64,000 bases of DNA, taken from the IMG/VR virus record IMGVR_UViG_3300045988_067909; one strand, 5' to 3'. Under the pieces are notes generated by a model. That model saw only the letters and a program-made list of their open reading frames with translations. It did not search any database and was not told the DNA's origin. Shown here in pieces: positions 1 through 64,000 of the stretch. Position 1 is the first letter of the stretch. The number at the start of each line of letters is the position of its first letter. The DNA is from a virus. The translations under genes were made by a program, and so were the position numbers.

Positions 1-30
1 TGAAAACCACTTATAGGTAATAAGAGAGAA

Positions 31-62
31 TACGGTGGTGTAGGTGTATGCCACCGTATTAC
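31..62 (-). terminator. Putative intrinsic terminator downstream of the leftward structural operon
   Basis: 10-bp inverted repeat aatacggtgg...ccaccgtatt. On the minus strand it is followed by a T-rich run and lies just past the stop (88) of the 1944-aa gene. Confidence 0.45.
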
Positions 63-87
63 TCCATTGTTATACCTGTTTTATTTT

Positions 88-3000
88 TTATACAGTTTCG
101 AATATAACAGGGTCAACGAAACCGACATAAGCTTTAGGATTCTTAGCTTGCATAAATTCAGCTTTACGTAAGAAGTCTAATGTAACATTAAACCCTTTAA
201 AGATATTACGCATACTAGTATTACCTGTAGCTGTTTTTACTATATTAGCTACACGTTCTACTTCTATACCTGTAGGGTTTTGTGCTTGAACTATATTAGC
301 AGAAGATGATAAGTATTCATTAGACCAAGGCCCCATAACCTGATATCTACTATTAGTAAAGTATACAGCAATCTTTAAGTTATAGCCAGGGTTCTTTTGG
401 AACTCTTGTGCTAAGACTTTATTGATACGTGCTAGGTATGTATTAACAGGGCGTAGTGAAGCACGTTTAATAGATACATTAGTACCATTACGGTTATATT
501 GCACTCTAGAATCATTATTAGCTTCAGCATAGTTATTGACTATGAACGCTACAGATTCATTTTCAGCTAGTTTACTATAGTATCTTGTAATGAAGCTAGT
601 AATATAGTTGACATTGTTATTCAAGTCATCAATATTATCTAGATAGATTACATATTGTTTATGGTTAGTATCAGACTTTCTATTTACAAATAGATTCATA
701 GGAGATTGTCCAATACTAATACTAGTCGGAACAGTAACACTATCATCTAAGAATTGATTATAGAAGTGGAGAATGCCCTTAAAGTGTGGTATAAGTGTAA
801 CTTGATTACAATCTGGATATGTATATTGACCCTCACGTAGAGAATGTGCTGTATCATTAGGATTTAAGAATTTAGTTAACCCATTACGGATACCATCTCT
901 GTAGAATCTAGCATACATAATATCAGAACTATGCATAAAGAAATCATAGACTACACCCTTCTTATAAAGCTTAGTACTAAACTTAGATTTCCAATCATCA
1001 GAGCCTGGTTCATTAGTATAGTCTAAGTTAGGCTTAAACATTTCAGGAACTGCCACATATGTATTTCTACCAATACCTGATAAGCATTCATCACCATTAC
1101 CATTAAACAATAACGGATTATTATAATGGAAGTATGTATGTAAGAACGTACCAACACCAATCTCTTGGATATTCTTATACCCTTTATCGTCCGTATAACG
1201 CATAGATAGGTTATCCATTACTGGTTCAAACGTATTGATTTGGTTTACACCATAGTTTCTGGCTACACGTATACGATTATACTCATTAGCGTTATTACCT
1301 AATGCTACATAATTGCTAGAACTATTTAATGCTAAAGACTCTTCAGCTAATAAACAGTTTGAGATATTAGCATTATATACGTAATCACCAGTATGATACA
1401 TAAATTTACCAGGACCATTCTTAGGTTCTGCTATATAACTAGCATCAGTATCCCCAGATTGTTTGAATAATACATCTGGTAATACTGCATTACTTGTAAT
1501 ATTATTATTTGTACCAGGAACTGTATTACTACCAATGATATAGTTTATAGATGTAGAGTTATTAGGGCTAATAAATCCTTTGGTGTAACTACCATCAGAT
1601 GAGAATGTGATATTATAGTTAAGTCTTTGAATATCTGTAATTGTATTTATTAATAATGCACCATAGATAGGATGTCTAATAGCTGGATCATCAGGTATAA
1701 ATTTACGTATTTCTATATATAGCGTTTGGTAATTCATTGTAGATAATAACCACCCAGAGATATAGTCATATGTAGTTTTATCTATTAATGGAATCCAGAA
1801 TTTCTCATTATTAGCACCAGTATATTCTATATAGCATATACGATATCTATAGTCACTGCCAGGTCTGGAATTATTGGTTGTTGGAATCTTATAGAACCCA
1901 ACAGGGTTACCTGTAACTTTAAATATACAATCTGTCGTTATAGGGTCAGTTATAGTTTTATTTATTGAAGAATCAGGTATATTATATATATTAGCTGCTG
2001 ATGCGGCATTTAATTCACGACCACAAATGAATGTGATATTATCTTCATTCCTAAATAAGTCATTCATAGTACCGGCTGGTGCAGTTGTCCATAATGCTAA
2101 ACCACCGGCAACTTCAGTGAAGTATATATCCTGAGGATATGTACCATTATTTATGCCAGTTCGTACTCCTAGACATTCTCTATATATACTTTCTACAGTG
2201 TCACGACTGTTTGTCTGGGCAATACCACTATCATCTAGATCTGTATAATCTAATAAGAATAATCCAACATCCTTAGATCCTGTAGCCATATAGTTAGCCC
2301 AAACAGATTTAGTTATATTCGCTAATTCTTGTGGACTTACATTTAATACATTACGCAAATAGTCACTATCTACGATATAAACAGCCATACTTCTATTATC
2401 TATATTGATATCACGTAACTTAGCTATAGTATCTTTGAAGTGTTCCATATAAGATTTACCTGCAGGAGCATCAGATCGTCTTAGTATGTACTTAAATGCT
2501 GGTGCATTAAATCTGACGGATACATCAGAGCTTATATTTGTAGGTCTAGGTTCTACTGAGTTTGTATATTTTACTGCATTTACGTAGTCATCTATAAGTA
2601 AGATATAGCCCCATAGCATATTATCGATCAATGTTTGCCGACGATACATGTAGATACGACCATAGGTATTATTGATAGCATTAAACAAATTATATTGACC
2701 AATACCATATAAATCGTATGGTACAGCATTACAGTTACTAGCAGATTCAGTTACAGTACATTTAATAACTGGAGAATCTTGGAACAAATTCAATGCTACA
2801 CGGTTATGTTCTGTTTTACCAACTACCATTTCACAATGAGATGCATCTAATAATGGTGTAGTGAAATCGGAGAAGTATCTTGATTTCAAGTTTACTATTT
2901 TATTAGTAGTATCTATATCTGTTACATTTATAGGATTAGCTTTATAGAAGAACTCATTATTATCTCTTGTAGGATTAGCGTTAGGTATTCGCTTACCAGC

Positions 3001-5922
3001 TATGATTACATTACCCTTGAGATATCTATATCTAGGTCTGTATTCGTTACCATTACAGCCGGCTAAGAATACATTATCTGTAGATATACGTGTACGACTA
3101 TATTCACTAATAGTTGTATCAACTTCAAAAGCATCTATAGTTATATTAGGATCACTATGATATACTTTATAAGTTACAGGTAACTTACCATCAGTATTAC
3201 CAGTATTAGCTATAAACTCTTTAACGTTACTAGTCTTTAAATACTCTCTATTAGAGTTGACTACTGGTATAATTCTACCCTTGTATTTGATGGCAACAAT
3301 AGACATACCAATATTAGGTCTATTAGATAATATTTGGCTAGTAAAGTATAACTTATATTCACTATTAGCTTTTAATTCATCTATAGTACCACCGACTTTA
3401 GTAACGTCATACATATCAAATAGATTGGACTCGTTATTAAATGTAGTATTAAGACTGACTTTCATCTCATCGTTTTTAAGAACGTAGTCATAGAATATAC
3501 TTTGTGGCGTAATGCGTTCAAATGGTTTTGTCATAGGATATAACTCTGATTCCCATGTAGTATTACCACTATCAGTATTGATAGCTTCAGTTTCACCATT
3601 ATCGCCGACTATGATATTACCATGTACAGAATAGTTTCCTATCTCAAGAATAAGTTTAACTGTACTTAATGCTGGTACAGATATATTACCATCACCAGTA
3701 ATACTAATCTTAACTGGCTCATTAGATGCACCAGTTACCACAGATTCGCTTCTTACTAATAGATATGGTTTACTAAATTTCTTTAGTTCATCACCAGGTA
3801 CAAATATCTTCCATTCAGTGCCACCAGTACTTGCTACATTTACGTTAGTATTAATTACCACACCACTTTGTGGGATAATACGATACATAATTACACCATC
3901 AGGGGTAATTGTTTCATTATTTTTTGTAACCGTATATGTAGTATCTTTGACTTTGATTGTAGCATCAAAGGTATTATAATTATTAGCACTATTATTGAAA
4001 ACAGCAATTACAGTCTTACCAACTAAACCATTTAGTTTTGTAGAACTAGTAATTTCGGTCCAATCTTGTACATTATCAGCAATATCATTAGCTAAATAGT
4101 ATTTTACACCCTCTATAGTAGGGCCATTGAATCTTACTGTATATAATGTATCAGCATCTATAATTTTAGATTCTGGTAAGTCATATAAGAAATAATGATT
4201 AGGTCTAATATCTAAACAGTCTTGAACTAAACCAAAGTCATTTAGATTTTTGATATTAGGGAATAGAATGTCGCTAGTATTAGATCTAAGTCTATCCAAT
4301 ACTACAGAAGATTCATTAGCTATAGATGCTGGTAGATATTTGATTAATAGAGACTCTTCTTTGGTTATAGATTCTCTATTATAGATAACGTATTCATCAG
4401 CATCATCTAAAGCTGTTTTGATTGTCTCATATGGGACTTTATTATCATTAATAAGTCTAATGATAGAACGGTATTTGTATTTCTTTATATCAGTTGCTAG
4501 CTTATTAACTATAACAGCACACTCTTCAGGTGTTTTATTACGAGCCAATACATTGATAGTCTTATAATTAGAATAGTCTATCTCTTGTTGAGTTATATTC
4601 TTTCCGTTATAAGTCATTACTGGTTTAAACTTATATGGTGTACCATTTACAATATTATCCATAATCTTATAGATAGACATAAAGTGTGGTAATAACCATT
4701 CAGTGTATCTATTGGCTTTAGAGTTATTTGATTTTGTTTTACGTACATATGCTAAGTCTATATCGTCCATATGTGAACGGTATATTACCCCATATGGGAT
4801 ATCATTGATGTATTTTAATGGGTCTATAATAGACTCACTATTTACATTGATACTAGTAGTGAAATCATATAAGCTAGGCAGACAAGTTAAAGTCAAATCA
4901 CCAGATACAGTTCTAAATAAACCATCATTAGGTTTATTTGGTATGCATAGCTCAAAGTCCTTATTGGCATTTAGCTTATTGGTATCATCATTAAAGACCA
5001 ATAGCTTACTAATCTTACTATATGTAGAGTTCTTACTATCTGTCCAGTTCTTACCAAATTTATCAACAAATTTCAATTTACCATTAGCTAGATTGAAATT
5101 ACCATGCATATCTGGTGTATTAACATATGATGCTGGTATAGCATATAGTCTATTCTTAACAAATACAGATTTAGTTACATAGTATTTGTATTGGTCTTCT
5201 AAACCATTATCAAATGTCGGATAGTCTCTATATCTAGCATGAGATGTTGTACCAGATGGTACACTAATCTCAATACCATCAAGATATTTATTTCCACGGC
5301 TAAAGTAAACCTTGTATGTACCACTAATAGTAGCATAGTTTACATCATTGCCTGTAGTATTCTTATTGGATATTGCAAATAAAGTCTCTACTGTAATGTA
5401 GTTTTTATCTGTATCTAATAACGGAATGACTCTATCATTATACTTAACCATAGCAAAAGTATTTACGTTCAGTAAACGACCATCTATATCTGTTTTAGCT
5501 ATACGGAAAGTATACTGTGTATTATTAGCCAATGTATTAGCTTGTGTATTCTTTGTTAACCGTTGCTGTTTCTTTATCTCAAATTGAGTGAATAAACAAG
5601 GGTACCAGTTATTGGTACCCCGTTCAACTATGGTTAACGTTTTCTTTGTGGCATCTACAACGTCTTCTTTAACAAATTCACCAGCATAGATTTCTAATCC
5701 TTTAGAAGTCCATTCACCAACGTATTTGTTACCGACAGTAAACTGATTGTAGTCTACAGGTAATACAGCACCATTTCTAAACTTAGTTAGAAGCGGTACA
5801 GTCTTACCATTTATTCTAATAGTATCTCCACCATCAACCCCTTGTTTGAATATAAGATTGATATGGTCTCCAAGTTTAAACTTAGGGTACTTTTTCTTAA
5901 ATACTATTACAAATTTTCCCAT
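88..5922 (-). CDS. Giant virion structural protein (1944 aa), probably a tail fibre or baseplate-associated fibre
   Basis: Uninterrupted 5.8-kb ORF with an SD (GAAAGGA) upstream. Composition is N/T/S/Y/G-rich as in beta-rich fibres. The N-terminal ~80 aa are homologous to the N-terminus of the adjacent 905-aa protein (F.I.FK..KL.F.D.I...F......GGDT..IN). It is the last gene of a leftward late-type operon. Confidence 0.5.
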   Translation of the reverse strand: MGKFVIVFKKKYPKFKLGDHINLIFKQGVDGGDTIRINGKTVPLLTKFRNGAVLPVDYNQFTVGNKYVGEWTSKGLEIYAGEFVKEDVVDATKKTLTIVERGTNNWYPCLFTQFEIKKQQRLTKNTQANTLANNTQYTFRIAKTDIDGRLLNVNTFAMVKYNDRVIPLLDTDKNYITVETLFAISNKNTTGNDVNYATISGTYKVYFSRGNKYLDGIEISVPSGTTSHARYRDYPTFDNGLEDQYKYYVTKSVFVKNRLYAIPASYVNTPDMHGNFNLANGKLKFVDKFGKNWTDSKNSTYSKISKLLVFNDDTNKLNANKDFELCIPNKPNDGLFRTVSGDLTLTCLPSLYDFTTSINVNSESIIDPLKYINDIPYGVIYRSHMDDIDLAYVRKTKSNNSKANRYTEWLLPHFMSIYKIMDNIVNGTPYKFKPVMTYNGKNITQQEIDYSNYKTINVLARNKTPEECAVIVNKLATDIKKYKYRSIIRLINDNKVPYETIKTALDDADEYVIYNRESITKEESLLIKYLPASIANESSVVLDRLRSNTSDILFPNIKNLNDFGLVQDCLDIRPNHYFLYDLPESKIIDADTLYTVRFNGPTIEGVKYYLANDIADNVQDWTEITSSTKLNGLVGKTVIAVFNNSANNYNTFDATIKVKDTTYTVTKNNETITPDGVIMYRIIPQSGVVINTNVNVASTGGTEWKIFVPGDELKKFSKPYLLVRSESVVTGASNEPVKISITGDGNISVPALSTVKLILEIGNYSVHGNIIVGDNGETEAINTDSGNTTWESELYPMTKPFERITPQSIFYDYVLKNDEMKVSLNTTFNNESNLFDMYDVTKVGGTIDELKANSEYKLYFTSQILSNRPNIGMSIVAIKYKGRIIPVVNSNREYLKTSNVKEFIANTGNTDGKLPVTYKVYHSDPNITIDAFEVDTTISEYSRTRISTDNVFLAGCNGNEYRPRYRYLKGNVIIAGKRIPNANPTRDNNEFFYKANPINVTDIDTTNKIVNLKSRYFSDFTTPLLDASHCEMVVGKTEHNRVALNLFQDSPVIKCTVTESASNCNAVPYDLYGIGQYNLFNAINNTYGRIYMYRRQTLIDNMLWGYILLIDDYVNAVKYTNSVEPRPTNISSDVSVRFNAPAFKYILRRSDAPAGKSYMEHFKDTIAKLRDINIDNRSMAVYIVDSDYLRNVLNVSPQELANITKSVWANYMATGSKDVGLFLLDYTDLDDSGIAQTNSRDTVESIYRECLGVRTGINNGTYPQDIYFTEVAGGLALWTTAPAGTMNDLFRNEDNITFICGRELNAASAANIYNIPDSSINKTITDPITTDCIFKVTGNPVGFYKIPTTNNSRPGSDYRYRICYIEYTGANNEKFWIPLIDKTTYDYISGWLLSTMNYQTLYIEIRKFIPDDPAIRHPIYGALLINTITDIQRLNYNITFSSDGSYTKGFISPNNSTSINYIIGSNTVPGTNNNITSNAVLPDVLFKQSGDTDASYIAEPKNGPGKFMYHTGDYVYNANISNCLLAEESLALNSSSNYVALGNNANEYNRIRVARNYGVNQINTFEPVMDNLSMRYTDDKGYKNIQEIGVGTFLHTYFHYNNPLLFNGNGDECLSGIGRNTYVAVPEMFKPNLDYTNEPGSDDWKSKFSTKLYKKGVVYDFFMHSSDIMYARFYRDGIRNGLTKFLNPNDTAHSLREGQYTYPDCNQVTLIPHFKGILHFYNQFLDDSVTVPTSISIGQSPMNLFVNRKSDTNHKQYVIYLDNIDDLNNNVNYITSFITRYYSKLAENESVAFIVNNYAEANNDSRVQYNRNGTNVSIKRASLRPVNTYLARINKVLAQEFQKNPGYNLKIAVYFTNSRYQVMGPWSNEYLSSSANIVQAQNPTGIEVERVANIVKTATGNTSMRNIFKGFNVTLDFLRKAEFMQAKNPKAYVGFVDPVIFETV

Positions 5923-5934
5923 AGTTTATCCTTT

Positions 5935-8652
5935 CTAATTAACTGAGAATGTACCAGTTAATTTGGTATCATAAGATACACCTTGTTTTTTCTTAGTGTA
6001 ATAATTTATCAAGTTTCTAATAGCAGGGTATACGTTATATTCAAACGAGCTACCAGATAGAGCCAATATAGCATATTGCTCTACTGTATATTTAGCAAAG
6101 TCTGCATAATCTGATACATTACATAATCTGAATGAGATAGCATTACCAGCACCAGTATTATATAGCTTACCATTTCTTAGACAATGTAACGGATATCTAT
6201 TAGGTCCTTGAGGGAATGCTAATGTAGTATATAGATGCTTATCTCTATCCGTAGTAGGTAATAGCACTCTACATACGTTTTCTGGGATTATAGCATTTAT
6301 ATTAGCATAATCAATAACAGCAGTAGCCATTGCTGGCTCATCTATTGCTGGAGGTTTTAGCATATTAGGCCAAGTATCATTATAGTTATAATCATCTCTA
6401 TAGAACACTATCTCTCCAGATCTATTAGTTGTCATAGTGTAATTATCTGTATTGAAATAGTTGATTGTATCATATAGAGCAAATCCGCTTCTATGAGAGA
6501 ATACTGTAGACATATCATCTAGTATCATATAATAACCAAAATCAACTGTAGCAGTTTTCATAACCTGTCTAAATCTTAGTTTAAGAGTTTTACCAACTAA
6601 TGATCTATATGATACATAGCTAAAGTTAGAATCAACTATAGGATGTGTCCATGTATTATTTACATTAGCAGTAGACGGTACAAACATCGCAGGACGTTCA
6701 CTATCTCTAGATATATTTGCTACATTATCTCTATCTAAGAATGTAACTGTGACTATATCATCATCGTTTACATTACTTAGTTTACGTAAACATTGGAACC
6801 CATTAACAAATGTATTGACATTCCAAACAGTGGTATATGTATGATCATCTGTTGGTGTAGTGTCTTCTAAGGTTTTTGAGCTTGGTGTAATATCATCGTT
6901 AAGAATATTATAACGACTATCAAAGAACTCTAGTTTATGAGTAGCATTTACAGTATACACTTTCTTAAGTTCTTTATACTTGGCTTCAAAGTTACTAAAA
7001 TCATCTAACCCAATTAATACAGTTTCCACTGTAGTGGTATTAGATTCATTTAAGACTTTATCATAGTTAACTTGACCAGATAGTTTAGTACGTAATACAT
7101 CTAGGGTATTACCCTTGACTAATAATTTCTTTTCAAGCATATGATCTGTCCAAGTATTATCCCAAGGGAATACTGTAATCTTATCTGTATTTGAATTAGA
7201 TTTGAATACAGATATTTGATTGAATAGTTCAGTAGCATATCTAGACTTAGTTAGACTACGTCCACCATCAATAAGATTAATCTTAAGATGCCCAGTTGTA
7301 CTATTATTGATATCTCGAATGATATTGATTACAGAGTCATCTGGTGTATTAGCACAATAGATAGTGATACCATCTAAAGTATTAATATCTACATCATTAG
7401 AAGACTTATACTTATAATTAGACGTGCTATGTAATTCTGATTCAGTTGGTTCAATAAGCTCAGTATTATTGACTAAGTGGTTATAGATATTAATAAGAGA
7501 ATCTAAGTCTGGTAATAGCCAATAGTTCTCATTTATACCAATAGCAGAGTCTTCATCACTAGCTAGATTGATATCATCAAACTTAGCAATCTTATAAGAC
7601 TTGGCTACACGAGCTATATTGATATCAGTCTTTGTATTATTCTTAGGGTTAATGATTTCACCATTAGTAGATTTATATAAGCCTAGCACATGAATCTTAG
7701 ATCCATTACTATGAGCCATATCATTATACCCATTATCTTTATCTACAGAAGATGCTTTGACTATATGAATACTAGTTGGCATCTTACGATCACAGAATCC
7801 AGATAATGTATAGATAGTATCATCACTATCAGCATTAGCTGTACCATGACCCATATAGTCATGAGTAACTACTGTAGTAATATCTTGTGTTACGGCACTA
7901 CCATAAGTCATGCTTTCTGTACCAGCTAAGTTCTTAGCATAGTTAAATACTAGCTTAGTATTAGCAGTTGGTTCTTTAGCATGAGCATTACTAGCTACAA
8001 ATGCTGCTACCATGAAATTATCATGTTTAACGTATTCGGTGTACTCTACGGATATATTATTAGTATCATTAGCATAAGTCATTGCTTCAATAACGTCATT
8101 AATAGTTAAATACTTACGATCAGTATCTACTAATGGAACTATACGTCTAATATCATTATTACGTACATCATCAAATACAATAGCAGCTATCTTCTTTCTA
8201 GCACTTTCATCAATATTATTTAAAGAATCATTACTGAAAGAGATTGTATATGTACTATTAGGGTTAACTATATTATCGTCTTGTGACATATATGGTTTAA
8301 GATATATATACTGATAGATAGATGGATAGTCTATCATAGTATTTCTATATAACCACATACTTCGTTTTACTGATGGATCCACAGGACCATCACCTGATGA
8401 CGGAAAGTCAGATGCGTATAATATGATTTTATTACCTTTAAACTGTCCTACAACAGTTTGGCCAGCCACAATTTCCCCAGCATCTAAGTATCTTAATACA
8501 GAATCCTTATATGCTACATACATAGGATAATCATGATTATTGATAGCAGCAGTATCACCACCGCTGCTATCAGTATTAAAAGTAATTTTAATATAATCAT
8601 CAAAACGCAACTTACAATTCCCTTCTTTGAAAGTTATTGTATGTCTTGCCAT
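5935..8652 (-). CDS. Virion structural protein (905 aa). It shares the N-terminal anchor domain with the 1944-aa protein, so it is probably a second fibre or receptor-binding protein.
   Basis: Long ORF. N-terminus MARHTITFKEGNCKLRFDDYIKITFNTDSSGGDTAAINN aligns with MGKFVIVFKKKYPKFKLGDHINLIFKQGVDGGDTIRING of the neighbouring gene. The rest is N/S/T-rich. Confidence 0.5.
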   Translation of the reverse strand: MARHTITFKEGNCKLRFDDYIKITFNTDSSGGDTAAINNHDYPMYVAYKDSVLRYLDAGEIVAGQTVVGQFKGNKIILYASDFPSSGDGPVDPSVKRSMWLYRNTMIDYPSIYQYIYLKPYMSQDDNIVNPNSTYTISFSNDSLNNIDESARKKIAAIVFDDVRNNDIRRIVPLVDTDRKYLTINDVIEAMTYANDTNNISVEYTEYVKHDNFMVAAFVASNAHAKEPTANTKLVFNYAKNLAGTESMTYGSAVTQDITTVVTHDYMGHGTANADSDDTIYTLSGFCDRKMPTSIHIVKASSVDKDNGYNDMAHSNGSKIHVLGLYKSTNGEIINPKNNTKTDINIARVAKSYKIAKFDDINLASDEDSAIGINENYWLLPDLDSLINIYNHLVNNTELIEPTESELHSTSNYKYKSSNDVDINTLDGITIYCANTPDDSVINIIRDINNSTTGHLKINLIDGGRSLTKSRYATELFNQISVFKSNSNTDKITVFPWDNTWTDHMLEKKLLVKGNTLDVLRTKLSGQVNYDKVLNESNTTTVETVLIGLDDFSNFEAKYKELKKVYTVNATHKLEFFDSRYNILNDDITPSSKTLEDTTPTDDHTYTTVWNVNTFVNGFQCLRKLSNVNDDDIVTVTFLDRDNVANISRDSERPAMFVPSTANVNNTWTHPIVDSNFSYVSYRSLVGKTLKLRFRQVMKTATVDFGYYMILDDMSTVFSHRSGFALYDTINYFNTDNYTMTTNRSGEIVFYRDDYNYNDTWPNMLKPPAIDEPAMATAVIDYANINAIIPENVCRVLLPTTDRDKHLYTTLAFPQGPNRYPLHCLRNGKLYNTGAGNAISFRLCNVSDYADFAKYTVEQYAILALSGSSFEYNVYPAIRNLINYYTKKKQGVSYDTKLTGTFSVN

Positions 8653-8663
8653 ATTAGTCCACC

Positions 8664-11444
8664 TTATTGTATTGTAGTAGCTATTGATATAGCTTTTTCT
8701 TGCATTAAATATCTTAAATATTCACCATATGTTTCAACGTTGGCAAAATCAATAGTATACCTATCGATATCTTGTGAATACATAACAATGAATCCTGTAA
8801 CGTTTCTTAAGAATTTACCAACAACATTATCCGAATTGAATAAATCAATTAACTTAACGTAAGTTAATTGCTTATTTGATGTATCGTTAATAAGCCTTAA
8901 GAAGTCTGATGTATTAGTATTATTGCTAATAGAATTGATAATATAAGGCAAATTATATTTTTTACTATTTATTGTTACCCCAATACCACCAAACAGTAAT
9001 ATTACATTTTCTTTATTTAAGATATTAGTAGGTAATTTATCATAATAAGTACAAGTTGCACCATTACCGACATCCAAATTATTATTAATATATACACTAG
9101 GAATATAACCATTTAGTCTGTTAAACAATATATCACCATCTGTATATATTTTTTTATTTTTATGCATAACATCTTCGGCTATATATAGGAATAAATAATA
9201 ACTGCCAGCTGATATATTGATTGGTTTCAATGTGATATATTCTTTATTATTGAATCCATCATAAATATCTTTTAGCGTCAAAGGGGTAAGATTTTTATCC
9301 ACAAGAATTCTATCTTTAATATTGAGTGACTCTCTAATAATATCTTGAAATGTTGGGTCATTAATATTACCTGAAATTAATTTTGTGAACTTATTACCGC
9401 CATCGGCATTATTAAATAATTTCATATTCTTTGTGAAATCATTTCTAATAAAAATACCATTACGGGTTATATTATAAATAAGATCATATTTCTTATACAC
9501 ATATTTTGTAGAATTTTCATTTGGTTTATATGCATATATAGACGATGTGGTAGACAATAATTTAGAATATAAACTATTTTCATATGTGATATTCTCTTCA
9601 CCAGTGTATTCAATAAATGGACTATCTGGGATATCAATATAGTTACCATCATGAATAGTTTCATCACCAGGATTTACTGTAGCATTACCATCATGGATAC
9701 GTGGATGACTATTAACAGTAAACCGTAGCTTAAACTGTTTATTATTCTTATCGAAGATGAATGGCATGATATCACCAGCAGCAATAGCATCTACGATTTG
9801 TTCACCATTCTTATCACAGATATTGTATACAGTTTGGCCGAACTCAGTATAAGAATCACCAATAGCACCATCAATGAATCTAATATTTAAAGATTCACCA
9901 TGTTTAAGATCATTAAGAGAATCCATATCCCCAGGTGGGATTAAACGTAATTTCTTAAGATCTGTAGTACTATCATGAACAGCACTGAAGATTCTGCTAG
10001 AGAATTCAGGGTTTACATCTGGAGCATCTGGTGCGGTATCATTAGCATTTAAGTTATAAGAGTTAGCACCACGAGTACGTACAATACGTCTAGATACTAA
10101 TTCTAATACTTGACCAGTTTCCATAGTAAAATCAATAAGATGAATAGCTTTAGCATTTTCATCAATACGATAGTTTACATCTTTAACTAGTTTAAGCCCT
10201 TCGAGATATACTTCCATATAATCTACACCAGGGAGATAAGATGCATCACTAAAAGAGATTGTACTAATATTATCAGTTGGTGCAGTATAGACTTTATTGT
10301 AAGTATCCATACGGTAAGGCATACCATTAGTGATATAGAAACGATTATGAACCGCATCATATTGTAAGAACAATTCATCGTTTTGAGTAATGTCACCAGC
10401 TTCAAGCTTACTTGCTACAGATTTATATACTGGGATAGTACGATCATTGACTACGAGATCACCATTAGCTGGCATATTAGCACGGAAACGTACAGCAATA
10501 ATATTACCATCAGCTAAAGTATAACCCTCAGGAACTTCGAGAGATAATGCCGAAGTAGTTGTAGCAATAGGCTTAGCAATAGCACGAGAGATGATATTCT
10601 TTTCATCACATAATGCAACTAGTAAATCAAATAATGTTTTAACTGATGCACTTGTTGCTACAGAGCTAGAGCTATTTAAGAATGGGGAATCACTTACATT
10701 AGCCATTCTATCAGTTGGAATAGAACCACGGTTAATAAGAGACCCATCAATATTATTAATCATACCAGCTACAGCAGGTGCTTTAGTATTGTAAATGAAT
10801 GTATAGTTGATAGAACGATTCATTTCAACTGGTTCATTAAATACAATATCATTACCATCAATACTATAACGGTTAGGGTAAATATAGTTAGTACCAATAT
10901 GAACTAAGAATGCATTAGGCATATCAAAGTAGTTATCAAATGGTACTGGAATAGGGAAACGTTTCTTAGTTTCAGTAACTAAGTGTGTACGGAAAGATGT
11001 AGCAATTACACCCATTTGTTTTAACTTAGCTTCAACAGTCTCACCAGATTCTAGGTAAGTATTATTAGCCGTAGTCAATGGTGCAATACGTTTACCATCT
11101 TTCATGATAGTTGCTTTAGTAATATCTGTAATAGGACCTACATATTTACTAGCTTCTTTTACAGATAAGAGCTGTTGCCAACCATCATTTGCATCATACG
11201 CATAGAAAGTACGAGCATCACGTACACAATAGATACGTGCTTCAAGAACTGTATTATTGTTTACAATCTGAGTACGTTCATTATCATTATTAAGCATAAG
11301 AATGAAGTCTGTCAATAGACGCATATCATCAGAAGCATCATAGAAGACTTCTCTAGTATCAGTACAGTAAATAACTGTACCAGCAGAACGGGTAACCTCA
11401 TGGAGGTTATTCCGTAGGCTTTCTGTATATTTTAAAGCTCCCAT
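8664..11444 (-). CDS. Virion structural protein (926 aa), baseplate or fibre-associated. It contains one copy of the ~95-aa repeat domain found in the 1766-aa protein.
   Basis: The segment RFPIPVPFDNYFDMPNAFLVHIGTNYIYPNRYSIDGNDIVFNEP matches the repeat consensus (P.PFDNYF..FLV..G..Y..P.RY.ID...I.F) seen in 13168..18468. Confidence 0.45.
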   Translation of the reverse strand: MGALKYTESLRNNLHEVTRSAGTVIYCTDTREVFYDASDDMRLLTDFILMLNNDNERTQIVNNNTVLEARIYCVRDARTFYAYDANDGWQQLLSVKEASKYVGPITDITKATIMKDGKRIAPLTTANNTYLESGETVEAKLKQMGVIATSFRTHLVTETKKRFPIPVPFDNYFDMPNAFLVHIGTNYIYPNRYSIDGNDIVFNEPVEMNRSINYTFIYNTKAPAVAGMINNIDGSLINRGSIPTDRMANVSDSPFLNSSSSVATSASVKTLFDLLVALCDEKNIISRAIAKPIATTTSALSLEVPEGYTLADGNIIAVRFRANMPANGDLVVNDRTIPVYKSVASKLEAGDITQNDELFLQYDAVHNRFYITNGMPYRMDTYNKVYTAPTDNISTISFSDASYLPGVDYMEVYLEGLKLVKDVNYRIDENAKAIHLIDFTMETGQVLELVSRRIVRTRGANSYNLNANDTAPDAPDVNPEFSSRIFSAVHDSTTDLKKLRLIPPGDMDSLNDLKHGESLNIRFIDGAIGDSYTEFGQTVYNICDKNGEQIVDAIAAGDIMPFIFDKNNKQFKLRFTVNSHPRIHDGNATVNPGDETIHDGNYIDIPDSPFIEYTGEENITYENSLYSKLLSTTSSIYAYKPNENSTKYVYKKYDLIYNITRNGIFIRNDFTKNMKLFNNADGGNKFTKLISGNINDPTFQDIIRESLNIKDRILVDKNLTPLTLKDIYDGFNNKEYITLKPINISAGSYYLFLYIAEDVMHKNKKIYTDGDILFNRLNGYIPSVYINNNLDVGNGATCTYYDKLPTNILNKENVILLFGGIGVTINSKKYNLPYIINSISNNTNTSDFLRLINDTSNKQLTYVKLIDLFNSDNVVGKFLRNVTGFIVMYSQDIDRYTIDFANVETYGEYLRYLMQEKAISIATTIQ

Positions 11445-11462
11445 TTATATACCTCCTGGAAG

Positions 11463-13073
11463 TTAAACTGTGCCTTGATCAGCAATACCCATTTCATATT
11501 CATAGTTATAGAACCAGCTAATACCAGAATCATAAGACATCATCTTTAGATGAATCTTCTTATTAGTTGGTGGGATATATACATATAGATTATTATTATC
11601 TGGCTTAGTAAACTTAAGAATCTTTCTTGTAGTATTACTAGAGTTTGTAAAGTCAATAAATAAGTCAATCCATAATGTAGTATCACGAGTACCACTACGT
11701 TGAATCTTGAACTCTACATTAGAGTCTTGGCTATCAAAGCTATGAATAGTATAAGGATAAATCTTATTAGCTTCAGGGTCGCCAGATGGTAAATGTACCT
11801 TTTCTGCAGGCATAGTTACGTTCTTAGCAGTAACTTTTTCACGTTCCAATGCAGATACACGTGGAGTTAAGTCTTCTGCTAACATTAAACCACTGACTTG
11901 TGTTTTAAGTATATTAACTGAGTTAGTTAATACAGAGTTTTGAGACTCTAAGTTAGTGATATTAGAAGTAAAGTTAGGTACAGCTTCTAGTGTAGCAATA
12001 CGTGTATCATAATCAGCTTTAAACTTAGCAATGTTTAAGCCTTCTAATGTATTCAATCTACCAGAGATAGCAGATACTTCAGATGTAGTACGGTTAGTAT
12101 TACCTTCGATAGCTGATAGTTTAGATTCTGTATTACTTTTTAAAGTTTCAAAAGATGAACTAATAGTATTGACTTTGTTAGTCAACTCAGTAACTTTAGG
12201 TTCTAAATCAGGCTTAGCTAATAAAGTTTGTACTTTAACTTGAAGATCAGTAATCTTAGTGAAAGCAGCAGACTGTGCTTCAATAGCAGTAATACGTCTA
12301 TCTAAAGCAGTAAACTTAGGTTCAGTATCTTCTTTAGACTCTAATGTAGTCAATCTATTATTCATAGCTTGTGTATCAGATTTAAGTCCAGAGATATCTG
12401 TTTTAATAGGATCAATCTCTGCTGTTTTAAGAATCTTAGTATCTAATACATCTAAACGGTTACGGTTAGAATCAGATAAAGTTTTGATTGCTGGTAAGTC
12501 TGCATATAAATCAGCAGTAACTTGGATATCAGCAATTTGTTTACGAAGACGTTTAAACTCTTCAGCATCAGGTGGAGCTAATGTTTCCAATCTAGTAACA
12601 CGTCTAACTACATCTTCATCAATACGTGGTACCCATTTGATTACGTTATTATCTTTAACTGGGTAAGTATTATTACCAGCAACCTTAAAGTTAGAGATAC
12701 CTACTTCAGTATCTTGTACTGTAATAGAACGGTTATCAAATCTTAATGTCGGAGAAAGATAATGTGCTTCATCATTCTCTTTTAGTGTAATATTATTCTT
12801 ATAGATTCTATTGATAGCCTTAGTAAGATTAATCTCACCAACACCCTCAATATTAACGATGAAGTTATCAGCAATAGAACCAGAGTTTGTAAACTCGTTA
12901 ATGATATTAGCGGTAATATCTATAATAACTGATTTGTCATCTGCAGATACTACATAAAGCTTACCTTTTTTATAGTCAACCAAAAGCTCTTTCTTCTGAG
13001 CTATAAACCTGGAGTCATAATCTAAGGCTATAACCGGAGCTCTACCACTGTTGTATCTAGTAGTATTAGGCAT
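11463..13073 (-). CDS. Coiled-coil fibre-like structural protein (536 aa)
   Basis: Strong SD (AAAGGAGGT). The central ~250 aa are heptad-like and alpha-helical (LTTLESKED..KFTALDRRITAIEAQSAAFTKITDLQVKVQTLLAK...TLKSNTESKLSAIEGN..RLNTLEGL..TRIATLEAV), flanked by beta-rich ends, the usual layout of trimeric fibres or whiskers. Confidence 0.45.
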   Translation of the reverse strand: MPNTTRYNSGRAPVIALDYDSRFIAQKKELLVDYKKGKLYVVSADDKSVIIDITANIINEFTNSGSIADNFIVNIEGVGEINLTKAINRIYKNNITLKENDEAHYLSPTLRFDNRSITVQDTEVGISNFKVAGNNTYPVKDNNVIKWVPRIDEDVVRRVTRLETLAPPDAEEFKRLRKQIADIQVTADLYADLPAIKTLSDSNRNRLDVLDTKILKTAEIDPIKTDISGLKSDTQAMNNRLTTLESKEDTEPKFTALDRRITAIEAQSAAFTKITDLQVKVQTLLAKPDLEPKVTELTNKVNTISSSFETLKSNTESKLSAIEGNTNRTTSEVSAISGRLNTLEGLNIAKFKADYDTRIATLEAVPNFTSNITNLESQNSVLTNSVNILKTQVSGLMLAEDLTPRVSALEREKVTAKNVTMPAEKVHLPSGDPEANKIYPYTIHSFDSQDSNVEFKIQRSGTRDTTLWIDLFIDFTNSSNTTRKILKFTKPDNNNLYVYIPPTNKKIHLKMMSYDSGISWFYNYEYEMGIADQGTV

Positions 13074-13120
13074 ATAGTAACCTCCTTTTAAAAGTCGTCA
13101 AATTATATAAATGTTAAAGT

Positions 13121-13160
13121 ACACCAAAAATTGAGGTAGGAGCTTAAAGGCCCCTACCTC
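13121..13160 (-). terminator. Intrinsic terminator between the 1766-aa and 536-aa genes (minus strand)
   Basis: Hairpin gaggtagg-N12-cctacctc. On the minus strand it is followed by aatttttggtg (U-run). Confidence 0.5.
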
Positions 13161-13167
13161 GGTATTT

Positions 13168-16100
13168 TTAGTATTTAAGTTCCCACCAATTGTTTTCTTT
13201 ATAAACTTTAGCTTCGGAACCATCATGAGTAAATGTAGTTTGTACTTCTTCAATATTAGTATATTCATCAGCAGAAGCTTCTGGCTTACTACCAATGAAT
13301 GTAGGACTATTAAAGGAGTTTAATTTATCTTCTTCACTTACAGGAGTAAGCTGTCTATTACGTAAATCATCTAAAACTAATTCATCATTAGTAGCATAGT
13401 CTAAGTCAGGATGTGTCATAACTTCACGACTAGCATTAAATGTATCCATAATATACAAGTTAGATTCTCTAGCTGGTACTAAGTTATCATAAGTGATACT
13501 TAATGCACCATTAGACGTTGCACCTTTACCTACAACTACCATGAATCTTTCACCAGGCTCTACACGCATATCCAAGTAGTTAGATACACCTTCGACACCA
13601 CGAGATACAGATATAACTACACCTTCGTTTGTTAAACGTGTGAATGCTTTAGCGTATTCATCATTGTTCATATTAGTTGGTGAGTAGTTAGCTAATGTAT
13701 CTTGGTCAAATGTATTATATGGTGCTTCAGTGTAAGTACTCTTACCAAATTTAGTAAAGTCAGATTGCTTATCTAATTCGATACCAGCGCTTGTAGTATT
13801 CTTAGATGCAGTACCATAACGTGAAGTAGAAGCATTATAGTATCTATAGATATCAATACGTTCTACTGTAGCACTATCAGGTAATTCAGGTACACTAAAT
13901 TTATTAATACCATATCCTACAATTTGAATAGCTGCCATCTTAGATACATGTGTAACACTATCATTTAATGCAGGAATACCTTCAAAGCCACTACATAATG
14001 CAACTGTCATATTAGTTACACCTTCTGGTACTTCAAAGATAGACTCACCTTCGTCCCATGTAAATACATTATCATAGGAAATAGTCTTATCTTCACCAGC
14101 AGGGATTTCTTCATACATATTCGTATCAGTATTAAGACGTTTAGGGAACCAACCAGCATTAGCAAACGATTTATAGTCTACTATATACTTAGGACGTTTA
14201 CCATCATTCTTATTGAAACCAATACATACGAAACCACCCTTAGGTGCTGTAACTTTGTATTTAATCTTAGGCATAGTCTTAATAGTTTGAATTACTAAGT
14301 TACCAGCTAAGATATTAGGGTCAGCAGAAATGCCATATGTACCCTCTTTAGGATTTAGACCAACAGCCCATCCCTTTTGAGCTACACCATTATTAGATCT
14401 AGGTTGACTAATAGAGAAGATACATTTAATCAACTTATTAAAGTCATCAGCTTTTTCTTGAGGAATCAAGTAAGAAGCTTCACCTACTTTAGCATTAGAT
14501 AATGGATTTGTAGTTCTATTACTGAACACATCTACTTTACTAGAACCAGAGATAGATTGAATGCTTAACTTAGTAATACCCTCAGGTACTGTAAAGCTAT
14601 AGCTACCTGGTGCAGTAAATCTATGAGTGATTTCTTTAACTTCATTGATTTGTTTATTCTTCAAGGTAGATGTATCATATGTATAGATGAATGGTAATCC
14701 TTTGTTTACACCACTAGCGATGTAGTGTTCACGAATGATATGGTTAACGATAGCTTCTTGACTAATATTAGGAACTTTATGTCCTTCAATATCAGAAACC
14801 TTAGTATAGATATCCCACATCTTATCTACATCTTCTAGGTCTACAGAGTTAATGATAGTATCATAATCAGATCTGATATTCTTATAAGGTTCTAAGTCAG
14901 CTATTCTTGGTGTATAATCCATAATAACCGCATTGAATCTTGTTTGAGGATCTTCTGTAAGTCTAATAATATTATTAGCAGGAGTTACAATAGTATCAGC
15001 AACTACTTTCTTACCATTTACATATAAGAAGAATAGTTTAGAATTCATATTGTGTTTGATCTTCTTCTTATCTAGATAGATATATCCATACTCTGTAAGC
15101 TTAGGGTGTTGAACTTCTTCTGAAGAGTAAGACTTATTAGTATTATTAGCTACGTATAAGTACATGAATACTACATTCTTATCCTTAGGGAGAGCATCAT
15201 CAAAATCAACTAAGGATAATCTATTACGTTTCTCGTCAATAGTATATCTAGATGGATCTAGGTATACATTATCGACAAACACTAAGCACTTATTCCCTTG
15301 CTCGAAGTAGTTATCGAATGGTAATACGATATCAAAGTCCATTTGGTTTTCCATAGTAGACTTAGTAATACCAATATCCTTTTCGACTACAGCATATTTG
15401 GAATCAATCAATGTAAATAAGACTTCTCTACCTGCTACGGTTTTGATATTATCATTGATAAATTTGATATAACCAGTAGCATTATTGATAGTATAGTTAG
15501 AAGAGTCTATGAATGTACTACCAATAGTAACAAAGAAGTTATGATCATATAATAGAGTTTCTTCAAATGGAATCTTAATATCTCTTTGACCATCAGTAGC
15601 AATAGTAGTAGCCTTGCTAGTAAAGATACCATACTTAGAAGTATCTACCATATCACCAATAGAACCGGTTACATCATCGATTGGTTGACAGTATACAAAG
15701 ATAAAGTCAATTTCACGACCATAAGGAATCTTATCATCATCACCTAAGAATCGTAAATCATCACCATCGATTACATAACGACGTTTATCTACAAGAGTAT
15801 CACCAATAACTAAGAAGAACTTATTGTCTCGTTTATTATAGTCATGGAATACTTCAGGTAACTTGAAGACTTGTTGATCGTCTTTAGTTGCTCTAATAGT
15901 AATAGTATGGTTCTTCACACTAACCTTATTACCAACCATAAAGTTGAATACTAATTCTTGTCCAATGTCTAAACCGTATGGTGAAGTCAATGTCATAGTA
16001 TTAGTATCAGGGTCTACGATATAGTCATCTGTATCTAAGAAGATACCATTACGGATAACGAAGAATTCATTGCCATCTTTAAAGTAATCACCGTAAGGTA

Positions 16101-18468
16101 CTGGTACAGTAAACTTAGTTTGGTTTTCAATATTAGCAGTTACACGTACAGCACTAGCATCTAGAGTATACTTGTTTGTAGGATATACGAATACAAATAC
16201 CATAGCAGTATTAGGGTCTAGATGTAAGTCATTATTACGGAATCTAATAGTACGACCACCATCTTCAATAGTGTATCGAGATGGGTTTACATACAAGCCT
16301 CTATAGGATACGAAGAAGAAACCATTATAACCCTCATATGGATAAGGGATATCATAATAGATATCATCTACAGATTCAGCATAAGTGAATCTAGCATCTA
16401 CAGTTAAGATGTCTTCTTCTTTAACACCACCAAATGTATCTACATCTAATGATTTATTAAAGATGAATACAAATGTCAATTCACGACCTAATGGTAAATA
16501 ATCACTAGGGTCTTTCATGATAATCTTATCACCAATCACGTCATATCTAGATTGCTCTAAGATTACACTACCACGCATTACAAAGAAACTATTCTTATCA
16601 TTCAAGAAGCTCTTTGTAGGGAATGGAATACTAAAGATAGGTTGATTATCAATAGTAGCTTTGACATGAGTAACTTGTGCTGTATTGTTTGTACCAATAT
16701 CCACATAGTTCAAAGCATCTGGAACATAGAAGATTTCCACTCTATCACCAGGGTCTGCCATAATACGTGTATGGATTACAGGTCTAACTACAGAGTTATC
16801 TGGTTCTTCGAATAAGAAACGATACATATCTTTAGATAGCATACGTCCATTATGGAATACCAAATATCTATCTGGGTCTTTACAAGCTACAAAGTCCTTA
16901 GTTAGATAGAAAGTACAACGTTTAAAGTTCACTGGTGGATAGTAAGCATATCTGAATTGACGTTTAGATGCCATATAGATATCTTTACCATACCAGTTAG
17001 CATCAGTAAAGCTAATAGTCTTAGCTTCTTTATCAATAGTAAATGGTGCATCGAATAAAGAATTTTTAGTAAACTCAAGACAGTCATAGTAGATATGATT
17101 GTCTGTATAGTTAGCAAATACAATTAAGTCTTCGTATGGAATAGTAGTGTTCTCAATAGTATCAGTATTAGGCACTTGAACTTTGAGGAAGTTATTATTG
17201 ACTCTAGAGAATCTTACAATCTCAAAAGTATCATATTCTTGAATATCATCATACTCTTCTTGAGTTAATTGTAATTGGAATTCACTACCGATATATTTGA
17301 TGCGGTTATATAAATCCCATAACTCACCATTACGATGAATCATAACGAATGTTTCTGTACGGTCATGTAGACCACGTGGCATTCTAAAGATTAAGTCATT
17401 CCCAATATAAGATTTGAATTCATTACCAGTATAAGAATCACTATAGATATTAGCTAGCTTTTCATATAGCTCATCGAAGAATGCACCATTATACCGAGAG
17501 ATATATCTAATACCATGCAAGAAGTTATCACTATATTCAGTATCATTACGATATTCGTAATCGAAGTCTTTCTGCATTGTATGTAAGTCTAACCCTTTGA
17601 TTGTATTATCTACTAAAGCAGATTTCATAATATCATCATTAGGTGGTCTAACAATATTAGATTGGTTATCATTAACTACGGCTCTATAGAAGTACTTCAT
17701 AACCAAGTCTTTATCTATAGGATTACCATCATTAATTGATACTAAGTTAAGATTCTTGACATCAGGTTTAATAGTAGGGTTTAGTTTACTCTCAGTGAAA
17801 CAAATGAAGTTCTTATCAGTAGACTTATGACGTTTATCTACTAAGATATCTAAGTTATCAATAGTAGCACCAGCTAAGTTAGACCATTGTTTAGTTATAA
17901 GATTAATACGTTCAGTATTAGTAGATACTACAATAGCACCATAGTCTAATGCTAAACCATTATCACCAAATCTGAAGATAACTGTTTCTTTGTAAGGAAT
18001 ATTACGTTTTTCAGAATAGCTTACATTGAATGGGATATTGATGATTTGTACGTCATCAATATGAATAGGGTCAATACCCACTTTATTATTTATATAGAGA
18101 TATGTATATCGTTGATCTCTAACTAGTGTAATATCAGACCATTTGATAAATAAACCATTGACGAATACTAAAGATGGATTAACCAATCTTTCATCAACAG
18201 CATCTTTAAAGTTCTTGATATATACTAGTTTCTTTTTGGATGGTCTATCTGTAATAAATCGTAGACCGTTGACTTTGAGTACGTATTTGTCTTTACCAAA
18301 TACATATCTATGACGGCCCTCTTCGAGATAGTACTGAGATACAGACCAAGAGATATCTAATAACTCAGGAATCATACCAGCTTGAATAGATTCGATATTC
18401 TTTACAGTATAATTCCTGAGTAAATCTACATGCTCTACAATATTAATCTCATTGTGATTATGTCGCAT
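13168..18468 (-). CDS. Giant virion structural protein (1766 aa) with at least eight tandem ~95-aa beta-domain repeats
   Basis: The repeats recur every ~95 aa between about aa 540 and 1100 (about nt 15100..16900). Examples: FFVIRNGIFLDTDDYIVDPDTNTMTLTSPYGLDIGQELVFNF; FFLVIGDTLVDKRRYVIDGDDLRFLGDDDKIPYGREIDFIFVY; FFVTIGSTFIDSSNYTINNATGYIKF...REVLFTLI; LVFVDNVYLDPSRYTIDEKRNRLSLVDF...VVFMYLYV; FFFVSYRGLYVNPSRYTIEDGGRTIRF...MVFVFVY. Confidence 0.5.
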   Translation of the reverse strand: MRHNHNEINIVEHVDLLRNYTVKNIESIQAGMIPELLDISWSVSQYYLEEGRHRYVFGKDKYVLKVNGLRFITDRPSKKKLVYIKNFKDAVDERLVNPSLVFVNGLFIKWSDITLVRDQRYTYLYINNKVGIDPIHIDDVQIINIPFNVSYSEKRNIPYKETVIFRFGDNGLALDYGAIVVSTNTERINLITKQWSNLAGATIDNLDILVDKRHKSTDKNFICFTESKLNPTIKPDVKNLNLVSINDGNPIDKDLVMKYFYRAVVNDNQSNIVRPPNDDIMKSALVDNTIKGLDLHTMQKDFDYEYRNDTEYSDNFLHGIRYISRYNGAFFDELYEKLANIYSDSYTGNEFKSYIGNDLIFRMPRGLHDRTETFVMIHRNGELWDLYNRIKYIGSEFQLQLTQEEYDDIQEYDTFEIVRFSRVNNNFLKVQVPNTDTIENTTIPYEDLIVFANYTDNHIYYDCLEFTKNSLFDAPFTIDKEAKTISFTDANWYGKDIYMASKRQFRYAYYPPVNFKRCTFYLTKDFVACKDPDRYLVFHNGRMLSKDMYRFLFEEPDNSVVRPVIHTRIMADPGDRVEIFYVPDALNYVDIGTNNTAQVTHVKATIDNQPIFSIPFPTKSFLNDKNSFFVMRGSVILEQSRYDVIGDKIIMKDPSDYLPLGRELTFVFIFNKSLDVDTFGGVKEEDILTVDARFTYAESVDDIYYDIPYPYEGYNGFFFVSYRGLYVNPSRYTIEDGGRTIRFRNNDLHLDPNTAMVFVFVYPTNKYTLDASAVRVTANIENQTKFTVPVPYGDYFKDGNEFFVIRNGIFLDTDDYIVDPDTNTMTLTSPYGLDIGQELVFNFMVGNKVSVKNHTITIRATKDDQQVFKLPEVFHDYNKRDNKFFLVIGDTLVDKRRYVIDGDDLRFLGDDDKIPYGREIDFIFVYCQPIDDVTGSIGDMVDTSKYGIFTSKATTIATDGQRDIKIPFEETLLYDHNFFVTIGSTFIDSSNYTINNATGYIKFINDNIKTVAGREVLFTLIDSKYAVVEKDIGITKSTMENQMDFDIVLPFDNYFEQGNKCLVFVDNVYLDPSRYTIDEKRNRLSLVDFDDALPKDKNVVFMYLYVANNTNKSYSSEEVQHPKLTEYGYIYLDKKKIKHNMNSKLFFLYVNGKKVVADTIVTPANNIIRLTEDPQTRFNAVIMDYTPRIADLEPYKNIRSDYDTIINSVDLEDVDKMWDIYTKVSDIEGHKVPNISQEAIVNHIIREHYIASGVNKGLPFIYTYDTSTLKNKQINEVKEITHRFTAPGSYSFTVPEGITKLSIQSISGSSKVDVFSNRTTNPLSNAKVGEASYLIPQEKADDFNKLIKCIFSISQPRSNNGVAQKGWAVGLNPKEGTYGISADPNILAGNLVIQTIKTMPKIKYKVTAPKGGFVCIGFNKNDGKRPKYIVDYKSFANAGWFPKRLNTDTNMYEEIPAGEDKTISYDNVFTWDEGESIFEVPEGVTNMTVALCSGFEGIPALNDSVTHVSKMAAIQIVGYGINKFSVPELPDSATVERIDIYRYYNASTSRYGTASKNTTSAGIELDKQSDFTKFGKSTYTEAPYNTFDQDTLANYSPTNMNNDEYAKAFTRLTNEGVVISVSRGVEGVSNYLDMRVEPGERFMVVVGKGATSNGALSITYDNLVPARESNLYIMDTFNASREVMTHPDLDYATNDELVLDDLRNRQLTPVSEEDKLNSFNSPTFIGSKPEASADEYTNIEEVQTTFTHDGSEAKVYKENNWWELKY

Positions 18469-18482
18469 GTATTATCCTCCGA

Positions 18483-19415
18483 TTAGATTACTTTTTTCAA
18501 AATATCATTACAGTATGCTACCATTGCATTACCAGCTACTTTTTCAATAGTGGATTGGTTATTCAAGAAACAACCAACGTATGCATCAGTAAGCATAGCA
18601 CTGAATGCTGGGAAGTATTCTAATGCAAACATAGTTCCTGGTGTATATAGTTTAATCCATGTAGCCAAGAATGATTGTAATTCTAATTCTTTAAGCTTAA
18701 GAATATCATTACATGTATGCATGAAATAATCAATATTAGCAAAAGATTCTACTTCAAGATATGCTACAAGAAGTTCTTTCTCACGTTCAGTAATATTAGC
18801 AATCTTCTTAGCTAAGTTTACGTTAACACTAAATCTAGATTTCTTATACACCGTATTAAGGAAGTATAATGCAGATAAGAATAAGCAACGGTTACGTAGA
18901 CCGTTGATATTATTAATCTTGAATAGATAGTTGATGATATTAGTGAATAAGTTAGCAAATGCATGTGCAGCATCTTCAATAGTACTAGTACCAGTAATCT
19001 TATCTAGATGATAAGCATGGATAGTAGCTGCATAGATAAGGTTAGCAATCAATACACTAATATTATGACAAACGTACTTACCATTATCATCTAACTCAAT
19101 AAGACCATATACGTCAATATAGATTGCATATTTATTACGATCACCTTTAAGATCTCTAGCCATGAATACTTTCATCATTCTAGGCATAGGTTTCTTACCA
19201 ATAACTAATTTAAGTCCTTTGAAGTTTAAGAACTCAACTAAGTTACTAGATAACTTTTGTTGCTTACGAACTTCATAAGCAATATCTTCAAACTCTTTAG
19301 AAGATATATCAATCACTTTACCAGCATTGATGAATTCGACCATTTCTTTTTCGAATTCTTGTTTGTGTTGTTGGAAAAGGAAAGTAGTATTCAATGTTTT
19401 AATTTCTTGTGCCAT
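18483..19415 (-). CDS. Hypothetical protein (310 aa), first gene of the leftward structural operon
   Basis: ORF with SD (GGAGGAG). I recognised no motifs. Confidence 0.4.
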   Translation of the reverse strand: MAQEIKTLNTTFLFQQHKQEFEKEMVEFINAGKVIDISSKEFEDIAYEVRKQQKLSSNLVEFLNFKGLKLVIGKKPMPRMMKVFMARDLKGDRNKYAIYIDVYGLIELDDNGKYVCHNISVLIANLIYAATIHAYHLDKITGTSTIEDAAHAFANLFTNIINYLFKINNINGLRNRCLFLSALYFLNTVYKKSRFSVNVNLAKKIANITEREKELLVAYLEVESFANIDYFMHTCNDILKLKELELQSFLATWIKLYTPGTMFALEYFPAFSAMLTDAYVGCFLNNQSTIEKVAGNAMVAYCNDILKKVI

Positions 19416-19687
19416 GAATAGTAGCTCCTCCGTTGAAAAAATAAGAGATTTTACTAATATGTTTCCCTAGGCTATTTATATCGAGTCAGGGTTATATGCC
19501 CCTATGCCACAGTGTGACATAAAGGCATATAGGAATTGGTAGTATATATTTATTATAGGAGAAATTTTAAACGCATTAAACTAAACAAGATTTATTAGTC
19601 GCCGCATTTACTAATAAGTTATGATTGTAAAAGTTTAATTTAACTATATTGTCAACTATATATTATAGAAATGGAGGTGTTTAAATA

Positions 19688-20377
19688 ATGCTAGTAGATT
19701 TGTCTTTAGACCATGTAACCCATGTATCTAAATACGCAGAAGAAAGTGAGGCTAAAAGAGTAACAGAAATACTTTCCTATATCAGTGAAGAATCTCTAAT
19801 GTACTGGGCTAATAGCTTAGGCTTTAAAGGTATAAGCTATAAGAAAGAACTATCGAGATATGCTGTTATAGGAACCAAAGTCCACTCTGAAATAGAGCGA
19901 TTCTTATCCGGAGATAGAGACTTAAACACTATTAATCCTGATGACTATACCCAAGCTGGATTCTATGCTTTCATATCTTGGTATGATGAGCAAGTGAATA
20001 AGTTTGGTAAGACTATAGAGATATTAGGATTAGAGCAATCCTTTGAAGGGAAATACTTCAGAGGAACTATTGATTGTATCATGAGGGTTGATGGGTTATT
20101 ATACCTAGTTGATTTCAAGACATCTAGTCATATAGGGTACAAATACTTTATGCAGTTAGCTGCTTATGAATACTTATGGTCTAAAGCTGGTAATGAACCA
20201 GTATTTGGATTCATGATTATTCAATTAAACAGAGATAACCCTGCTAAGTATGCTACTTATACACTAGATGCTATTGATGGTGGTAATACCTATCTATATA
20301 ATCTTCTTCAAGATACATTCTTTAAGTTAACGCAAATTGCTTTTAATGTAGATGAATTGAAGGGAGTTTACAAATAA
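19688..20377 (+). CDS. PD-(D/E)xK-family nuclease (RecB/YqaJ/Cas4-like fold, without the Cys cluster)
   Basis: Motifs GTIDCIM..DG...LVDFKTS (D...(D/E)xK) and QLAAYEY (QxxxY), in the spacing typical of RecB-family exonucleases. No C-terminal 4-Cys cluster. Confidence 0.5.
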   Translation: MLVDLSLDHVTHVSKYAEESEAKRVTEILSYISEESLMYWANSLGFKGISYKKELSRYAVIGTKVHSEIERFLSGDRDLNTINPDDYTQAGFYAFISWYDEQVNKFGKTIEILGLEQSFEGKYFRGTIDCIMRVDGLLYLVDFKTSSHIGYKYFMQLAAYEYLWSKAGNEPVFGFMIIQLNRDNPAKYATYTLDAIDGGNTYLYNLLQDTFFKLTQIAFNVDELKGVYK

Positions 20378-20886
20378 TGGCAAACAACAACACATATCTT
20401 TTAGATCTGATGATTAAACGTGCTGATTTAGAAGATAGATTTGAAGAAAACACAAATTTCCTTAAGTTACCATTATTATGGTGGAAACTTAAGAGAATGG
20501 ATTCCAAAATTTACAAGTTCTGTAGTGATGCATTAATGATAGATGTATTAGACAATGTAGCAGAAGTTTGTAAAGTTATTGGCAACGGAACTAAGCTGTA
20601 TAATAATATGAATATAGATATAAAATTAGAAGGAACTCGTCTAGCTATTACTAGATACTACATAGGAAGACGTATGTTTGGCTCCATCACTACATCTAAA
20701 GTTGAATATAATACAGCTAATGCAGACAGTATCAAATACATCATTTCTAGAGAATCTATAAATGAAACAACTGAAAATACAGAAATCAAATATGAATATG
20801 ACGATGATGATGATTTCACTAATCATGGTATTCGTACTCTTATTAATGAATTCTGTACTAAGTTAATTTCTCCGGATGAAATTTAG
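20377..20886 (+). CDS. Hypothetical protein (169 aa) with an acidic C-terminus
   Basis: Its start overlaps the upstream stop (TAATG), indicating translational coupling. The stretch DDDDDF is acidic. Confidence 0.35.
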   Translation: MANNNTYLLDLMIKRADLEDRFEENTNFLKLPLLWWKLKRMDSKIYKFCSDALMIDVLDNVAEVCKVIGNGTKLYNNMNIDIKLEGTRLAITRYYIGRRMFGSITTSKVEYNTANADSIKYIISRESINETTENTEIKYEYDDDDDFTNHGIRTLINEFCTKLISPDEI

Positions 20887-20898
20887 TTAAGGTGAATT

Positions 20899-21534
20899 AT
20901 GGAAGACAACTACAAGCATTATTTTGACCTCACAGTAGCTCTTACATCATTAGACTTAATTAAAACTGAGTATGATAAATTACCATGGTATAAAAAAATA
21001 TTCCGTGGAAAGAAATACGACAAAGAAGTATCCAATCTACATGATAAGATATGGGATTGTGTAAATAAGTTATACAATCAACCATTCGTATCTGCTACAT
21101 TGATACTATATCTTGAATGTACATACATCATACCACTTAAATATAGCGGTATAGTTAGACGATCTAAGCATAAGAAAGACTTTGATATGTTTTACATAAA
21201 TAGAGTCAAGTTAGAATCTGCTATTGAGATATATGCAGCAAAGACTATATCTCAATATATAGAACGTAACGTTAGTATTACATTTGGACCACTCACTTAT
21301 CATTCTAAACAATTGACAGTTGGGGAAGTCCAATATACTGTACGTTCATTAACATCATTAGATTATACTGAAACAGAGTACTTCTCTTGTGATTTATTAG
21401 ACTTTGAGAATACATTGAAGACTGATATAAAAGAGCGTGAGAAATTTATTTTAGATGCTATTAATTTAGCACTTACGGATACCGTAGAGCTATTGCTAAA
21501 GCATGGTCTATCTGGTGAACCGTTATTATATTAA
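20899..21534 (+). CDS. Hypothetical protein (211 aa)
   Basis: ORF with SD (AAGGTGA). Confidence 0.35.
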   Translation: MEDNYKHYFDLTVALTSLDLIKTEYDKLPWYKKIFRGKKYDKEVSNLHDKIWDCVNKLYNQPFVSATLILYLECTYIIPLKYSGIVRRSKHKKDFDMFYINRVKLESAIEIYAAKTISQYIERNVSITFGPLTYHSKQLTVGEVQYTVRSLTSLDYTETEYFSCDLLDFENTLKTDIKEREKFILDAINLALTDTVELLLKHGLSGEPLLY

Positions 21535-21553
21535 GAAATACGAGGTAATAAAA

Positions 21554-22417
21554 ATGGAAAACAAGAAGCGCATTACAGAAGAAGATCTTTTTAAAGATTT
21601 AGATTTAAACATTGATGATTTATTTACAGTTAATGATGTCTTTAAAGAATTGACGTCTACACGATATGGTTTTTATCATGTAGCAACTATACTATGTGCT
21701 GGTATTCATGGTCTATTAACCACATCATACATTATTAAAGAACTAGAAGCATTCACTTTGGATTCTTATCGCAATATGAAATACCATTTCGAAGATGATG
21801 ATGGTAATTTCGGTGCAGCTATGGCAGTAAATGCTAAGACAGGTGAAGAAGTAGACTTTGCATTAGGATTTCTTAATGTAGATGACTATGATATTAAAGA
21901 GTTCTTGCTTAAAGAAGACCTAGAAGAGTATCTTGAACGTAAAGAGTCTACTGGTTGTTCTTTAGGTGAAGCTATTGGTACTGATGTGCTACTAATAAAC
22001 ATTCGTTTTGCACATAAACGTATTGTGGTTATGTTTGATAGCCGTAATGAACGTCTAATCTTATTAGGTGAGAAAGAGAACCATGAATTAGACATGTTAA
22101 ACCCTAAAGATGAACATAAGCTATACTATGCTATCATGTCATCTATTCTATCTATCTTTGTTTATATGGATATGGAAGATTCTAAGTACAGAGTCTACGA
22201 TAAAGATAGTGCATTTAAACGTCTTGATGAACTTATCACTACATGTGATGATGATGAAGTAAAAGCACTATTTGGTAAGTTCTTCTTAGAAGAAGTTACT
22301 AGAAAAGATAGCGCATCTAACTATGCACAAGTATTAATGGCTTTACGTGAAGCTGCTATGGAAGGTAGCAACACACCTGAGTTCCCAGACCCAGCTGATA
22401 AAGATAAACTAAACTAA
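21554..22417 (+). CDS. Hypothetical acidic protein (288 aa from ATG 21554; the ORF track starts at 21503)
   Basis: ATG 21554 is preceded by ATACGAGGTAA, a recurrent SD context. No motifs. Confidence 0.35.
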   Translation: MENKKRITEEDLFKDLDLNIDDLFTVNDVFKELTSTRYGFYHVATILCAGIHGLLTTSYIIKELEAFTLDSYRNMKYHFEDDDGNFGAAMAVNAKTGEEVDFALGFLNVDDYDIKEFLLKEDLEEYLERKESTGCSLGEAIGTDVLLINIRFAHKRIVVMFDSRNERLILLGEKENHELDMLNPKDEHKLYYAIMSSILSIFVYMDMEDSKYRVYDKDSAFKRLDELITTCDDDEVKALFGKFFLEEVTRKDSASNYAQVLMALREAAMEGSNTPEFPDPADKDKLN

Positions 22418-22451
22418 CTTAGTAGTAATGACTTATTAAGGAGGTAATAAT

Positions 22452-22748
22452 ATGGAAAGACAATTGTTATATCCTGTAACTGAAGATATTAAACAATTGG
22501 CATTAGATATCTTACATAAGATGAAAATCACTCAATTGTATGAAGCTAATGCTTATTCATTCGATACACCTTATGGTGTATTTAATGCTACGGCACAAGA
22601 AGATGATGGATACTTGTACGTACGTACTTCATGTGAACGTGTTGATCATGTAGTATCTTGGTATAGTGCTGAACGTGAACGTTATACTCAAGAAGACTTA
22701 GAAATCTTATTCATTGCTATGGGTAAGATTTATGCGAAAGGATTCTAG
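22452..22748 (+). CDS. Hypothetical protein (98 aa)
   Basis: Strong SD (AAGGAGGT). Confidence 0.35.
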   Translation: MERQLLYPVTEDIKQLALDILHKMKITQLYEANAYSFDTPYGVFNATAQEDDGYLYVRTSCERVDHVVSWYSAERERYTQEDLEILFIAMGKIYAKGF

Positions 22749-22749
22749 T

Positions 22750-23256
22750 ATGAATATAGATCAATTCCTAATAGACTCTGAGGAACTAATTAGAAGTCTA
22801 TATAAAACCACAAAAGATCTAGACGTTCTAATCAAACAAGAAGAACCTAAAGCCATCGTAAATGGGGAACCTGTATACGATGGAGACGGTTATTTCTATA
22901 GTATCAATGGTGATACTAAGGGCTTTGCTCAATTGTACGCTATGCTAACAAACGTAGAGCCTAGTGACATTGTTTTCTATATGATTAGGAATCAACATTT
23001 GTCAGATAGATTCTTAGATTTTGATATGAATGATAAATTCAAGGTCAGAGTTTATGCTGATACATTGGTAGAACGTTTGACTATTAGATTTACTGATAAA
23101 GCTGGTCAAACACAAACAATGGCATTTAATACTAAGTACGTAATAGACTTATATACAGAAGAGCTTAAACAGCTCTTCTATTCAGCTATTACATGCGCTC
23201 TATTGATATATTACTCTAATCAATATGTAGAGGTGACTGAAGATGGATTACAATAA
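22750..23256 (+). CDS. Hypothetical protein (168 aa from ATG 22750; the ORF track starts at 22714)
   Basis: ATG MNIDQFL, preceded by AAAGGA. Confidence 0.3.
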   Translation: MNIDQFLIDSEELIRSLYKTTKDLDVLIKQEEPKAIVNGEPVYDGDGYFYSINGDTKGFAQLYAMLTNVEPSDIVFYMIRNQHLSDRFLDFDMNDKFKVRVYADTLVERLTIRFTDKAGQTQTMAFNTKYVIDLYTEELKQLFYSAITCALLIYYSNQYVEVTEDGLQ

Positions 23257-23911
23257 ACTGCTTCTTGATGCTGCTAAACAAATTACATCTGTCACCAAGA
23301 AGCCTTCTAATGAGATTGCTAACTCTTTTGAAAGATTCATCAATGAGAATATTCCAGAAGAGTTAATCTTTGAATCACCAAAGATTTGCATGGCTTATAT
23401 TGATAGATTGAATTTTAAGAATAATGACACTTATCAAGCATTCAGAAACTCTGTATGCTATAAAGATGTCTTATCTGCAATCAATGGTATTCATATACCT
23501 ATCAGTACAAGAACTATTACACAGTATGAAGTTGATTATATCTTACGTAATCCTTACGTATACAAGGATGATCAAGATATTATTGATTACATGGTACAAT
23601 ACTTAGAGACTATTAATATGGAACTTGACGAATATCTTAGATTCATTAAGTTCTTAATTATAGCTAATCTAGGATTCTTTAGATGTAAGCTAGATGTAAT
23701 GGCTATTGAGCCAGCTACTGATATGAGTCAATTACCATTATACACAGCTTTAGGTATCTTAGTATCTGACTCAGCATTACATGAGAAATTCTTATTCAAT
23801 AACCCAATGGAAATGAAACAAGCTTTCGACAAAGTTGTTGAATTAGGTATAGCTGGTCAGTACATCATAGATACCATAATTAAGGAGATGAACAAATATG
23901 ACCAACGATAA
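23243..23911 (+). CDS. Hypothetical protein (222 aa)
   Basis: ORF that overlaps its neighbours by a few codons. Confidence 0.35.
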   Translation: MDYNKLLLDAAKQITSVTKKPSNEIANSFERFINENIPEELIFESPKICMAYIDRLNFKNNDTYQAFRNSVCYKDVLSAINGIHIPISTRTITQYEVDYILRNPYVYKDDQDIIDYMVQYLETINMELDEYLRFIKFLIIANLGFFRCKLDVMAIEPATDMSQLPLYTALGILVSDSALHEKFLFNNPMEMKQAFDKVVELGIAGQYIIDTIIKEMNKYDQR

Positions 23912-24059
23912 CAAAGATATGTGTATCAATGTATTGGAGATTATGTTTGACTATGTCTCTGATTATACTCATAAAGTTCCAGATATGGATAAGAAAGATG
24001 AGAATGGTAACAATGTTCATCTTTTAAATATTATGGAACTTCATGGGGTAGAATTATAG
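23898..24059 (+). CDS. Possible small protein (53 aa), not in the supplied track
   Basis: ATG preceded by AAGGAG. Translates to MTNDNKDMCINVLEIMFDYVSDYTHKVPDMDKKDENGNNVHLLNIMELHGVEL. It fills the gap before the 24088 gene. Confidence 0.25.
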   Translation: MTNDNKDMCINVLEIMFDYVSDYTHKVPDMDKKDENGNNVHLLNIMELHGVEL

Positions 24060-24087
24060 TGTGTACTTTTAAAGAAAGGATATCTGT

Positions 24088-24633
24088 ATGGTAAGAAAGA
24101 GATATTCTAATGTAAAAGTATCAGACAACTTAAAAGCTATCTCCGAAGATAACGAATATGGTAATCTCATACTTCATAAGAAGTATGGGATTATCCCATA
24201 TTTTAAGTTTACAAGATACTTAAGTAAACTAAGAAAACATTCACCATCGTATAAGGAACTTAGAGCCATGGCTTGTTTCATTAGAATAGCCAAACTAATC
24301 TTTTTTTATACACCCGGTGATAGATTAGATAAATCTGATATGGGTCTATCTGAATATAGATTAGATGCTCATTTCAAAGATGATGATGTAATCATTTCTT
24401 ACTTCCCTAAACCACATATTAAGATTACTATCACTCTATCATATCTTGAAGATATCAATATTAGAATCTACAACTATGATGAAGAGAAAGAGCAGACTAA
24501 TGTATCATTCTCTGATGGTAATGCTAGTATAGAATGCTTAGAAGATGAGCAAATGTTTATTAACATCATTCGTCCATTAATGGGCGGATTCTGTAATATC
24601 TTAGAATACTATTACAACGCAAAAACAGAATAG
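24088..24633 (+). CDS. Hypothetical protein (181 aa)
   Basis: ORF with SD (AAAGGA). A terminator follows it. Confidence 0.35.
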   Translation: MVRKRYSNVKVSDNLKAISEDNEYGNLILHKKYGIIPYFKFTRYLSKLRKHSPSYKELRAMACFIRIAKLIFFYTPGDRLDKSDMGLSEYRLDAHFKDDDVIISYFPKPHIKITITLSYLEDINIRIYNYDEEKEQTNVSFSDGNASIECLEDEQMFINIIRPLMGGFCNILEYYYNAKTE

Positions 24634-24662
24634 GGCCAATGGCTCTATTCTGATTATTTTTT
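24628..24662 (+). terminator. Intrinsic terminator
   Basis: gaatagggcc-aat-ggctctattc hairpin with one G.U pair, then tgattatttttt. Confidence 0.5.
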
Positions 24663-24766
24663 GTCTAAATAGGCTTATAATGAAGAATCTTTCACGTAGA
24701 AAATTATTACACACACAACGTACTAATACAAGAGAAATTAAGCTTGGTAGAGGTGGTGAAAGACCG

Positions 24767-25873
24767 ATGAAAGACAGTAATTTATTCATAGAAGCACATA
24801 TATCAGATATACATTTTGGGGTAATAGACCCAAAGATAACTTATAAGATTCTTAGTGAGCAATTCACTAATGTAATAGCAAATATAAACGATTTAGACTT
24901 GGTATCCATAAACGGAGACTTATTCCATCATAAGTTTATGGGTAATTCAGATGCTATCTTTTATGCATTGAAATTTGTAGATGAATTAGTAGCAGTATGT
25001 CGTAATAAGAGATGTACTTTATTCATCTTACATGGTACACCATCTCATGATGCCAATCAAACTAAGCTATTTTATCAATATATGAACGATAATACCGTAG
25101 ACGTTAGAGTCATAGAGACTATACGGTTTGAATATGTAAATGGTAAGAAGATTCTCTGTATTCCTGAGATACCTGGGTTAGGTAAAGAATATTATGAGAA
25201 TATATTATATACTGAGACATACGATTCTGTATGTGCACATGGAACTATCCGTGGAGCTATTTATGGGAGAAATGCAGAAGATTTAGATGCACCATCCCCA
25301 GTATTTAGTATGAATAACTTTATTTTATCTAATGGGCCAGTAATAGCTGGTCATGTTCATGTACCAGGTTGCTATGAAAGAGACTGGTACTATTGTGGTT
25401 CACCAATTCGATGGAATTTTGGTGAAGAACAGCCTAAGGGCTTTGTAATTTTAGTCCATAATACCTATACAAGACAGTATTATGTGAAATATATGCACAT
25501 TGAGTCATTTAGATATGATACCATCAATATAGATGATATGATAGCTAGTGACCCAGTAACCATTTACAACTATTTGATGGACCTTAAAGCTCAGGGTATT
25601 GATAATATCCGTATTGAGCTTACAGCAGACCATCCAAATATTAATATACTTAGAGACAAGTTTAGAAATGACGGCTCGATTAAATTCAAATGTGATTTCA
25701 AGAATGATATCATAAGACAACAAGCCAACGAAGTCTCAGAAAAATTTAAAGAGTATGACTATATTACTGATAAGAATCTATCAGAGTATGAAATACTCAC
25801 TAGATACATCAATAATAATAAAGGTTATACTTTTATAACTACAGACCAATTGATCGATTTGTTAAAAGAGTAA
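24767..25873 (+). CDS. SbcD/Mre11-family calcineurin-like phosphoesterase nuclease (T4 gp47-like)
   Basis: Motifs ISDIHFG, INGDLFHHK, LHGTPSHD and GHVHVPG, in the order of metallophosphatase motifs I to V. The in-frame ORF opens at 24680; I prefer ATG 24767 after GGTGGTGAAAG. No SbcC/Rad50 partner is present in this window. Confidence 0.6.
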   Translation: MKDSNLFIEAHISDIHFGVIDPKITYKILSEQFTNVIANINDLDLVSINGDLFHHKFMGNSDAIFYALKFVDELVAVCRNKRCTLFILHGTPSHDANQTKLFYQYMNDNTVDVRVIETIRFEYVNGKKILCIPEIPGLGKEYYENILYTETYDSVCAHGTIRGAIYGRNAEDLDAPSPVFSMNNFILSNGPVIAGHVHVPGCYERDWYYCGSPIRWNFGEEQPKGFVILVHNTYTRQYYVKYMHIESFRYDTINIDDMIASDPVTIYNYLMDLKAQGIDNIRIELTADHPNINILRDKFRNDGSIKFKCDFKNDIIRQQANEVSEKFKEYDYITDKNLSEYEILTRYINNNKGYTFITTDQLIDLLKE

Positions 25874-25888
25874 AGTGAGGTAAGATTA

Positions 25889-28087
25889 ATGGCTAGAGGT
25901 AATGAATTAAACAATAAATTCATGATTGAATGGCCTAATCTAGTTATATACGTTAGGTATGTATTCCAAACGCTATACAGACAAGACAATCGAGAAATCT
26001 TAGCTACGTTGTTAAAGCTTATGAATAAGATGGATCCTGAAAAGGTTTATGATATCAAGACTCAAGAAAAGCATATAAACGTATTTAAGTTTCTCAAGGC
26101 TTTATTAGAAAGAAGACTTAATGGTAATAAAGATAAAGATCTTCTTATTGAAGTGTGTACTGATGGTCTAATCAAGAAACACTTACCATTAAATCAAATA
26201 GATAACCCATTGAATAGTAGTGACTTTGCAGTTATAGAGCAACGTATCTATTCTGACTATGAAAACTATTCAGTTATCACATACATGGCACAAGCCCATG
26301 ATAAATTCATTGAGTTGACTACAGCTGGTAGCCAACTAGAACGTGAAGCAGTATTAAAAGATATGCGTCTTAGATTACGTGATATTGGTACGACTTTACG
26401 TCAAACAGCTAATACAGCAACAGGGTCAGAGACATTCTCATTGACAGATTCTGATGTATTTATTAGAACTATGGGTAATGTATATGACCGTTTGCATAAT
26501 CCATCTACTAAGCTTAAGACTGGTATGCAAGCATTTAATAATATCATCTCTGGTGGTTTCGAGAATGGACGTATCTATCTATTATTCGGTCTACCAGGTG
26601 AGGGTAAATCAATGACAATGCTTAACTTAGCATTGCAATTGAAGAAATTCAATAGACAATATCAACCAAAAGATCCAACTAAAAGACCATGTATTGTGTA
26701 TCTTACAATGGAAAACTCTCTTGAAGAAACCATTGAACGTGCACATGGTATCTTAGTAGCTAAAGATTTTGATAAAAGATTATCATTAGAAGAAATGACA
26801 GAGCAATTTAAGAATAGTGGCTTTGCTGTAACTGATGATGACCCTATTGATATCGTTATTAAGTATATTCCAGCCAATACTGTAGATACAGACTATGTAT
26901 ATGCATTGTATGATGAGCTGGCAGATAGTAATAAAGAAGTCATTTGTATGGTACAAGACTATATCAAGCGTATTAAATGTCGTGATTTTGATATTCTTGG
27001 TAAAGACCCATACATGGCACTAGGCTCTGTAGTAGATGAGTTTAAACAATTTGCTATAGACAAAGATATTCCAGTTATAACTGCATCACAGTTAAACCGT
27101 GAAGCGGCTAAAGCTATCGATGAGGGACGTAAGATTAGTCGTAATAACTTGGTAGAATGTGTCGGTCGTAACAATATCGGTGAGTCTATCAAGATTCTAG
27201 AAAATATCGATAGTGGTATTATCATTATTCCAGAGAAAGATGCCGCAGATAATCCTTATATGGGCTTCTCTCTCATTAAGAGTCGTTATGGTACTAACGC
27301 ACCTAAGAGATTCTATCATCCATTCAATCCAGAGAAGCCAGTTGAGTTGCTCTGTGATGAGGGATGTACAACACCTGTTCATAGATTGACTATGACAGAC
27401 TTATCATTAGCAGCACAAAATGCTGAATCTGTAAGAAATACTAAACCAGAAGAGGTTAAGAGTGCTGAAAGTGAATTAAAGTCTACAGACCCTAAGATTC
27501 CTGTTAAAGAAGAACCTAAAGAGGAAGCTAAACCTGTAGATAAAGAACAAGCTAGATTAGAACGTCAAAAGAAAAAGATGACACCAGAGTATTCTGGTAC
27601 ATTACCTAGTGGTACTAAAGCTATTGCTCGAGGAGTTAATCCATTTGCTATAGCTAAACTAGAAATGACAGTTGACAAGTTTAATCAAGATAAGATTAAT
27701 GGGTTTAAGAAGTCTGAATATACTGATCGTTCATTAGATATGATTAAGTATAACTTAGAGATTCCTGTTAATGCATTAGAATCTGATATATGTCCATATA
27801 TCCCACCAGAAGAATTTGATGAAATGGTATATGTACGTAAAGGTAGAGCTAATGAGGCTTTAGATAGAGCTCAGGCGAGAGAATATTTAAATCTTATTAA
27901 GAAATGGTCTCCACGTCAAGGTGAGTTTAAGTCTCCATCTATGTTTGTGGCACTACCAAATCAAAGTCTATTATCTGTAGGGTACTTTGCTGAGCAACAT
28001 GGTATGAAAGATAAAATCAAACCTATGTTTAGAAGTGCAGAACCAATCCCTATGTTTATAGAAGAACCAAAGTATGATATTGGATAA
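25889..28087 (+). CDS. DnaB-family replicative helicase with a C-terminal extension of about 260 aa
   Basis: Walker A GLPGEGKSMT sits in a DnaB-like context (SGGFENGRIYLLFG...LNLALQL), about 230 aa from the N-terminus as in DnaB. The RecA-like core ends near aa 470. A Lys/Glu-rich tail follows, with no intein blocks. Confidence 0.6.
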   Translation: MARGNELNNKFMIEWPNLVIYVRYVFQTLYRQDNREILATLLKLMNKMDPEKVYDIKTQEKHINVFKFLKALLERRLNGNKDKDLLIEVCTDGLIKKHLPLNQIDNPLNSSDFAVIEQRIYSDYENYSVITYMAQAHDKFIELTTAGSQLEREAVLKDMRLRLRDIGTTLRQTANTATGSETFSLTDSDVFIRTMGNVYDRLHNPSTKLKTGMQAFNNIISGGFENGRIYLLFGLPGEGKSMTMLNLALQLKKFNRQYQPKDPTKRPCIVYLTMENSLEETIERAHGILVAKDFDKRLSLEEMTEQFKNSGFAVTDDDPIDIVIKYIPANTVDTDYVYALYDELADSNKEVICMVQDYIKRIKCRDFDILGKDPYMALGSVVDEFKQFAIDKDIPVITASQLNREAAKAIDEGRKISRNNLVECVGRNNIGESIKILENIDSGIIIIPEKDAADNPYMGFSLIKSRYGTNAPKRFYHPFNPEKPVELLCDEGCTTPVHRLTMTDLSLAAQNAESVRNTKPEEVKSAESELKSTDPKIPVKEEPKEEAKPVDKEQARLERQKKKMTPEYSGTLPSGTKAIARGVNPFAIAKLEMTVDKFNQDKINGFKKSEYTDRSLDMIKYNLEIPVNALESDICPYIPPEEFDEMVYVRKGRANEALDRAQAREYLNLIKKWSPRQGEFKSPSMFVALPNQSLLSVGYFAEQHGMKDKIKPMFRSAEPIPMFIEEPKYDIG

Positions 28088-28095
28088 AAAACACA

Positions 28096-28116
28096 GAAGA
28101 GTACAGTGTACTCTTC
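28096..28116. terminator. Bidirectional hairpin between the convergent helicase gene and the 28127 minus-strand gene
   Basis: gaagagtac-agt-gtactcttc. A U-run follows on the minus strand. Confidence 0.45.
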
Positions 28117-28126
28117 CGTGGATAGA

Positions 28127-28552
28127 TTAGGTTATATCATGTGAGTAGTTATAAGAATCTATATACTTCTTATTAGAAGCATAGACATACGAAAGTAAAT
28201 TAAGTAGTTCTTTCTTTGGAATCAAGTATATAGTCTTCTTATTAAAGTCTTTGATACTATATAAACCATTGATAGCTAGTATGATATAATGGAATTCACT
28301 ATTACCATAGATATCATTAGCCAAGAGTTTTGGTTTGTATTTGTATTTACGAAACTCTTCATCAGTCAAGGTTATCTTATATGCTTCTCTCTTGAAGTCA
28401 CTAAGATAGTCTGTAGTGATTAAGTTTCTAAAAGGGATTTCCAATGTCCCTTTGGATGACGATTTCATATAGTACGAATAAGCATGAAAGTCTGAGTTAT
28501 TCATTGGTTTCATACTAATGAATTCTTGGATACTACTTATCTCTGTAGGCAT
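28127..28552 (-). CDS. Hypothetical protein (141 aa)
   Basis: ORF that overlaps the upstream minus-strand gene by 20 nt. Confidence 0.35.
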   Translation of the reverse strand: MPTEISSIQEFISMKPMNNSDFHAYSYYMKSSSKGTLEIPFRNLITTDYLSDFKREAYKITLTDEEFRKYKYKPKLLANDIYGNSEFHYIILAINGLYSIKDFNKKTIYLIPKKELLNLLSYVYASNKKYIDSYNYSHDIT

Positions 28553-28901
28553 CGTAATCCCTCCCTATAACAATTGGTTTAGTAATATCACCACTAGGGA
28601 AACCGATTATAAATCTAGTCCCAGGTGGGATATATTTATATGGATATTGTCTAGCAACTTCTTTAGGCATTTCCACTAATATATTAGACCCAACCTGAAT
28701 CTTGCCACCTTTGATAGGTTCTTTATTGACAAGATTTGATGGTTGTACGTTTATAGTTTGCTTTGTGTTAGACTTAAGATTCATAGGATTTAAAGAGGGT
28801 AAATAGAAAGTTTGAAATCCTGGCTTATATTTATCACAAGGCGATGTTAATATACCGATTTCGGTGTGTTGGAAGTCGGTATTAGTGTTATATTCGTTCA
28901 T
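28533..28901 (-). CDS. Hypothetical protein (122 aa)
   Basis: ORF with an SD (GGAGGAT) in the divergent region 28902..28953. Confidence 0.35.
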   Translation of the reverse strand: MNEYNTNTDFQHTEIGILTSPCDKYKPGFQTFYLPSLNPMNLKSNTKQTINVQPSNLVNKEPIKGGKIQVGSNILVEMPKEVARQYPYKYIPPGTRFIIGFPSGDITKPIVIGRDYDAYRDK

Positions 28902-28953
28902 GTCGTAAATCCTCCTGATTACAATACTGTTTCAGAGGTAGAAAGGTACTCTT

Positions 28954-29490
28954 ATGGGAAGCATGTTTGTTAGTGTTCAAAAGTTTCCAACTTATACGAG
29001 ACAAGAGTTTGAGAAAGATGTATTCTATACATGTGGTTTAGTATACAATCCAGCTAAGTCTCTACAGATTATGTTTGAAACTGATGTAGGACAGTTAATT
29101 CCTGTATTTATTAAAGGTAGACCATTATGTTTTGAGCAAGATGCTCAAGCATTGACTCTACAAAACCCAGTTATCTATGATCCATTGAATAATGTGGCTA
29201 TTATGAAGACATTATTCGATATGTATCTAGATTTGGTCCAAGAATCTCCTACAGTGGTTACTTATGCTAAAGTCAACCCTAAGAAAAGAGATATTAAGGG
29301 TCAAGTACAAATTGTAATGGATAATGGTGTAACGTATTCATCTGGCATCTATTACAATGACAGTCTTAAGTATATGGACTGTATAAATTATTTATGCGGA
29401 TATGATACTTCCAATTTGAAAGAGATAGACTTTACTCAATCTGAAATGGAAGCTATCAAAGAACGCAGTAGAGCTAAGAGAGGCCAATAA
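28954..29490 (+). CDS. Hypothetical protein (178 aa)
   Basis: ORF; no motifs. Confidence 0.35.
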   Translation: MGSMFVSVQKFPTYTRQEFEKDVFYTCGLVYNPAKSLQIMFETDVGQLIPVFIKGRPLCFEQDAQALTLQNPVIYDPLNNVAIMKTLFDMYLDLVQESPTVVTYAKVNPKKRDIKGQVQIVMDNGVTYSSGIYYNDSLKYMDCINYLCGYDTSNLKEIDFTQSEMEAIKERSRAKRGQ

Positions 29491-29492
29491 AG

Positions 29493-29816
29493 ATGAAACA
29501 AATTCTAGAGACTCAAGAAAAGTTGAATAAATATATTATGTACGCAGTATTTACTGGATTAGCAATTATTACTGCTATAACTATAGCTGGTGCAGTATTT
29601 GGTGTATTCAGAAGTCATGATGGTGGTAGAACTGCGCAAATCAGACCTATATTGGAAGAGCATATCCCTCCTGTTGGTGGACAAGTAGCAGTAACCTACG
29701 ATTATCCAACGAGTGATGCTATCAATCAGATGATTGCTCAAGGATATACTGTAGAGACTATTATTTATGATAATTTTAAAGACCAAGCTATTGTAGTATA
29801 CAAACGGGTGAAGTAA
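29493..29816 (+). CDS. Small membrane-anchored protein, paralog 1 of 4 (N-terminal TM helix plus a ~60-aa exported domain)
   Basis: Hydrophobic stretch YIMYAVFTGLAIITAITIAGAVFGVF. The C-terminal domain ends ...QGYTVETIIYDNFKDQAIVVYKRVK, matching the family motif shared with the next three ORFs. Confidence 0.5.
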   Translation: MKQILETQEKLNKYIMYAVFTGLAIITAITIAGAVFGVFRSHDGGRTAQIRPILEEHIPPVGGQVAVTYDYPTSDAINQMIAQGYTVETIIYDNFKDQAIVVYKRVK

Positions 29817-29817
29817 A

Positions 29818-30108
29818 ATGAAAAAATTTGTGTTTTTAGTGATGATTATGATTTCTCTAGTTTCAATTACAGGTTGTACTACAAGTTTAAGTTCAACTCA
29901 TGATAGAGCGGTTGATCTTAATGAAAAAGCATTAAAAGATTTAACCCCAGCTATAAATGATACTGTTGTAGTTTCTTATGAAAGTGATGCTGAAGTAAAC
30001 CAAGGTATAGCTGATATGAAAGATCGTGGTTTTAAAATTAAAGGTGTAACTGTACGTAGCACTAGTTATGATGGAAGAACTGTAGTTGTTTATACACGGG
30101 TACAATAA
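29818..30108 (+). CDS. Small lipoprotein, paralog 2 of 4
   Basis: Signal peptide and lipobox (LVSITGC). C-terminus GIADMKDRGFKIKGVTV...TVVVYTRVQ. Confidence 0.55.
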   Translation: MKKFVFLVMIMISLVSITGCTTSLSSTHDRAVDLNEKALKDLTPAINDTVVVSYESDAEVNQGIADMKDRGFKIKGVTVRSTSYDGRTVVVYTRVQ

Positions 30109-30109
30109 T

Positions 30110-30412
30110 ATGAGAACTTTAATGATTGTATTTCTTACAGTAGTTGCATTCTTTGTTGCAAGCTGTGGTATAGATACTAGACCTACTGCTGAGAAAGCAC
30201 CTGAGGTGGCTGTTATGATTAATGATAAGTCATTAGAAAAAGCTACACCAGATATTGGTGGTATTAAGCTAGTCAAATATAGTCCAGTATTTGCTAATGA
30301 GGGTATAGCTGATATGGAGTCTCGTGGTTATAAAGTAAAGCAAATATCAGAGACTTCTGCTACACTATTCCAATCACCATCAACTACGGTTATGTATGAA
30401 AGGGTAAAATAA
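30110..30412 (+). CDS. Small lipoprotein, paralog 3 of 4 (the track ORF starts at 30086; ATG 30110 preferred)
   Basis: Signal peptide and lipobox (FFVASC). C-terminus EGIADMESRGYKVKQIS...TTVMYERVK. Start MRTLMIV lies 2 nt after the upstream stop. Confidence 0.5.
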   Translation: MRTLMIVFLTVVAFFVASCGIDTRPTAEKAPEVAVMINDKSLEKATPDIGGIKLVKYSPVFANEGIADMESRGYKVKQISETSATLFQSPSTTVMYERVK

Positions 30413-30413
30413 T

Positions 30414-30719
30414 ATGAAAACTTTTATAGGTTGTATTATAGCTATTATTCTTATAGGTATTGGTTCTTTTATATACTATCATACTGATTTAGTAAGACAA
30501 GAGACATCAGACCAAAAGTTTAATGTAGCTGTAGCACAAAACAATACATCTTTACAAGAATATACACCAGCTGTTGGGGATACTAAGTCTATGCTTTATA
30601 AGACTAAGTATGCTACATATGGTATCGACAATATGACGGCTCGTGGATATCAATTACTTACAGTATATACTGATGATAGACATTATGAAACCTTCGTCGT
30701 ATTCAAGAGGGTGAGATAA
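30414..30719 (+). CDS. Small membrane-anchored protein, paralog 4 of 4
   Basis: N-terminal TM helix (CIIAIILIGIGSFIYY). C-terminus GIDNMTARGYQLLTVYT...TFVVFKRVR. Confidence 0.5.
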   Translation: MKTFIGCIIAIILIGIGSFIYYHTDLVRQETSDQKFNVAVAQNNTSLQEYTPAVGDTKSMLYKTKYATYGIDNMTARGYQLLTVYTDDRHYETFVVFKRVR

Positions 30720-31915
30720 TGAAATTCCAATTAAACCCAGGACAGCAGGCAGTCGTTGACGCTGCTGTCAACTGGTTTAATAATAGCTCTGAATTGGTGT
30801 TTCAGTATACTGGTGCTGCTGGTACTGGTAAGACTGTTGTACTATTTGAGATTATTAACCGTTTAGGGTTATCTATAGATGAGCTATTACCTATGAGCTT
30901 TACTGGTACAGCAGCTATAGTTATGCGTAATCGTGGTTTATTCACAGCTAAGACTATACATGCATCTATCTATGAGCCTGTAGAGCAAATCCAATATGAT
31001 GGGTTAGGTAGACCTATTATGGATCCATACTTTAACAAGCCTAAAGTTACAACTAAGTTTGTTAAACGTGAGCAACTAGAGGGTGTTAAGCTTATCTTAA
31101 TAGATGAAGCTTCTATGACACCTAAGTCTATGGTTAAAGACATTGAATCTTTTGGTATTAAGATTATAGCCTGTGGTGATTTGAATCAGTTACCACCTGT
31201 AGCTGATGAACCAGGTTACTTAGTAGACGGTAAGGTTCATTTTTTAACTGATATTATGCGTCAAGGAGAGAACTCTGGTATCATCTATTTAGCAGATAGA
31301 GCTATTAAAGGGCTTCCTATACACTATGGCACTTATAATAATGCTGTAGTTATAGATGAAGATATGCTTACTGATGACTTCTTGATACAGTCTCCTATAA
31401 TATTGACATGTAAGAATGCTACAAGAGAAACTATTAATGATTATCTACGAGACTTACGTGGTGTAAAGTCTAAGTTACCTATGCATGGTGAACCAGTTAT
31501 CTGTAGAAAGAATAACTGGAGTATAGAGTGTGATGGTATTAACTTAGTTAATGGACTACGTGGTACAGTAGAGAACTTCCCAGATGTATCTTCTCGTGGT
31601 AGTGAACGTAATATCTTTAAGATAGACTTTAGACAGGGTAGACTATTATTTAGAGATGTCAAGTGTGACTATGATTATTTCAATGCAGACTATGATGATA
31701 AGAATAGACTACGTAATAGTCCTTACTCTCCGGGGAATAAGATTGAGTTAGCATATGCTATCACTACACATCTCTCTCAAGGTTCTCAGTATTATTCTGG
31801 AATATTCATTGAAGAGTGGTTACGTAAGGATATTATGCCCAACTTAATATATACTGGTATAACCAGATTCTCTGATTATATGATATATGTAAAACGCAAA
31901 CCTAAGTTCTACTAG
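30719..31915 (+). CDS. Dda/RecD-like SF1 DNA helicase
   Basis: Walker A GAAGTGKT, Walker B LILIDEASM, and the C-terminal motif ITTHLSQGSQY (compare TxHKSQG). Length about 400 aa. Its start overlaps the upstream stop (TAATGA). Confidence 0.6.
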   Translation: MKFQLNPGQQAVVDAAVNWFNNSSELVFQYTGAAGTGKTVVLFEIINRLGLSIDELLPMSFTGTAAIVMRNRGLFTAKTIHASIYEPVEQIQYDGLGRPIMDPYFNKPKVTTKFVKREQLEGVKLILIDEASMTPKSMVKDIESFGIKIIACGDLNQLPPVADEPGYLVDGKVHFLTDIMRQGENSGIIYLADRAIKGLPIHYGTYNNAVVIDEDMLTDDFLIQSPIILTCKNATRETINDYLRDLRGVKSKLPMHGEPVICRKNNWSIECDGINLVNGLRGTVENFPDVSSRGSERNIFKIDFRQGRLLFRDVKCDYDYFNADYDDKNRLRNSPYSPGNKIELAYAITTHLSQGSQYYSGIFIEEWLRKDIMPNLIYTGITRFSDYMIYVKRKPKFY

Positions 31916-31951
31916 AGTTATATATTATAAGTATGAAAGGAGGCGTATACT

Positions 31952-32467
31952 ATGCCATATAATAATAATATTAAAGGGGTCAGCGATAAGCCGATCCGAT
32001 CAATGTTCGTCAAAGTCGAGGACGAACCAAAAGAGAAAGAGTATATCGATCCACAAGATCGAAAATACACTTTATTTATTTACTTTATTGAGGGTTATGA
32101 CCAAGAGAAGACATTTGAATTCATTACAGGTCAAGATGTAGTACGTGAGTATGTAATTGCAAACGTAGATATCATTGACTTTGAAGAATCTCTTATCTCT
32201 AACTGGTCTATTAAACCTGAAGACCCAGTTAATGGGTTTAGATCATTGAAAGATTTCATCTTATACTTAGAAGATTTAGGTGATGAAGATGGAAACTATA
32301 TTTACAATGATGGATTTAGATTAGGTGACTACTTGGATAGTCTACATGAGATCCAAAATATGAGTGAAACTGAACGACAAAACTATGAAAATGCTGTTCA
32401 TTTATCACAACCTGGGTCTAGACTACTTCAAGCAGTTACATCTTTGAACGAAGGGGAAGAAATCTAA
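31952..32467 (+). CDS. Hypothetical acidic protein (171 aa)
   Basis: Strong SD (AAAGGAGG). Confidence 0.35.
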   Translation: MPYNNNIKGVSDKPIRSMFVKVEDEPKEKEYIDPQDRKYTLFIYFIEGYDQEKTFEFITGQDVVREYVIANVDIIDFEESLISNWSIKPEDPVNGFRSLKDFILYLEDLGDEDGNYIYNDGFRLGDYLDSLHEIQNMSETERQNYENAVHLSQPGSRLLQAVTSLNEGEEI

Positions 32468-32468
32468 T

Positions 32469-33251
32469 ATGTATAATCCTAATATCGAGGTGGACCCAAA
32501 ATATAATATCACTGCTAATAGTGAAGCTTATAAGATGGGTCAAGCAAGAGCTGAAGAGCATATAGCATTCTTCAGACAAAACAATCAACCTATAATGGTT
32601 CCAAGTTTCCCAACTGAACCAACTAGTGAAGCGGAAATATATTTCCGTAGAGGCTATGAGGATAAGTTTAAGGAAGAAACTGGCTTAACTAAACAAATCA
32701 TCACTGGTACTAAACCATTTGATGCTAGGTTAGCTAAGGGTAAGAAAGGTAAGAAGCGTAAGAACTGTATTGACCGTGAAATCAATAATAATAAACAGAA
32801 TAAGAACTTCTTACTATACTATGGTGATAAAGCCATTAAAGAATACACAAGATTAGCTAAGCAAATCATTACTGATTTTACTCATGCTAATATTGATTGT
32901 AATATGTACGTAGAAGTATTTACTAATGAACGCTTTATAGATTCTCTATTACAAGCAGCTCAGTTACAAGCATACTTCTATGGTAGAAACGTACAATATG
33001 CTGAAACATTTAAGCATGTATGTATGGAAAAGGGTGAAGAGTTCAATTACTATGATGATGGGTTCCTGAACTACTATAGAGCTTTAGCACGTATTAACCA
33101 ATTAGTATATACGGCTCTAGTACAATTCAGAGACTATCTCAAGCAAGGAGTGTTCCAACCAGAAATCTTGAATCAAGTCCAAGAAAAGATTTATCAAGAG
33201 CGGTTGGGGTTGCATGCAAGAGACCCTTACGAAAAAATGCGAACTCGATAA
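32469..33251 (+). CDS. Hypothetical protein (260 aa) with a basic KGKKGKKRK patch
   Basis: ORF; no motifs. Confidence 0.35.
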   Translation: MYNPNIEVDPKYNITANSEAYKMGQARAEEHIAFFRQNNQPIMVPSFPTEPTSEAEIYFRRGYEDKFKEETGLTKQIITGTKPFDARLAKGKKGKKRKNCIDREINNNKQNKNFLLYYGDKAIKEYTRLAKQIITDFTHANIDCNMYVEVFTNERFIDSLLQAAQLQAYFYGRNVQYAETFKHVCMEKGEEFNYYDDGFLNYYRALARINQLVYTALVQFRDYLKQGVFQPEILNQVQEKIYQERLGLHARDPYEKMRTR

Positions 33252-33285
33252 TGATTATACTCTATCTACTCATTTCTCTAAGAGA

Positions 33286-33597
33286 ATGAAAGAAAGAGTC
33301 AATATCAAATCGAAGAAGAAACAGAAGACGTTTCTTAAAAGAGCATTTGAACGTGGTGTTACAATGGAGGAGACGAAAGGACATTCTCTATTGTATCACC
33401 ACCTAAAACGGGTTGTTAGGTACAACCCAGGCTGTAAAAGTGCCATCTATAACAGGTATATAATTGTCTCAACTAATGACAATATGGGCGTAACTGTCTT
33501 GACTCTGCCGGATTGGATTCAAGACATTGTCGATCAATTTGTAAAAACTCTTAAGAGAAAAGGAGAATATACTAGTTATGGAAAAAACTGCAGTTAA
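33286..33597 (+). CDS. Hypothetical basic protein (about 103 aa from ATG 33286; the track ORF starts at 33214)
   Basis: Lys-rich N-terminus. The start is uncertain. Confidence 0.25.
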   Translation: MKERVNIKSKKKQKTFLKRAFERGVTMEETKGHSLLYHHLKRVVRYNPGCKSAIYNRYIIVSTNDNMGVTVLTLPDWIQDIVDQFVKTLKRKGEYTSYGKNCS

Positions 33598-35110
33598 ACT
33601 AGTAAGAGATAAGCGAAAAGCTGTCAATAGTAATCATGATACTCCTGTCAGTGGTATGCTTGTCTATGGTGATAATAATCACAAATATAACTTAGGCTTT
33701 GTCCCAACTATTTGGGATGACAATAATGAAGTGCTTATTGTAGCACATCAAAATTCAGATCCATCTACAGATACTTACCGTGAACCATTCCAGCTTACAG
33801 TAGTGCCTTATGAAATGATTCAATATCTTCATATCAATATGGATTTACAAAATGCTCGAGCTATTATGAAAGAGTTTGGTTTTGAAGATAAGATTATTAA
33901 TCTCTTCTTAAATGAACAAGCTCCTACAACTGATATGTATGCATTTGGTGCAGTACGTAAAGGTGAGCTCGATGAAATCTACAAACTCAGAGAGGAACAA
34001 GAACGCCAAGCAGAAGCTGCTCTTATGCGTTTACGTAACGAACAACGTTCTCGTGGTATTGGTGTTCCTACTTATGATTTGAAAAACAATCCAAAAGACG
34101 TTCCAATGGCTGGTCCTCAAACAGCACCTAGTGCTCCAGTAGAGGATACAACTAGTGATAACGTTCCTGTAGTTCAATACAGATTGGATGATCCTCTATA
34201 TGACCCTACAGCAGTACATAGTGTAACTCGTGATATTAACGATTCTTATCCATATCCTACACCACATGTACCTGACTTGAAATACTTAGGGGTTCATGTA
34301 GACGAAACTAATACTGGTACAATCTTACCTGTAGCACCAGCTCCTACTCCAGGACATGTTACTCCACCTGTGAGCCCAACACCTGGTCATGGAACTAGTG
34401 GTACAGCAACTCCTGTATCTCCTACTCCAAGTAGCGGTACAGGTTCTACAGCTACACCAGTAACACCTGGTAGCTCTTCTGGCACAGGTAGCACAGGTAC
34501 AACTCCTGTATCTCCAAGTCCAGCTACCCCTACACATGGTTCAGCAGTAACTCCTGCTACACCAAGCCCTACTACGGGTACAGGTTCTAGTACTACTAGC
34601 CCAGTAACTCCAAGTAGCGGTACTACCCATACACCTTCTCAAGGTGGTCAAAGTGGTAGTACAACACCTGTAGCCCCTGCTATTGGTACAACAGTTCCTG
34701 TTACACCTGGCACAGCTACACCATCTCCAACACCTGGAGCACCTACGACTACACCAATTATAGCTCCTCCAAGTGTTCCAGTAACACCACCAGCTACACC
34801 AGTTAATGGTTTAAGTGCTAATGGTGCTATTGACTTATTTACTAAGCTTAATAAAATTATCAGTGACAAGTTAGCAGGTCACCCTATTGCAGCTACTGCA
34901 TTTGATGCTATTACACCTGAATATACAACTACAGCAAGTGATCAAGTCTCCAAGCACGACTTTAATAGTGCACTGGCAGCTTTGAGCACTACACTTGCTA
35001 ATATTCATGGTGGTGTAGCACCATCTATCACAGTAACTGAAGATGCTAACCCTGTAGACCACACTATTGTGGATAACTTAATTGCTACCGTTAAAACAAT
35101 GGTATCTTAA
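33578..35110 (+). CDS. Protein with a Thr/Pro/Ser/Gly-rich linker of about 170 aa between globular N- and C-terminal domains (510 aa)
   Basis: Linker segment PVAPAPTPGHVTPPVSPTPGHGTSGTATPVSPTPSSGTGSTATPVTPGSSSGTG...PPSVPVTPPATP. The N-terminal domain carries a short coiled coil (LREEQERQAEAALMRLRNEQRSRG). Confidence 0.45.
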   Translation: MEKTAVKLVRDKRKAVNSNHDTPVSGMLVYGDNNHKYNLGFVPTIWDDNNEVLIVAHQNSDPSTDTYREPFQLTVVPYEMIQYLHINMDLQNARAIMKEFGFEDKIINLFLNEQAPTTDMYAFGAVRKGELDEIYKLREEQERQAEAALMRLRNEQRSRGIGVPTYDLKNNPKDVPMAGPQTAPSAPVEDTTSDNVPVVQYRLDDPLYDPTAVHSVTRDINDSYPYPTPHVPDLKYLGVHVDETNTGTILPVAPAPTPGHVTPPVSPTPGHGTSGTATPVSPTPSSGTGSTATPVTPGSSSGTGSTGTTPVSPSPATPTHGSAVTPATPSPTTGTGSSTTSPVTPSSGTTHTPSQGGQSGSTTPVAPAIGTTVPVTPGTATPSPTPGAPTTTPIIAPPSVPVTPPATPVNGLSANGAIDLFTKLNKIISDKLAGHPIAATAFDAITPEYTTTASDQVSKHDFNSALAALSTTLANIHGGVAPSITVTEDANPVDHTIVDNLIATVKTMVS

Positions 35111-35153
35111 TAACTATTATGAAATAATTTAGATTTGTAAATTTTAAAATCTA

Positions 35154-35210
35154 TGAAACAAATCTATAATTATATACTATATCTGTGTATAGGGAAATTC
35201 CCTATACACG
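35154..35210 (+). promoter_or_regulatory. Conserved 27-nt element plus hairpin, copy 1 (candidate phage promoter or leader)
   Basis: TGAAACAAATCTATAATTATATACTAT followed by the hairpin gtgtataggg-aaatt-ccctatacac. A near-identical motif and a hairpin occur at 59621..59681. Confidence 0.35.
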
Positions 35211-35261
35211 GTATGGTACTCATACTTTTATTCTATCTATTTGATTATAGGAGGAAACAAT

Positions 35262-36257
35262 ATGTATAATCAAAACACTGGATTTGCAAATCCAACATTC
35301 AACACTGCTCAAATGCCTGTAGGAAATTACGCACCTGTAACACCTACAGATCCAATGACTCAGGCAGACCGTGAGTTGTTGAAACCTCAACAAAAAGCTT
35401 CTTTCTCTTTGGAAATTCCACCAGAAAAAGAAGCATGGGCAAAATGTCCACACAAAGACCACACTGGCTTCTTAACTGTAGCTGATGGTAAAGGTTGGGT
35501 ACGTTGTACACAATGTGGTGAACGTATTCCTACAACACCTTACAGTGATGAAGAAGTTCAAAATGCAGTGCGCACAATGCGACACATTTGGCAACAAATC
35601 AAATTATTCAGCATTACATTGCCAGCTGAAATCAACACTGAATTTATGATGAGCTTACCAATTGCTGAAAAATCTCTTGATTTGTACCATTTAGCATTCA
35701 AGAACTTTGATGATGTATCTCGTGGTATGAGCCGTGCTCAAAATGTACAACCTCAACAAGCTGTACGTCCAGATGCATTCACATCTTTCGACAATATCTT
35801 GAATGGTAATGTACAACCAGCATATGCTAACCCATGGGGTGCACAAGCTAACCCTAACTTCTACAACATGGCCAATGGTGGATACTACAATGCACAAACT
35901 ATGAATGGTCAAATGCCTGTACAAACAATGCCTCAACAACAATGGCAACAACAAGCACAAGCACCATTCGGTTATAATGCACAACCACCAGTTCAAGGTA
36001 TGCCTAACCAAGGTCAAGGCCAAATGATGAACCAACAACAGCAACAACAAATGATGGGCGGTCAAGCATTTAACCCACAAGCACAAATGCAACAACCACC
36101 TGTATCTCCAGTGCAACAATTACAAAACCAACAAGCAATGGTAGCGAATGCTAACCCATTCAATGCTAATGCTTCCGTAGGTGCAACTGTTCCTGGTCCA
36201 GCTGTAGCAGCTCCACAAAAGGAAACTATTACAACTGACACAATCAGCTTAGGCTAA
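35262..36257 (+). CDS. Gln/Asn-rich low-complexity (prion-like) protein with an N-terminal Cys/His zinc-ribbon-like motif (331 aa from ATG 35262)
   Basis: ATG 35262 is preceded by AGGAGG; the track's TTG at 35241 is less likely. Zinc-ribbon-like CPHKDH...CTQCGE. The C-terminal ~170 aa are Q/N/M/P-rich (QQQWQQQAQAPF...MMNQQQQQQMMGGQAFNPQAQMQQPP). Confidence 0.5.
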   Translation: MYNQNTGFANPTFNTAQMPVGNYAPVTPTDPMTQADRELLKPQQKASFSLEIPPEKEAWAKCPHKDHTGFLTVADGKGWVRCTQCGERIPTTPYSDEEVQNAVRTMRHIWQQIKLFSITLPAEINTEFMMSLPIAEKSLDLYHLAFKNFDDVSRGMSRAQNVQPQQAVRPDAFTSFDNILNGNVQPAYANPWGAQANPNFYNMANGGYYNAQTMNGQMPVQTMPQQQWQQQAQAPFGYNAQPPVQGMPNQGQGQMMNQQQQQQMMGGQAFNPQAQMQQPPVSPVQQLQNQQAMVANANPFNANASVGATVPGPAVAAPQKETITTDTISLG

Positions 36258-36273
36258 TTATAAATAAAGACAA

Positions 36274-36316
36274 CCCCATAGGAGTACATCTCCTATGGGG
36301 AATCTTTTATTTTTAC
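36274..36316 (+). terminator. Intrinsic terminator
   Basis: ccccataggag-tacat-ctcctatgggg followed by aatcttttattttt. Confidence 0.6.
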
Positions 36317-36329
36317 TGAGGTGATAAAA

Positions 36330-37061
36330 ATGGCTAATGATTGTTATCAAAACGTAGCATTCTATTCTCCTGTAAGAGAGGAGATAGAGATACTTAGAGA
36401 TAAATTGATATCTCTATATAATGATAAGAAAATCTGGCTACCATATGTTCTTAAAGACTTAGGACTATGGGAAACAGAAGAAGACTTTGCTAAATTATCT
36501 GATGACTGTGAAGATGGGACTACATTACGTGGTGAAATGGTATGGCCACCAGATGATAATGAAATTTGGTCTACTACTTTACCTGATGGTACTCTTGTAT
36601 GGTATTTCCAAACAGAGTATTGCAATAAGTGGACATATATTACTACAGGGTTTAATATTCTGATAGATAAGATAGTCCCTAATAGTAGTATTAAGTTTGT
36701 CTACTATGCAGAAGAACCTGGCTTTGCTATATATGATACTAATGACAAAGATCATATTATCTTTGATGATACAGTGAATGTAGATTTAGGCTGGAGTAAA
36801 AAAGAAGAAGGTAAAGATAAACCAGAATACTTTAGCATGTGCGATAATATGTATTATCCACAGACTTATAAGGACGTACCTAAGTATTTGAATGACGTCC
36901 TTAGAGACGAATTCAAGATTACAAACGTTAAACCATTTGTGCCATCAATGTTTTGTAAACCTGGTGAATCCATAGAAACAAGCTTTATGGAATATATTGA
37001 AGAAGAGCTTGGGGGTACCATTGAATGGTGCAATATACAGCCTTTCAATTATGTAGACTGA
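36330..37061 (+). CDS. Hypothetical Trp-rich protein (about 244 aa from ATG 36330)
   Basis: GAGGTGATAAAAATG initiation context. No motifs. Confidence 0.35.
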   Translation: MANDCYQNVAFYSPVREEIEILRDKLISLYNDKKIWLPYVLKDLGLWETEEDFAKLSDDCEDGTTLRGEMVWPPDDNEIWSTTLPDGTLVWYFQTEYCNKWTYITTGFNILIDKIVPNSSIKFVYYAEEPGFAIYDTNDKDHIIFDDTVNVDLGWSKKEEGKDKPEYFSMCDNMYYPQTYKDVPKYLNDVLRDEFKITNVKPFVPSMFCKPGESIETSFMEYIEEELGGTIEWCNIQPFNYVD

Positions 37062-37066
37062 CTCAG

Positions 37067-37092
37067 AAAGCCCCAGCAATGGGGCTTTTACA
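37067..37092 (+). terminator. Intrinsic terminator
   Basis: aaagcccca-gcaa-tggggcttt followed by tta...tatttttt. Confidence 0.5.
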
Positions 37093-37140
37093 ATATGTAT
37101 TTTTTAAACAAAGATTAACAGTTAAGTGAGAGGTGATAAA

Positions 37141-39525
37141 ATGGCCAAAATAACAAAAGAGATGCAAGATAATATTGCCAATTATGGTGATGACTTTTTA
37201 ACTCTTACTCCAACTGAAGGCGTACGACAGAATATTGGTACTTACCTAGGTTACTCTGGTAATCGAGGATTTATTAATATGATTAGGGAAATCTTTCAGA
37301 ACTCAGCCGATGAGTTGATGAAGAAAGATTCTCCATGTGATGAAATTTGGGTATACTATGATGAGAGAAATCACGAAGTTACCATACAAGATAACGGTCG
37401 TGGTATTCCATTTGACATTATGGTTACTGCATTTACTAGTCAGAATACGTCAACCAACTATGAAAAGAAACCAGGTGCTTTCTCATCTGGCCGACATGGT
37501 TTAGGTTCTAAAGCTACGAGTGCATGTAGTGAGCATTTTGTAGTTAAATCTTATCGTCTAGGTAAAGGACAAGAGATGTCTTTATACTTAGGTGACCCTG
37601 AAACTGCCAAGGTTAAGTCTATCCCTAATAAGGATAACTACCAAGGTACAATCATTACATTTAACCCTATTCATACTATGCCAACTAAGAAACAAGGTTA
37701 CACTGGTTATCAAGCTGGTAAAGTTATTATGGGTGAAATCACTACAACTTGGCAAGATGTATTAGACTTATTAGAAAGTCTAATACCTTTATTAGATATT
37801 GGTGCTAAAGTAAACTACTTTGGTACTGATGTTAATGGTAAATGCCATAAAGTACGTATTGTGAACGATAAAGGTATTGCTGGTATACTAGACTCCTTAG
37901 CAACTAAACCTATGATTGCTCCAATACATATCTCCAAGCTTAAAGAAGATGGACAGATGAAAGCTGATATCTTATTTACTTTTGATAGTACAAAAGCAGA
38001 TGATATCTTTGCTGGTTATGCAAACTTCTGTCCTACACCTAGCGGAACTCATATTAAGGGTTTCGTTGAAGGGCTTACCAAATTCTTTAGAGACTATATG
38101 AATAAATACTTCCTAGGGAAGAATTCAAAACTAAAGATTACAAATGCTGATATTCTCAGTGGACTATGCTGTGTAAATTCTGTATATCACTTGTATCCAG
38201 AATTTACAGGACAAGCAAAGGAAATCATTTCTAATGAAGACCTAGTCCCTTTTGTTAAAGATATCACGATAGAAGGTTTAGACCAATGGGCTAAGACCTC
38301 TTCGTCGGATCTACAAAAACTTTGTAAATACTTTAAAGAAGTAGCAGAACTTCGTACGAAAAATGAAGCAGGACGTGTCCGCATTCAAGTTAAGAATGCT
38401 TCAGCTATTACTGGTCTTCCAGCTAAGTTTGTAAGACCTAAAGGTAAGAAGCATAACGAACTATTCATCGTGGAAGGCGACTCTGCTGCTGGTAATGCTC
38501 GTAATAGACGTGACAATGATTCCCAAGGCATCTTCCCTATTCGTGGTAAAATCATTAGTGCTTTGGCTAAGAAAAAAGAAGATGTACTTAAGAATGAAGA
38601 AGTTGCATCTATCATTTCTATTATTGGTGCAGGTTATGGTAAAAACTTTGATATTAGTAAGTGTAATTGGGAACGTATAGTAATCTGTACAGATGCTGAC
38701 CCTGATGGTGCACATATCCGTACATTGTTATTATCGTTCTTCTTATTATACATGGAACCATTAGTATTAGATGGTCGTGTATATGCATCTGTACCACCTT
38801 TATATGGCGGTAAGATTGATGGTAGGAACTTTAAGTACTTCACTGACCGTACAGAGTACAATGCATACTTACAGAAACAATTTTCAAAGAACCATAAAGT
38901 AACCTTACCTGGTAAGGTGAACTTTACCAATAATCAATTAATCAAGCTATTGAATTCTACAGAGTTCTATATTGAACGTTTAGAGTCTGCAGCGAATTCG
39001 TTCGCCATCAATCCGTATTTATTGGAAGAAATTTTGTTATATGTGGGTAAAGGACTATCATTCAGTCAATTCAAATCTAAGATTACAAAGAATCATAAGT
39101 ATTTGGAATGTAAGAATGATAAAGGCAACTGGACTATTACTGGTCTTTATGAAGATAACAAGTACCAAACTATATACATCAATGACCGCTTATTAAGCTT
39201 CTTTGAAACAATGCATTATAAATTGGTAACTGATATCATTAGTTCTCAACCTAGCCATTATGTAGTCGATGGAGAGACTATGTCCTTATATGGCTTATTG
39301 AATAAGTTTAAAGAACTAGCACCAAAGAACATCACTCGATTCAAAGGTCTAGGGGAAATGAACGAAGACCAATTATATGATACAGTAATCGGTAAAGATA
39401 AAGAAAGGGTTCTCGAACAATATACAGTGGAAGATATCAAATATGAAATTGCTAAGATTCGTGAAATCGATTCTAGTAAGATGGACCTAATTGCAGGGTT
39501 AGATATCTCCAATTACATTTTCTAG
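37141..39525 (+). CDS. Type IIA DNA topoisomerase, ATPase/TOPRIM subunit (GyrB/ParE-like; phage topo II large subunit)
   Basis: GHKL N-box EIFQNSADE, G1 box QDNGRGIP, TOPRIM IVEGDSAAG, PIRGKIISA and DADPDGAHI, all in GyrB order. Length about 795 aa. Start ATG 37141 after GAGGTGATAAA. Confidence 0.75.
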   Translation: MAKITKEMQDNIANYGDDFLTLTPTEGVRQNIGTYLGYSGNRGFINMIREIFQNSADELMKKDSPCDEIWVYYDERNHEVTIQDNGRGIPFDIMVTAFTSQNTSTNYEKKPGAFSSGRHGLGSKATSACSEHFVVKSYRLGKGQEMSLYLGDPETAKVKSIPNKDNYQGTIITFNPIHTMPTKKQGYTGYQAGKVIMGEITTTWQDVLDLLESLIPLLDIGAKVNYFGTDVNGKCHKVRIVNDKGIAGILDSLATKPMIAPIHISKLKEDGQMKADILFTFDSTKADDIFAGYANFCPTPSGTHIKGFVEGLTKFFRDYMNKYFLGKNSKLKITNADILSGLCCVNSVYHLYPEFTGQAKEIISNEDLVPFVKDITIEGLDQWAKTSSSDLQKLCKYFKEVAELRTKNEAGRVRIQVKNASAITGLPAKFVRPKGKKHNELFIVEGDSAAGNARNRRDNDSQGIFPIRGKIISALAKKKEDVLKNEEVASIISIIGAGYGKNFDISKCNWERIVICTDADPDGAHIRTLLLSFFLLYMEPLVLDGRVYASVPPLYGGKIDGRNFKYFTDRTEYNAYLQKQFSKNHKVTLPGKVNFTNNQLIKLLNSTEFYIERLESAANSFAINPYLLEEILLYVGKGLSFSQFKSKITKNHKYLECKNDKGNWTITGLYEDNKYQTIYINDRLLSFFETMHYKLVTDIISSQPSHYVVDGETMSLYGLLNKFKELAPKNITRFKGLGEMNEDQLYDTVIGKDKERVLEQYTVEDIKYEIAKIREIDSSKMDLIAGLDISNYIF

Positions 39526-39537
39526 GAGAGAACTGCC

Positions 39538-40473
39538 ATGATCATATATTATGCAGATACACAGGATGGGCGGTTAGCTGCCCATCTAATACTTCAGAAC
39601 CCGGAGAAAGTTCTGATTGATGAAGAAAAAAGATTAGACCCTGAATATTGTCTATTAAATGACATTAATGATTCTAAGGATATTAAGCTTCTACCATATA
39701 TATTTAAACCTAATGCTACTGTATTAGATAGAGTCAATGAAGACGAAGCTATTATATGTGTCGGTATTGGGTTTAATATAAATAATGCGGTATCTTTACA
39801 CAGATTCAATGCAGTGGTGAATAAAGCTAGACGAGTGGTATTTATAGATTACTTACCAAAGTCTAAGCTTTTAATAGAGAAGTATAAAGATAACGATAAG
39901 ATAGACTTTCATTACTACGAGTACGAGTGTCTATCTAGTATTGTCTGGTATATCATTATGGGTAAGAATGAAAGCATTCCGCTTATCAATGGTATTAACC
40001 AATACACCCATAAGCCTATTCCTGATATTAAGGCTATCTATCAAAAGATGTATATAGCGACTTTATTTAGTGATCCTCAAGACGTTGTATGGGATAATCT
40101 CATGAACGAAACAGAAGAGGAAGCTAAGTATCGATATAAGACTATTGCATATGCATATGATTATATGAAACAACGATTACAGATTGATATTGACCGTGGA
40201 GTATACTATTCTTATATTGGAGATCTTAAAGTAAGATGTATGAGCGTTCAAGATGCTGAATATATTCCATCGGTCTTATATCATAAATCTTTAGTAACCA
40301 TAAACTGGATATATGATGGTGATAGCTATCTATATAAAGTTTATGCTGATTTTGATGATTTTAATTGTGCGGAATTTGCAGCTAAGTTTAACGGTACTGG
40401 AACGAAACACTATGGTGTGTTCAGATCGGATGACTTATTGCTATATCCACATAATAGATCTCGGAGGAACTGA
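39538..40473 (+). CDS. Hypothetical protein (311 aa) lying between the two topoisomerase subunit genes
   Basis: ORF; no motifs. Confidence 0.35.
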   Translation: MIIYYADTQDGRLAAHLILQNPEKVLIDEEKRLDPEYCLLNDINDSKDIKLLPYIFKPNATVLDRVNEDEAIICVGIGFNINNAVSLHRFNAVVNKARRVVFIDYLPKSKLLIEKYKDNDKIDFHYYEYECLSSIVWYIIMGKNESIPLINGINQYTHKPIPDIKAIYQKMYIATLFSDPQDVVWDNLMNETEEEAKYRYKTIAYAYDYMKQRLQIDIDRGVYYSYIGDLKVRCMSVQDAEYIPSVLYHKSLVTINWIYDGDSYLYKVYADFDDFNCAEFAAKFNGTGTKHYGVFRSDDLLLYPHNRSRRN

Positions 40474-40916
40474 TGGCGAGAAAATTCCACTTAGTGTCCA
40501 CAGCACCTGAGGGCACATTACTACCAAAACGTTCAACTAAGCATTCTGCTGGTTATGACTTCTTCTCTCCTATAGATGCAGAAATCATGCCAGGTGCAAC
40601 TCTTAATATCCGTACAGATATTAAAGTTGAAATGAATGAAGATGAAGTACTATTCATTGCTCCACGTAGCAGTTATGGATACAAATATCAAATGGCGTTA
40701 ACAAATACTTTAGGTATCATCGATGCAGATTTCTATAACAATGAGACCAATGAAGGTAATATCAGTATCAAAATTAAAAACAATGGTACTGAACCTATGT
40801 ATTTGGTCAAAGATGAAGCATTCGCTCAAGGTATCTTTGTTAAGTATTTGACTACAGATGATGATGATGTAACTGAAGTACGTACTGGTGGTATTGGTAG
40901 CACTACTAAGAATTAA
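40473..40916 (+). CDS. dut: dUTP pyrophosphatase (trimeric dUTPase family)
   Basis: Motifs AGYDFFSP, IAPRSSYGYKY and GIIDADF, plus the C-terminal motif V RTGGIGST. Length 147 aa. Confidence 0.65.
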   Translation: MARKFHLVSTAPEGTLLPKRSTKHSAGYDFFSPIDAEIMPGATLNIRTDIKVEMNEDEVLFIAPRSSYGYKYQMALTNTLGIIDADFYNNETNEGNISIKIKNNGTEPMYLVKDEAFAQGIFVKYLTTDDDDVTEVRTGGIGSTTKN

Positions 40917-40932
40917 TTGAAAGGTAAAGACA

Positions 40933-41322
40933 ATGAGAAACAATATTAAACCTAACAAACCTGCAACTAAATTATTTGAACTTACTCTTCCTGTAACTTA
41001 CAGTGGTAAACTATCTAATGAAGTAACTGATTGGTTAGTTAATACTTTAGAAACAGGTGAAATCTTCGATATGGTCGAAGTAAATGTATTTGGTAAACGT
41101 AACGTATTTACTCAAAACAAGGAAGCTCTTGGTTCTGTAATCGTTGGTTCTGTAAAAGAATCTGGTTTCAAAGATAATATGCTAAGTATTACTATTCTAA
41201 CTGGTGAACGTAACTATGAAATCATTAAGAATATGAAACAAGCCGATGCGTTTGTATTCGTACGTCCTAATAACAAAGGTTGTTACAAAATCACTAAGAT
41301 TAATATTAACGAAATCCAATAG
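40933..41322 (+). CDS. Hypothetical protein (129 aa)
   Basis: ORF; a terminator follows. Confidence 0.35.
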   Translation: MRNNIKPNKPATKLFELTLPVTYSGKLSNEVTDWLVNTLETGEIFDMVEVNVFGKRNVFTQNKEALGSVIVGSVKESGFKDNMLSITILTGERNYEIIKNMKQADAFVFVRPNNKGCYKITKININEIQ

Positions 41323-41330
41323 TCTATATA

Positions 41331-41362
41331 AGCCACTATGGTAAATTACAACCATAGTGGCT
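41331..41362 (+). terminator. Terminator-like hairpin
   Basis: agccactatggt-aaattaca-accatagtggct, a 12-bp stem. The U-tract is weak. Confidence 0.4.
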
Positions 41363-41445
41363 TCCTATTCATATCCCAATATGTCAAACTGGGAAACTAA
41401 AAATTTACCAAACGAAAAACATACATATAGACTGGAGGGATATAC

Positions 41446-43797
41446 TTGGCACAAGAAATTAAAGTAAATACGCTAGATAAATTTAGAGAAGACCTGAAGC
41501 TATATGCTATTTATATAGCCAAGCACAGGTCTGTACCTGATTTTCGGGATGGTCTTAAAGATGTACAACGTAAGATTCTATATTCGATGTATGCAGACTT
41601 TCCACAAAATACAAATAGAACTTTTAAATCTGCAGGTATCGTTGGTGAGGTAATGAAATCTTATCATCCACACGGCGATAGTGCAATTTATCAATCTATT
41701 AAACCAATGGTTAACTGGTTCGAATGTAATGTACCGTTAATCAGAAAACAAGGTAACTTTGGTAACTTCCAAGGTGATGGTCCAGCTGCTGCTCGTTATA
41801 CAGAAGTAGCATTAGCTGACTTTGCTAAAGAAGCTTTACTAGATGAATTAGATGGTGTAAATGGTTCTCCAAACATCGTTGACTGGAGTCCGACATTTGA
41901 TAATAGTAAAGTAGAACCTGACTTCTTACCTGCAAAGATTCCATTATTATTAATCAATGGTATCTTTGGTATTGCTGTAGGGTTTAGACCAGAAGTTCCA
42001 CCACATAACTTAGGTGAGGTTATTGATGCAACTATTAAGTTATTAGACAACCCTAATGCTCACGTTGTATTGATTCCTGATCATAATATGCCATGTGATA
42101 TTATCGAAACAGATTTCAAGAAGATTAGTAATAATGGTTTTGGTTCTTATCGTGTACGTGGTCATATTGATATTGGTACTTATGATAAGAAACCTGCATT
42201 ATTCATTCATAGTGTACCTAACTCAGTATACTTAGGTACTATTACTGATAATATCGATACATTAGTATCTGAGGGTAAGCTACCACAAATTATCAATAGT
42301 TTTGAAAACCATACACCAACTAAACTAGAGCATATCTTGGTATTGAAACCAGGGTCTGATCCTAACTTTGTTAGAGATACATTGTTTGCTAATACTAGTT
42401 TAGAATGCTCTTATAGGGTAAACTTACAAGTACAGTTTAATGGTAATATCCATAAGCTTACTTATAAGCAATACTTACTAGAGTTCTTACAATTTAGAAA
42501 GATTACTAAGCTACGTTTGTACTATAATCTTCTTCAAAGAGCTAAGACTAAGTTCCATGAACGTGAAGCATACATTACTCTATTGAAATCTGGTGAGATT
42601 GACAAGATTATCAATATGATCAAGAAACGTAAAGACCGTGAAGATCAACCTATTATTGATTATCTTGTAACTAAGTTTAAGATTACTCCATTACAAGCTA
42701 AGACAATCATCAATACTCAAATCAAGAACCTATCTATGGGTAACTTGAATAGATATATTGAAGAGGCTAAAGAGCTTAAAGCTAAGATGGAAGAATGCTT
42801 AGTTAGGATTCATAGTGAAGAAGCTCTCAACGAAGAGATTCGTAATGAATTATTATATTTCAAGAAGAAGTATGGTGTTCCTAGACGTTGTAGAGTAATC
42901 TCTAAAGACGATATTAATAATATCCCTGAGGGCAAATTTAATATCGTAGTTACTGAATCCAATAAGATTAAGAAGTATGGTGTAAATGAACCATTGAATC
43001 TTAACCGTGGTGAACCATGCTCAGCATTTATCTTGAATGCAGACAATAGAGACAATCTATTGATGTTTGATGGGTTCGGTAGAGTATTCAGTATGCCTGT
43101 ACATAAGATTCCACTAACTGGTAAAGGACAAAATGGTACAGATGCGTTATCTTTGAATAAGAAGATGACATCTATCGTTACTAATATCATTAGTGAATCT
43201 AAGGTAAAAGAATTAGCTAAGTCTAAAGCTTATACTATGGTAGTATTGACACAAGCTGGTTATATTAAACGTCTAGAATTGGATGACTTCTGTTCAGTAG
43301 CATCTGGTGGTCTTATCTATAGTAAGTTAGAGAATGGTGACAAAGTACAATCTATTGTCATTACTCAAAATGGTGATAACCAAATCATTACTTACTCTCA
43401 TAAGAAAGCATTACGATTCAAATCTGATGATATTCCAGTATTGAAACGTGCTACTCGAGGCGTTAAGGCTATGAATACTACTGATAATGTCGATGGTATG
43501 TCAGTAGTCTTTGGTGGTTGTACTAATGCTATTGTAGTAACTCATAATGGTTACATCAATAAGATTGATATTAGTGCATTGCCTATGTCTTCTAGAGCAA
43601 GAGCTGGTAATAATGTAATCAAACTAGGTCGTGGTGATGCAATCAGAGATATCTTAATCGTAAGAGATACAGATGTAGTTATGATTGAATCGGCTACAGG
43701 TAAAGAAGATGTAGCAGTACGTGATATTCCATTAGGCTCTTCTATCTCCAAAGGAAATAGAGTTCCTAATCTTATCCGTGTAGTAAAAAGAATCTAA
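41446..43797 (+). CDS. Type IIA DNA topoisomerase, DNA-cleavage subunit (GyrA/ParC-like; T4 gp52 analogue). Apparent TTG start.
   Basis: RSVPDFRDGLKDVQRKILY (GyrA RALPDVRDGLKPVHRRVLY) and the active-site Tyr region AAARYTE (GyrA AAMRYTE). SD GGAGGG sits 8 nt before the TTG. Confidence 0.75.
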   Translation: MAQEIKVNTLDKFREDLKLYAIYIAKHRSVPDFRDGLKDVQRKILYSMYADFPQNTNRTFKSAGIVGEVMKSYHPHGDSAIYQSIKPMVNWFECNVPLIRKQGNFGNFQGDGPAAARYTEVALADFAKEALLDELDGVNGSPNIVDWSPTFDNSKVEPDFLPAKIPLLLINGIFGIAVGFRPEVPPHNLGEVIDATIKLLDNPNAHVVLIPDHNMPCDIIETDFKKISNNGFGSYRVRGHIDIGTYDKKPALFIHSVPNSVYLGTITDNIDTLVSEGKLPQIINSFENHTPTKLEHILVLKPGSDPNFVRDTLFANTSLECSYRVNLQVQFNGNIHKLTYKQYLLEFLQFRKITKLRLYYNLLQRAKTKFHEREAYITLLKSGEIDKIINMIKKRKDREDQPIIDYLVTKFKITPLQAKTIINTQIKNLSMGNLNRYIEEAKELKAKMEECLVRIHSEEALNEEIRNELLYFKKKYGVPRRCRVISKDDINNIPEGKFNIVVTESNKIKKYGVNEPLNLNRGEPCSAFILNADNRDNLLMFDGFGRVFSMPVHKIPLTGKGQNGTDALSLNKKMTSIVTNIISESKVKELAKSKAYTMVVLTQAGYIKRLELDDFCSVASGGLIYSKLENGDKVQSIVITQNGDNQIITYSHKKALRFKSDDIPVLKRATRGVKAMNTTDNVDGMSVVFGGCTNAIVVTHNGYINKIDISALPMSSRARAGNNVIKLGRGDAIRDILIVRDTDVVMIESATGKEDVAVRDIPLGSSISKGNRVPNLIRVVKRI

Positions 43798-43804
43798 TTG
43801 TTTT

Positions 43805-43840
43805 ATAGGATGGGAGTGATATCCCATCCTATAATTTTAT
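43805..43840 (+). terminator. Terminator-like hairpin
   Basis: ataggatggga-gtgat-atcccatcctat followed by aattttat. Confidence 0.45.
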
Positions 43841-43852
43841 CGAGGTGATAAA

Positions 43853-44455
43853 ATGAAACAGCAGAAAGTCATCAAAATATTAGATGATCTTGGTATCATT
43901 ACAGTTACTGAAGATAGTACATATAACGATAAACGTGAATGTGTATATGCTGATATCGATATAATAAATATAAAGTATCTTCTAAGCTTAGAGTTTGATG
44001 ATCTAACTAATCTAACTAGTGTAAAATTAGCACCTAAAGCTAATGATCTAGTAGCACCAGCATTTATAGCTTCTACAGCCAATTCTACTAGAGTTATAAG
44101 TACTAAGGTATTTAAAATCTTTCTATCTAAAGTTTACAGTATTCTTATAAAGCATAAGATTAAGTTGCTTAGAAATAAAGAAAATAGGTTCTATAAACTA
44201 TTCAACAGAAGAACTTATACTTTACATATTGATGATGGCACTGAACTAAACTGGGAAGCCAGATCTAAGGATGGTTGTTATATTATATATGCTAACCAAG
44301 CTGGTTATGGTCAGTATTTATATAATCTATATGAAATACCAAAACCTAATTCTGGTGATTGTTTTGGTCAATCATTAGGAACTTATGTACATTTAGATAG
44401 TCTTCTAGACGTTATAGTGGATGGTGATAAAAATGAAACAGCAGAATGTGATTGA
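43853..44455 (+). CDS. Hypothetical protein (200 aa), tandem paralog A
   Basis: N-terminus MKQQKVIKILDDLG. The stretch WEARSKDGCYIIYANQAGYGQYLYNLY aligns with the next ORF. Confidence 0.4.
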   Translation: MKQQKVIKILDDLGIITVTEDSTYNDKRECVYADIDIINIKYLLSLEFDDLTNLTSVKLAPKANDLVAPAFIASTANSTRVISTKVFKIFLSKVYSILIKHKIKLLRNKENRFYKLFNRRTYTLHIDDGTELNWEARSKDGCYIIYANQAGYGQYLYNLYEIPKPNSGDCFGQSLGTYVHLDSLLDVIVDGDKNETAECD

Positions 44456-45365
44456 AAAACTCACTCGTTATGGTTTATTACACCCAGATGATAGAAATAA
44501 ACTCATGAATAATGTAAAAAGAGAAATCGGTATAGGTGTCTACATTAGTGGTGTAGAATACGCTCTTATATTAAACTTTGATAGTGAGAAAAACCTAACA
44601 AAAGTAAAACTAACACCTGAGTTAGATAGAGATGATCCATCGTTTGCTATTAATGCTCATATTATGAATGGGGACTCTATAAGAACTGAAGCATTCAGCT
44701 ATCTTATAACAGCAGCTCATGACATAGTATTGAAACATAAGCTATCTATAAGTAGTGATGAGAATAGACTATATAAGTATTACTTCAAGAATAAGGAATA
44801 TACACTATACCTAGATGGTAGTGTTGGTTATGAATTTGGGTGGGAAGCTACAAGTAGAGATGGTAAGTATTATGTATCTGCAAAACAAGCAGGACATGGT
44901 GAATATACATACCAGTTATACCTGAACAAAGGATTAGTGCCTAGTCCTGATACTAGAGTCTATGAAGCAACTTTTATTGAATTAATTAATGTATTAACTC
45001 ATGTACGTTATCTATATGAAGAAGCTAAAACTGACGTTAATAATGGTGATACTAATTTCTTAGAAGAGACTTTAGACTGTTTAAGCCGTCTCAAGATATC
45101 TACTAAAGATGTGATATGTATTGCATATGGTGATGTATATATGTCTTGGGAAACATTTGTTAAGAATGCAGACTTTAGATATGATAGTGGTTTAGGTAAT
45201 ATGGAAATATCAGATAATATTCGTATATACACTAGAGACTATATCATATATAGACACGAATATGATGGTGCAGAAGAATGGAGAGCTATAAGCACTCTAG
45301 AATCTGTAATCTCTAAGAAAACACAAATATCAAACGATACAGAAGTTGACTTTAGAGCTGAGTAA
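44434..45365 (+). CDS. Hypothetical protein (about 310 aa), tandem paralog B with a C-terminal extension
   Basis: ATG 44434 (MKQQNVIEKL) preferred. The 22-nt initiation region GGTGATAAAA-TGAAACAGCAGAA is duplicated from paralog A. WEATSRDGKYYVSAKQAGHGEYTYQLY. Confidence 0.4.
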
Positions 45366-45373
45366 GATTCAAA

Positions 45374-45410
45374 TACAGGTACTGGAAGTTCCAGTACCTG
45401 TTTATTTTTT
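45374..45410 (+). terminator. Strong intrinsic terminator
   Basis: acaggtactgg-aagtt-ccagtacctgt followed by ttattttttc. Confidence 0.65.
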
Positions 45411-45858
45411 CTCATCATACTCTCATTTAACCTAACACTACTGTAATAGCAGTGACAGCTGTCTATTACACCCTTATCTGGATTTAACGGTAGCCAGATT
45501 TGGTTGTTACTTCTTATATACCGTATATTATACAGGTGCCAGTATCTTAACAAACGGCCATGTTAGATACTCGTTGCAGTGTTTGCAGGTTTATTATTGT
45601 TTTCCTTGTTGCAATAATAGACAAAGTTTCCTCTTAATGGATTAGGGTAGTCCATAACCTACCCTAATACCATTACTCCTATTTACGTGATACCGTGCGG
45701 TATAATAAACTCCTTACTTAAACTAAAATAGCTTACCCAGTATAGACAGTGTCTATACTGGGTATTTGCCGTTTCGTAAAACTTAGTTTTTTCAGTTATA
45801 TACTATAATGGTAATATCATGGTTATATTATTTAGTTTACATATAGGAGGAATATATC

Positions 45859-46242
45859 ATGAGCATTTCTGTAGGTATCAAACGTGTTGGTGTAGATCAT
45901 AACCACAATCAATATAAATATACAGTTTTGAGCATTGATGAAATCAAAGCTCAAACTGATAGCTTGATTGATTTATTAGATAGATGCAAACCTATCTTGA
46001 CAACACAAAAAGTTCTTACTGCATTAAGAAGTGATAAAGTGGTAAATTATCCACTAGGTCACGAATATGCTATTCTTGAAATGAAGAAGCAAGTAAGCGC
46101 TATCTTCGCAAATATCAGAGCAAAATATGCTCACAACGGTCTTGGCTTCAAGATCGAAACCATTAACAAAATTGAATCTTCTGTAAAATACAGAATTATG
46201 TGCATTATGAAAGATGCATATAAGATTCAAAATCAAAAATAA
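45859..46242 (+). CDS. Hypothetical protein (127 aa)
   Basis: Strong SD (TAGGAGGA). Flanked downstream by a bidirectional terminator. Confidence 0.4.
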   Translation: MSISVGIKRVGVDHNHNQYKYTVLSIDEIKAQTDSLIDLLDRCKPILTTQKVLTALRSDKVVNYPLGHEYAILEMKKQVSAIFANIRAKYAHNGLGFKIETINKIESSVKYRIMCIMKDAYKIQNQK

Positions 46243-46248
46243 GATAAT

Positions 46249-46298
46249 AAGGCTAGAGGAATTTCCTCTAGCCTTAATCTATTTTATTTTTTTTTATT
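46249..46298. terminator. Bidirectional intrinsic terminator between convergent genes
   Basis: aaggctagagga-atttc-ctctagcctt. T-runs lie on both sides (attttatttttttttatt on the plus strand). Confidence 0.6.
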
Positions 46299-47013
46299 CA
46301 CGACGGGATATCTTCTTACCACTTAAAGTCAATGGTGTTACATTGCCAATATTGATTAAGTTAGTAGATAGATGTGCACCTAGCATATATACGTTAAGTA
46401 AGTTCTTACTCATAGGATCACTAGGGTCATCAGGGATATCATCTTGAGAGATATAACCCATAGTAGAGATAGTATTATACATAGCTTGTTTAGCTTCCAT
46501 GGAATCTGCACGTGCTCTGGATAACTCTTTAATAGTTGCATCCATGCCACTAACTACAAGAGATTCCATTTCTCTATCAGATGTAATACCATTCTTATCA
46601 TGAGAGATAAGCATACCTGTCTTATTATCACGCATAGCTATATTAGTAGAGATAGCGTTCTTTTTTGTCAAGAATTGTTTCATACGTTTTAGATGTAAGT
46701 ACCCAACTAATGCTTCATGAGATGTAGCACCATGACCATTCTCATCTGTATAGATATATGGCATTTCGACTTTCTCTAAGATAGGTACACCCATTACATC
46801 AGCAGCTTTCTCTACTTGGTCCATAGTTGGTTCAATCTCGAATACACGAGTGATAAATCTAAATGGATATTTACCAGATACAAACTTAGTAAACTCTTTA
46901 TCACTCATATCAGAGAATATCTTTTTATAATAGTCAGTAACTTTACCAGATGGATCCATAGCTAGCATTACATCAAATACTAGCTTTTCGGCTTTCTTTC
47001 TTTGTGGTGTCAT
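46294..47013 (-). CDS. Hypothetical protein (239 aa), part of an inverted two-gene module
   Basis: SD GGAGGAA. No motifs. Confidence 0.4.
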   Translation of the reverse strand: MTPQRKKAEKLVFDVMLAMDPSGKVTDYYKKIFSDMSDKEFTKFVSGKYPFRFITRVFEIEPTMDQVEKAADVMGVPILEKVEMPYIYTDENGHGATSHEALVGYLHLKRMKQFLTKKNAISTNIAMRDNKTGMLISHDKNGITSDREMESLVVSGMDATIKELSRARADSMEAKQAMYNTISTMGYISQDDIPDDPSDPMSKNLLNVYMLGAHLSTNLINIGNVTPLTLSGKKISRRE

Positions 47014-47023
47014 TTAGTTCCTC

Positions 47024-48211
47024 CTATAGATTAGAGAAGTGAATCATTAAAGCGAAATACATTAGAACGGAACGTTGGTAACTGGCTTTTGTAGCAGCAC
47101 GGTTCTTACGTACATGATAACGTCTAGAGCCATTCATTAACCATCGTTCTAAGATTTCCTTAGATCTGATTACTTCTTTGACTTTACTATTAGGTCTAGG
47201 TGCTGTAGTAAATCTTACAAACTCAACACGTTTAACGTCTTTCTTATCTGTGCTTTGGAAGAATAGATATACTAGAAGACTAATGAACTCTTTAACTTCA
47301 GTAAGAGACTTAGTATCATTCTTTAACACCCATTCTATGATAGCTTTGATTTCATCAGTAGATACATTAACGTCAGCTGCCATCTTACAGTAAGAATAGT
47401 TTACACCCATAGTACTAATAGCTTGAACTGTCTTATCAATTACACGTTCAGCCATAAGACTATCAGTATCAGCCAATCTATAGTTATCTTCACTATAGTC
47501 ATCACTAGCATAGTTAAGATATTCATTACGATTTTCAAATGCTTCATAATACAACGTAGCGATATTCTTCATGAATGATTTGATACGTGTATGCAATTGC
47601 TGTACGATATCTTTGATATCTTCATCATCAAAGTCTTCAAACTTATCTTGATATGTCTCAGCCCATGTTGTAGCAATAGAACGTATTGCACCAAATACAT
47701 TACCTTTGACTTTAAGATCGTATTTAGCAGACATCTTATTATTGACTACATAATCCATTACGTGTTTATACTCAATAGGCTGTACAACTTGGAATGAGCC
47801 ATAATGAATAGATGGATAGAAAGACCCAGAGAATGCTATATTAACTAATGATAGGTCTAATTCTTTATAGTATTTCTTTCTATTCATTAAGAAGTATCTA
47901 ACTATACATAGCATAGCTATAGTAGTCTCATCTTTAGCAGCAGCCGGGTTAAAAGACGGAATACTAAAATAGAAAGTATTCCGTAATTCTCTTTGGATGA
48001 CAGAACGTTGAATGCCTAGCATTCTGAAGAATTCATCTCTATCGTTATCAGTAAAGTAAATACGTCTATATGGTGCAATAGCATATAAGTCTTCAGCTCT
48101 AGCTGCAATGAATTTACTGATATATTGTTTATATTGGGAAACCCTTCTAGAGATAGCTTGCTCTATTAGAGGGTATATCTTCTTAAGTATAACTTCGTTA
48201 TCTTGCTTCAT
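47024..48211 (-). CDS. Hypothetical protein (about 396 aa; the track ORF extends to 48280)
   Basis: AGGAGG-ATA-ATGATG on the minus strand favours a start at 48211 or 48214. No motifs. Confidence 0.35.
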   Translation of the reverse strand: MKQDNEVILKKIYPLIEQAISRRVSQYKQYISKFIAARAEDLYAIAPYRRIYFTDNDRDEFFRMLGIQRSVIQRELRNTFYFSIPSFNPAAAKDETTIAMLCIVRYFLMNRKKYYKELDLSLVNIAFSGSFYPSIHYGSFQVVQPIEYKHVMDYVVNNKMSAKYDLKVKGNVFGAIRSIATTWAETYQDKFEDFDDEDIKDIVQQLHTRIKSFMKNIATLYYEAFENRNEYLNYASDDYSEDNYRLADTDSLMAERVIDKTVQAISTMGVNYSYCKMAADVNVSTDEIKAIIEWVLKNDTKSLTEVKEFISLLVYLFFQSTDKKDVKRVEFVRFTTAPRPNSKVKEVIRSKEILERWLMNGSRRYHVRKNRAATKASYQRSVLMYFALMIHFSNL

Positions 48212-48279
48212 CATTATCCTCCTTGATTTTATTAAGATGTTTCCGTGAAACACTTTAATAAGCCAAGGAGGAATAAGCA

Positions 48280-49521
48280 ATGTTTATTTATAACGAACAG
48301 TATTTTGGTAAGACACCAAGTCTTATCAAACTAGAATCTATTATCGGAGATATCCGTAAACAAAAGTACAAGAATGATACAGTAGTCGAATCTAAAGAAC
48401 TAGCTAAAGTCATGAAGAATCAATTTGGTTTTGCTAATACTAATTTCTTAGTAGACTTCACTACAGCGAAGAATGCTTATACATTAGTATTCAGAGATAA
48501 ACTAAATGGTATGGGTAAACCTATCTTTAAGAATGGTACATACCAATTTAACCCAAAAGACGGTTATGATCTAAATGTATATTTCTCTTATGGTTTATTA
48601 TGTGATACTAGCTTTACTAATGAAGAGCTAGTAGCCATCTTATTGCATGAGATTGGTCATCATTTCAGTGCTAAAGCTGCTATGTATGAATACAATCTCC
48701 CTAGTATCAAGAACCTAGTTCGTGGTATGACTGATATGAATAAAGCTATCTATAATTTAACTAATGGTGCTAAAGAAGATATCCGTAATATTAGTGATGC
48801 TAATATAATGGCTGGTATCCAGCAAGCATTTAATGGTTTAGATTGTAGATCCGCTTTGGCTTATATTAATAACGGTGTAGTCTTAGTTAAAGATGCTATC
48901 TTAAATGGTAATATCTCAGATGCATTCAAATTCCTAACTGGTGATAAAACTGTAGTCAATAAAGTAATGAATACTAAGTTTGACCAATCAGTAAAGAATC
49001 TTGTTTCTGAATATGATTCCGAAGAAGAGAAGTCTGATGCATTTGCCACTATCTATGGTTATGGTCCTGCATTGACTACAGCATTGACTAAGTTAGAGTC
49101 TAATAAATTAGATACTAGACAAAGCACTACAGAATCTAATGTATTAGAATGGATTCTTAAGTTCTACGTTACATTTGGTATTATAGGTGTATTTGAATTC
49201 TTTATTGATTCAATGGCACATATTGATTCAAGTAAACGTACATTAGCAGCATTAGCTGTATTAAACCAAGAACTTAAGACAGCTAATCTTACACCTAAAC
49301 AACGTAAACGTATCCAGCAAGATATCATTGATATTACTAAAGATTATGAATCATATCTTGAAGCAAAACAGGCTTTATTTAAAAAGACTGGTTACGTTAA
49401 ACTAGCGTTCGTATATAATAAGATCTTATTCTTATACCATACTAAGTTTAATAGTGATAGAAACTTAGAATCCTATCAGCAACTATTGAACTTGTATAGA
49501 ATGGCTTCATCTAGATCCTAA
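48280..49521 (+). CDS. HExxH zinc-metallopeptidase-like protein (413 aa)
   Basis: LVAILLHEIGHHFS zincin motif at about aa 120. Strong SD CAAGGAGGA. Family not determinable by eye. Confidence 0.4.
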   Translation: MFIYNEQYFGKTPSLIKLESIIGDIRKQKYKNDTVVESKELAKVMKNQFGFANTNFLVDFTTAKNAYTLVFRDKLNGMGKPIFKNGTYQFNPKDGYDLNVYFSYGLLCDTSFTNEELVAILLHEIGHHFSAKAAMYEYNLPSIKNLVRGMTDMNKAIYNLTNGAKEDIRNISDANIMAGIQQAFNGLDCRSALAYINNGVVLVKDAILNGNISDAFKFLTGDKTVVNKVMNTKFDQSVKNLVSEYDSEEEKSDAFATIYGYGPALTTALTKLESNKLDTRQSTTESNVLEWILKFYVTFGIIGVFEFFIDSMAHIDSSKRTLAALAVLNQELKTANLTPKQRKRIQQDIIDITKDYESYLEAKQALFKKTGYVKLAFVYNKILFLYHTKFNSDRNLESYQQLLNLYRMASSRS

Positions 49522-49585
49522 CATATAAGTAGCTAAGATTTTTTCATTTGACTCCTAAATAACTAAATGTACTTACCTAGTAGAG

Positions 49586-49630
49586 CCCTAGTACGGATAT
49601 AATTTGTACTAGGGTTTTATTTGCCTTTTG
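49586..49630 (+). terminator. Intrinsic terminator
   Basis: ccctagtac-N11-gtactaggg followed by ttttatttgcctttt. Confidence 0.55.
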
Positions 49631-49855
49631 TAAAAAATAAAATCATATAAACAATATAGTGATAGGTAGCACCTCGTATAATCTATAACTTATAAATCTA
49701 CCTATCAAGAGGCTTATATAGTTGATACTTTCAGTATAGTAGGCTATCTCATAACCATTCAATCCCTACTATACTTCCCTTCTAATCAACTATAAGGGTC
49801 AAGCGCTTCTTCAAGAGTTATCGAATTAACTCACTTTAAACACAACAAGAATACT

Positions 49856-49890
49856 CCATATAGGCATTGCCTGTATGGGGTTTTCTTGTG
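49856..49890 (+). terminator. Intrinsic terminator inside an ORF-free region. Its hairpin sequence is nearly identical to the terminator at 53686.
   Basis: ccatatagg-cattg-cctgtatgg followed by ggttttcttgtg. Compare cccatataggcaatgcctatatggg at 53686..53710. Confidence 0.45.
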
Positions 49891-49929
49891 TTACCTATAC
49901 CACACTTATATAAAAAAGGAGGATAATTT

Positions 49930-50439
49930 ATGGAAATTGATGGAATGCCAGAAATTAAATTGAGCAGTGTGTCTGCTAAAAAAGCTGTATCTCCATTACG
50001 TGAAGAACAAGAACCACAGTTAACTGTATTCTTAGGTGGTACCTGTAATGGCTCTGTATGGAGAAATGATTTACTTAGAATGCTAACTGACAAGGTAAAA
50101 GCATTTAACCCTGTAGTGTCAGTATGGGATGAACGTGCTAAGTTCGAAGAGAAGTATCATCGTGACCATGATGATGTAAGACTATATTGTATTACACCAG
50201 CCATGTCAGGAGTATACTCTATTGCTGAAGTAGTAGATGATAGTAATAAGAGACCTGAAAATACCATACTATGCGTATTGTATAGTGACTTTGGTGGTGA
50301 TTTTACTTATACTAATCATCAATTAGCTTCTATGAAAGCCTTAATGGATTTAGTAGAGTCTAATGGTGTAAAAGTATTCGATAGCCTATATGATGTAGCA
50401 GTCTACTTAAATAACAGAGCTGAACATATAGCTAAATAA
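49930..50439 (+). CDS. Nucleoside 2-deoxyribosyltransferase / DNPH1(Rcl)-like Rossmann protein (169 aa)
   Basis: The N-terminal motif TVFLGGTCNGSVWRNDLLRML resembles the YFCGSIRGGR..L block of DNPH1/NDT-fold enzymes. Assignment is tentative. Confidence 0.3.
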   Translation: MEIDGMPEIKLSSVSAKKAVSPLREEQEPQLTVFLGGTCNGSVWRNDLLRMLTDKVKAFNPVVSVWDERAKFEEKYHRDHDDVRLYCITPAMSGVYSIAEVVDDSNKRPENTILCVLYSDFGGDFTYTNHQLASMKALMDLVESNGVKVFDSLYDVAVYLNNRAEHIAK

Positions 50440-50461
50440 TTCATTTATGGAGGAAAAAATT

Positions 50462-50593
50462 ATGGCAGATAATAAATATGGCGTAATCAATGAAGTTGGT
50501 GACTTAGGATTAGGTTTCCAAGAGCTTAATGATAATGATCAAAAAGTGCTTCAAGAACAATTGAAGCAAGAACAAGACAAAGATAAAAAATAG
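50462..50593 (+). CDS. Possible small acidic protein (43 aa), not in the supplied track
   Basis: GGAGGAAAAAATTATG. Translates to MADNKYGVINEVGDLGLGFQELNDNDQKVLQEQLKQEQDKDKK. Its own terminator follows at 50603..50649. Confidence 0.3.
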   Translation: MADNKYGVINEVGDLGLGFQELNDNDQKVLQEQLKQEQDKDKK

Positions 50594-50602
50594 TTGTCTA
50601 AG

Positions 50603-50649
50603 ATATGTAGTAGAGCCTCTTATCGGTTCTACTACATATTTATTTTTTA
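50603..50649 (+). terminator. Intrinsic terminator
   Basis: atatgtagtag-N15-ctactacatat followed by ttatttttt. Confidence 0.5.
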
Positions 50650-50676
50650 CACTCACTGTAACTGTATATTAATCAG

Positions 50677-50688
50677 ACCCAATTGGGT
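50677..50688. promoter_or_regulatory. Perfect 12-bp palindrome upstream of the tubulin gene (candidate operator)
   Basis: ACCCAATTGGGT, 38 nt upstream of ATG 50726. Confidence 0.3.
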
Positions 50689-50725
50689 TAATATAGGTTA
50701 CTTATTTTAATACGAGGTAATTATT

Positions 50726-51991
50726 ATGAAAGCAAAACTTATCGGTATTGGAGCTGCTGGTAATAAAGCAGCTATGCATGCTATTAACCAAGGTGTATTT
50801 GATCGTAAAGATGTTTTACTTTTGAATACAACTCAAAAAGATATGAAAGACGAATTCAACGATATTAATATCGTATTCGGTGATAACCGTGGTGGTTGCG
50901 GTAAAGAACGTGATATGGCTAAAGGATTAGCTATGGAAGCTTTACGTGCAGACCTATTCAAATTAGACTCTTTTCCAGATCCTCAAGATGAAGCTATTAT
51001 CATTGTATCTTCTTCCGAAGGTGGTACTGGTTGCGGTGCTTCTACTATTGTAGCTAAGTACTGTAAACAAGTATTGAAAATGAATGTACACATGTTCGTA
51101 TTCACTGGTTTCGAACAAGATGCTCGTGGTATCCAAAACACTGTAGAATACTTCCAAGAATTATCTGATGAATATACTGTACAAGCTATTAGTAATAAGA
51201 AATTCTTAGATGGTATCCGTAGCAAACAAGATGCTGAACGTGCGGCTAACCAAGAATTCACTCAACGTATGGCAGTTCTTCTTGGTCAAGACTTAGTAGA
51301 ATCTGATCAAAATATTGATGACACAGACTTATATAAATTGTCTACTACACCTGGTTTCATGACTATCGAAAAAGCTAAAGTTACTAGCATTAAGAATACA
51401 GAAGACTTGTATAAAGAACTTCGTAAAATGTTAGACTATAGCAAATCTTTGGAATTCAAGCCTACAGCTAAACGTATTGGTGTAATCTTTGGTCTAGTTC
51501 CTGCGGCTCAAAACATGGACTTGAATACTGATGTATTACGTGAACGTCTTGGTGAACCATATGAATTCTTCACTCATATTCAAGATGCTGAACCTGGTAA
51601 AGAGTTCATTGAATTCATTGCTTCTGGTATTAAAATGCCAATTGATGAAGTTAATAAAGCTTACCAAACTTACTTAGAACGCACTTCTAAAGTTGATAAA
51701 TCTAAAGACTCTTTCTTTGATGAAGCTTCTTCTATGACTATCAATAAAGAAGATGGTATGTTTAACTTTGATAAGACTGGTCCACAAAATATCTCCAAAG
51801 CAGATAAAGATGCATTCTTTGCTAGTTCCAAGCCTGTAGTTAAACCACGTGTAACTGTATCTGCTAAAGATGATTTCTTCAATCAAACTACAGAAAAGGT
51901 TACAGTATCTCCTACAGTTGAAGTTCCAGAAGAACCAGTTAAACCTAAACGTGTAATTATCACTAGCAATGGTATTACAAAAGACTATTAA
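50726..51991 (+). CDS. phuZ: Tubulin/FtsZ-family GTPase (phage PhuZ/TubZ-like)
   Basis: Glycine loop LIGIGAAGNKAA and T4/tubulin signature SSEGGTGCGAS. The acidic C-terminal tail carries three DxFF repeats (DSFFDEAS, DAFFASS, DDFFNQT). Confidence 0.7.
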   Translation: MKAKLIGIGAAGNKAAMHAINQGVFDRKDVLLLNTTQKDMKDEFNDINIVFGDNRGGCGKERDMAKGLAMEALRADLFKLDSFPDPQDEAIIIVSSSEGGTGCGASTIVAKYCKQVLKMNVHMFVFTGFEQDARGIQNTVEYFQELSDEYTVQAISNKKFLDGIRSKQDAERAANQEFTQRMAVLLGQDLVESDQNIDDTDLYKLSTTPGFMTIEKAKVTSIKNTEDLYKELRKMLDYSKSLEFKPTAKRIGVIFGLVPAAQNMDLNTDVLRERLGEPYEFFTHIQDAEPGKEFIEFIASGIKMPIDEVNKAYQTYLERTSKVDKSKDSFFDEASSMTINKEDGMFNFDKTGPQNISKADKDAFFASSKPVVKPRVTVSAKDDFFNQTTEKVTVSPTVEVPEEPVKPKRVIITSNGITKDY

Positions 51992-52015
51992 TCCTACCAA
52001 TATACGAGGTGACTT

Positions 52016-52942
52016 ATGAAGGGCATTTATTTTAATAACCTGAAGAATCCTGCATTAGATCCTATTGTAGATACGATGGAATTGAATATGCTATTAGATG
52101 ATCCTTCGGAAGCAGAAAAAGCAGAGATTAGAGATAACTTTGTTAACGAGGTTATGTCTAAAGGATATAATGAAGATGAACTTAAACTATTCATCTTTAA
52201 TAACTTCCATGAGTTCGTTAAATACTCTTATGAAGTTCCTGAAGTAGCTAAGCTTTGGGAAGAACGACCTATGGTTCCTAAGCTAATTAAACAACTGCTT
52301 ACTAAATATACTCCAGGGTTTAGTTTTAATAAGCTAGACCGCATCTATATAAATGGAGTAATCTATAACCATAACGTAGTACATCAGAATGATGAAGTAC
52401 CTGGTATGGTTACAGAAATACTTAATGATTTAGGTATGACAATCAATAAAGACGTATGTGAAATCTTAGACAGCATCTATTATCTTCCTAGACAGTTCTA
52501 TACTATGGCTGTAATAGCAAGATTCTCAGATGTACGTGAAGAAATCAATATTAGACGTATCTTGTTCTTATTGATGATTACCTATGAATATAACACTACC
52601 ACTGTAGATGATATCCGCATCATTCTTGAAGCGTTATTCTATGGTGAAATGACTCCATTGTTTATCATTAATATGCTAGATACTCATAGAAGTGAACAAT
52701 GGTACAACTATAGATATAGAGCGGCTGAAGAAGATACTACATTTGCTCTATATAGAATAGTAAATGCTATGCCTAAACACATTATCAAAGATACTTTGCT
52801 AAAATATAGTGAAGTCTGTGTAGCTAGACAACTCAAACTAGATGATGTGAAATGGACATTGGTAAACTTACCATTAGATGACTATAGAGAATTAGCTATT
52901 ATAGCTGATACTCTAAAGAACGATGGTTATTATTTACCATAA
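52016..52942 (+). CDS. Hypothetical protein (308 aa) immediately downstream of the tubulin gene
   Basis: ATACGAGGTGA initiation context. No motifs. Confidence 0.35.
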   Translation: MKGIYFNNLKNPALDPIVDTMELNMLLDDPSEAEKAEIRDNFVNEVMSKGYNEDELKLFIFNNFHEFVKYSYEVPEVAKLWEERPMVPKLIKQLLTKYTPGFSFNKLDRIYINGVIYNHNVVHQNDEVPGMVTEILNDLGMTINKDVCEILDSIYYLPRQFYTMAVIARFSDVREEINIRRILFLLMITYEYNTTTVDDIRIILEALFYGEMTPLFIINMLDTHRSEQWYNYRYRAAEEDTTFALYRIVNAMPKHIIKDTLLKYSEVCVARQLKLDDVKWTLVNLPLDDYRELAIIADTLKNDGYYLP

Positions 52943-52944
52943 CA

Positions 52945-52995
52945 ACACAAAAAATAATACATGGGTAGAGAGGATGCCCTACCCATGTATATCTT
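52945..52995. terminator. Bidirectional hairpin at the start of the duplicated cassette
   Basis: catgggtag-N10-ctacccatg. The minus-strand side is followed by a T-run (tattattttttgtg). Confidence 0.45.
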
Positions 52996-52998
52996 TAT

Positions 52999-53181
52999 CT
53001 ATACACCATATCTATGATATAGTCGCATGCGCCATAGTGGCACCATATGCTCTATTGGTGTATCTTTATCTGGTAAATGTTCACCAGACTCAGTACCAAC
53101 AGGTATAGATTCAGATGCTAGTCTTCTAGCTTCGAGCTCAGGAATCTGAGCGCAAAGCGAGAGGAGAAACTCTCTGCTCAT
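52999..53181 (-). CDS. Small protein (60 aa), copy 1 of a tandemly duplicated gene
   Basis: SD AAGGAGGTGAA. MSREFLLSLCAQIPELEARRLASESIPVGTESGEHLPDKDTPIEHMVPLWRMRLYHRYGV. It is 49/60 identical to copy 2, with mostly conservative substitutions. Confidence 0.45.
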   Translation of the reverse strand: MSREFLLSLCAQIPELEARRLASESIPVGTESGEHLPDKDTPIEHMVPLWRMRLYHRYGV

Positions 53182-53307
53182 AGGGGATTCACCTCCTTAT
53201 GACAAGTAGACATAAGTCTACAAGTGTATGGGTAAATTTAGATACGGCTATTGGTACTAGCTGTATCTACCATACACATTTATAGTATACAATCGTAAAA
53301 CAGTTTA

Positions 53308-53353
53308 CATATAAAAAATAATACATGGGTAAGTGGGGATACACCTACCCATG
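53308..53353 (-). terminator. Minus-strand terminator of small-ORF copy 2 (unit boundary)
   Basis: catgggta-N14-tacccatg. On the minus strand it is followed by tattattttttat. Confidence 0.45.
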
Positions 53354-53364
53354 ATTATCTTTAT

Positions 53365-53547
53365 CTATACCCCATATTTATGGTATAGTCGCATGCGCCA
53401 TAGTGGCACCATGTGAACTATTGGGGTATCTTTGTCTGGCATCCGTTCACCAGATACAGTACCTACTGGTATGGTTTCGGATGCCAGTCTTCTCGCTTCG
53501 AGCTCAGGGTTCTGAGCACAAAGAGAAAGAAGGACATCTCTTGTCAT
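53365..53547 (-). CDS. Small protein (60 aa), copy 2
   Basis: SD AAGGAGGTGAA. MTRDVLLSLCAQNPELEARRLASETIPVGTVSGERMPDKDTPIVHMVPLWRMRLYHKYGV. Confidence 0.45.
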   Translation of the reverse strand: MTRDVLLSLCAQNPELEARRLASETIPVGTVSGERMPDKDTPIVHMVPLWRMRLYHKYGV

Positions 53548-53685
53548 AGGGATTCACCTCCTTATGACTTATGGGTTATAGTCCCATAAGTGTATGGTTA
53601 TATTTAGATACAGCTACTACTAATAGCTGTATCTACCATACACGTTTATAGTATACAATCGTAAAACAGTTTACATACAGAAACT

Positions 53686-53722
53686 CCCATATAGGCAATG
53701 CCTATATGGGACTTCTTTTTAA
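53686..53722 (+). terminator. Intrinsic terminator (a repeat of the hairpin at 49856)
   Basis: cccatataggca-atg-cctatatggg followed by acttcttttt. Confidence 0.5.
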
Positions 53723-53725
53723 TTC

Positions 53726-53756
53726 TTACATACTAGGAAACAAGAAAGTATATAAT
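53726..53756 (+). promoter_or_regulatory. Sigma-A/sigma-70-like promoter candidate upstream of the recombinase gene
   Basis: TTACAT-N17-TATATA(AT) lies 30 nt before the SD TAAGGAGGA. It contains GAAACAAGAAAGTATATAATA, which resembles the 27-nt motif. Confidence 0.3.
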
Positions 53757-53785
53757 ACTTTGAAATTATGTAAGGAGGAAGCACT

Positions 53786-55012
53786 ATGAGTGAAGATTTA
53801 ATTTCGATAGTATCTGATAAGATGGGTACATCTAGTAGTACAAGCATTTATGATGTATTATACCCAACAGGGTTCTTTAATGTAGACTATTTGAATGGTT
53901 ATAAGATTAATGGTTATCATAAAGACGGTACTAAATTCTCTTATGATGCATTTGGTATTGTAGATGGTTCTTTTAACTTAGTTGTCGGACGTACTGGTTC
54001 TGGTAAAACAACAGCAGCTATCCAATGGGGTGCTAATATCATTCGTCGTTTTGAAAAGGCAAGAATGTTTATCGCATCTATCGAGGGTGGTATTACTATT
54101 AACCGTCTTGAAGCATTAACTGGTTGGTTTGGGGATGATTTATTTAAACGTGTAAGTATTCGTAATAGTGGTCTTAATGTAGAGAGCATCTATAAAGAAA
54201 TCTTATCTATCTATGATGCTAAGATGGCTAATAAAGAAGAATACTTATATGACACAGGTCATGTAGATTCTCGTGGATTGCCTATCATTAAGATGGTACC
54301 AACTGTATATGTGATTGACTCTGTAGCTAATATGGTTCCAGAACGTGTAGCTAACCGTGGTGAAATGGGTGGTCAAATGGATGCAACTGCTATTGCTAAA
54401 GCTAATACACAGTTCATCAAATTGACTATGCAATTACTTAAGACTGCTAATATTATTGTATTGGCAATCAACCACATCAATAAACGTGTAGAGACTGGTT
54501 TCATGCCAACTAAGAATGATATCCCATATCTTAAACAAGATGAAACATTACCTGGTGGTAAAGCTATTAACTATGATGCTAATAATATCTTCAAATTGGA
54601 TGATAAGAAGATTAAAGAAGAATCTTTTGGTTTCAATGGTAAAGAAATCGTAGTTCAAATGATTAAGTCTCGTACTAATAAAGCCAATATGACTACACCA
54701 TTATTGCTTAACTTTGATATTGGGTTTGACCCATACTTCTCTTTATTATTACTTCTTAAAGATACTGGTCGTGTTAAAGCCAAAGGGGCTTATATGCAAC
54801 TAGATGAGCATGCTGATATGAAGTTTACCAATAAGAAGTTTACTGAAATCCTATTTGATAATAAAGACTTCCAAAAAGTATTCTTTGAAGCGGCTAAAGA
54901 AGAATGTCGTAAGTTGTTAACTCCAACTAAGACTTTAACTGAGTCTGTAGATAATACATTGTCTAATGATGTAATGGCATTATTTAGAGCAATGGACCAA
55001 GTAGAAGAGTAA
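53786..55012 (+). CDS. RecA/UvsX-family recombinase (divergent)
   Basis: Walker A VGRTGSGKTT; the later blocks VIDSVANMVPE...GEMGGQ and VLAINHINKRV parallel the RecA core. Length 408 aa. Confidence 0.5.
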   Translation: MSEDLISIVSDKMGTSSSTSIYDVLYPTGFFNVDYLNGYKINGYHKDGTKFSYDAFGIVDGSFNLVVGRTGSGKTTAAIQWGANIIRRFEKARMFIASIEGGITINRLEALTGWFGDDLFKRVSIRNSGLNVESIYKEILSIYDAKMANKEEYLYDTGHVDSRGLPIIKMVPTVYVIDSVANMVPERVANRGEMGGQMDATAIAKANTQFIKLTMQLLKTANIIVLAINHINKRVETGFMPTKNDIPYLKQDETLPGGKAINYDANNIFKLDDKKIKEESFGFNGKEIVVQMIKSRTNKANMTTPLLLNFDIGFDPYFSLLLLLKDTGRVKAKGAYMQLDEHADMKFTNKKFTEILFDNKDFQKVFFEAAKEECRKLLTPTKTLTESVDNTLSNDVMALFRAMDQVEE

Positions 55013-55032
55013 TTGTATATTATAGTTTTGAG

Positions 55033-55057
55033 CCAGAAGATTCCAGTAATCTTCTGG
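55033..55057 (+). terminator. Terminator-like hairpin
   Basis: ccagaagat-tccagta-atcttctgg. The U-tract is weak. Confidence 0.3.
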
Positions 55058-55099
55058 TGCAATTCTATGCTTGTTACATAATGGAAAGGGGTAAGTACA

Positions 55100-57328
55100 T
55101 TGGCAACTAGCGTAAATATTGTAGACGAAATTAAGAAATATGAAAGGAGATTGAAATTCCCAGAAGAGGCATTAGGTAAAGAATTGGCCGAACCTATTCC
55201 AACAGCAGTATCTGGGTCACGTAAATTATTGTATTCAACACAGGCCGATCAAGTTATGTCTTTGAACACACCTGAAGTGCCGTTCTTACAGACAGGCTAT
55301 GAGAATGAGTTTGGACATAAGTCCACATCATTCAAACAATATCATGGTGATGATTTAGTTATACTAGATAAAGTCGATAAGTTTAACTGGATCCCTAATC
55401 ACCATTATTTTCTACTCACATACAATGCTAATAAGAATATCATTGATGCTGTAGAACGATGCTCATACTTACATATTACAGAAAGCTATGGGTATGACCA
55501 AAATACTAAGTACTTAGACTCCCTAGGTATTGGTAGTAAAATCCGTACAGGTGACATCTATCTCAAATCCAAAGGGTTTGATGAGTATAATAACCGTATG
55601 GATGGTGTAAATCTATTAGTTACTTATGCCGCTATCTCAGATACTACAGAAGATGCTATTGTATTATCTGAAAGCTGTGCTAAGAGATTAAGTTCTCCAT
55701 TGTATCATAAAGTCCAAATCATGGTCAATGAGAATGATATCATGCTCAATCTATATGGTAATGAAACCATTTATAAAGTTATGCCTGATATCGGAGAAGA
55801 AGTATCCAATAGTCTTCTATTGGCTACAAGACGTGAGAATAAACAAGAATCCTTGTTCTCTCAAGTATATTCCAGACTTATGGATATTAATATGAATGAC
55901 AATAAGATTACTGCTACAGGTACTGTAGTTGATGTCAATGTCATTACTAATAATCCAGATATGATGGAATCATCCAACTATACTACACAGCTTAGAACGT
56001 ATTGGAAAGAATCTATTCGATTCTCCCAAGAGCTTGTAGATAAAGTGGATATGTACAAAGATCGTTATCCTAATGCTAAGATTGGATACGAACTACAAGT
56101 ACTTTATTCTAGAGCAAAGAGCTTATTAGATGGAGAGAAGTTCTCTCTTGATGGTAAGAAAGCTTTCTCTAATATCTTCCTTGAAGTTGTGGTACGTGAA
56201 AACAATGAACTACATATCGGGGATAAGATTACTAACCGTTATGGTGGTAAAGGTGTTATTAGCCGTATACTTCCAGACGAAGAAATGTTTGAGACTATTG
56301 ATGGACGTAGAGTAGAAATGATCTATAACCAAGGTACTTCTACTAACCGTCTTAATCCAGCTCAGATATTTGAAACAGAAATAAATGCAGCATCTGCCAA
56401 ACTTCTAAGATACTTACCTATGGAAACACCATATGAGGTAAATCAATCATTAGAACGTATTGCTACATTTATGAGTATCTTCACTCTAATGCAAGCTAAT
56501 GCATTCAGGGAATATGTCTATGCCTTGAATGATGATAGCAAGTTAGATTTACTTAAGTCTATGAAGAACGATGGATGTATAATTCTATCAGTATCTCCAA
56601 TACAAGAAAACATTGACCTAGATAAACTAGTAGCTATGTATGAGTTATTCCCTGAATGTGAGATTGATTATGCTTATTGTCAATTACTTGATAGTAATGG
56701 TAATCCTCGTAAGGTAAGAACTCAACGTCCTTTACTAGTGGGTCATCAATACATTGTAAGACTTAAACAGTATGCAGAAGATAAGTTCTCTGTAACTTCA
56801 TTGTCTGCTACAAACTCTAGAAATGAAAATAGTCGTAATAAGAACCCAGGTGAGGGTGGACATAGATTTCCTAATACTCCAGTACGTTGGGGTGTAATGG
56901 AAACATCTGCTATGCAACACATTGGTTCTTGGTTCAATGCTATTATGCTTCTAGTATATAGTACGTCTCCACATGCAAGACGTAAAGCTAAGAATCTATT
57001 AACAGATTCACCATTCAATATCGACGTTAAAGTTGATAGTGAATCTAAATCTAGATCTGTAGAAGTACTTAATGTATATCTACGGACTATAGGCTTAAGG
57101 ATTAGATTTGATAAATATAAGAAAGTGATTAAGAGTATATTTGCTCTTCCATCTTCTATCCCACATATGTTTATCGAAGTTCCTGATGCTGATCGTAAAC
57201 CTACAATTGAAATGGTGGATGATAAGAAAGGGTTTAAGATTCCACAAATCATCTTCAAAGGTGATGACCCTAAACCAAATATGTTTATCAACCCACCTAA
57301 AGAGGAAGAAGAACCTCAGAAGGAGTAA
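55100..57328 (+). CDS. Multisubunit RNA polymerase beta subunit, C-terminal half (split rpoB; apparent TTG start)
   Basis: NFED-like EDAIVLSE and GDKITNRYGGKGVISRILP (E. coli GDKMAGRHGNKGVISKI). QYIVRLKQYAEDKFSVTS (compare YmLKLnHLVdDKmHARS). GGHRF...RWGVMETSAM (compare GGQRFGEMEVWAL). Confidence 0.7.
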   Translation: MATSVNIVDEIKKYERRLKFPEEALGKELAEPIPTAVSGSRKLLYSTQADQVMSLNTPEVPFLQTGYENEFGHKSTSFKQYHGDDLVILDKVDKFNWIPNHHYFLLTYNANKNIIDAVERCSYLHITESYGYDQNTKYLDSLGIGSKIRTGDIYLKSKGFDEYNNRMDGVNLLVTYAAISDTTEDAIVLSESCAKRLSSPLYHKVQIMVNENDIMLNLYGNETIYKVMPDIGEEVSNSLLLATRRENKQESLFSQVYSRLMDINMNDNKITATGTVVDVNVITNNPDMMESSNYTTQLRTYWKESIRFSQELVDKVDMYKDRYPNAKIGYELQVLYSRAKSLLDGEKFSLDGKKAFSNIFLEVVVRENNELHIGDKITNRYGGKGVISRILPDEEMFETIDGRRVEMIYNQGTSTNRLNPAQIFETEINAASAKLLRYLPMETPYEVNQSLERIATFMSIFTLMQANAFREYVYALNDDSKLDLLKSMKNDGCIILSVSPIQENIDLDKLVAMYELFPECEIDYAYCQLLDSNGNPRKVRTQRPLLVGHQYIVRLKQYAEDKFSVTSLSATNSRNENSRNKNPGEGGHRFPNTPVRWGVMETSAMQHIGSWFNAIMLLVYSTSPHARRKAKNLLTDSPFNIDVKVDSESKSRSVEVLNVYLRTIGLRIRFDKYKKVIKSIFALPSSIPHMFIEVPDADRKPTIEMVDDKKGFKIPQIIFKGDDPKPNMFINPPKEEEEPQKE

Positions 57329-57331
57329 GCT

Positions 57332-59614
57332 ATGTCTGATTTGAGACAAGTTTATATGGATATACTAGGGGGCAACTTTGAGTCTGCCCTTGATCCTCAA
57401 AATGTATATCTTATGAATCATATAGCAACTTGTGCACTTCAAGACGAGAATAATGTACGTCTTGATGATGTAGAGTTGGTATTACGTATAAGCAATGCAC
57501 TATACAATGGTACCGATATTGAAGTGCTACCACTTGAAGATGGGGTATATGATCTCTTGCTAGAAATGTATAAGAGATATAACCCTAACTTCCAAGTTGG
57601 TGGAGCCAATATTGGTATGAATAGTGTACGTAAAGACAAAGATGGTATTGCTGAATATCCAAATATGTTTATACCTGTCCCTATAGGGATTGAGAATACA
57701 TATGGTATGGATATCCTAGCATACGGTAACACATCTAAGTTTGCTACACCATTATCATGGAATAATGGCCAAGTATCTGATAGACAAAGAGACACAGCTC
57801 ATAAGTATCCAGAATTAGTTGGTACTCTGGACAAGTGTAAGTTTGTATTAGACCATCAAGCATATACTGCTGGTGTAGCAGAAGATCCTAATGTAAAGAT
57901 CTTCGAAAGAGATTTCATTGGATTGCATTTCCATAATGGAGTAAATAATCCTAATGATATTCTCAATATAGTTATGGAACTCAAGTATGATGGTATCTCT
58001 ATTGAAGCCGAAGTATCTAACCATGTAGTATCTGCTAGAACTCGTGGTGATTTGGATAATGATAGAGCTACTGATCTTACTAGTGTATTGTATGGGTATA
58101 GATTCCCTAATACTATTCCAGACAACGAAGTCTTTGGTATGAAGTTTGAAGCTATCATCACTAAGTATGATATGGAAAGACTTAAAGCAAAGACTGGTAA
58201 ATCTTATACCAATATGAGAACTGCGGTATCTGGTATTCTAGGTTTAGCTAATGCTAGAGAATACTTAGAATATATTACTTTGGTTCCATTAGGTACATCA
58301 TTACACTTCGATACTAGAGAAGAAGAGCTTATGTTTATGAATAGATACTTTGCAACTAAAGTATCAAATGCATATAAAGCTTTCTCTGGTAGATATGACC
58401 ATGTATTATACATGGTAGACAAGTTCGTTCAAGATGCTGATATGATGCGTCCATATATGACGTTTGCTTATGATGGTATTGTAGTATCTTACAATGATAA
58501 TTATCATAAGCAACTCTTAGGTCGTGTAAATCATGTCAATAAGTATAGCATGGCTATTAAGTTTAATGCTATGAAACGAGTAACTAGATTCCGTGGATAT
58601 TCATATACAGTTGGTTCTAATGGTGTAATCACTCCGATGATTATATTTGACCCAGTAGAATTCAATGGTACAGTCCACTATAAAGCTAGTGGTCACTCTT
58701 ATGAACGATATAAGAAACTCAGTCTTAGATATAATGATGAGATTGAAGTGGCTTATGTAAACGATGTAATGCCATATGTAAGTAAGCTATACAATACAAA
58801 CAATGATAAGAATGAGAAACTCTATCCTATAGAACCATTTATTGATCATTGTCCTGCATGTGGTAGTCAATTAGTAGAATCTTTCTCTGGTAAGACTATA
58901 TCTTGTGAGAATCCAACTTGTCCAGGTATCCATCAAGCTAAGATGGTTAATATGATGGTAAGATTGGATTTCAAGAACTTTGGTCAAGCTGCTATAGAGA
59001 AACTAGAAATCAAGTCTCTTAGAGATCTATTTGAAAATGTAGATGAGACTAGATTATTCAATGCTGGATTTAGAGAGCGTGGTATAGCTAAGTTCCTAGA
59101 CCAGCTTAATGAAATCAAATCCAGAGATAACCTAGACTTCGTTATTGTTGGGTCTTTAGGTTTCACTGATATTGGATTTAGTACATGGTCAAACATCTTC
59201 AATGTAATTCCATTAGATTGTCTTATCAAGCTATCTGATGATGAATTATCTGATAGATTATTGGCTATTCCAGGTATAGGGCAACGTACAGTAGATACTA
59301 TTCTCAAAGAACGTGTAATATTTGCTGATGACTTAGTCTATATCTATACAAAGATACCTAATTTGAAACATAGCATCAATGCTAAGCCAGCTAAACGTAT
59401 ATGCTTTACTGGTATTAGAGATGCTAATGTTGAAGCAGCTTTAATGGCTAATGGGGATATGCCTAGTGAATCCATAACTAAGTCTACAGATTATCTTGTA
59501 GTACCTTACAAGGATTACTCATCTTCAAAGACAGCTAAAGCTGATAAGTATGGTATTCCAATCGTAACTATAGATGAGCTTGTAGCTCAACTAGGGTTAA
59601 ATATAAAAGTTTAA
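57332..59614 (+). CDS. ligA: NAD-dependent DNA ligase (LigA family)
   Basis: Adenylation motif ELKYDGISI (KxDG), zinc finger CPACGSQL...CENPTCPG, HhH IPGIGQRTVDTIL, and a C-terminal BRCT-like ICFTGIRD...DYLVVP. Length 760 aa. Confidence 0.7.
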   Translation: MSDLRQVYMDILGGNFESALDPQNVYLMNHIATCALQDENNVRLDDVELVLRISNALYNGTDIEVLPLEDGVYDLLLEMYKRYNPNFQVGGANIGMNSVRKDKDGIAEYPNMFIPVPIGIENTYGMDILAYGNTSKFATPLSWNNGQVSDRQRDTAHKYPELVGTLDKCKFVLDHQAYTAGVAEDPNVKIFERDFIGLHFHNGVNNPNDILNIVMELKYDGISIEAEVSNHVVSARTRGDLDNDRATDLTSVLYGYRFPNTIPDNEVFGMKFEAIITKYDMERLKAKTGKSYTNMRTAVSGILGLANAREYLEYITLVPLGTSLHFDTREEELMFMNRYFATKVSNAYKAFSGRYDHVLYMVDKFVQDADMMRPYMTFAYDGIVVSYNDNYHKQLLGRVNHVNKYSMAIKFNAMKRVTRFRGYSYTVGSNGVITPMIIFDPVEFNGTVHYKASGHSYERYKKLSLRYNDEIEVAYVNDVMPYVSKLYNTNNDKNEKLYPIEPFIDHCPACGSQLVESFSGKTISCENPTCPGIHQAKMVNMMVRLDFKNFGQAAIEKLEIKSLRDLFENVDETRLFNAGFRERGIAKFLDQLNEIKSRDNLDFVIVGSLGFTDIGFSTWSNIFNVIPLDCLIKLSDDELSDRLLAIPGIGQRTVDTILKERVIFADDLVYIYTKIPNLKHSINAKPAKRICFTGIRDANVEAALMANGDMPSESITKSTDYLVVPYKDYSSSKTAKADKYGIPIVTIDELVAQLGLNIKV

Positions 59615-59620
59615 CCCTAG

Positions 59621-59681
59621 TGAAACAAATCTATAAGTATATATTATAAATGAGATAGTGGTTTGCTATCTCGTTTCTTTT
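59621..59681 (+). promoter_or_regulatory. Conserved 27-nt element plus hairpin and T-run, copy 2
   Basis: TGAAACAAATCTATAAGTATATATTAT, then gagatag-tggtttg-ctatctc followed by gtttctttt. The hairpin ctagggttaaa-N8-tttaaccctag (59590..59620) spans the ligase stop codon and precedes it. Confidence 0.35.
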
Positions 59682-59701
59682 GGTTATAGGAGGATATTAT
59701 T

Positions 59702-60322
59702 ATGATTAAGAACCTAACAGAAACAACTATTTTTCAAACATGGAACTCTCGTCTAGTTGATGAAGTAGGCTTTGATGTTCCATTAGCAAGTTTTAAAGAA
59801 CTATTCCGTCCAATCATCTTCTCTTTGGCTAACTTCTTATCCAAAGTAGGTGGTGCGGACATCACTACATCTGCAGTTACTATTAGTAATACAGATGGCG
59901 TGTTCTTGTGCGCATTGTTGGTTAACCGTACAGTGGACCAAGAAAACAAAACATCCTTTGATGTATCCTTCACTACTGATAAGGAATTAGTTGACAATAG
60001 TGAATTATGTCAATATACTATTGCAGCTTCTGAACGTGAGCTTCAAGAATTCGTAAACAAATTCATCTTGGAAGAAGTTAAAAACCGTTTCCAAACACCT
60101 GAGCTATTATATGATTTCTTACGTGTATTATTCAGTACTATCTTGAATTACACTAATAGCTTGACTCGTGATGAAATCACTGAAGAAGGTCTTGAAATCG
60201 ATATCGAAGATACTATTACTATTGCAGTATCTTTAGATGAAGAGGGTAATCGTGTAGTAGCTATTGAACCAGGTACTGCATTGAAAACCTACGTAAAAGA
60301 TGATAAATGTAACCAGCAATAA
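59702..60322 (+). CDS. Hypothetical acidic protein (206 aa)
   Basis: Strong SD TAGGAGGA. Confidence 0.35.
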   Translation: MIKNLTETTIFQTWNSRLVDEVGFDVPLASFKELFRPIIFSLANFLSKVGGADITTSAVTISNTDGVFLCALLVNRTVDQENKTSFDVSFTTDKELVDNSELCQYTIAASERELQEFVNKFILEEVKNRFQTPELLYDFLRVLFSTILNYTNSLTRDEITEEGLEIDIEDTITIAVSLDEEGNRVVAIEPGTALKTYVKDDKCNQQ

Positions 60323-60371
60323 CAAATAAGATTATACAAATCCAGGGTCTAGGGGTATTTCCCCTAGGTCC

Positions 60372-60380
60372 TTGTATAAT
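60372..60380 (+). promoter_or_regulatory. Extended -10-like element (TTGTATAAT) after a GC-rich hairpin
   Basis: ctagggg-tattt-cccctag (60349..60367) then ccTTGTATAATttttatt, 20 nt before ATG 60402. Confidence 0.25.
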
Positions 60381-60401
60381 TTTTATTAGCGGGGTTAAAT
60401 C

Positions 60402-61067
60402 ATGAAGCGTGCAATATGTGAAGGGAAACTACTTAGTCTGTATGATATAAATACGGACTATAATGATTACTTTATGAATGATACATCATTCATGGGGTAT
60501 ATTGATGAGGGAACTGGTATTATTTATCCTAGCACAACTCAAACTTACATAAGTAAGAATCCAGGTAAAGCTGGATTCTATAAGCATGGTCCATTCTTAA
60601 AGTTTATCGAACCATCTGATGAAGAGAGAGATAACTTTACTTTTGATAAATTGGAACATGTGGATTGGGATAATACATCTAGTATTAGTGACGTAGTAGC
60701 TAAGTCTAAAGAGGCATTCTCTTTGGACAATAGATTACTTAGTAACGTCACACCAGACAATATCTTTGCACCACCAATTCATTCTGATGACTCTCCAGAA
60801 ATGGTTGGTATGAAAACAGCTATTGCAAAGAAGAAGATTGACTTAGACTTATATGGATATCGTTTTGGTGAGAACTTCAATAATGATAAACGTATATTTG
60901 ATAAGCCATCTATGACTTTAAATAAGTTAGTGACTATCTGTGATAAGACAGATATAGACGCTTATCTCATTCTCAAAGACAAGGATGGGGATATCCCTAA
61001 CCCTATGGGAGAAGAGATAGTAGTAAAACTAACTAATGGAACGGAAGAGGAGGGTAACGATGAATAA
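60402..61067 (+). CDS. Hypothetical protein (221 aa)
   Basis: ORF; no motifs. Confidence 0.35.
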   Translation: MKRAICEGKLLSLYDINTDYNDYFMNDTSFMGYIDEGTGIIYPSTTQTYISKNPGKAGFYKHGPFLKFIEPSDEERDNFTFDKLEHVDWDNTSSISDVVAKSKEAFSLDNRLLSNVTPDNIFAPPIHSDDSPEMVGMKTAIAKKKIDLDLYGYRFGENFNNDKRIFDKPSMTLNKLVTICDKTDIDAYLILKDKDGDIPNPMGEEIVVKLTNGTEEEGNDE

Positions 61068-62814
61068 TAGTTGGCAAAGCAAGTTCATTGCCGATTATAA
61101 TGATAAGAATCGTCCTAAGTTTAATGACGTATTCTTCTCTAAATCCGATGATGCTATTATCGAAGACCTAAAAGCTATGCTTATATCTTGTCAACGTGAT
61201 AAGTATTTCACAGTCAAGATTCTAGGATTCGATACTATAGAAGACTATGATGAAGTAAACAGACTTCTCATAGAAAACAATGATAATATCACTGTACCAA
61301 TCAAAGATAGCTATCTTAAGATACTTAAGGTAACCTATTATATTGAGGTCAATGGATATAGTGATACATTTGATGTGTATATAGCAGTGCCTAGAGTATT
61401 CGAAGGTGCTTATATCATCTTAAATGGTAATACGTACTTCCCATCTTTCCAATTAGTAGATGGGAGTACTTACAATAATACATTAGCAAAATCATCTAAA
61501 GTACAAAAGATTACATTGAAGACTGTCTTTGGTGCTTTACGTATGATTCGTAATTTCTATGACTATCAGACCACTGATGGCACTGTACTTAACGGTACAG
61601 TATATTCTATCATGTCTAATGGTGCTTCTTATAAGGGTAAGAAGAATGCAGTAGATAGAAAAGTTCCAGCATTCAAATACTTATTTGCTAAGTATGGTTT
61701 ATACGAAGCATTAAGTCTATTTGGATTCGATAATACTATCTTCATTTCTAAAGAACCTTTTGAAGAAGAAGAGAATTACTATACGTTCAAATGTCAAGCC
61801 ACTACTAGCCGTATAGGTTATGTAAAAGTAGCTAAGATATTATTCGATAATGACCGTGTATATCAATCAGCAGTTATAACTATCTTAGATAATCTTCGTA
61901 GTTTGAAGACTGGATATACAGCAGAGTCATTATTCAATAAAGACTACTGGGTTATTTCTCTTGGTGCACATTTCGTTAAGAATAATATGGAATATGAGAA
62001 AGGCTTATCCGCTCTATATTCTCTAGAAGATCAATACGACATAGTCACCAAGAAGAATATCAGATTACCATATGAATATAAATCTAATATTTATATGATA
62101 CTAAGATGGATGATGGCAGAGTTCTCTAATATTCGACTTAAAGATAACACTGATGTTACCAATAAGCGTATTAGATGGTCTGAATGGATTGCGTCTCTAT
62201 ATGTAATGAAACTAAATACAGGTATGTATCGTTTAAATGATATAGCTAGACGTCTTAAATCCGATACTATAATCAAACGTTTTAGACAATGTATCGATAT
62301 CAAACCTATGTACTTAATATCTGAGTTACAAAAGAGTGGTATCAAAGGTTTCCGTAATATGGTTAATGAACGTGATGCTATATTACAATTAAAGTGGACT
62401 TTCAAAGGACCTACAGGTCCTGGTGAAACATCCAATAAGAATCTCGAGGGTAGACTTAAACGTATTTCTCCATCGCATTTAGGCATCTTGGACTTTAATA
62501 CCTCTTCACCAACTGAACCTGGTACTAGTGGTATTATGTGTCCTTTGAATCAAAGTGTATATGATGGATATACGTTTACTAGTGATGGTGAACCTAATAG
62601 CTGGGATGCATCTTTCAATGAACTTAAACAAAGTTATAGGGATGCTATTGGTGTTAAGTCCGCATTTGAATTAGCAGATGATATCGGAGCTGTTCTTGAG
62701 GGAGCAGATGACGGTAAGAATCGTGCTATCTATGAAATGTATCAAATGGGTAAATCCATAAGCCTAGCTAAACAGTCAAACTATCAACCTGGAGATCTTA
62801 TAGTCGAAGATTAA
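61060..62814 (+). CDS. Multisubunit RNA polymerase beta subunit, N-terminal half (split rpoB)
   Basis: LKRISPSHLGILDF...EPGTSGIMCP aligns with the rpoB block RRISALGPGGL...GRICPIETPEGPNIGL (Rif-cluster/fork region) near the C-terminus of this ORF. Start ATG 61060 after GGAGGG. The 584 and 742 aa of the two halves add up to about one full beta subunit. Confidence 0.55.
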   Translation: MNNSWQSKFIADYNDKNRPKFNDVFFSKSDDAIIEDLKAMLISCQRDKYFTVKILGFDTIEDYDEVNRLLIENNDNITVPIKDSYLKILKVTYYIEVNGYSDTFDVYIAVPRVFEGAYIILNGNTYFPSFQLVDGSTYNNTLAKSSKVQKITLKTVFGALRMIRNFYDYQTTDGTVLNGTVYSIMSNGASYKGKKNAVDRKVPAFKYLFAKYGLYEALSLFGFDNTIFISKEPFEEEENYYTFKCQATTSRIGYVKVAKILFDNDRVYQSAVITILDNLRSLKTGYTAESLFNKDYWVISLGAHFVKNNMEYEKGLSALYSLEDQYDIVTKKNIRLPYEYKSNIYMILRWMMAEFSNIRLKDNTDVTNKRIRWSEWIASLYVMKLNTGMYRLNDIARRLKSDTIIKRFRQCIDIKPMYLISELQKSGIKGFRNMVNERDAILQLKWTFKGPTGPGETSNKNLEGRLKRISPSHLGILDFNTSSPTEPGTSGIMCPLNQSVYDGYTFTSDGEPNSWDASFNELKQSYRDAIGVKSAFELADDIGAVLEGADDGKNRAIYEMYQMGKSISLAKQSNYQPGDLIVED

Positions 62815-62829
62815 AAGGGAGTGTTTATT

Positions 62830-63066
62830 ATGGCGGTAAAAGATATTTACCATCGTGTGTTCATTATGTCTCGTCAACAAATGGAAGAGCTTAAAGAACG
62901 CAATAATCAACTAGGTTTAAAAACAGAATTCGGTAAAGTAATCGTTAATGGAGTTGAACGTGTATATTCTGATATCATTCTTGATATGGCAGATTGCCGT
63001 TACTCTGATGCGGTTAAAGTTATCGAAGGTGACATTCGTGCTATTAAGCACACTGAAGTAGTTTAA
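62830..63066 (+). CDS. Hypothetical protein (78 aa)
   Basis: ATG 62830 after AAAGGGAG; the track's GTG at 62821 is less likely. Confidence 0.3.
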   Translation: MAVKDIYHRVFIMSRQQMEELKERNNQLGLKTEFGKVIVNGVERVYSDIILDMADCRYSDAVKVIEGDIRAIKHTEVV

Positions 63067-63076
63067 ACTAAGTAAG

Positions 63077-63120
63077 TATATAGTATGGGTCTAATGACTC
63101 ATACTATATACATTATTTTT
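63077..63120 (+). terminator. Intrinsic terminator
   Basis: tatatagtatg-N12-catactatata followed by cattattttt. Confidence 0.55.
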
Positions 63121-63135
63121 AAGGAGGAAACAAAA

Positions 63136-64000
63136 ATGAATATTCCAGCTACACTAAGCTTCTCTAAATTAGCAGAAGATCTTAAAAATGCTATCTTCAA
63201 AGATGAAGAAAGATATAGTCTTATGCCTAATTGTGATTACTATGGTGAAAACGCTAGAAATCTGGCTTCATGGATTGGCCGTATCTTTATGGTGCAAGAC
63301 AAAGACATTGATTATAATAAAATACATATTATAATCCATAGATACCCAACAGACAAGTTGATTGGTTTTGTATACTTAGATACTGAAGATGATAATATTA
63401 ATAAAGATGAATTCATCTCAACTATCCGTGTAGATATTGATGGTGAAAATGATTATATGTATAACGAAATTATGCTAATCAACACCAAATCTATATTGAA
63501 TGCATTACAAAATAAGAACTATGATGTATTTATTAGCCTATGCTATGAGCTTACTAAATACATCTATAGAAGTGCTACACCTGAGGCTAATCAGGATGCG
63601 GTAACTGCTATCACATTATACATTGATTTCATGTATAATCAATTATTCTCTGATATGGAAATGCCACATACATATGCTAATAAAGTATACCGTACATTAT
63701 TAGATACAAACTATTGCGACTATAAACCAGTAATTGACGCTATGAAGACATTACGTGGAACTGTTGCTTGTACATACTTCTTACCATTAGTGGGTGAGCT
63801 TCTTATGGAAGCAACTAAGCAACCATACTATACTGAAGAAATCGGTAAAGGTATGGTAGCACGTGTATTTGAAGATGAACGTTTTGAGTTGGTTGTACCA
63901 ATGATTGTCAAGAATTGTTTACAAAAGTTATCTGATGAAAACATATTGACTGCAGCATTAGCACATGCTCCATCTATACTAAAATATCTTGGTGATGAAT
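63136..64000 (+). CDS. Hypothetical protein, 5' part (the ORF runs off the window end)
   Basis: Strong SD TAAGGAGGA then ATG 63136. The reading frame is open to position 64000 by my translation. No motifs. Confidence 0.35.
   Translation, partial: MNIPATLSFSKLAEDLKNAIFKDEERYSLMPNCDYYGENARNLASWIGRIFMVQDKDIDYNKIHIIIHRYPTDKLIGFVYLDTEDDNINKDEFISTIRVDIDGENDYMYNEIMLINTKSILNALQNKNYDVFISLCYELTKYIYRSATPEANQDAVTAITLYIDFMYNQLFSDMEMPHTYANKVYRTLLDTNYCDYKPVIDAMKTLRGTVACTYFLPLVGELLMEATKQPYYTEEIGKGMVARVFEDERFELVVPMIVKNCLQKLSDENILTAALAHAPSILKYLGDE

Follow-up and report, generated by a model that had tools for sequence, protein, structure and literature searches.

A predicted phage tubulin with a multi-motif C-terminal tail and conserved neighbouring genes in an uncultured jumbo phage of the human microbiome

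Background

Phage tubulins are known by two models, i.e. the PhuZ spindle associated with the chimallin nucleus and the TubZRC systems that segregate plasmid-prophages. The 64,000-nucleotide stretch of viral DNA analysed here (the window) contains an ORF for a tubulin-like protein of 421 amino acids, raising the question of which of these architectures, if either, applies to this locus. The reading favoured here, at somewhat better than even confidence, is that of a previously uncharacterised phage tubulin family with two family-specific companions, in which a cytomotive filament would recruit a co-transcribed adaptor by means of a multivalent tail. Evidence for the tubulin, its tail and its neighbours is presented below, together with the competing readings of its role.

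Results and discussion

GTPase core

The tubulin ORF (50726-51991, + strand; from the ORF list) encodes a tubulin/FtsZ-fold core in residues 1-321 (50726..51688, + strand), delimited by Pfam, AF2, Foldseek and invariant columns and composed of the GTPase domain, the T7 loop (N196-x-D198-x-x-D201) and the C-terminal domain. The glycine loop and the GGTGCG signature reported in an earlier note on this DNA were located at residues 7-15 (T1, GIGAAGNKA) and 98-104 (G-box, EGGTGCG), respectively; both are invariant in 78 homologues, and the G-box fits the tubulin signature [SAG]GGTG[SAC]G. At the level of individual residues, G9, G12, G99, G100, G102, G104, N196, D198 and D201 are invariant (78 sequences). 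An additional loop, GCGKER, is formed by residues 57-62. The fold proposed in the earlier note was upheld by profile search, the Pfam family Tubulin (PF00091) being matched with 40.1 bits at a gathering score cut-off of 33 (E=6.4e-10).

The AF2 model of the 421-aa protein (pLDDT 85, pTM 0.77; core pLDDT >90) retrieved CetZ, c-st TubZ, FtsZ and Bt TubZ from the PDB by Foldseek at E=2e-20 to 1e-16, with TM values of 0.76-0.79 for CetZ, c-st TubZ and FtsZ. Both the two-domain tubulin/FtsZ fold (GTPase plus C-terminal activation domain) and the T7 loop with its catalytic acidic residue are present. As judged by sequence and model, the ORF codes for a genuine tubulin/FtsZ-fold GTPase. Residues 1-321 retain all that is needed for GTP binding and polymerisation-activated hydrolysis, and dynamic cytomotive filaments are therefore expected; these would assemble head to tail in the infected cell.

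C-terminal tail

Residues 322-421 (51689..51991, + strand) form a tail that is predicted to be disordered (pLDDT 38-58 in the AF2 model) and ends in ...KDY, the last residue being Y, F, L or V in 69 of 78 homologues. This tail had been described as acidic, which its composition refutes (16 D/E and 16 K/R, net charge 0, pI 6.5). All three D-x-F-F motifs previously recognized in it are present; the third (KDDFF), however, is lineage-specific, and only the first two and the MF motif between them occur family-wide. In total, four [DE]x[FM]F motifs were found (DSFF 328, DGMF 343, DAFF 362, DDFF 382), all on the + strand: m1 (KDSFF, 51704-51718), m2 (EDGMF, 51749-51763), m3 (KDAFF, 51806-51820) and the lineage-specific m4 (KDDFF, residues 381-385, 51866-51880). 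Conservation of the tail motifs in homologues, on which the earlier description had been made to depend, was found for m1 (F330 in 78/78), m2 (F346 in 73/78) and m3 (F364 in 77/78), the family-wide forms reading KDxFF, EDxMF[ND] and KxxFF. Short helices are predicted by the AF2 model at residues 329-336, 341-346 and 358-368.

The family pattern of m3, K-x-[DSN]-F-F-x-[SK]-[FY], resembles the tip of the c-st TubZ tail, INDFFSKYM, which contacts the next filament subunit and also binds partner proteins (PMC5322520). A likeness to the PhuZ tail, as had been suggested, was not borne out: the tail of PhuZ is short, acidic and inserted into the next subunit, whereas the present one is not acidic and, with ~100 aa, three times longer, and the phiKZ PhuZ tail (...DVDDQATSSGLVFD) is unrelated to the KDxFF-type tail.

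Between clades the motifs are lost to different degrees, m2 being absent from the P0084 clade and m1 degraded in the Acidaminococcales clade, while m3 is never lost. Comparison of tail motifs with the presence of the partner gene (see below) across clades yielded an inconsistent pattern. Since two clades without an adjacent partner gene retain most of the tail motifs, these cannot serve the partner alone. The tail may represent a multivalent docking strip, in which one motif would act on the filament, stabilising or tuning it, and the remaining motifs would recruit cargo adaptors.

Downstream partner

The ORF following the tubulin gene (52016-52942, + strand) starts 24 nt past the tubulin stop codon, with no terminator in the gap, and encodes an acidic all-alpha protein of 308 aa (pI 4.85). 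It had been noted before as uncharacterised, and indeed no known fold or domain was matched: the protein yielded no match in Pfam, PHROG, NCBIfam or the PDB or by Foldseek, only noise in the PDB profile search, and nothing at E<=1 by tblastn against phages. Across 74 members of its family, no HTH or other Pfam domain was detected. Its AF2 model is poor (pLDDT 59), and Foldseek searches with it returned nothing below E=0.3; helical matches of the 14-3-3/ARM type were dismissed as not meaningful.

Synteny makes the 308-aa protein the strong candidate partner that the earlier note had taken it for. Of 88 tubulin-bearing loci, 86 had sufficient sequence 3' of the tubulin gene to be scored, and all except two of these contain a homologue there; distant members of the partner family likewise directly follow the tubulin gene (3/3). 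The intergenic gap measures 14-30 nt in most loci and <=197 nt in a few. The partners constitute one family across all loci, fast-evolving and comprising 154 clusters at 50 % identity, all of ~270-340 aa. This family was recovered by a full HMM scan; a word-indexed search retrieved the protein itself only, and an alignment query 15 proteins. Presumably translated from the same message as the tubulin, the 308-aa protein would be the prime candidate for an adaptor, or may be a regulator.

Family distribution and carrier phage

Overall, 1,190 homologues of the tubulin were identified on contigs of up to 230-310 kb, and >1,100 metagenomic proteins make up the family. Searches of 50,697 deposited phage genomes returned no match at E<=1e-5, neither for the tubulin (tblastn) nor for the locus (megablast); at E<=10, tblastn retrieved only the TubZ proteins of c-st and D-1873 (E=3). 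Two weak matches were obtained among plasmids (tblastn). In 185,579 species-representative genomes, the tubulin was found on 10 MAG contigs only and in 0 isolate genomes. No published description of this tubulin family was found in the literature searched, and some data sources label its members 'cell division GTPase FtsZ'. One member of the family, at 38 % identity (Foldseek E=8e-47, TM 0.86), is the automatically annotated entry A0A8S5UFG9 of a metagenomic virus ('Cell division protein [Myoviridae sp. ctcyQ27]').

The carrier is a jumbo phage of ~268 kb (family carriers, ~230-310 kb). Recovered in hundreds of metagenome assemblies, it is common in the human microbiome and has no cultured representative; candidate hosts are Veillonella and other Negativicutes, or Solobacterium. 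Genes for UvsX, an RNA-polymerase beta subunit and an NAD-dependent ligase neighbour the locus, and the tubulin gene is situated in a lytic-type replication/transcription block. Among phages, SA1, PALS_2, AR9 and PBS1 have the RNA-polymerase subunits nearest to those of the carrier; AR9, PBS1, Staphylococcus, Listeria and phiR1-37 phages match best or exclusively. In relatives, the gene lying upstream codes for a peptidoglycan hydrolase. The sole repeat in the region 48000-55200 is a 366-nt gene cassette duplication on the downstream side. Scanning of the window for Rfam families and tRNAs yielded nothing.

Relationship to PhuZ, TubZ and FtsZ

Affinities of the tubulin were judged by profile-profile, profile-sequence and fold rankings. 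PhuZ of the Chimalliviridae (phiKZ gp39, 201phi2-1 gp59, Goslar) shares with the present protein its occurrence as a jumbo-phage tubulin next to split multisubunit RNA polymerases, a related loop (G-x-G-K-[DE]-R; in phiKZ PhuZ, G-x-G-K-D-R) and intracellular positioning as the probable role. The best PHROG match is PHROG 4733 'tubulin PhuZ', at only 1e-6 (residues 3-227). By sequence, the protein is nevertheless not PhuZ, the hhalign probability against phiKZ PhuZ being 2.7 % over 95 columns. PDB profile hits with E<=1 include no PhuZ chain, the Goslar PhuZ attains only rank 26 by fold (Foldseek against the PDB), and PhuZ proteins are shorter (~315-330 aa vs 421 aa). The PhuZ architecture considered in the earlier note was thus not recovered.

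A divergent PhuZ might still be accompanied by a chimallin encoded elsewhere in the 268-kb genome, its filaments centring and rotating a phage nucleus and delivering capsids. Such a reading would agree with the PHROG match and the shared loop, with the split RNA polymerases that nucleus-forming phages also possess, with a phiKZ gp28-like vertex protein encoded by the phage, and with the enrichment of chimallin-plus-PhuZ phages of 200-324 kb in human oral samples, as one survey reports (PMC12625630). It is unlikely in view of the hhalign, profile and fold results, of the tail, and of the results for chimallin: phmmer with phiKZ chimallin, a weak test with a single sequence, found no match in the window and its two 10-kb flanks (84 of ~268 kb), so that the earlier proposal to look for chimallin met with none around the gene, and the larger window ORFs scanned gave no chimallin-like PHROG or Pfam match. 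Moreover, the RNA-polymerase kinship is with the AR9/PBS1/PALS_2/phiR1-37 group, which comprises the closest cultured relatives, is reported to lack chimallin and has served as the set with multisubunit RNA polymerase but no chimallin (PMC10299810).

By sequence comparison, the nearest characterised relative is TubZ of the Clostridium botulinum phage c-st, likewise phage-encoded. It aligns with the tubulin family over 244 columns (hhalign probability 96 %, E=2e-9), shares the GCGKER loop inside this alignment, is matched by fold (Foldseek, 3v3t at 8e-18) and possesses a long flexible tail with the m3-like tip. The affinity to TubZ rests on hhalign and these two short shared motifs, while profile-to-sequence scoring places the GTPase domain closer to FtsZ (2e-12) than to c-st TubZ (2e-5); for Bt TubZ, the match is confined to the fold. 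Identity to c-st TubZ amounts to only ~24 %, and the c-st tail is acidic with one tip, whereas that of the 421-aa tubulin has no net charge and carries the motif in three or four copies. The carriers differ as well, c-st being a plasmid-prophage and the present phage a jumbo phage that encodes multisubunit RNA polymerases and has a gene block of lytic type.

Kinship to c-st TubZ notwithstanding, the TubZ-TubR-TubY architecture suggested earlier as the other option is not present. In the type III partition system of c-st, TubZ operates with TubR, a small centromere-binding protein of the winged-helix type, with the centromere tubC, composed of short direct repeats, and with TubY, which combines a MerR-type HTH with a coiled coil; here, the tubulin is accompanied by an all-alpha protein of ~300 aa and by a microprotein, both its own. 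No winged-helix gene of the tubR type adjoins the tubulin gene, the only upstream ORFs being those for the 43-aa microprotein and a nucleoside deoxyribosyltransferase-like protein, and no short iterons representing tubC were detected in 48000-55200. The earlier suggestion to compare the 308-aa ORF with TubY led to an hhalign probability of 0.2 % for the partner family profile against c-st TubY, i.e. the two are unrelated.

A type III segregation motor could nonetheless be envisaged, maintaining the phage genome as an episome in pseudolysogeny or a carrier state, with the 308-aa protein replacing TubR/TubY as the link to DNA. The nearest characterised relative is indeed a plasmid-prophage partition motor, both proteins have the tail-tip motif by which TubRC and TubY are bound in c-st, and pseudolysogeny has been discussed for jumbo phages with tubulin homologues (PMC7824862). 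Improbable though it is, this explanation has to be weighed against the acidic 43-aa peptide directly upstream in place of a TubR-like winged-helix gene, the lack of iterons near the gene, a partner of pI 4.85 that is unrelated to TubY and in which no DNA-binding domain was detected, the 10 MAG contigs without an isolate among the species-representative genomes, and the position of the gene inside a lytic-type block.

FtsZ and the archaeal CetZ share with the tubulin the G-box and the NxDxxD T7 loop; FtsZ GTPase domains provide the best profile-to-sequence matches, and CetZ1 and CetZ2 the top fold matches (2e-20, TM 0.76-0.78). FtsZ identity was rejected, as TIGR00065 (ftsZ), the only NCBIfam match, scored 27.7 bits vs a cut-off of 295.2, ten-fold short of the equivalog threshold. 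From the profile-to-sequence matches, from TIGR00065 as the sole NCBIfam match and from the database labels mentioned above, the protein could be pictured as an FtsZ mimic that co-assembles or competes with host FtsZ to block or redirect division, its tail competing for FtsZ-binding proteins; the helical D-x-F-F motifs may be loosely similar to the FtsZ C-terminal peptide. We consider this very unlikely: besides the TIGR00065 score, the GCGKER loop is of the TubZ/PhuZ kind and not of the FtsZ type, the T3 loop differs, the FtsZ C-terminal peptide itself is absent, identity to FtsZ structures is only ~20 %, and the tubulin is viral with a dedicated, conserved, phage-specific partner, which favours an autonomous system.

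Upstream region

A gene for an acidic microprotein of 43 aa (pI 4.4; 50462..50593, + strand) was predicted from the ORF list and jackhmmer homologues; an alternative start at 50447 would yield 48 aa. Its conserved core is GVINEVGDLGLGF, with the core motif [IV]xE[QVI]GD[LMF]G[LC]G, and in 95 of 104 loci jackhmmer detected a homologue 5' of the tubulin gene. Next to it, a terminator scan and an inverted repeat revealed an intrinsic-terminator-like hairpin of 17 pairs with a T-run (50601..50651, + strand), the stem of which is invariant in 12 strains. By its sequence, this terminator-like hairpin probably ends the microprotein transcript. The acidic mini-ORF with its own terminator, pointed out in the earlier note, has thus been confirmed as a real gene; its product may be a small regulator.

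The hairpin is followed by an AT-rich element, GTAACTGTATATTAATC (50658..50674, + strand), which is invariant in 12 strains while neighbouring bases vary. It resembles the early-promoter consensus of phage AR9, AAATATATATTAT-N6-G (PMC5312081), and represents a putative phage promoter (virion-RNAP type) of the tubulin operon. Exact copies of TATATATTAT are located at 19657, 31919 and 59638, each just upstream of a + strand gene. Sites found by a sigma-70 promoter scan were no commoner than in shuffled sequence.

A perfect 12-bp palindrome, ACCCAATTGGGT, is present as described previously (50677-50688, + strand), 37 nt before the tubulin ATG; such palindromes occur in the window at chance rate (33 vs 28 +/- 5.5 in shuffles) and this one is perfect in only some near-identical strains, i.e. 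strain-specific. Across 12 strains, 95 % of cells at the palindrome pair; a compensatory A-U/G-C pair occurs once, and four C-to-U changes retain G.U pairing but break the DNA palindrome. The sequence resembles a small hairpin of the 5'-UTR, placed at or close to where the tubulin mRNA begins. A protein-binding operator or centromere controlling or anchoring the tubulin system, for which the perfect dyad close to the ATG and the partial dyad symmetry in related strains with one compensatory outer pair could be cited, is highly improbable and not credible, given the chance-rate occurrence, the fact that the palindrome is the most variable part of an otherwise ~92 %-identical spacer, strains in which G.U-compatible changes keep the RNA stem at the expense of the DNA palindrome, its absence from most other clades (where the terminator hairpin stands alone) and its single copy without an iteron array.

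Conclusions

The reading of the locus as a tubulin family of its own, with a filament-forming core, a multivalent tail and a co-transcribed adaptor, is the one retained here. Most likely, it would serve to position or move phage DNA, replication factories or capsids in the course of infection, and the system may be described as PhuZ-like in purpose and TubZ-like in ancestry, with accessory proteins of its own. More tentatively, and with less than even confidence, we propose a third phage-tubulin architecture beside PhuZ-with-chimallin and TubZRC: a TubZ-derived tubulin, the partner-binding tip of which has been multiplied into a multivalent strip, would act together with a fast-evolving all-alpha adaptor of ~300 aa and a microprotein regulator of ~45 aa in abundant, human-associated jumbo phages possessing multisubunit RNA polymerases but no chimallin nucleus.

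If true, cytoskeleton-driven organisation of infection would extend beyond the nucleus-forming phages. The locus points to a large third tubulin family (>1,100 proteins) with different companions, carried by a lineage of jumbo phages that are not known to form a nucleus. The locus also provides handles, namely three conserved tail motifs (one of them resembling the experimentally characterised c-st TubZ tip), a candidate adaptor and a microprotein, which could reveal how tubulin tails diversify for cargo recruitment and whether AR9-like jumbo phages use a cytoskeleton to organise the infected cell.

A TubZ-related tubulin

The 421-aa protein encoded on the plus strand at 50726–51991 carries the glycine loop GIGAAGNKA (residues 7–15) and the signature EGGTGCG (residues 98–104), as the earlier note had read, and is a genuine tubulin/FtsZ-fold GTPase. 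It scores 40.1 bits against Pfam Tubulin PF00091 (gathering threshold 33 bits), and Foldseek retrieved only tubulin-superfamily proteins from the PDB, among them CetZ1/CetZ2 (2e-20, TM 0.76–0.78), c-st TubZ (8e-18, TM 0.79), FtsZ (~1e-16), Bacillus thuringiensis (Bt) TubZ (1e-16) and, at rank 26, Goslar PhuZ (1e-15). The AlphaFold2 model (alignment of 78 homologues; mean pLDDT 85, pTM 0.77) has a core with pLDDT >90 (residues 1–330) and a tail that is disordered except for three short helices. The nucleotide-binding glycines and the T7 loop N196-x-D198-x-x-D201 are invariant in 78 family members. In the tubulin/FtsZ superfamily the T7 loop complements the active site of the adjacent subunit. 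From this conservation, polymerisation-coupled GTP hydrolysis and hence dynamic filaments are predicted.

Identity with FtsZ was rejected on the equivalog model TIGR00065 (27.7 bits, cut-off 295). A PhuZ identity fared no better: hhalign of the family against phiKZ PhuZ yielded a probability of 2.7 %, PHROG 'tubulin PhuZ' matches only weakly (1e-6) and over the GTPase domain alone, and the family profile, searched against all PDB sequences, detected FtsZ (2e-12), CetZ (1.6e-7) and c-st TubZ (2e-5), with neither PhuZ nor Bt TubZ at E≤1. The nearest characterised relative is c-st TubZ (hhalign probability 96 %, E=2e-9, 244 columns; ~24 % identity), an affinity also supported by two short shared features, the tail and a GCGKER-type loop. 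The latter reads GGCGKERDMAK here and EGCGKERKKAV in c-st TubZ, whereas phiKZ PhuZ has IGMGKDRKAA and CetZ1 GHGVGADNELG at the same alignment position.

Tblastn against 50,697 deposited phage genomes returned no match to the tubulin at 1e-5 and, at E≤10, only the c-st and D-1873 TubZ (E=3); 72,556 plasmids yielded two weak matches. A word-indexed search nevertheless recovered 1,190 homologues from metagenomes, the contigs reaching 230–310 kb; one of these homologues is listed in UniProt/BFVD as 'Cell division protein [Myoviridae sp. ctcyQ27]'. The choice between PhuZ and TubZ architectures posed by the earlier note is answered by neither as defined: the protein belongs to a distinct TubZ-related family with companions of its own.

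C-terminal tail

The tail (residues 322–421) had been described as acidic; its 16 acidic residues are balanced by 16 basic ones, and it is charge-neutral (pI 6.5). It contains DSFF (328), DGMF (343), DAFF (362) and DDFF (382), so that all three proposed D-x-F-F motifs are present, the third of which, within KDDFF (residues 381–385), is confined to the lineage of the window phage. Across an alignment of 78 sequences three motifs are conserved, namely m1, V-[ND]-K-x-K-D-x-F-[FL] (F330 in 78/78, D328 in 75/78), m2, E-D-x-M-F-[ND] (F346 in 73/78), and m3, K-x-x-F-[FL] (F364 in 77/78), each bearing one of the short helices modelled by AlphaFold2. The family also has a conserved, aromatic C-terminal tip: the protein ends in ...KDY (Y421, 51986–51988), and in 69 of the 78 sequences the terminal position is occupied by Y (34), F (17), L (12) or V (6), mostly following D, E or N.

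The c-st TubZ tail is unstructured, and its tip, the uncharged last eight residues, modulates the contact with the upper subunit and interacts with the TubRC segrosome and TubY (Fuentes-Perez et al., PMC5322520). In view of this function and of the likeness between the c-st TubZ tail end (...EIDINDFFSKYM) and m3 (e.g., KNDFFSKFG, KNDFFSKYG), m3 may be read as the ancestral TubZ tip. Motifs m1 and m2 could then represent extra copies or variants of the same type of short helical docking motif, and the tail would be multivalent.

Partner protein

The 308-aa ORF at 52016–52942 (+) starts 24 nt downstream of the tubulin ORF, and a terminator scan found no terminator in the gap. Among 88 tubulin-bearing loci, two end too soon downstream to be scored; 84 of the remaining 86 have an ORF of 284–308 aa 3' of the tubulin stop codon, mostly after 14–30 nt and in a few loci after up to 197 nt. 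According to jackhmmer these ORFs form one family, with identities to the window protein down to 16–26 %. Scanning all 1.84 billion representatives with an HMM yielded 154 clusters, almost all of 270–340 aa, and all three distant members inspected (P0202, P0280 and P0253) are encoded directly 3' of a tubulin gene, which bears out the proposal of a candidate partner. An acidic protein (pI 4.85) with a predicted all-alpha structure (pLDDT 59), it has no relatives in Pfam, PHROG, NCBIfam, PDB sequences or Foldseek. By hhalign it is unrelated to TubY.

Two tubulin groups have no adjacent partner gene: the P0084 group, which lost m2 and retained m3, and a group from Acidaminococcales/Phascolarctobacterium MAGs, in which m1 is degraded, m3 is retained and the microprotein is absent. 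Motif loss accompanying partner absence is suggestive, without being a clean correlation.

A TubR/TubY partition architecture, one of those considered in the earlier note, is disfavoured likewise by the surroundings: no small winged-helix gene adjoins the tubulin gene, and no iterons were found in 48000–55200. In a search of 185,579 species-representative genomes, the tubulin turned up on 10 MAG contigs only and in no isolate, which argues against a stably inherited plasmid-prophage.

Gene neighbourhood and upstream region

Three plus-strand genes occupy 50447–52942, the first coding for a 43-aa microprotein (50462–50593; 48 aa if started at 50447). It is a real gene, with homologues upstream of the tubulin in 95 of 104 loci (core [IV]xE[QVI]GD[LMF]G[LC]G), and the terminator ascribed to it corresponds to a strong terminator-like hairpin (17 pairs plus T-run, 50601–50651). 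In most clades (e.g., loci L001, L003, L005, L093 and L094) a peptidoglycan hydrolase gene (Glucosaminidase or SLT) separates the two, so the link between microprotein and tubulin is one of neighbourhood only; in the window phage it is missing from that place (50439–50726), and a nucleoside 2-deoxyribosyltransferase-like gene (49930–50439) precedes the microprotein gene.

The interval separating the partner gene from uvsX holds a tandem duplication of a 366-nt cassette (84 % identity; 52949–53314 and 53315–53680), each unit with a minus-strand 60-aa ORF (52999–53181 and 53365–53547) followed by a minus-strand terminator. These ORFs look protein-coding, since 23 of their 32 differences fall on codon position 3; the cassette has no Rfam match. 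Its copy number ranges from ~1 to 3 among near-identical strains, and a further partial copy lies beyond the window (L096:16115–16600). Near-identical terminator-like hairpins of 27–31 nt (CCATATAGGCA(A/T)TGCCT(G/A)TATGGG; 49853–49881 and 53685–53711) flank the 3.8-kb block from the deoxyribosyltransferase-like gene to the cassette.

The palindrome ACCCAATTGGGT (50677–50688), located 37 nt upstream of the tubulin ATG and highlighted in the earlier note, is ordinary: the window contains 33 perfect 12-bp palindromes versus 28 ± 5.5 in shuffled sequence. In a spacer alignment of 12 near-identical strains, neither the terminator nor the AT-rich element GTAACTGTATATTAATC (50658–50674) varies, and variation is greatest in the palindrome (e.g., GCCCAATATGGGC, GCCTAATATGGGC and GCCTATTGTGGGC). 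Its 5-bp stem is retained in 95 % of cells, the changes comprising one compensatory A-U/G-C pair and four C-to-U with intact G.U pairing. Such changes maintain an RNA stem and break the DNA palindrome, but as evidence they are weak, coming from few and closely related strains (observed value reached in 14 of 500 shuffles). Other clades have only a terminator hairpin at this position, so the palindrome does not belong to the conserved parts of the system.

In sequence, the AT-rich element is similar to the AR9 early-promoter consensus AAATATATATTAT-N6-G(+1) (PMC5312081). All exact copies of TATATATTAT, which match the core of this virion-RNAP consensus, are intergenic and just 5' of plus-strand genes (19657–19666, 31919–31928 and 59638–59647; also 55014 and 50663). 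The phage probably uses an AR9-like early promoter. If the analogy is valid, the transcription start would fall roughly at the palindrome, which would form a hairpin at the 5' terminus of the tubulin mRNA.

Carrier phage

Identical genes occur on contigs of ~260–268 kb, and the sample numbers of the IMG/VR copies are, we presume, Human Microbiome Project-style identifiers. The window codes for DnaB-type and Dda-type helicases, both topoisomerase II subunits, dUTPase, UvsX, NAD-dependent ligase and pieces of a split multisubunit RNA polymerase. The RNA-polymerase beta subunit is closest (~30 % identity) to those of Staphylococcus phages SA1, PALS_2 and S6 and Bacillus phages AR9 and PBS1, followed by Listeria LPJP1 and Yersinia phiR1-37, and then, at only 21–24 %, by Chimalliviridae. 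A 584-aa protein (61060–62814) matches only AR9, PBS1, Staphylococcus, Listeria and phiR1-37 phages; these cultured homologues are inconsistently annotated ('polymerase', 'RNA polymerase beta', 'beta-prime'). The exact window sequence is indexed in 872 assembly-collection blocks, 345 with contigs of at least 0.2 Mb, so the phage is very common in public metagenomes. Among the deposited genomes of cultured relatives, tblastn found none with a tubulin of this family. Overall, the carrier is an abundant uncultured AR9-like jumbo phage lineage.

Phmmer with phiKZ chimallin found no match in the window plus 10 kb on each side, a weak test that covered ~84 kb of the ~268-kb genome. Human oral members are reported among chimallin-plus-PhuZ phages (PMC12625630). 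Nucleus formation by the present phage is unlikely.

AR9 and PBS1, the nearest cultured relatives, have uracil-containing DNA; given its dUTPase gene (40473–40916; PHROG 135, 3e-38), the phage may use thymine DNA despite AR9-like transcription machinery. About 9–10 kb beyond the 5' end of the window, a 905-aa phage gene (L096:24846–25835) combines YadA head/stalk/anchor with an SLH domain. Adhesins of diderm Firmicutes (Negativicutes such as Veillonella) typically show this pairing, which hints at such a host. A 97 %-identical contig was binned with an uncultured Solobacterium MAG, and remoter relatives with Phascolarctobacterium and Acidaminococcales MAGs.

Proposed function

The earlier note was right to see a phage tubulin here, along with tail motifs that are conserved and a candidate partner. 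In the favoured mechanism the tubulin would act as a cytomotive filament, its multivalent tail would recruit the co-transcribed 308-aa protein as adaptor, and filament and adaptor together would position phage DNA or particles. This mechanism is plausible, unproven and testable.

Follow-up and report, generated by a model that had tools for sequence, protein, structure and literature searches.

Reshuffling of small early accessory genes has been documented mainly for T4-like phages, in which promoter-early stem-loop (PeSL) elements were described as mobile regulatory cassettes (Arbiol et al. 2010, PMC2839356; Comeau et al. 2014, PMC4122927). For phage AR9, the early promoter consensus is AAATATATATTAT-(6N)-G, a single deviation from which can abolish activity; the same study reports late antisense transcripts, mentions only an uncharacterised motif in the 5'-UTR, and leaves open the mechanism by which the virion RNA polymerase (RNAP) recognises early promoters (PMC5312081). 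A second report assigns promoter reading by the AR9-type non-virion RNAP to the template strand (PMC9209446). MarsHill-like phages carry the motif TATATTAT. Here we describe, in a 64,000-nt stretch of viral DNA (the window; IMG/VR record IMGVR_UViG_3300045988_067909), a pair of neighbouring units that probably belong to a dispersed family of portable early-gene cassettes, carried by an uncultured jumbo phage of the AR9/PBS1 type.

The two units occupy the minus strand at 52949-53313 and 53313-53683 and are 83% identical over about 366-371 nt, with two direct repeat pairs at the same 366-nt offset, 52978-53185/53344-53551 (84% identity) and 53222-53332/53588-53698 (85% identity). This agrees with the first-pass annotation, which had reported two direct repeats of about 80% identity, each a self-contained gene module with a minus-strand 60-aa ORF (52999..53181 and 53365..53547), a hairpin (terminator-like, with minus-strand T-runs, at 52990-52957 and 53353-53324), a strong Shine-Dalgarno (SD) sequence, palindromes, a second hairpin and a conserved 40-nt block. 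The palindrome that it described, TAGATACAGCTA-N7-TAGCTGTATCTA, is likewise present but had been drawn too short, as an outer 8-bp stem (GTGTATGG/CCATACAC) extends it into a 54-nt hairpin. In each unit the terminator-like hairpin and T-run lie directly upstream of the predicted promoter block, which is followed by the leader, the SD sequence and the ATG; terminator-like sites of this type number four in 1.5 kb, against 0.7 expected. The array ends at ~53719, with an extra hairpin (53685-53711) included in the repeated block. Hairpins of the same type stand ahead of the first cassettes in relatives, and the whole array block recurs at other sites in the relatives' genomes. The features of the array are as follows.

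52949..53719, minus strand: whole two-cassette array (leading hairpin, A2, A1); second-site copies are homologous from 52949 to ~53719
53685..53711, no strand assigned: array-leading perfect hairpin, TCCCATATAGGCA(A)TGCCTATATGGGA, at this site with a T-run on the plus strand only
53641..53683, minus strand: conserved putative promoter block of cassette A2, TATACTAT at 53655-53648, then N6 and the predicted +1 G at 53641
53590..53643, minus strand: hairpin 1 of cassette A2 (covariation; fold z -6.1), with an outer stem of 8 bp, a one-sided bulge of 7 nt, an inner stem of 12 bp and a loop of 7 nt
53569..53589, minus strand: hairpin 2 of cassette A2, UUAUGGG / CCCAUAA (covariation, fold)
53554..53563, minus strand: SD sequence of cassette A2, AAGGAGGTGA (read from the sequence)
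53365..53547, minus strand: ORF A2, 60 aa, MTRDVLLSLCAQNPELE... (ORF list, codon-substitution analysis)
53324..53353, minus strand: intrinsic-terminator-like hairpin and T-run of cassette A2, directly upstream of the A1 promoter block
53275..53317, minus strand: conserved putative promoter block of cassette A1, TATACTAT at 53289-53282, then N6 and the predicted +1 G at 53275
53224..53277, minus strand: hairpin 1 of cassette A1 (sequence, fold), with a single A·C mismatch on the mRNA strand that is G·U on the plus strand
53206..53221, minus strand: hairpin 2 of cassette A1, GUAGAC-UUAU-GUCUAC (covariation, fold); the stem letters differ from those in A2, the structure is kept
53189..53198, minus strand: SD sequence of cassette A1, AAGGAGGTGA (read from the sequence)
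52999..53181, minus strand: ORF A1, 60 aa, MSREFLLSLCAQIPELE... (ORF list, codon-substitution analysis)
52957..52990, minus strand: intrinsic-terminator-like hairpin and T-run of cassette A1, facing the convergent 308-aa gene at its 3' end

In the model that we favour, each cassette would be an independent minus-strand transcription unit. The upstream stem-loop would stop incoming transcription, and transcription would then start from an AT-rich promoter, TTGTATACTAT-N6-G, such as the injected virion RNAP uses. The ~95-nt leader would begin with the 20-bp interrupted hairpin and carry the small hairpin just 5' of the strong SD sequence, and the 60-aa ORF and an intrinsic terminator would complete the unit. 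The regulatory sequence would provide both the expression signals and the homology with which recombination could duplicate, delete or swap small ORFs and shift them from one intergenic junction to another, as has been proposed for the T4 PeSL cassettes.

The ORFs are true protein-coding genes. The A1 and A2 proteins share 50 of 60 residues (a correction of the 49/60 given earlier), and the purifying selection that had been suggested for both is borne out by a dN/dS of 0.13 and by differences distributed 3/6/23 over the three codon positions; across all cargo families, dN/dS is 0.09-0.25 with an excess of third-position changes. Family A comprises 48 protein clusters, almost all of 60 aa, and a public collection lists the exact A1 protein under 220 blocks. 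Protein A is charged and hydrophilic, contains no hydrophobic segment and is predicted to be organised as helix, disordered region and helix, although AlphaFold2, given 39 sequences, returned only a low-confidence fold (pLDDT 61). Sequence searches of Pfam, PHROGs, PADLOC and PDB assigned it to no family, in line with the earlier remark that no canonical phage function is recognisable. A profile search against 1.8 billion representatives retrieved nothing beyond the family members and a single spurious repeat protein, and among GenBank phages tblastn and blastn detected neither A nor B nor the leader. No homologues of the cargo families turned up outside the clade, and family A is a clade-restricted ORFan. 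From their position and predicted expression class, the A proteins would most likely be host-takeover or counter-defence accessories.

Comparison with relatives changes the view of the pair as a tandem duplication, which was the interpretation of the first-pass annotation: the units are two members of a dispersed cassette family with unrelated ORFs as cargo. No fewer than three unrelated families of small ORFs, namely A, B/C and the divergent A' (A versus B/C, hhalign probability 0.4%, hence unrelated), are enclosed by this leader and terminator, and in L004 a 69-aa ORF lies between the same leader and terminator. The cassette-bearing genomes are metagenomic jumbo phages of about 260 kb; the source samples are human, and a co-binned MAG hints at Solobacterium as the host. 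One 259.7-kb contig holds at least 11 cassettes at 5 sites, and eight other genomes (about 243-270 kb) hold 6-11 cassettes each, in arrays of up to 4. As to copy number in related phages, a point raised in the earlier annotation, each genome has 5-7 cassette sites holding at least 6-11 cassettes in all. Among contigs that match exactly in the A1 protein or have flanks of 90-97% identity, this site (UvsX/308-aa) contains [A1], [A2,A1], [A1,B] or [B*,B,A]. Cargo replacement in these arrays of small ORFs is ORF-precise, and what is conserved and repeated is not the ORF but the regulatory DNA of ~190 nt. The cassettes are portable: close relatives gain them, lose them and re-load them with unrelated small genes.

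Two adjacent paralogues with common palindromes, encoding proteins whose N-terminal half is predicted to be helical, could also go back to a single small gene, for a regulator or an anti-defence protein, that was tandemly duplicated in place, the palindromes being autoregulatory operators bound by its own protein. However, the same palindromes precede the unrelated B and C families and occupy 5-7 sites per genome, and neither an HTH nor any other DNA-binding family was detected for protein A. Moreover, compensatory changes in the palindrome arms keep the pairing rather than the half-site sequence, and the mismatches are strand-specific rather than half-site-symmetric. The copies are old paralogues, because dS between the A1 and A2 ORFs is 0.72, a value on which a recent in-situ duplication was rejected, and the two lineages each occur separately in relatives. 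We thus consider this explanation very improbable.

The conserved 40-nt segment of the cassettes is best read as a phage early promoter of the virion RNAP class. In both units the block fits TATAYTAT-N6-G, a short motif whose enrichment in the window is by itself slight (13 matches versus 7.4 expected), but eight of these 13 matches fall in non-coding DNA, which makes up 5.3% of the window, and point at a gene (P = 6e-8). The N6-G spacing and the core agree with the AR9 early consensus except for C in place of T at the fifth core base; the A-rich upstream part is unmatched, TTG replacing the A/T run. At the conserved blocks, a sigma-70 scan gave no minus-strand site. Copies of the AR9 late motif AACA-N6-TR are fewer than expected in the window (44 versus 132 +/- 13), nearly all copies being on the coding strand, and none lies inside the cassettes. 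Consistent with an AR9-like phage, the window encodes RNAP beta-like, PhuZ-like and UvsX-like proteins, the RNAP beta subunit match (ORF 55100-57328) being to phrog_3295 (E = 3e-91) and PF00562. By analogy with AR9 and MarsHill, the cassettes would be transcribed early by the virion RNAP, with G53275 and G53641 as the predicted start sites.

The leaders fold far more stably than shuffled sequences (z -4.2 and -6.1), and ten base pairs of the hairpins show compensatory changes, a level of covariation reached in none of 500 shuffles. The outer stem GTGTATGG/CCATACAC is present in 77 of 77 aligned copies, which were themselves selected by that anchor. The 7-nt loop varies freely, with 88 variants among 142 cassettes, while the arms stay almost constant, which argues for selection on the arms and against homogenisation by gene conversion. 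With their compensatory changes, the palindromes behave as hairpins, not operators, and a model of double-stranded half-sites was rejected on covariation and strand asymmetry. The asymmetry is pronounced: on the mRNA strand, hairpin 1 carries 37 A·C mismatches versus 7 G·U pairs, the former being G·T on the template strand, whereas the terminators show the opposite bias, with 26 G·U versus 4 A·C (Fisher 1.5e-9). Mutation bias as the source of the A·C excess was rejected with two controls, the terminator hairpins and the synonymous sites, at which the transition spectrum is balanced. The A·C mismatches on the mRNA strand indicate that selection on hairpin 1 apparently acts on the template or antisense strand. 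A simple role as stabiliser of the 5' end of the mRNA does not predict such mismatches, which weaken the mRNA hairpin and leave that of the complementary strand intact.

In phage N4, the virion RNAP, a single-subunit enzyme, uses hairpins with a stem of 5-7 bp and a 3-nt loop, upstream of the start site. Following this precedent, hairpin 1 could be a promoter-proximal, template-strand DNA element that aids a sigma-less virion RNAP in opening or recognising early promoters. The A·C excess, with terminators biased oppositely and a balanced synonymous transition spectrum, would fit such an element, as would the start of the hairpin at the predicted +1, adjoining the promoter motif, its conserved arms and free loop, the topoisomerase II subunits encoded in the window, and the template-strand reading by the AR9-type non-virion RNAP (PMC9209446). 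Against it, the hairpin here has 20 bp and is predicted to be transcribed, in which it differs from those of N4, and a template hairpin should hinder elongation; another hairpin at an early-type promoter, at 59640, has its G·U pairs on the sense strand, albeit with 2 variants only. We regard this role of hairpin 1 as quite unlikely; it would supplement the cassette model, not replace it.

Selection on the antisense strand would also suit an RNA pair, cis-antisense or type I toxin-antitoxin-like, as the functional product, with the ORF secondary. The terminator at 53685-53711, on the plus strand only, could end an antisense transcript, and late antisense transcripts occur in AR9 (PMC5312081). 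Yet the ORFs have strong coding signatures, and protein A, being charged and hydrophilic, is not a small hydrophobic membrane toxin of the type I kind. Scans for early- and late-type motifs found no promoter for an antisense transcript on the plus strand between 52945 and 53720, and as the cargo ORFs differ, no conserved antisense promoter can lie inside the cargo. Rfam searches of both strands, in E-value mode over 52500-54000 and in gathering mode over the whole window, yielded nothing credible, with no match at the gathering threshold on either strand; the top match was the trpB motif, at 30.9 bits versus a cut-off of 59. The window contains no tRNAs. An RNA pair as the main product therefore seems highly improbable. 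As for the sRNA/antisense idea of the first-pass annotation, a pure sRNA is refuted by the codon-position pattern, while the strand bias of hairpin 1 leaves room for an antisense component.

Alternatively, the cassettes could move by site-specific recombination at a folded single-stranded DNA hairpin, in the manner of integron attC sites or of HUH/IS200-like elements. Integrons, too, carry arrays of small, mostly unknown ORFs with an imperfect hairpin of variable loop per cassette, and here the ORF-precise cargo replacement, the two-stem hairpin with its one-sided bulge and free loop, its apparent selection on the strand complementary to the ORF, as for attC bottom strands, and the occurrence of identical loops joined to different downstream segments all have this flavour. 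However, the cassettes lack the R/L box consensus of attC (RYYYAAC ... GTTRRRY), the outer stem having no R-box GTTRRRY. The hairpin sits in the 5' leader, and each cassette brings along a promoter-like block and a terminator. Among the 22 window ORFs scanned there was no integrase, HUH nuclease or reverse transcriptase (RT), and the setting is a lytic jumbo phage. Linkage analysis of leader segments for a recombination hot spot revealed no fixed crossover point, the alleles being too many, and the flanks, 130-190 nt at 80-95% identity, suffice for homologous exchange by the phage UvsX system. Site-specific movement thus has a very slim chance of being correct, and homologous exchange between flanks is the mechanism that we infer for the portable early-gene cassettes. 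Relatives such as MarsHill encode an RT; the retron or RT idea was rejected, as neither the window nor 2.3 Mb of loci nor a scan of close relatives among viral contigs gave a match to the MarsHill RT. The broader notion that the invariant 12-bp inverted repeat with a free 7-nt loop, which begins every cassette, works as a sequence- and strand-specific single-stranded DNA hairpin on the template strand, be it as a new virion-RNAP promoter element or as an integron-like recombination site, is on balance unlikely.

Under the portable-cassette reading, the logic of PeSLs recurs in a jumbo phage that is unrelated to the T4-like phages, widespread and uncultured, and that relies on RNA polymerases of its own; the portable unit combines a predicted virion-RNAP promoter with a structured leader and a terminator. 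The cassettes single out families A, A', B and C as a compact group of candidate early proteins that could be screened for roles in host takeover or counter-defence, and would offer a ready-made expression module for engineering such phages. The strand-biased hairpin gives a concrete, testable entry point to the way in which jumbo-phage virion RNAPs recognise early promoters.

With N4, the phage studied here shares early genes in a phage that injects its own RNAP and, as a candidate, a template-strand DNA hairpin at the promoter; in contrast to N4, the 20-bp hairpin is situated 3' of the predicted start, and the polymerase has several subunits. The likeness to the early promoters of AR9 and MarsHill is closer: the core TATA(T/C)TAT with a G 6 nt on is found upstream of small genes, RNAP beta-like subunits are encoded, and the late motif, AACA-N6-T(A/G), follows the AR9 pattern. 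The cassette motif differs from that of AR9 and MarsHill in the C at the fifth core base and in the TTG in place of the upstream A/T run, and a 54-nt hairpin at +1 is undescribed for AR9.

We read the cassettes as functionally analogous to the T4 PeSLs, with another promoter class and in another phage lineage. The predicted promoter is not sigma-70-like, the host -35/-10 consensus being unmatched, and fits the AR9-type virion-RNAP early motif; the unit is longer than a PeSL by a structured leader of ~95 nt with two covarying hairpins; the strand-biased hairpin has no PeSL counterpart; copies number about 6-11 per genome versus about 50 for PeSLs; and the carrier is a jumbo phage lineage with multisubunit RNAPs. 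In both systems, a stem-loop terminator, an early promoter and an SD sequence stand directly upstream of small ORFans, the elements are numerous in each genome, within plastic intergenic zones, and the flanked ORF, with its own promoter and terminator, is inserted, deleted or replaced between close relatives.

The duplicated structure described in the first-pass annotation is real and was well described: direct reading of 52600-54100 and a repeat finder gave two head-to-tail units with a period of 366 nt, which BLAST aligned at 83% identity across 366-371 nt. Cassettes A2 (53313-53683) and A1 (52949-53313) contain the same elements in the same order.

Elements of each unit in order, with the hairpin upstream of the first unit
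First, minus strand: conserved block of ~40 nt
Second, minus strand: long interrupted palindrome (hairpin 1)
Third, minus strand: short hairpin (hairpin 2)
Fourth, minus strand: SD AAGGAGGTGA
Fifth, 53547..53365 and 53181..52999, minus strand: 60-aa ORF
Last, 53353-53324 and 52990-52957, minus strand: G+C-rich hairpin, then T-run
Upstream of the first unit, 53685-53711: perfect hairpin, T-run on the + strand only

Terminator-like sites are enriched (4 observed, 0.7 expected), and folding z-scores against shuffled sequence were -4.2 and -6.1 for the leaders and -5.5 and -6.4 for the terminators. A hairpin of the form CCATATAGGCA(A/T)TGCCT(A/G)TATGG occurs at 49856-49878 and 53687-53709, with variants ahead of cassette arrays in relatives, and is apparently a terminator module that is used repeatedly.

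Both ORFs are genes. Their proteins share 50 of 60 residues, and of the 32 nucleotide differences 3, 6 and 23 lie at first, second and third codon positions (dS 0.72, dN 0.09, dN/dS 0.13), bearing out the earlier proposal of purifying selection, for which frameshifts in relatives had been named as contrary evidence. A database search recovered 48 clusters of protein A from ~260 kb contigs (75-98% identity, nearly all exactly 60 aa), and among 14-31 distinct nucleotide versions variation is concentrated at third positions over the entire ORF; the few relatives with shortened copies (14, 30 and 43 aa) are exceptions. Some cassettes of relatives combine an intact leader with an ORF of 43, 30, 17 or 14 aa (for example, L016:2125-2350), and in the 43-aa case hairpin 1 is also mismatched at two positions, hinting at decay of these copies. 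Family A is an ORFan, with no match in Pfam, PHROGs, PADLOC or PDB sequences, nothing similar in GenBank phages, and nothing beyond the family itself among 1.8 billion representative proteins searched by profile. Structure prediction, also proposed in the annotation, yielded two N-terminal helices (3-12 and 14-24), one C-terminal helix (49-57) and an unconfident middle (AlphaFold2, mean pLDDT 61), a model too weak to compare folds.

Comparison with relatives shows that it is the regulatory flank that is conserved, rather than the gene. In locus L004, a second cassette follows the A cassette, with an 83% identical leader and the same terminator, but encodes an unrelated 69-aa protein. Enumeration of all leaders in the fetched loci distinguished four cargo groups: A (60-62 aa), divergent A' (60 aa), B (66-70 aa) and C (58 aa), each under purifying selection (dN/dS 0.09-0.25). 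Group C is alignable with B, and A is unrelated to B/C by profile comparison (probability 0.4%). One 259.7-kb contig has five cassette sites (15, 44.5, 81, 135 and 223 kb) with at least 11 cassettes in all, and eight further genomes of ~243-270 kb carry at least 6-11 apiece in arrays of up to four, all counts being lower bounds since some scans used strict patterns. The arrays are mostly located where gene blocks converge. At the site of the window itself, relatives with 90-97% identical flanks or an identical A1 protein hold A1 alone, A2-A1, A1-B, or truncated B-B-A. The tandem duplication thus stands as two adjacent units but is ordinary, both being neighbouring members of a multi-copy family.

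Among 77 distinct aligned leaders, five pairs changed on both sides in the inner stem of hairpin 1 and likewise five in hairpin 2; 95.7% of stem cells are paired, the observed covariation was reached by 0 of 500 shuffles, and pairing collapses to 16-45% in slid registers. The stem of hairpin 2 alternates between GUAGAC/GUCUAC, GUAGGA/UCCUAC, AUGGG/CCCAU and GGUG/CACC, and differs between the two units of the window. In hairpin 1 the 7-nt loop varies almost without restriction (88 variants among 142 cassettes) while the arms are almost invariant, evidence for selection on the arms and against homogenisation via gene conversion. A weak third hairpin on the minus strand (53542-53567 and 53176-53200) is formed between bases immediately 5' of the SD and the start codon plus first codon (UCAUA...UAUGA); the upstream bases of relatives, GUCAU or GCCGA, seem to vary in step with the opening codons of the cargo (AUGAC/AUGAG or AUGGC).

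The window encodes a PhuZ-like tubulin, a UvsX-like recombinase, an RNAP beta-like subunit, topoisomerase II subunits, a DnaB-like helicase and a ligase, and its only DNA-level kin among cultured phages are Staphylococcus jumbo phages (MarsHill, Machias, S6 and PALS_2), the match being confined to the recombinase gene (66-83% identity). On this gene set and relatedness, it is an uncultured AR9/PBS1-like jumbo phage. It is common: 220 blocks of the assembly collection index the exact A1 protein, and 86 of these blocks include contigs of 0.2-1 Mb. The only matches in the species-genome collection were phage contigs (CALISH01; L319-L323) in the bin of an uncultured Solobacterium sp. MAG; this hints weakly at the host and is consistent with the strong Gram-positive-type SD. 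Ahead of the tubulin gene lies a 43-aa ORF (MADNKYGVINEVGDLGLGFQELNDNDQKVLQEQLKQEQDKDKK; 50462-50593, + strand) with a GGAGG SD and a terminator-like hairpin after it, below the 90-aa cut-off of the ORF list. Two unusually long non-coding gaps, 45366-45858 (493 nt) and 49522-49929 (408 nt), contain several hairpins and no ORF of ≥90 aa, Rfam match at the gathering threshold or tRNA. In MarsHill, a 1.2-kb stretch without annotated CDS (L288:28849-30072), immediately upstream of the retron-like reverse transcriptase gp206, could hold the template RNA of the latter.

In AR9, the early consensus, read by the virion RNAP, is AAATATATATTAT-(6N)-G(+1) and the late one AACA-(6N)-T(A/G) (PMC5312081); in MarsHill-like phages, TATATTAT precedes 29 genes. 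The conserved block of the cassettes reads TTGTATACTAT-AAAYGT-G, and no sigma-70-type site fits it. TATAYTAT-N6-G occurs 13 times in the window, with 8 sites in the non-coding 5.3% of the DNA, each aimed at the next gene (P = 6 × 10−8). The late word, found for example at 13104(-), 19452(-), 28920(-), 35157(+), 37117(+), 41418(+), 53739(+) and 59624(+), is ~3-fold depleted (44 versus 132 ± 13 in shuffles); almost every copy lies on the local coding strand, and intergenic copies lie just upstream of genes, including uvsX (53739). This is the behaviour expected from a functional promoter word, and suggests that this phage employs a late promoter like that of AR9, with spurious copies avoided. 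Neither strand of the cassettes contains the late motif. From the early-motif match and this absence we infer, by analogy, that the cassettes are early-only units, with predicted starts at the base of each hairpin 1 (G53275 and G53641). Other + strand early-type motifs lie upstream of genes at 19659, 31921, 35173, 45524, 55016 and 59640; in at least three (35173, 55016 and 59640) a hairpin begins at or a few bases from the predicted +1, such as GTGTATAGGGAA-A-TTCCCTATACAC (35187-35211) and GAGATAG-N7-CTATCTC (~59654). Stretches 35153-35190 and 59620-59660 share GAAACAAATCTATAA(T/G)TATATA(C/T)TAT, a late-type motif directly followed by an early-type one, the arrangement that serves continuously expressed genes in AR9.

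Across 119 distinct hairpin-1 sequences, the inner stem contains 37 A·C versus 7 G·U non-Watson-Crick cells on the mRNA strand (35 versus 3 without the loop-closing pair; binomial P = 7 × 10−8); hairpin 1 of A1, for example, has A·C on the minus strand and G·U on the + strand. In the terminator hairpins of these cassettes, the mRNA strand has the pattern typical of RNA, 26 G·U versus 4 A·C (Fisher P = 1.5 × 10−9 for the contrast). Mutation bias as the source of the A·C excess is opposed by this terminator pattern and by synonymous-site transitions that are balanced once composition is considered, and a double-stranded operator does not predict the asymmetry, since the variants lack symmetry between the half-sites. 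On the simplest reading, selection favours pairing on the complement of the mRNA strand, as template-strand DNA or antisense RNA. The + strand of the array contains no early- or late-type word that could drive an antisense RNA, and no reverse transcriptase able to make a cDNA hairpin was found in the window, the relatives' loci or the scanned relatives' viral contigs. The hairpin at another early-type promoter has an ordinary mismatch pattern, from two variants only.

The family is of moderate interest as a portable early-expression cassette system of a prevalent uncultured jumbo phage, carrying four ORFan cargo groups and a strongly conserved hairpin that seems to be under selection on its non-coding strand. 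Integron attC sites, N4 hairpin promoters, type I toxin-antitoxin modules and retrons each have at least one defining feature missing from the cassettes. The closest described system is the promoter-early stem-loop (PeSL) cassette of T4-type phages, in which a sigma-70-like early promoter is joined to a stem-loop terminator in ~50 repeats upstream of ORFans, explaining indels and replacements between close relatives (PMC2839356). The cassettes described here share this architecture, the presence in many copies per genome and the polymorphism, but lack the sigma-70 promoter, come from a different phage lineage and have an additional long, structured leader; we therefore file them as a variant that works like PeSLs, rather than as a PeSL member.
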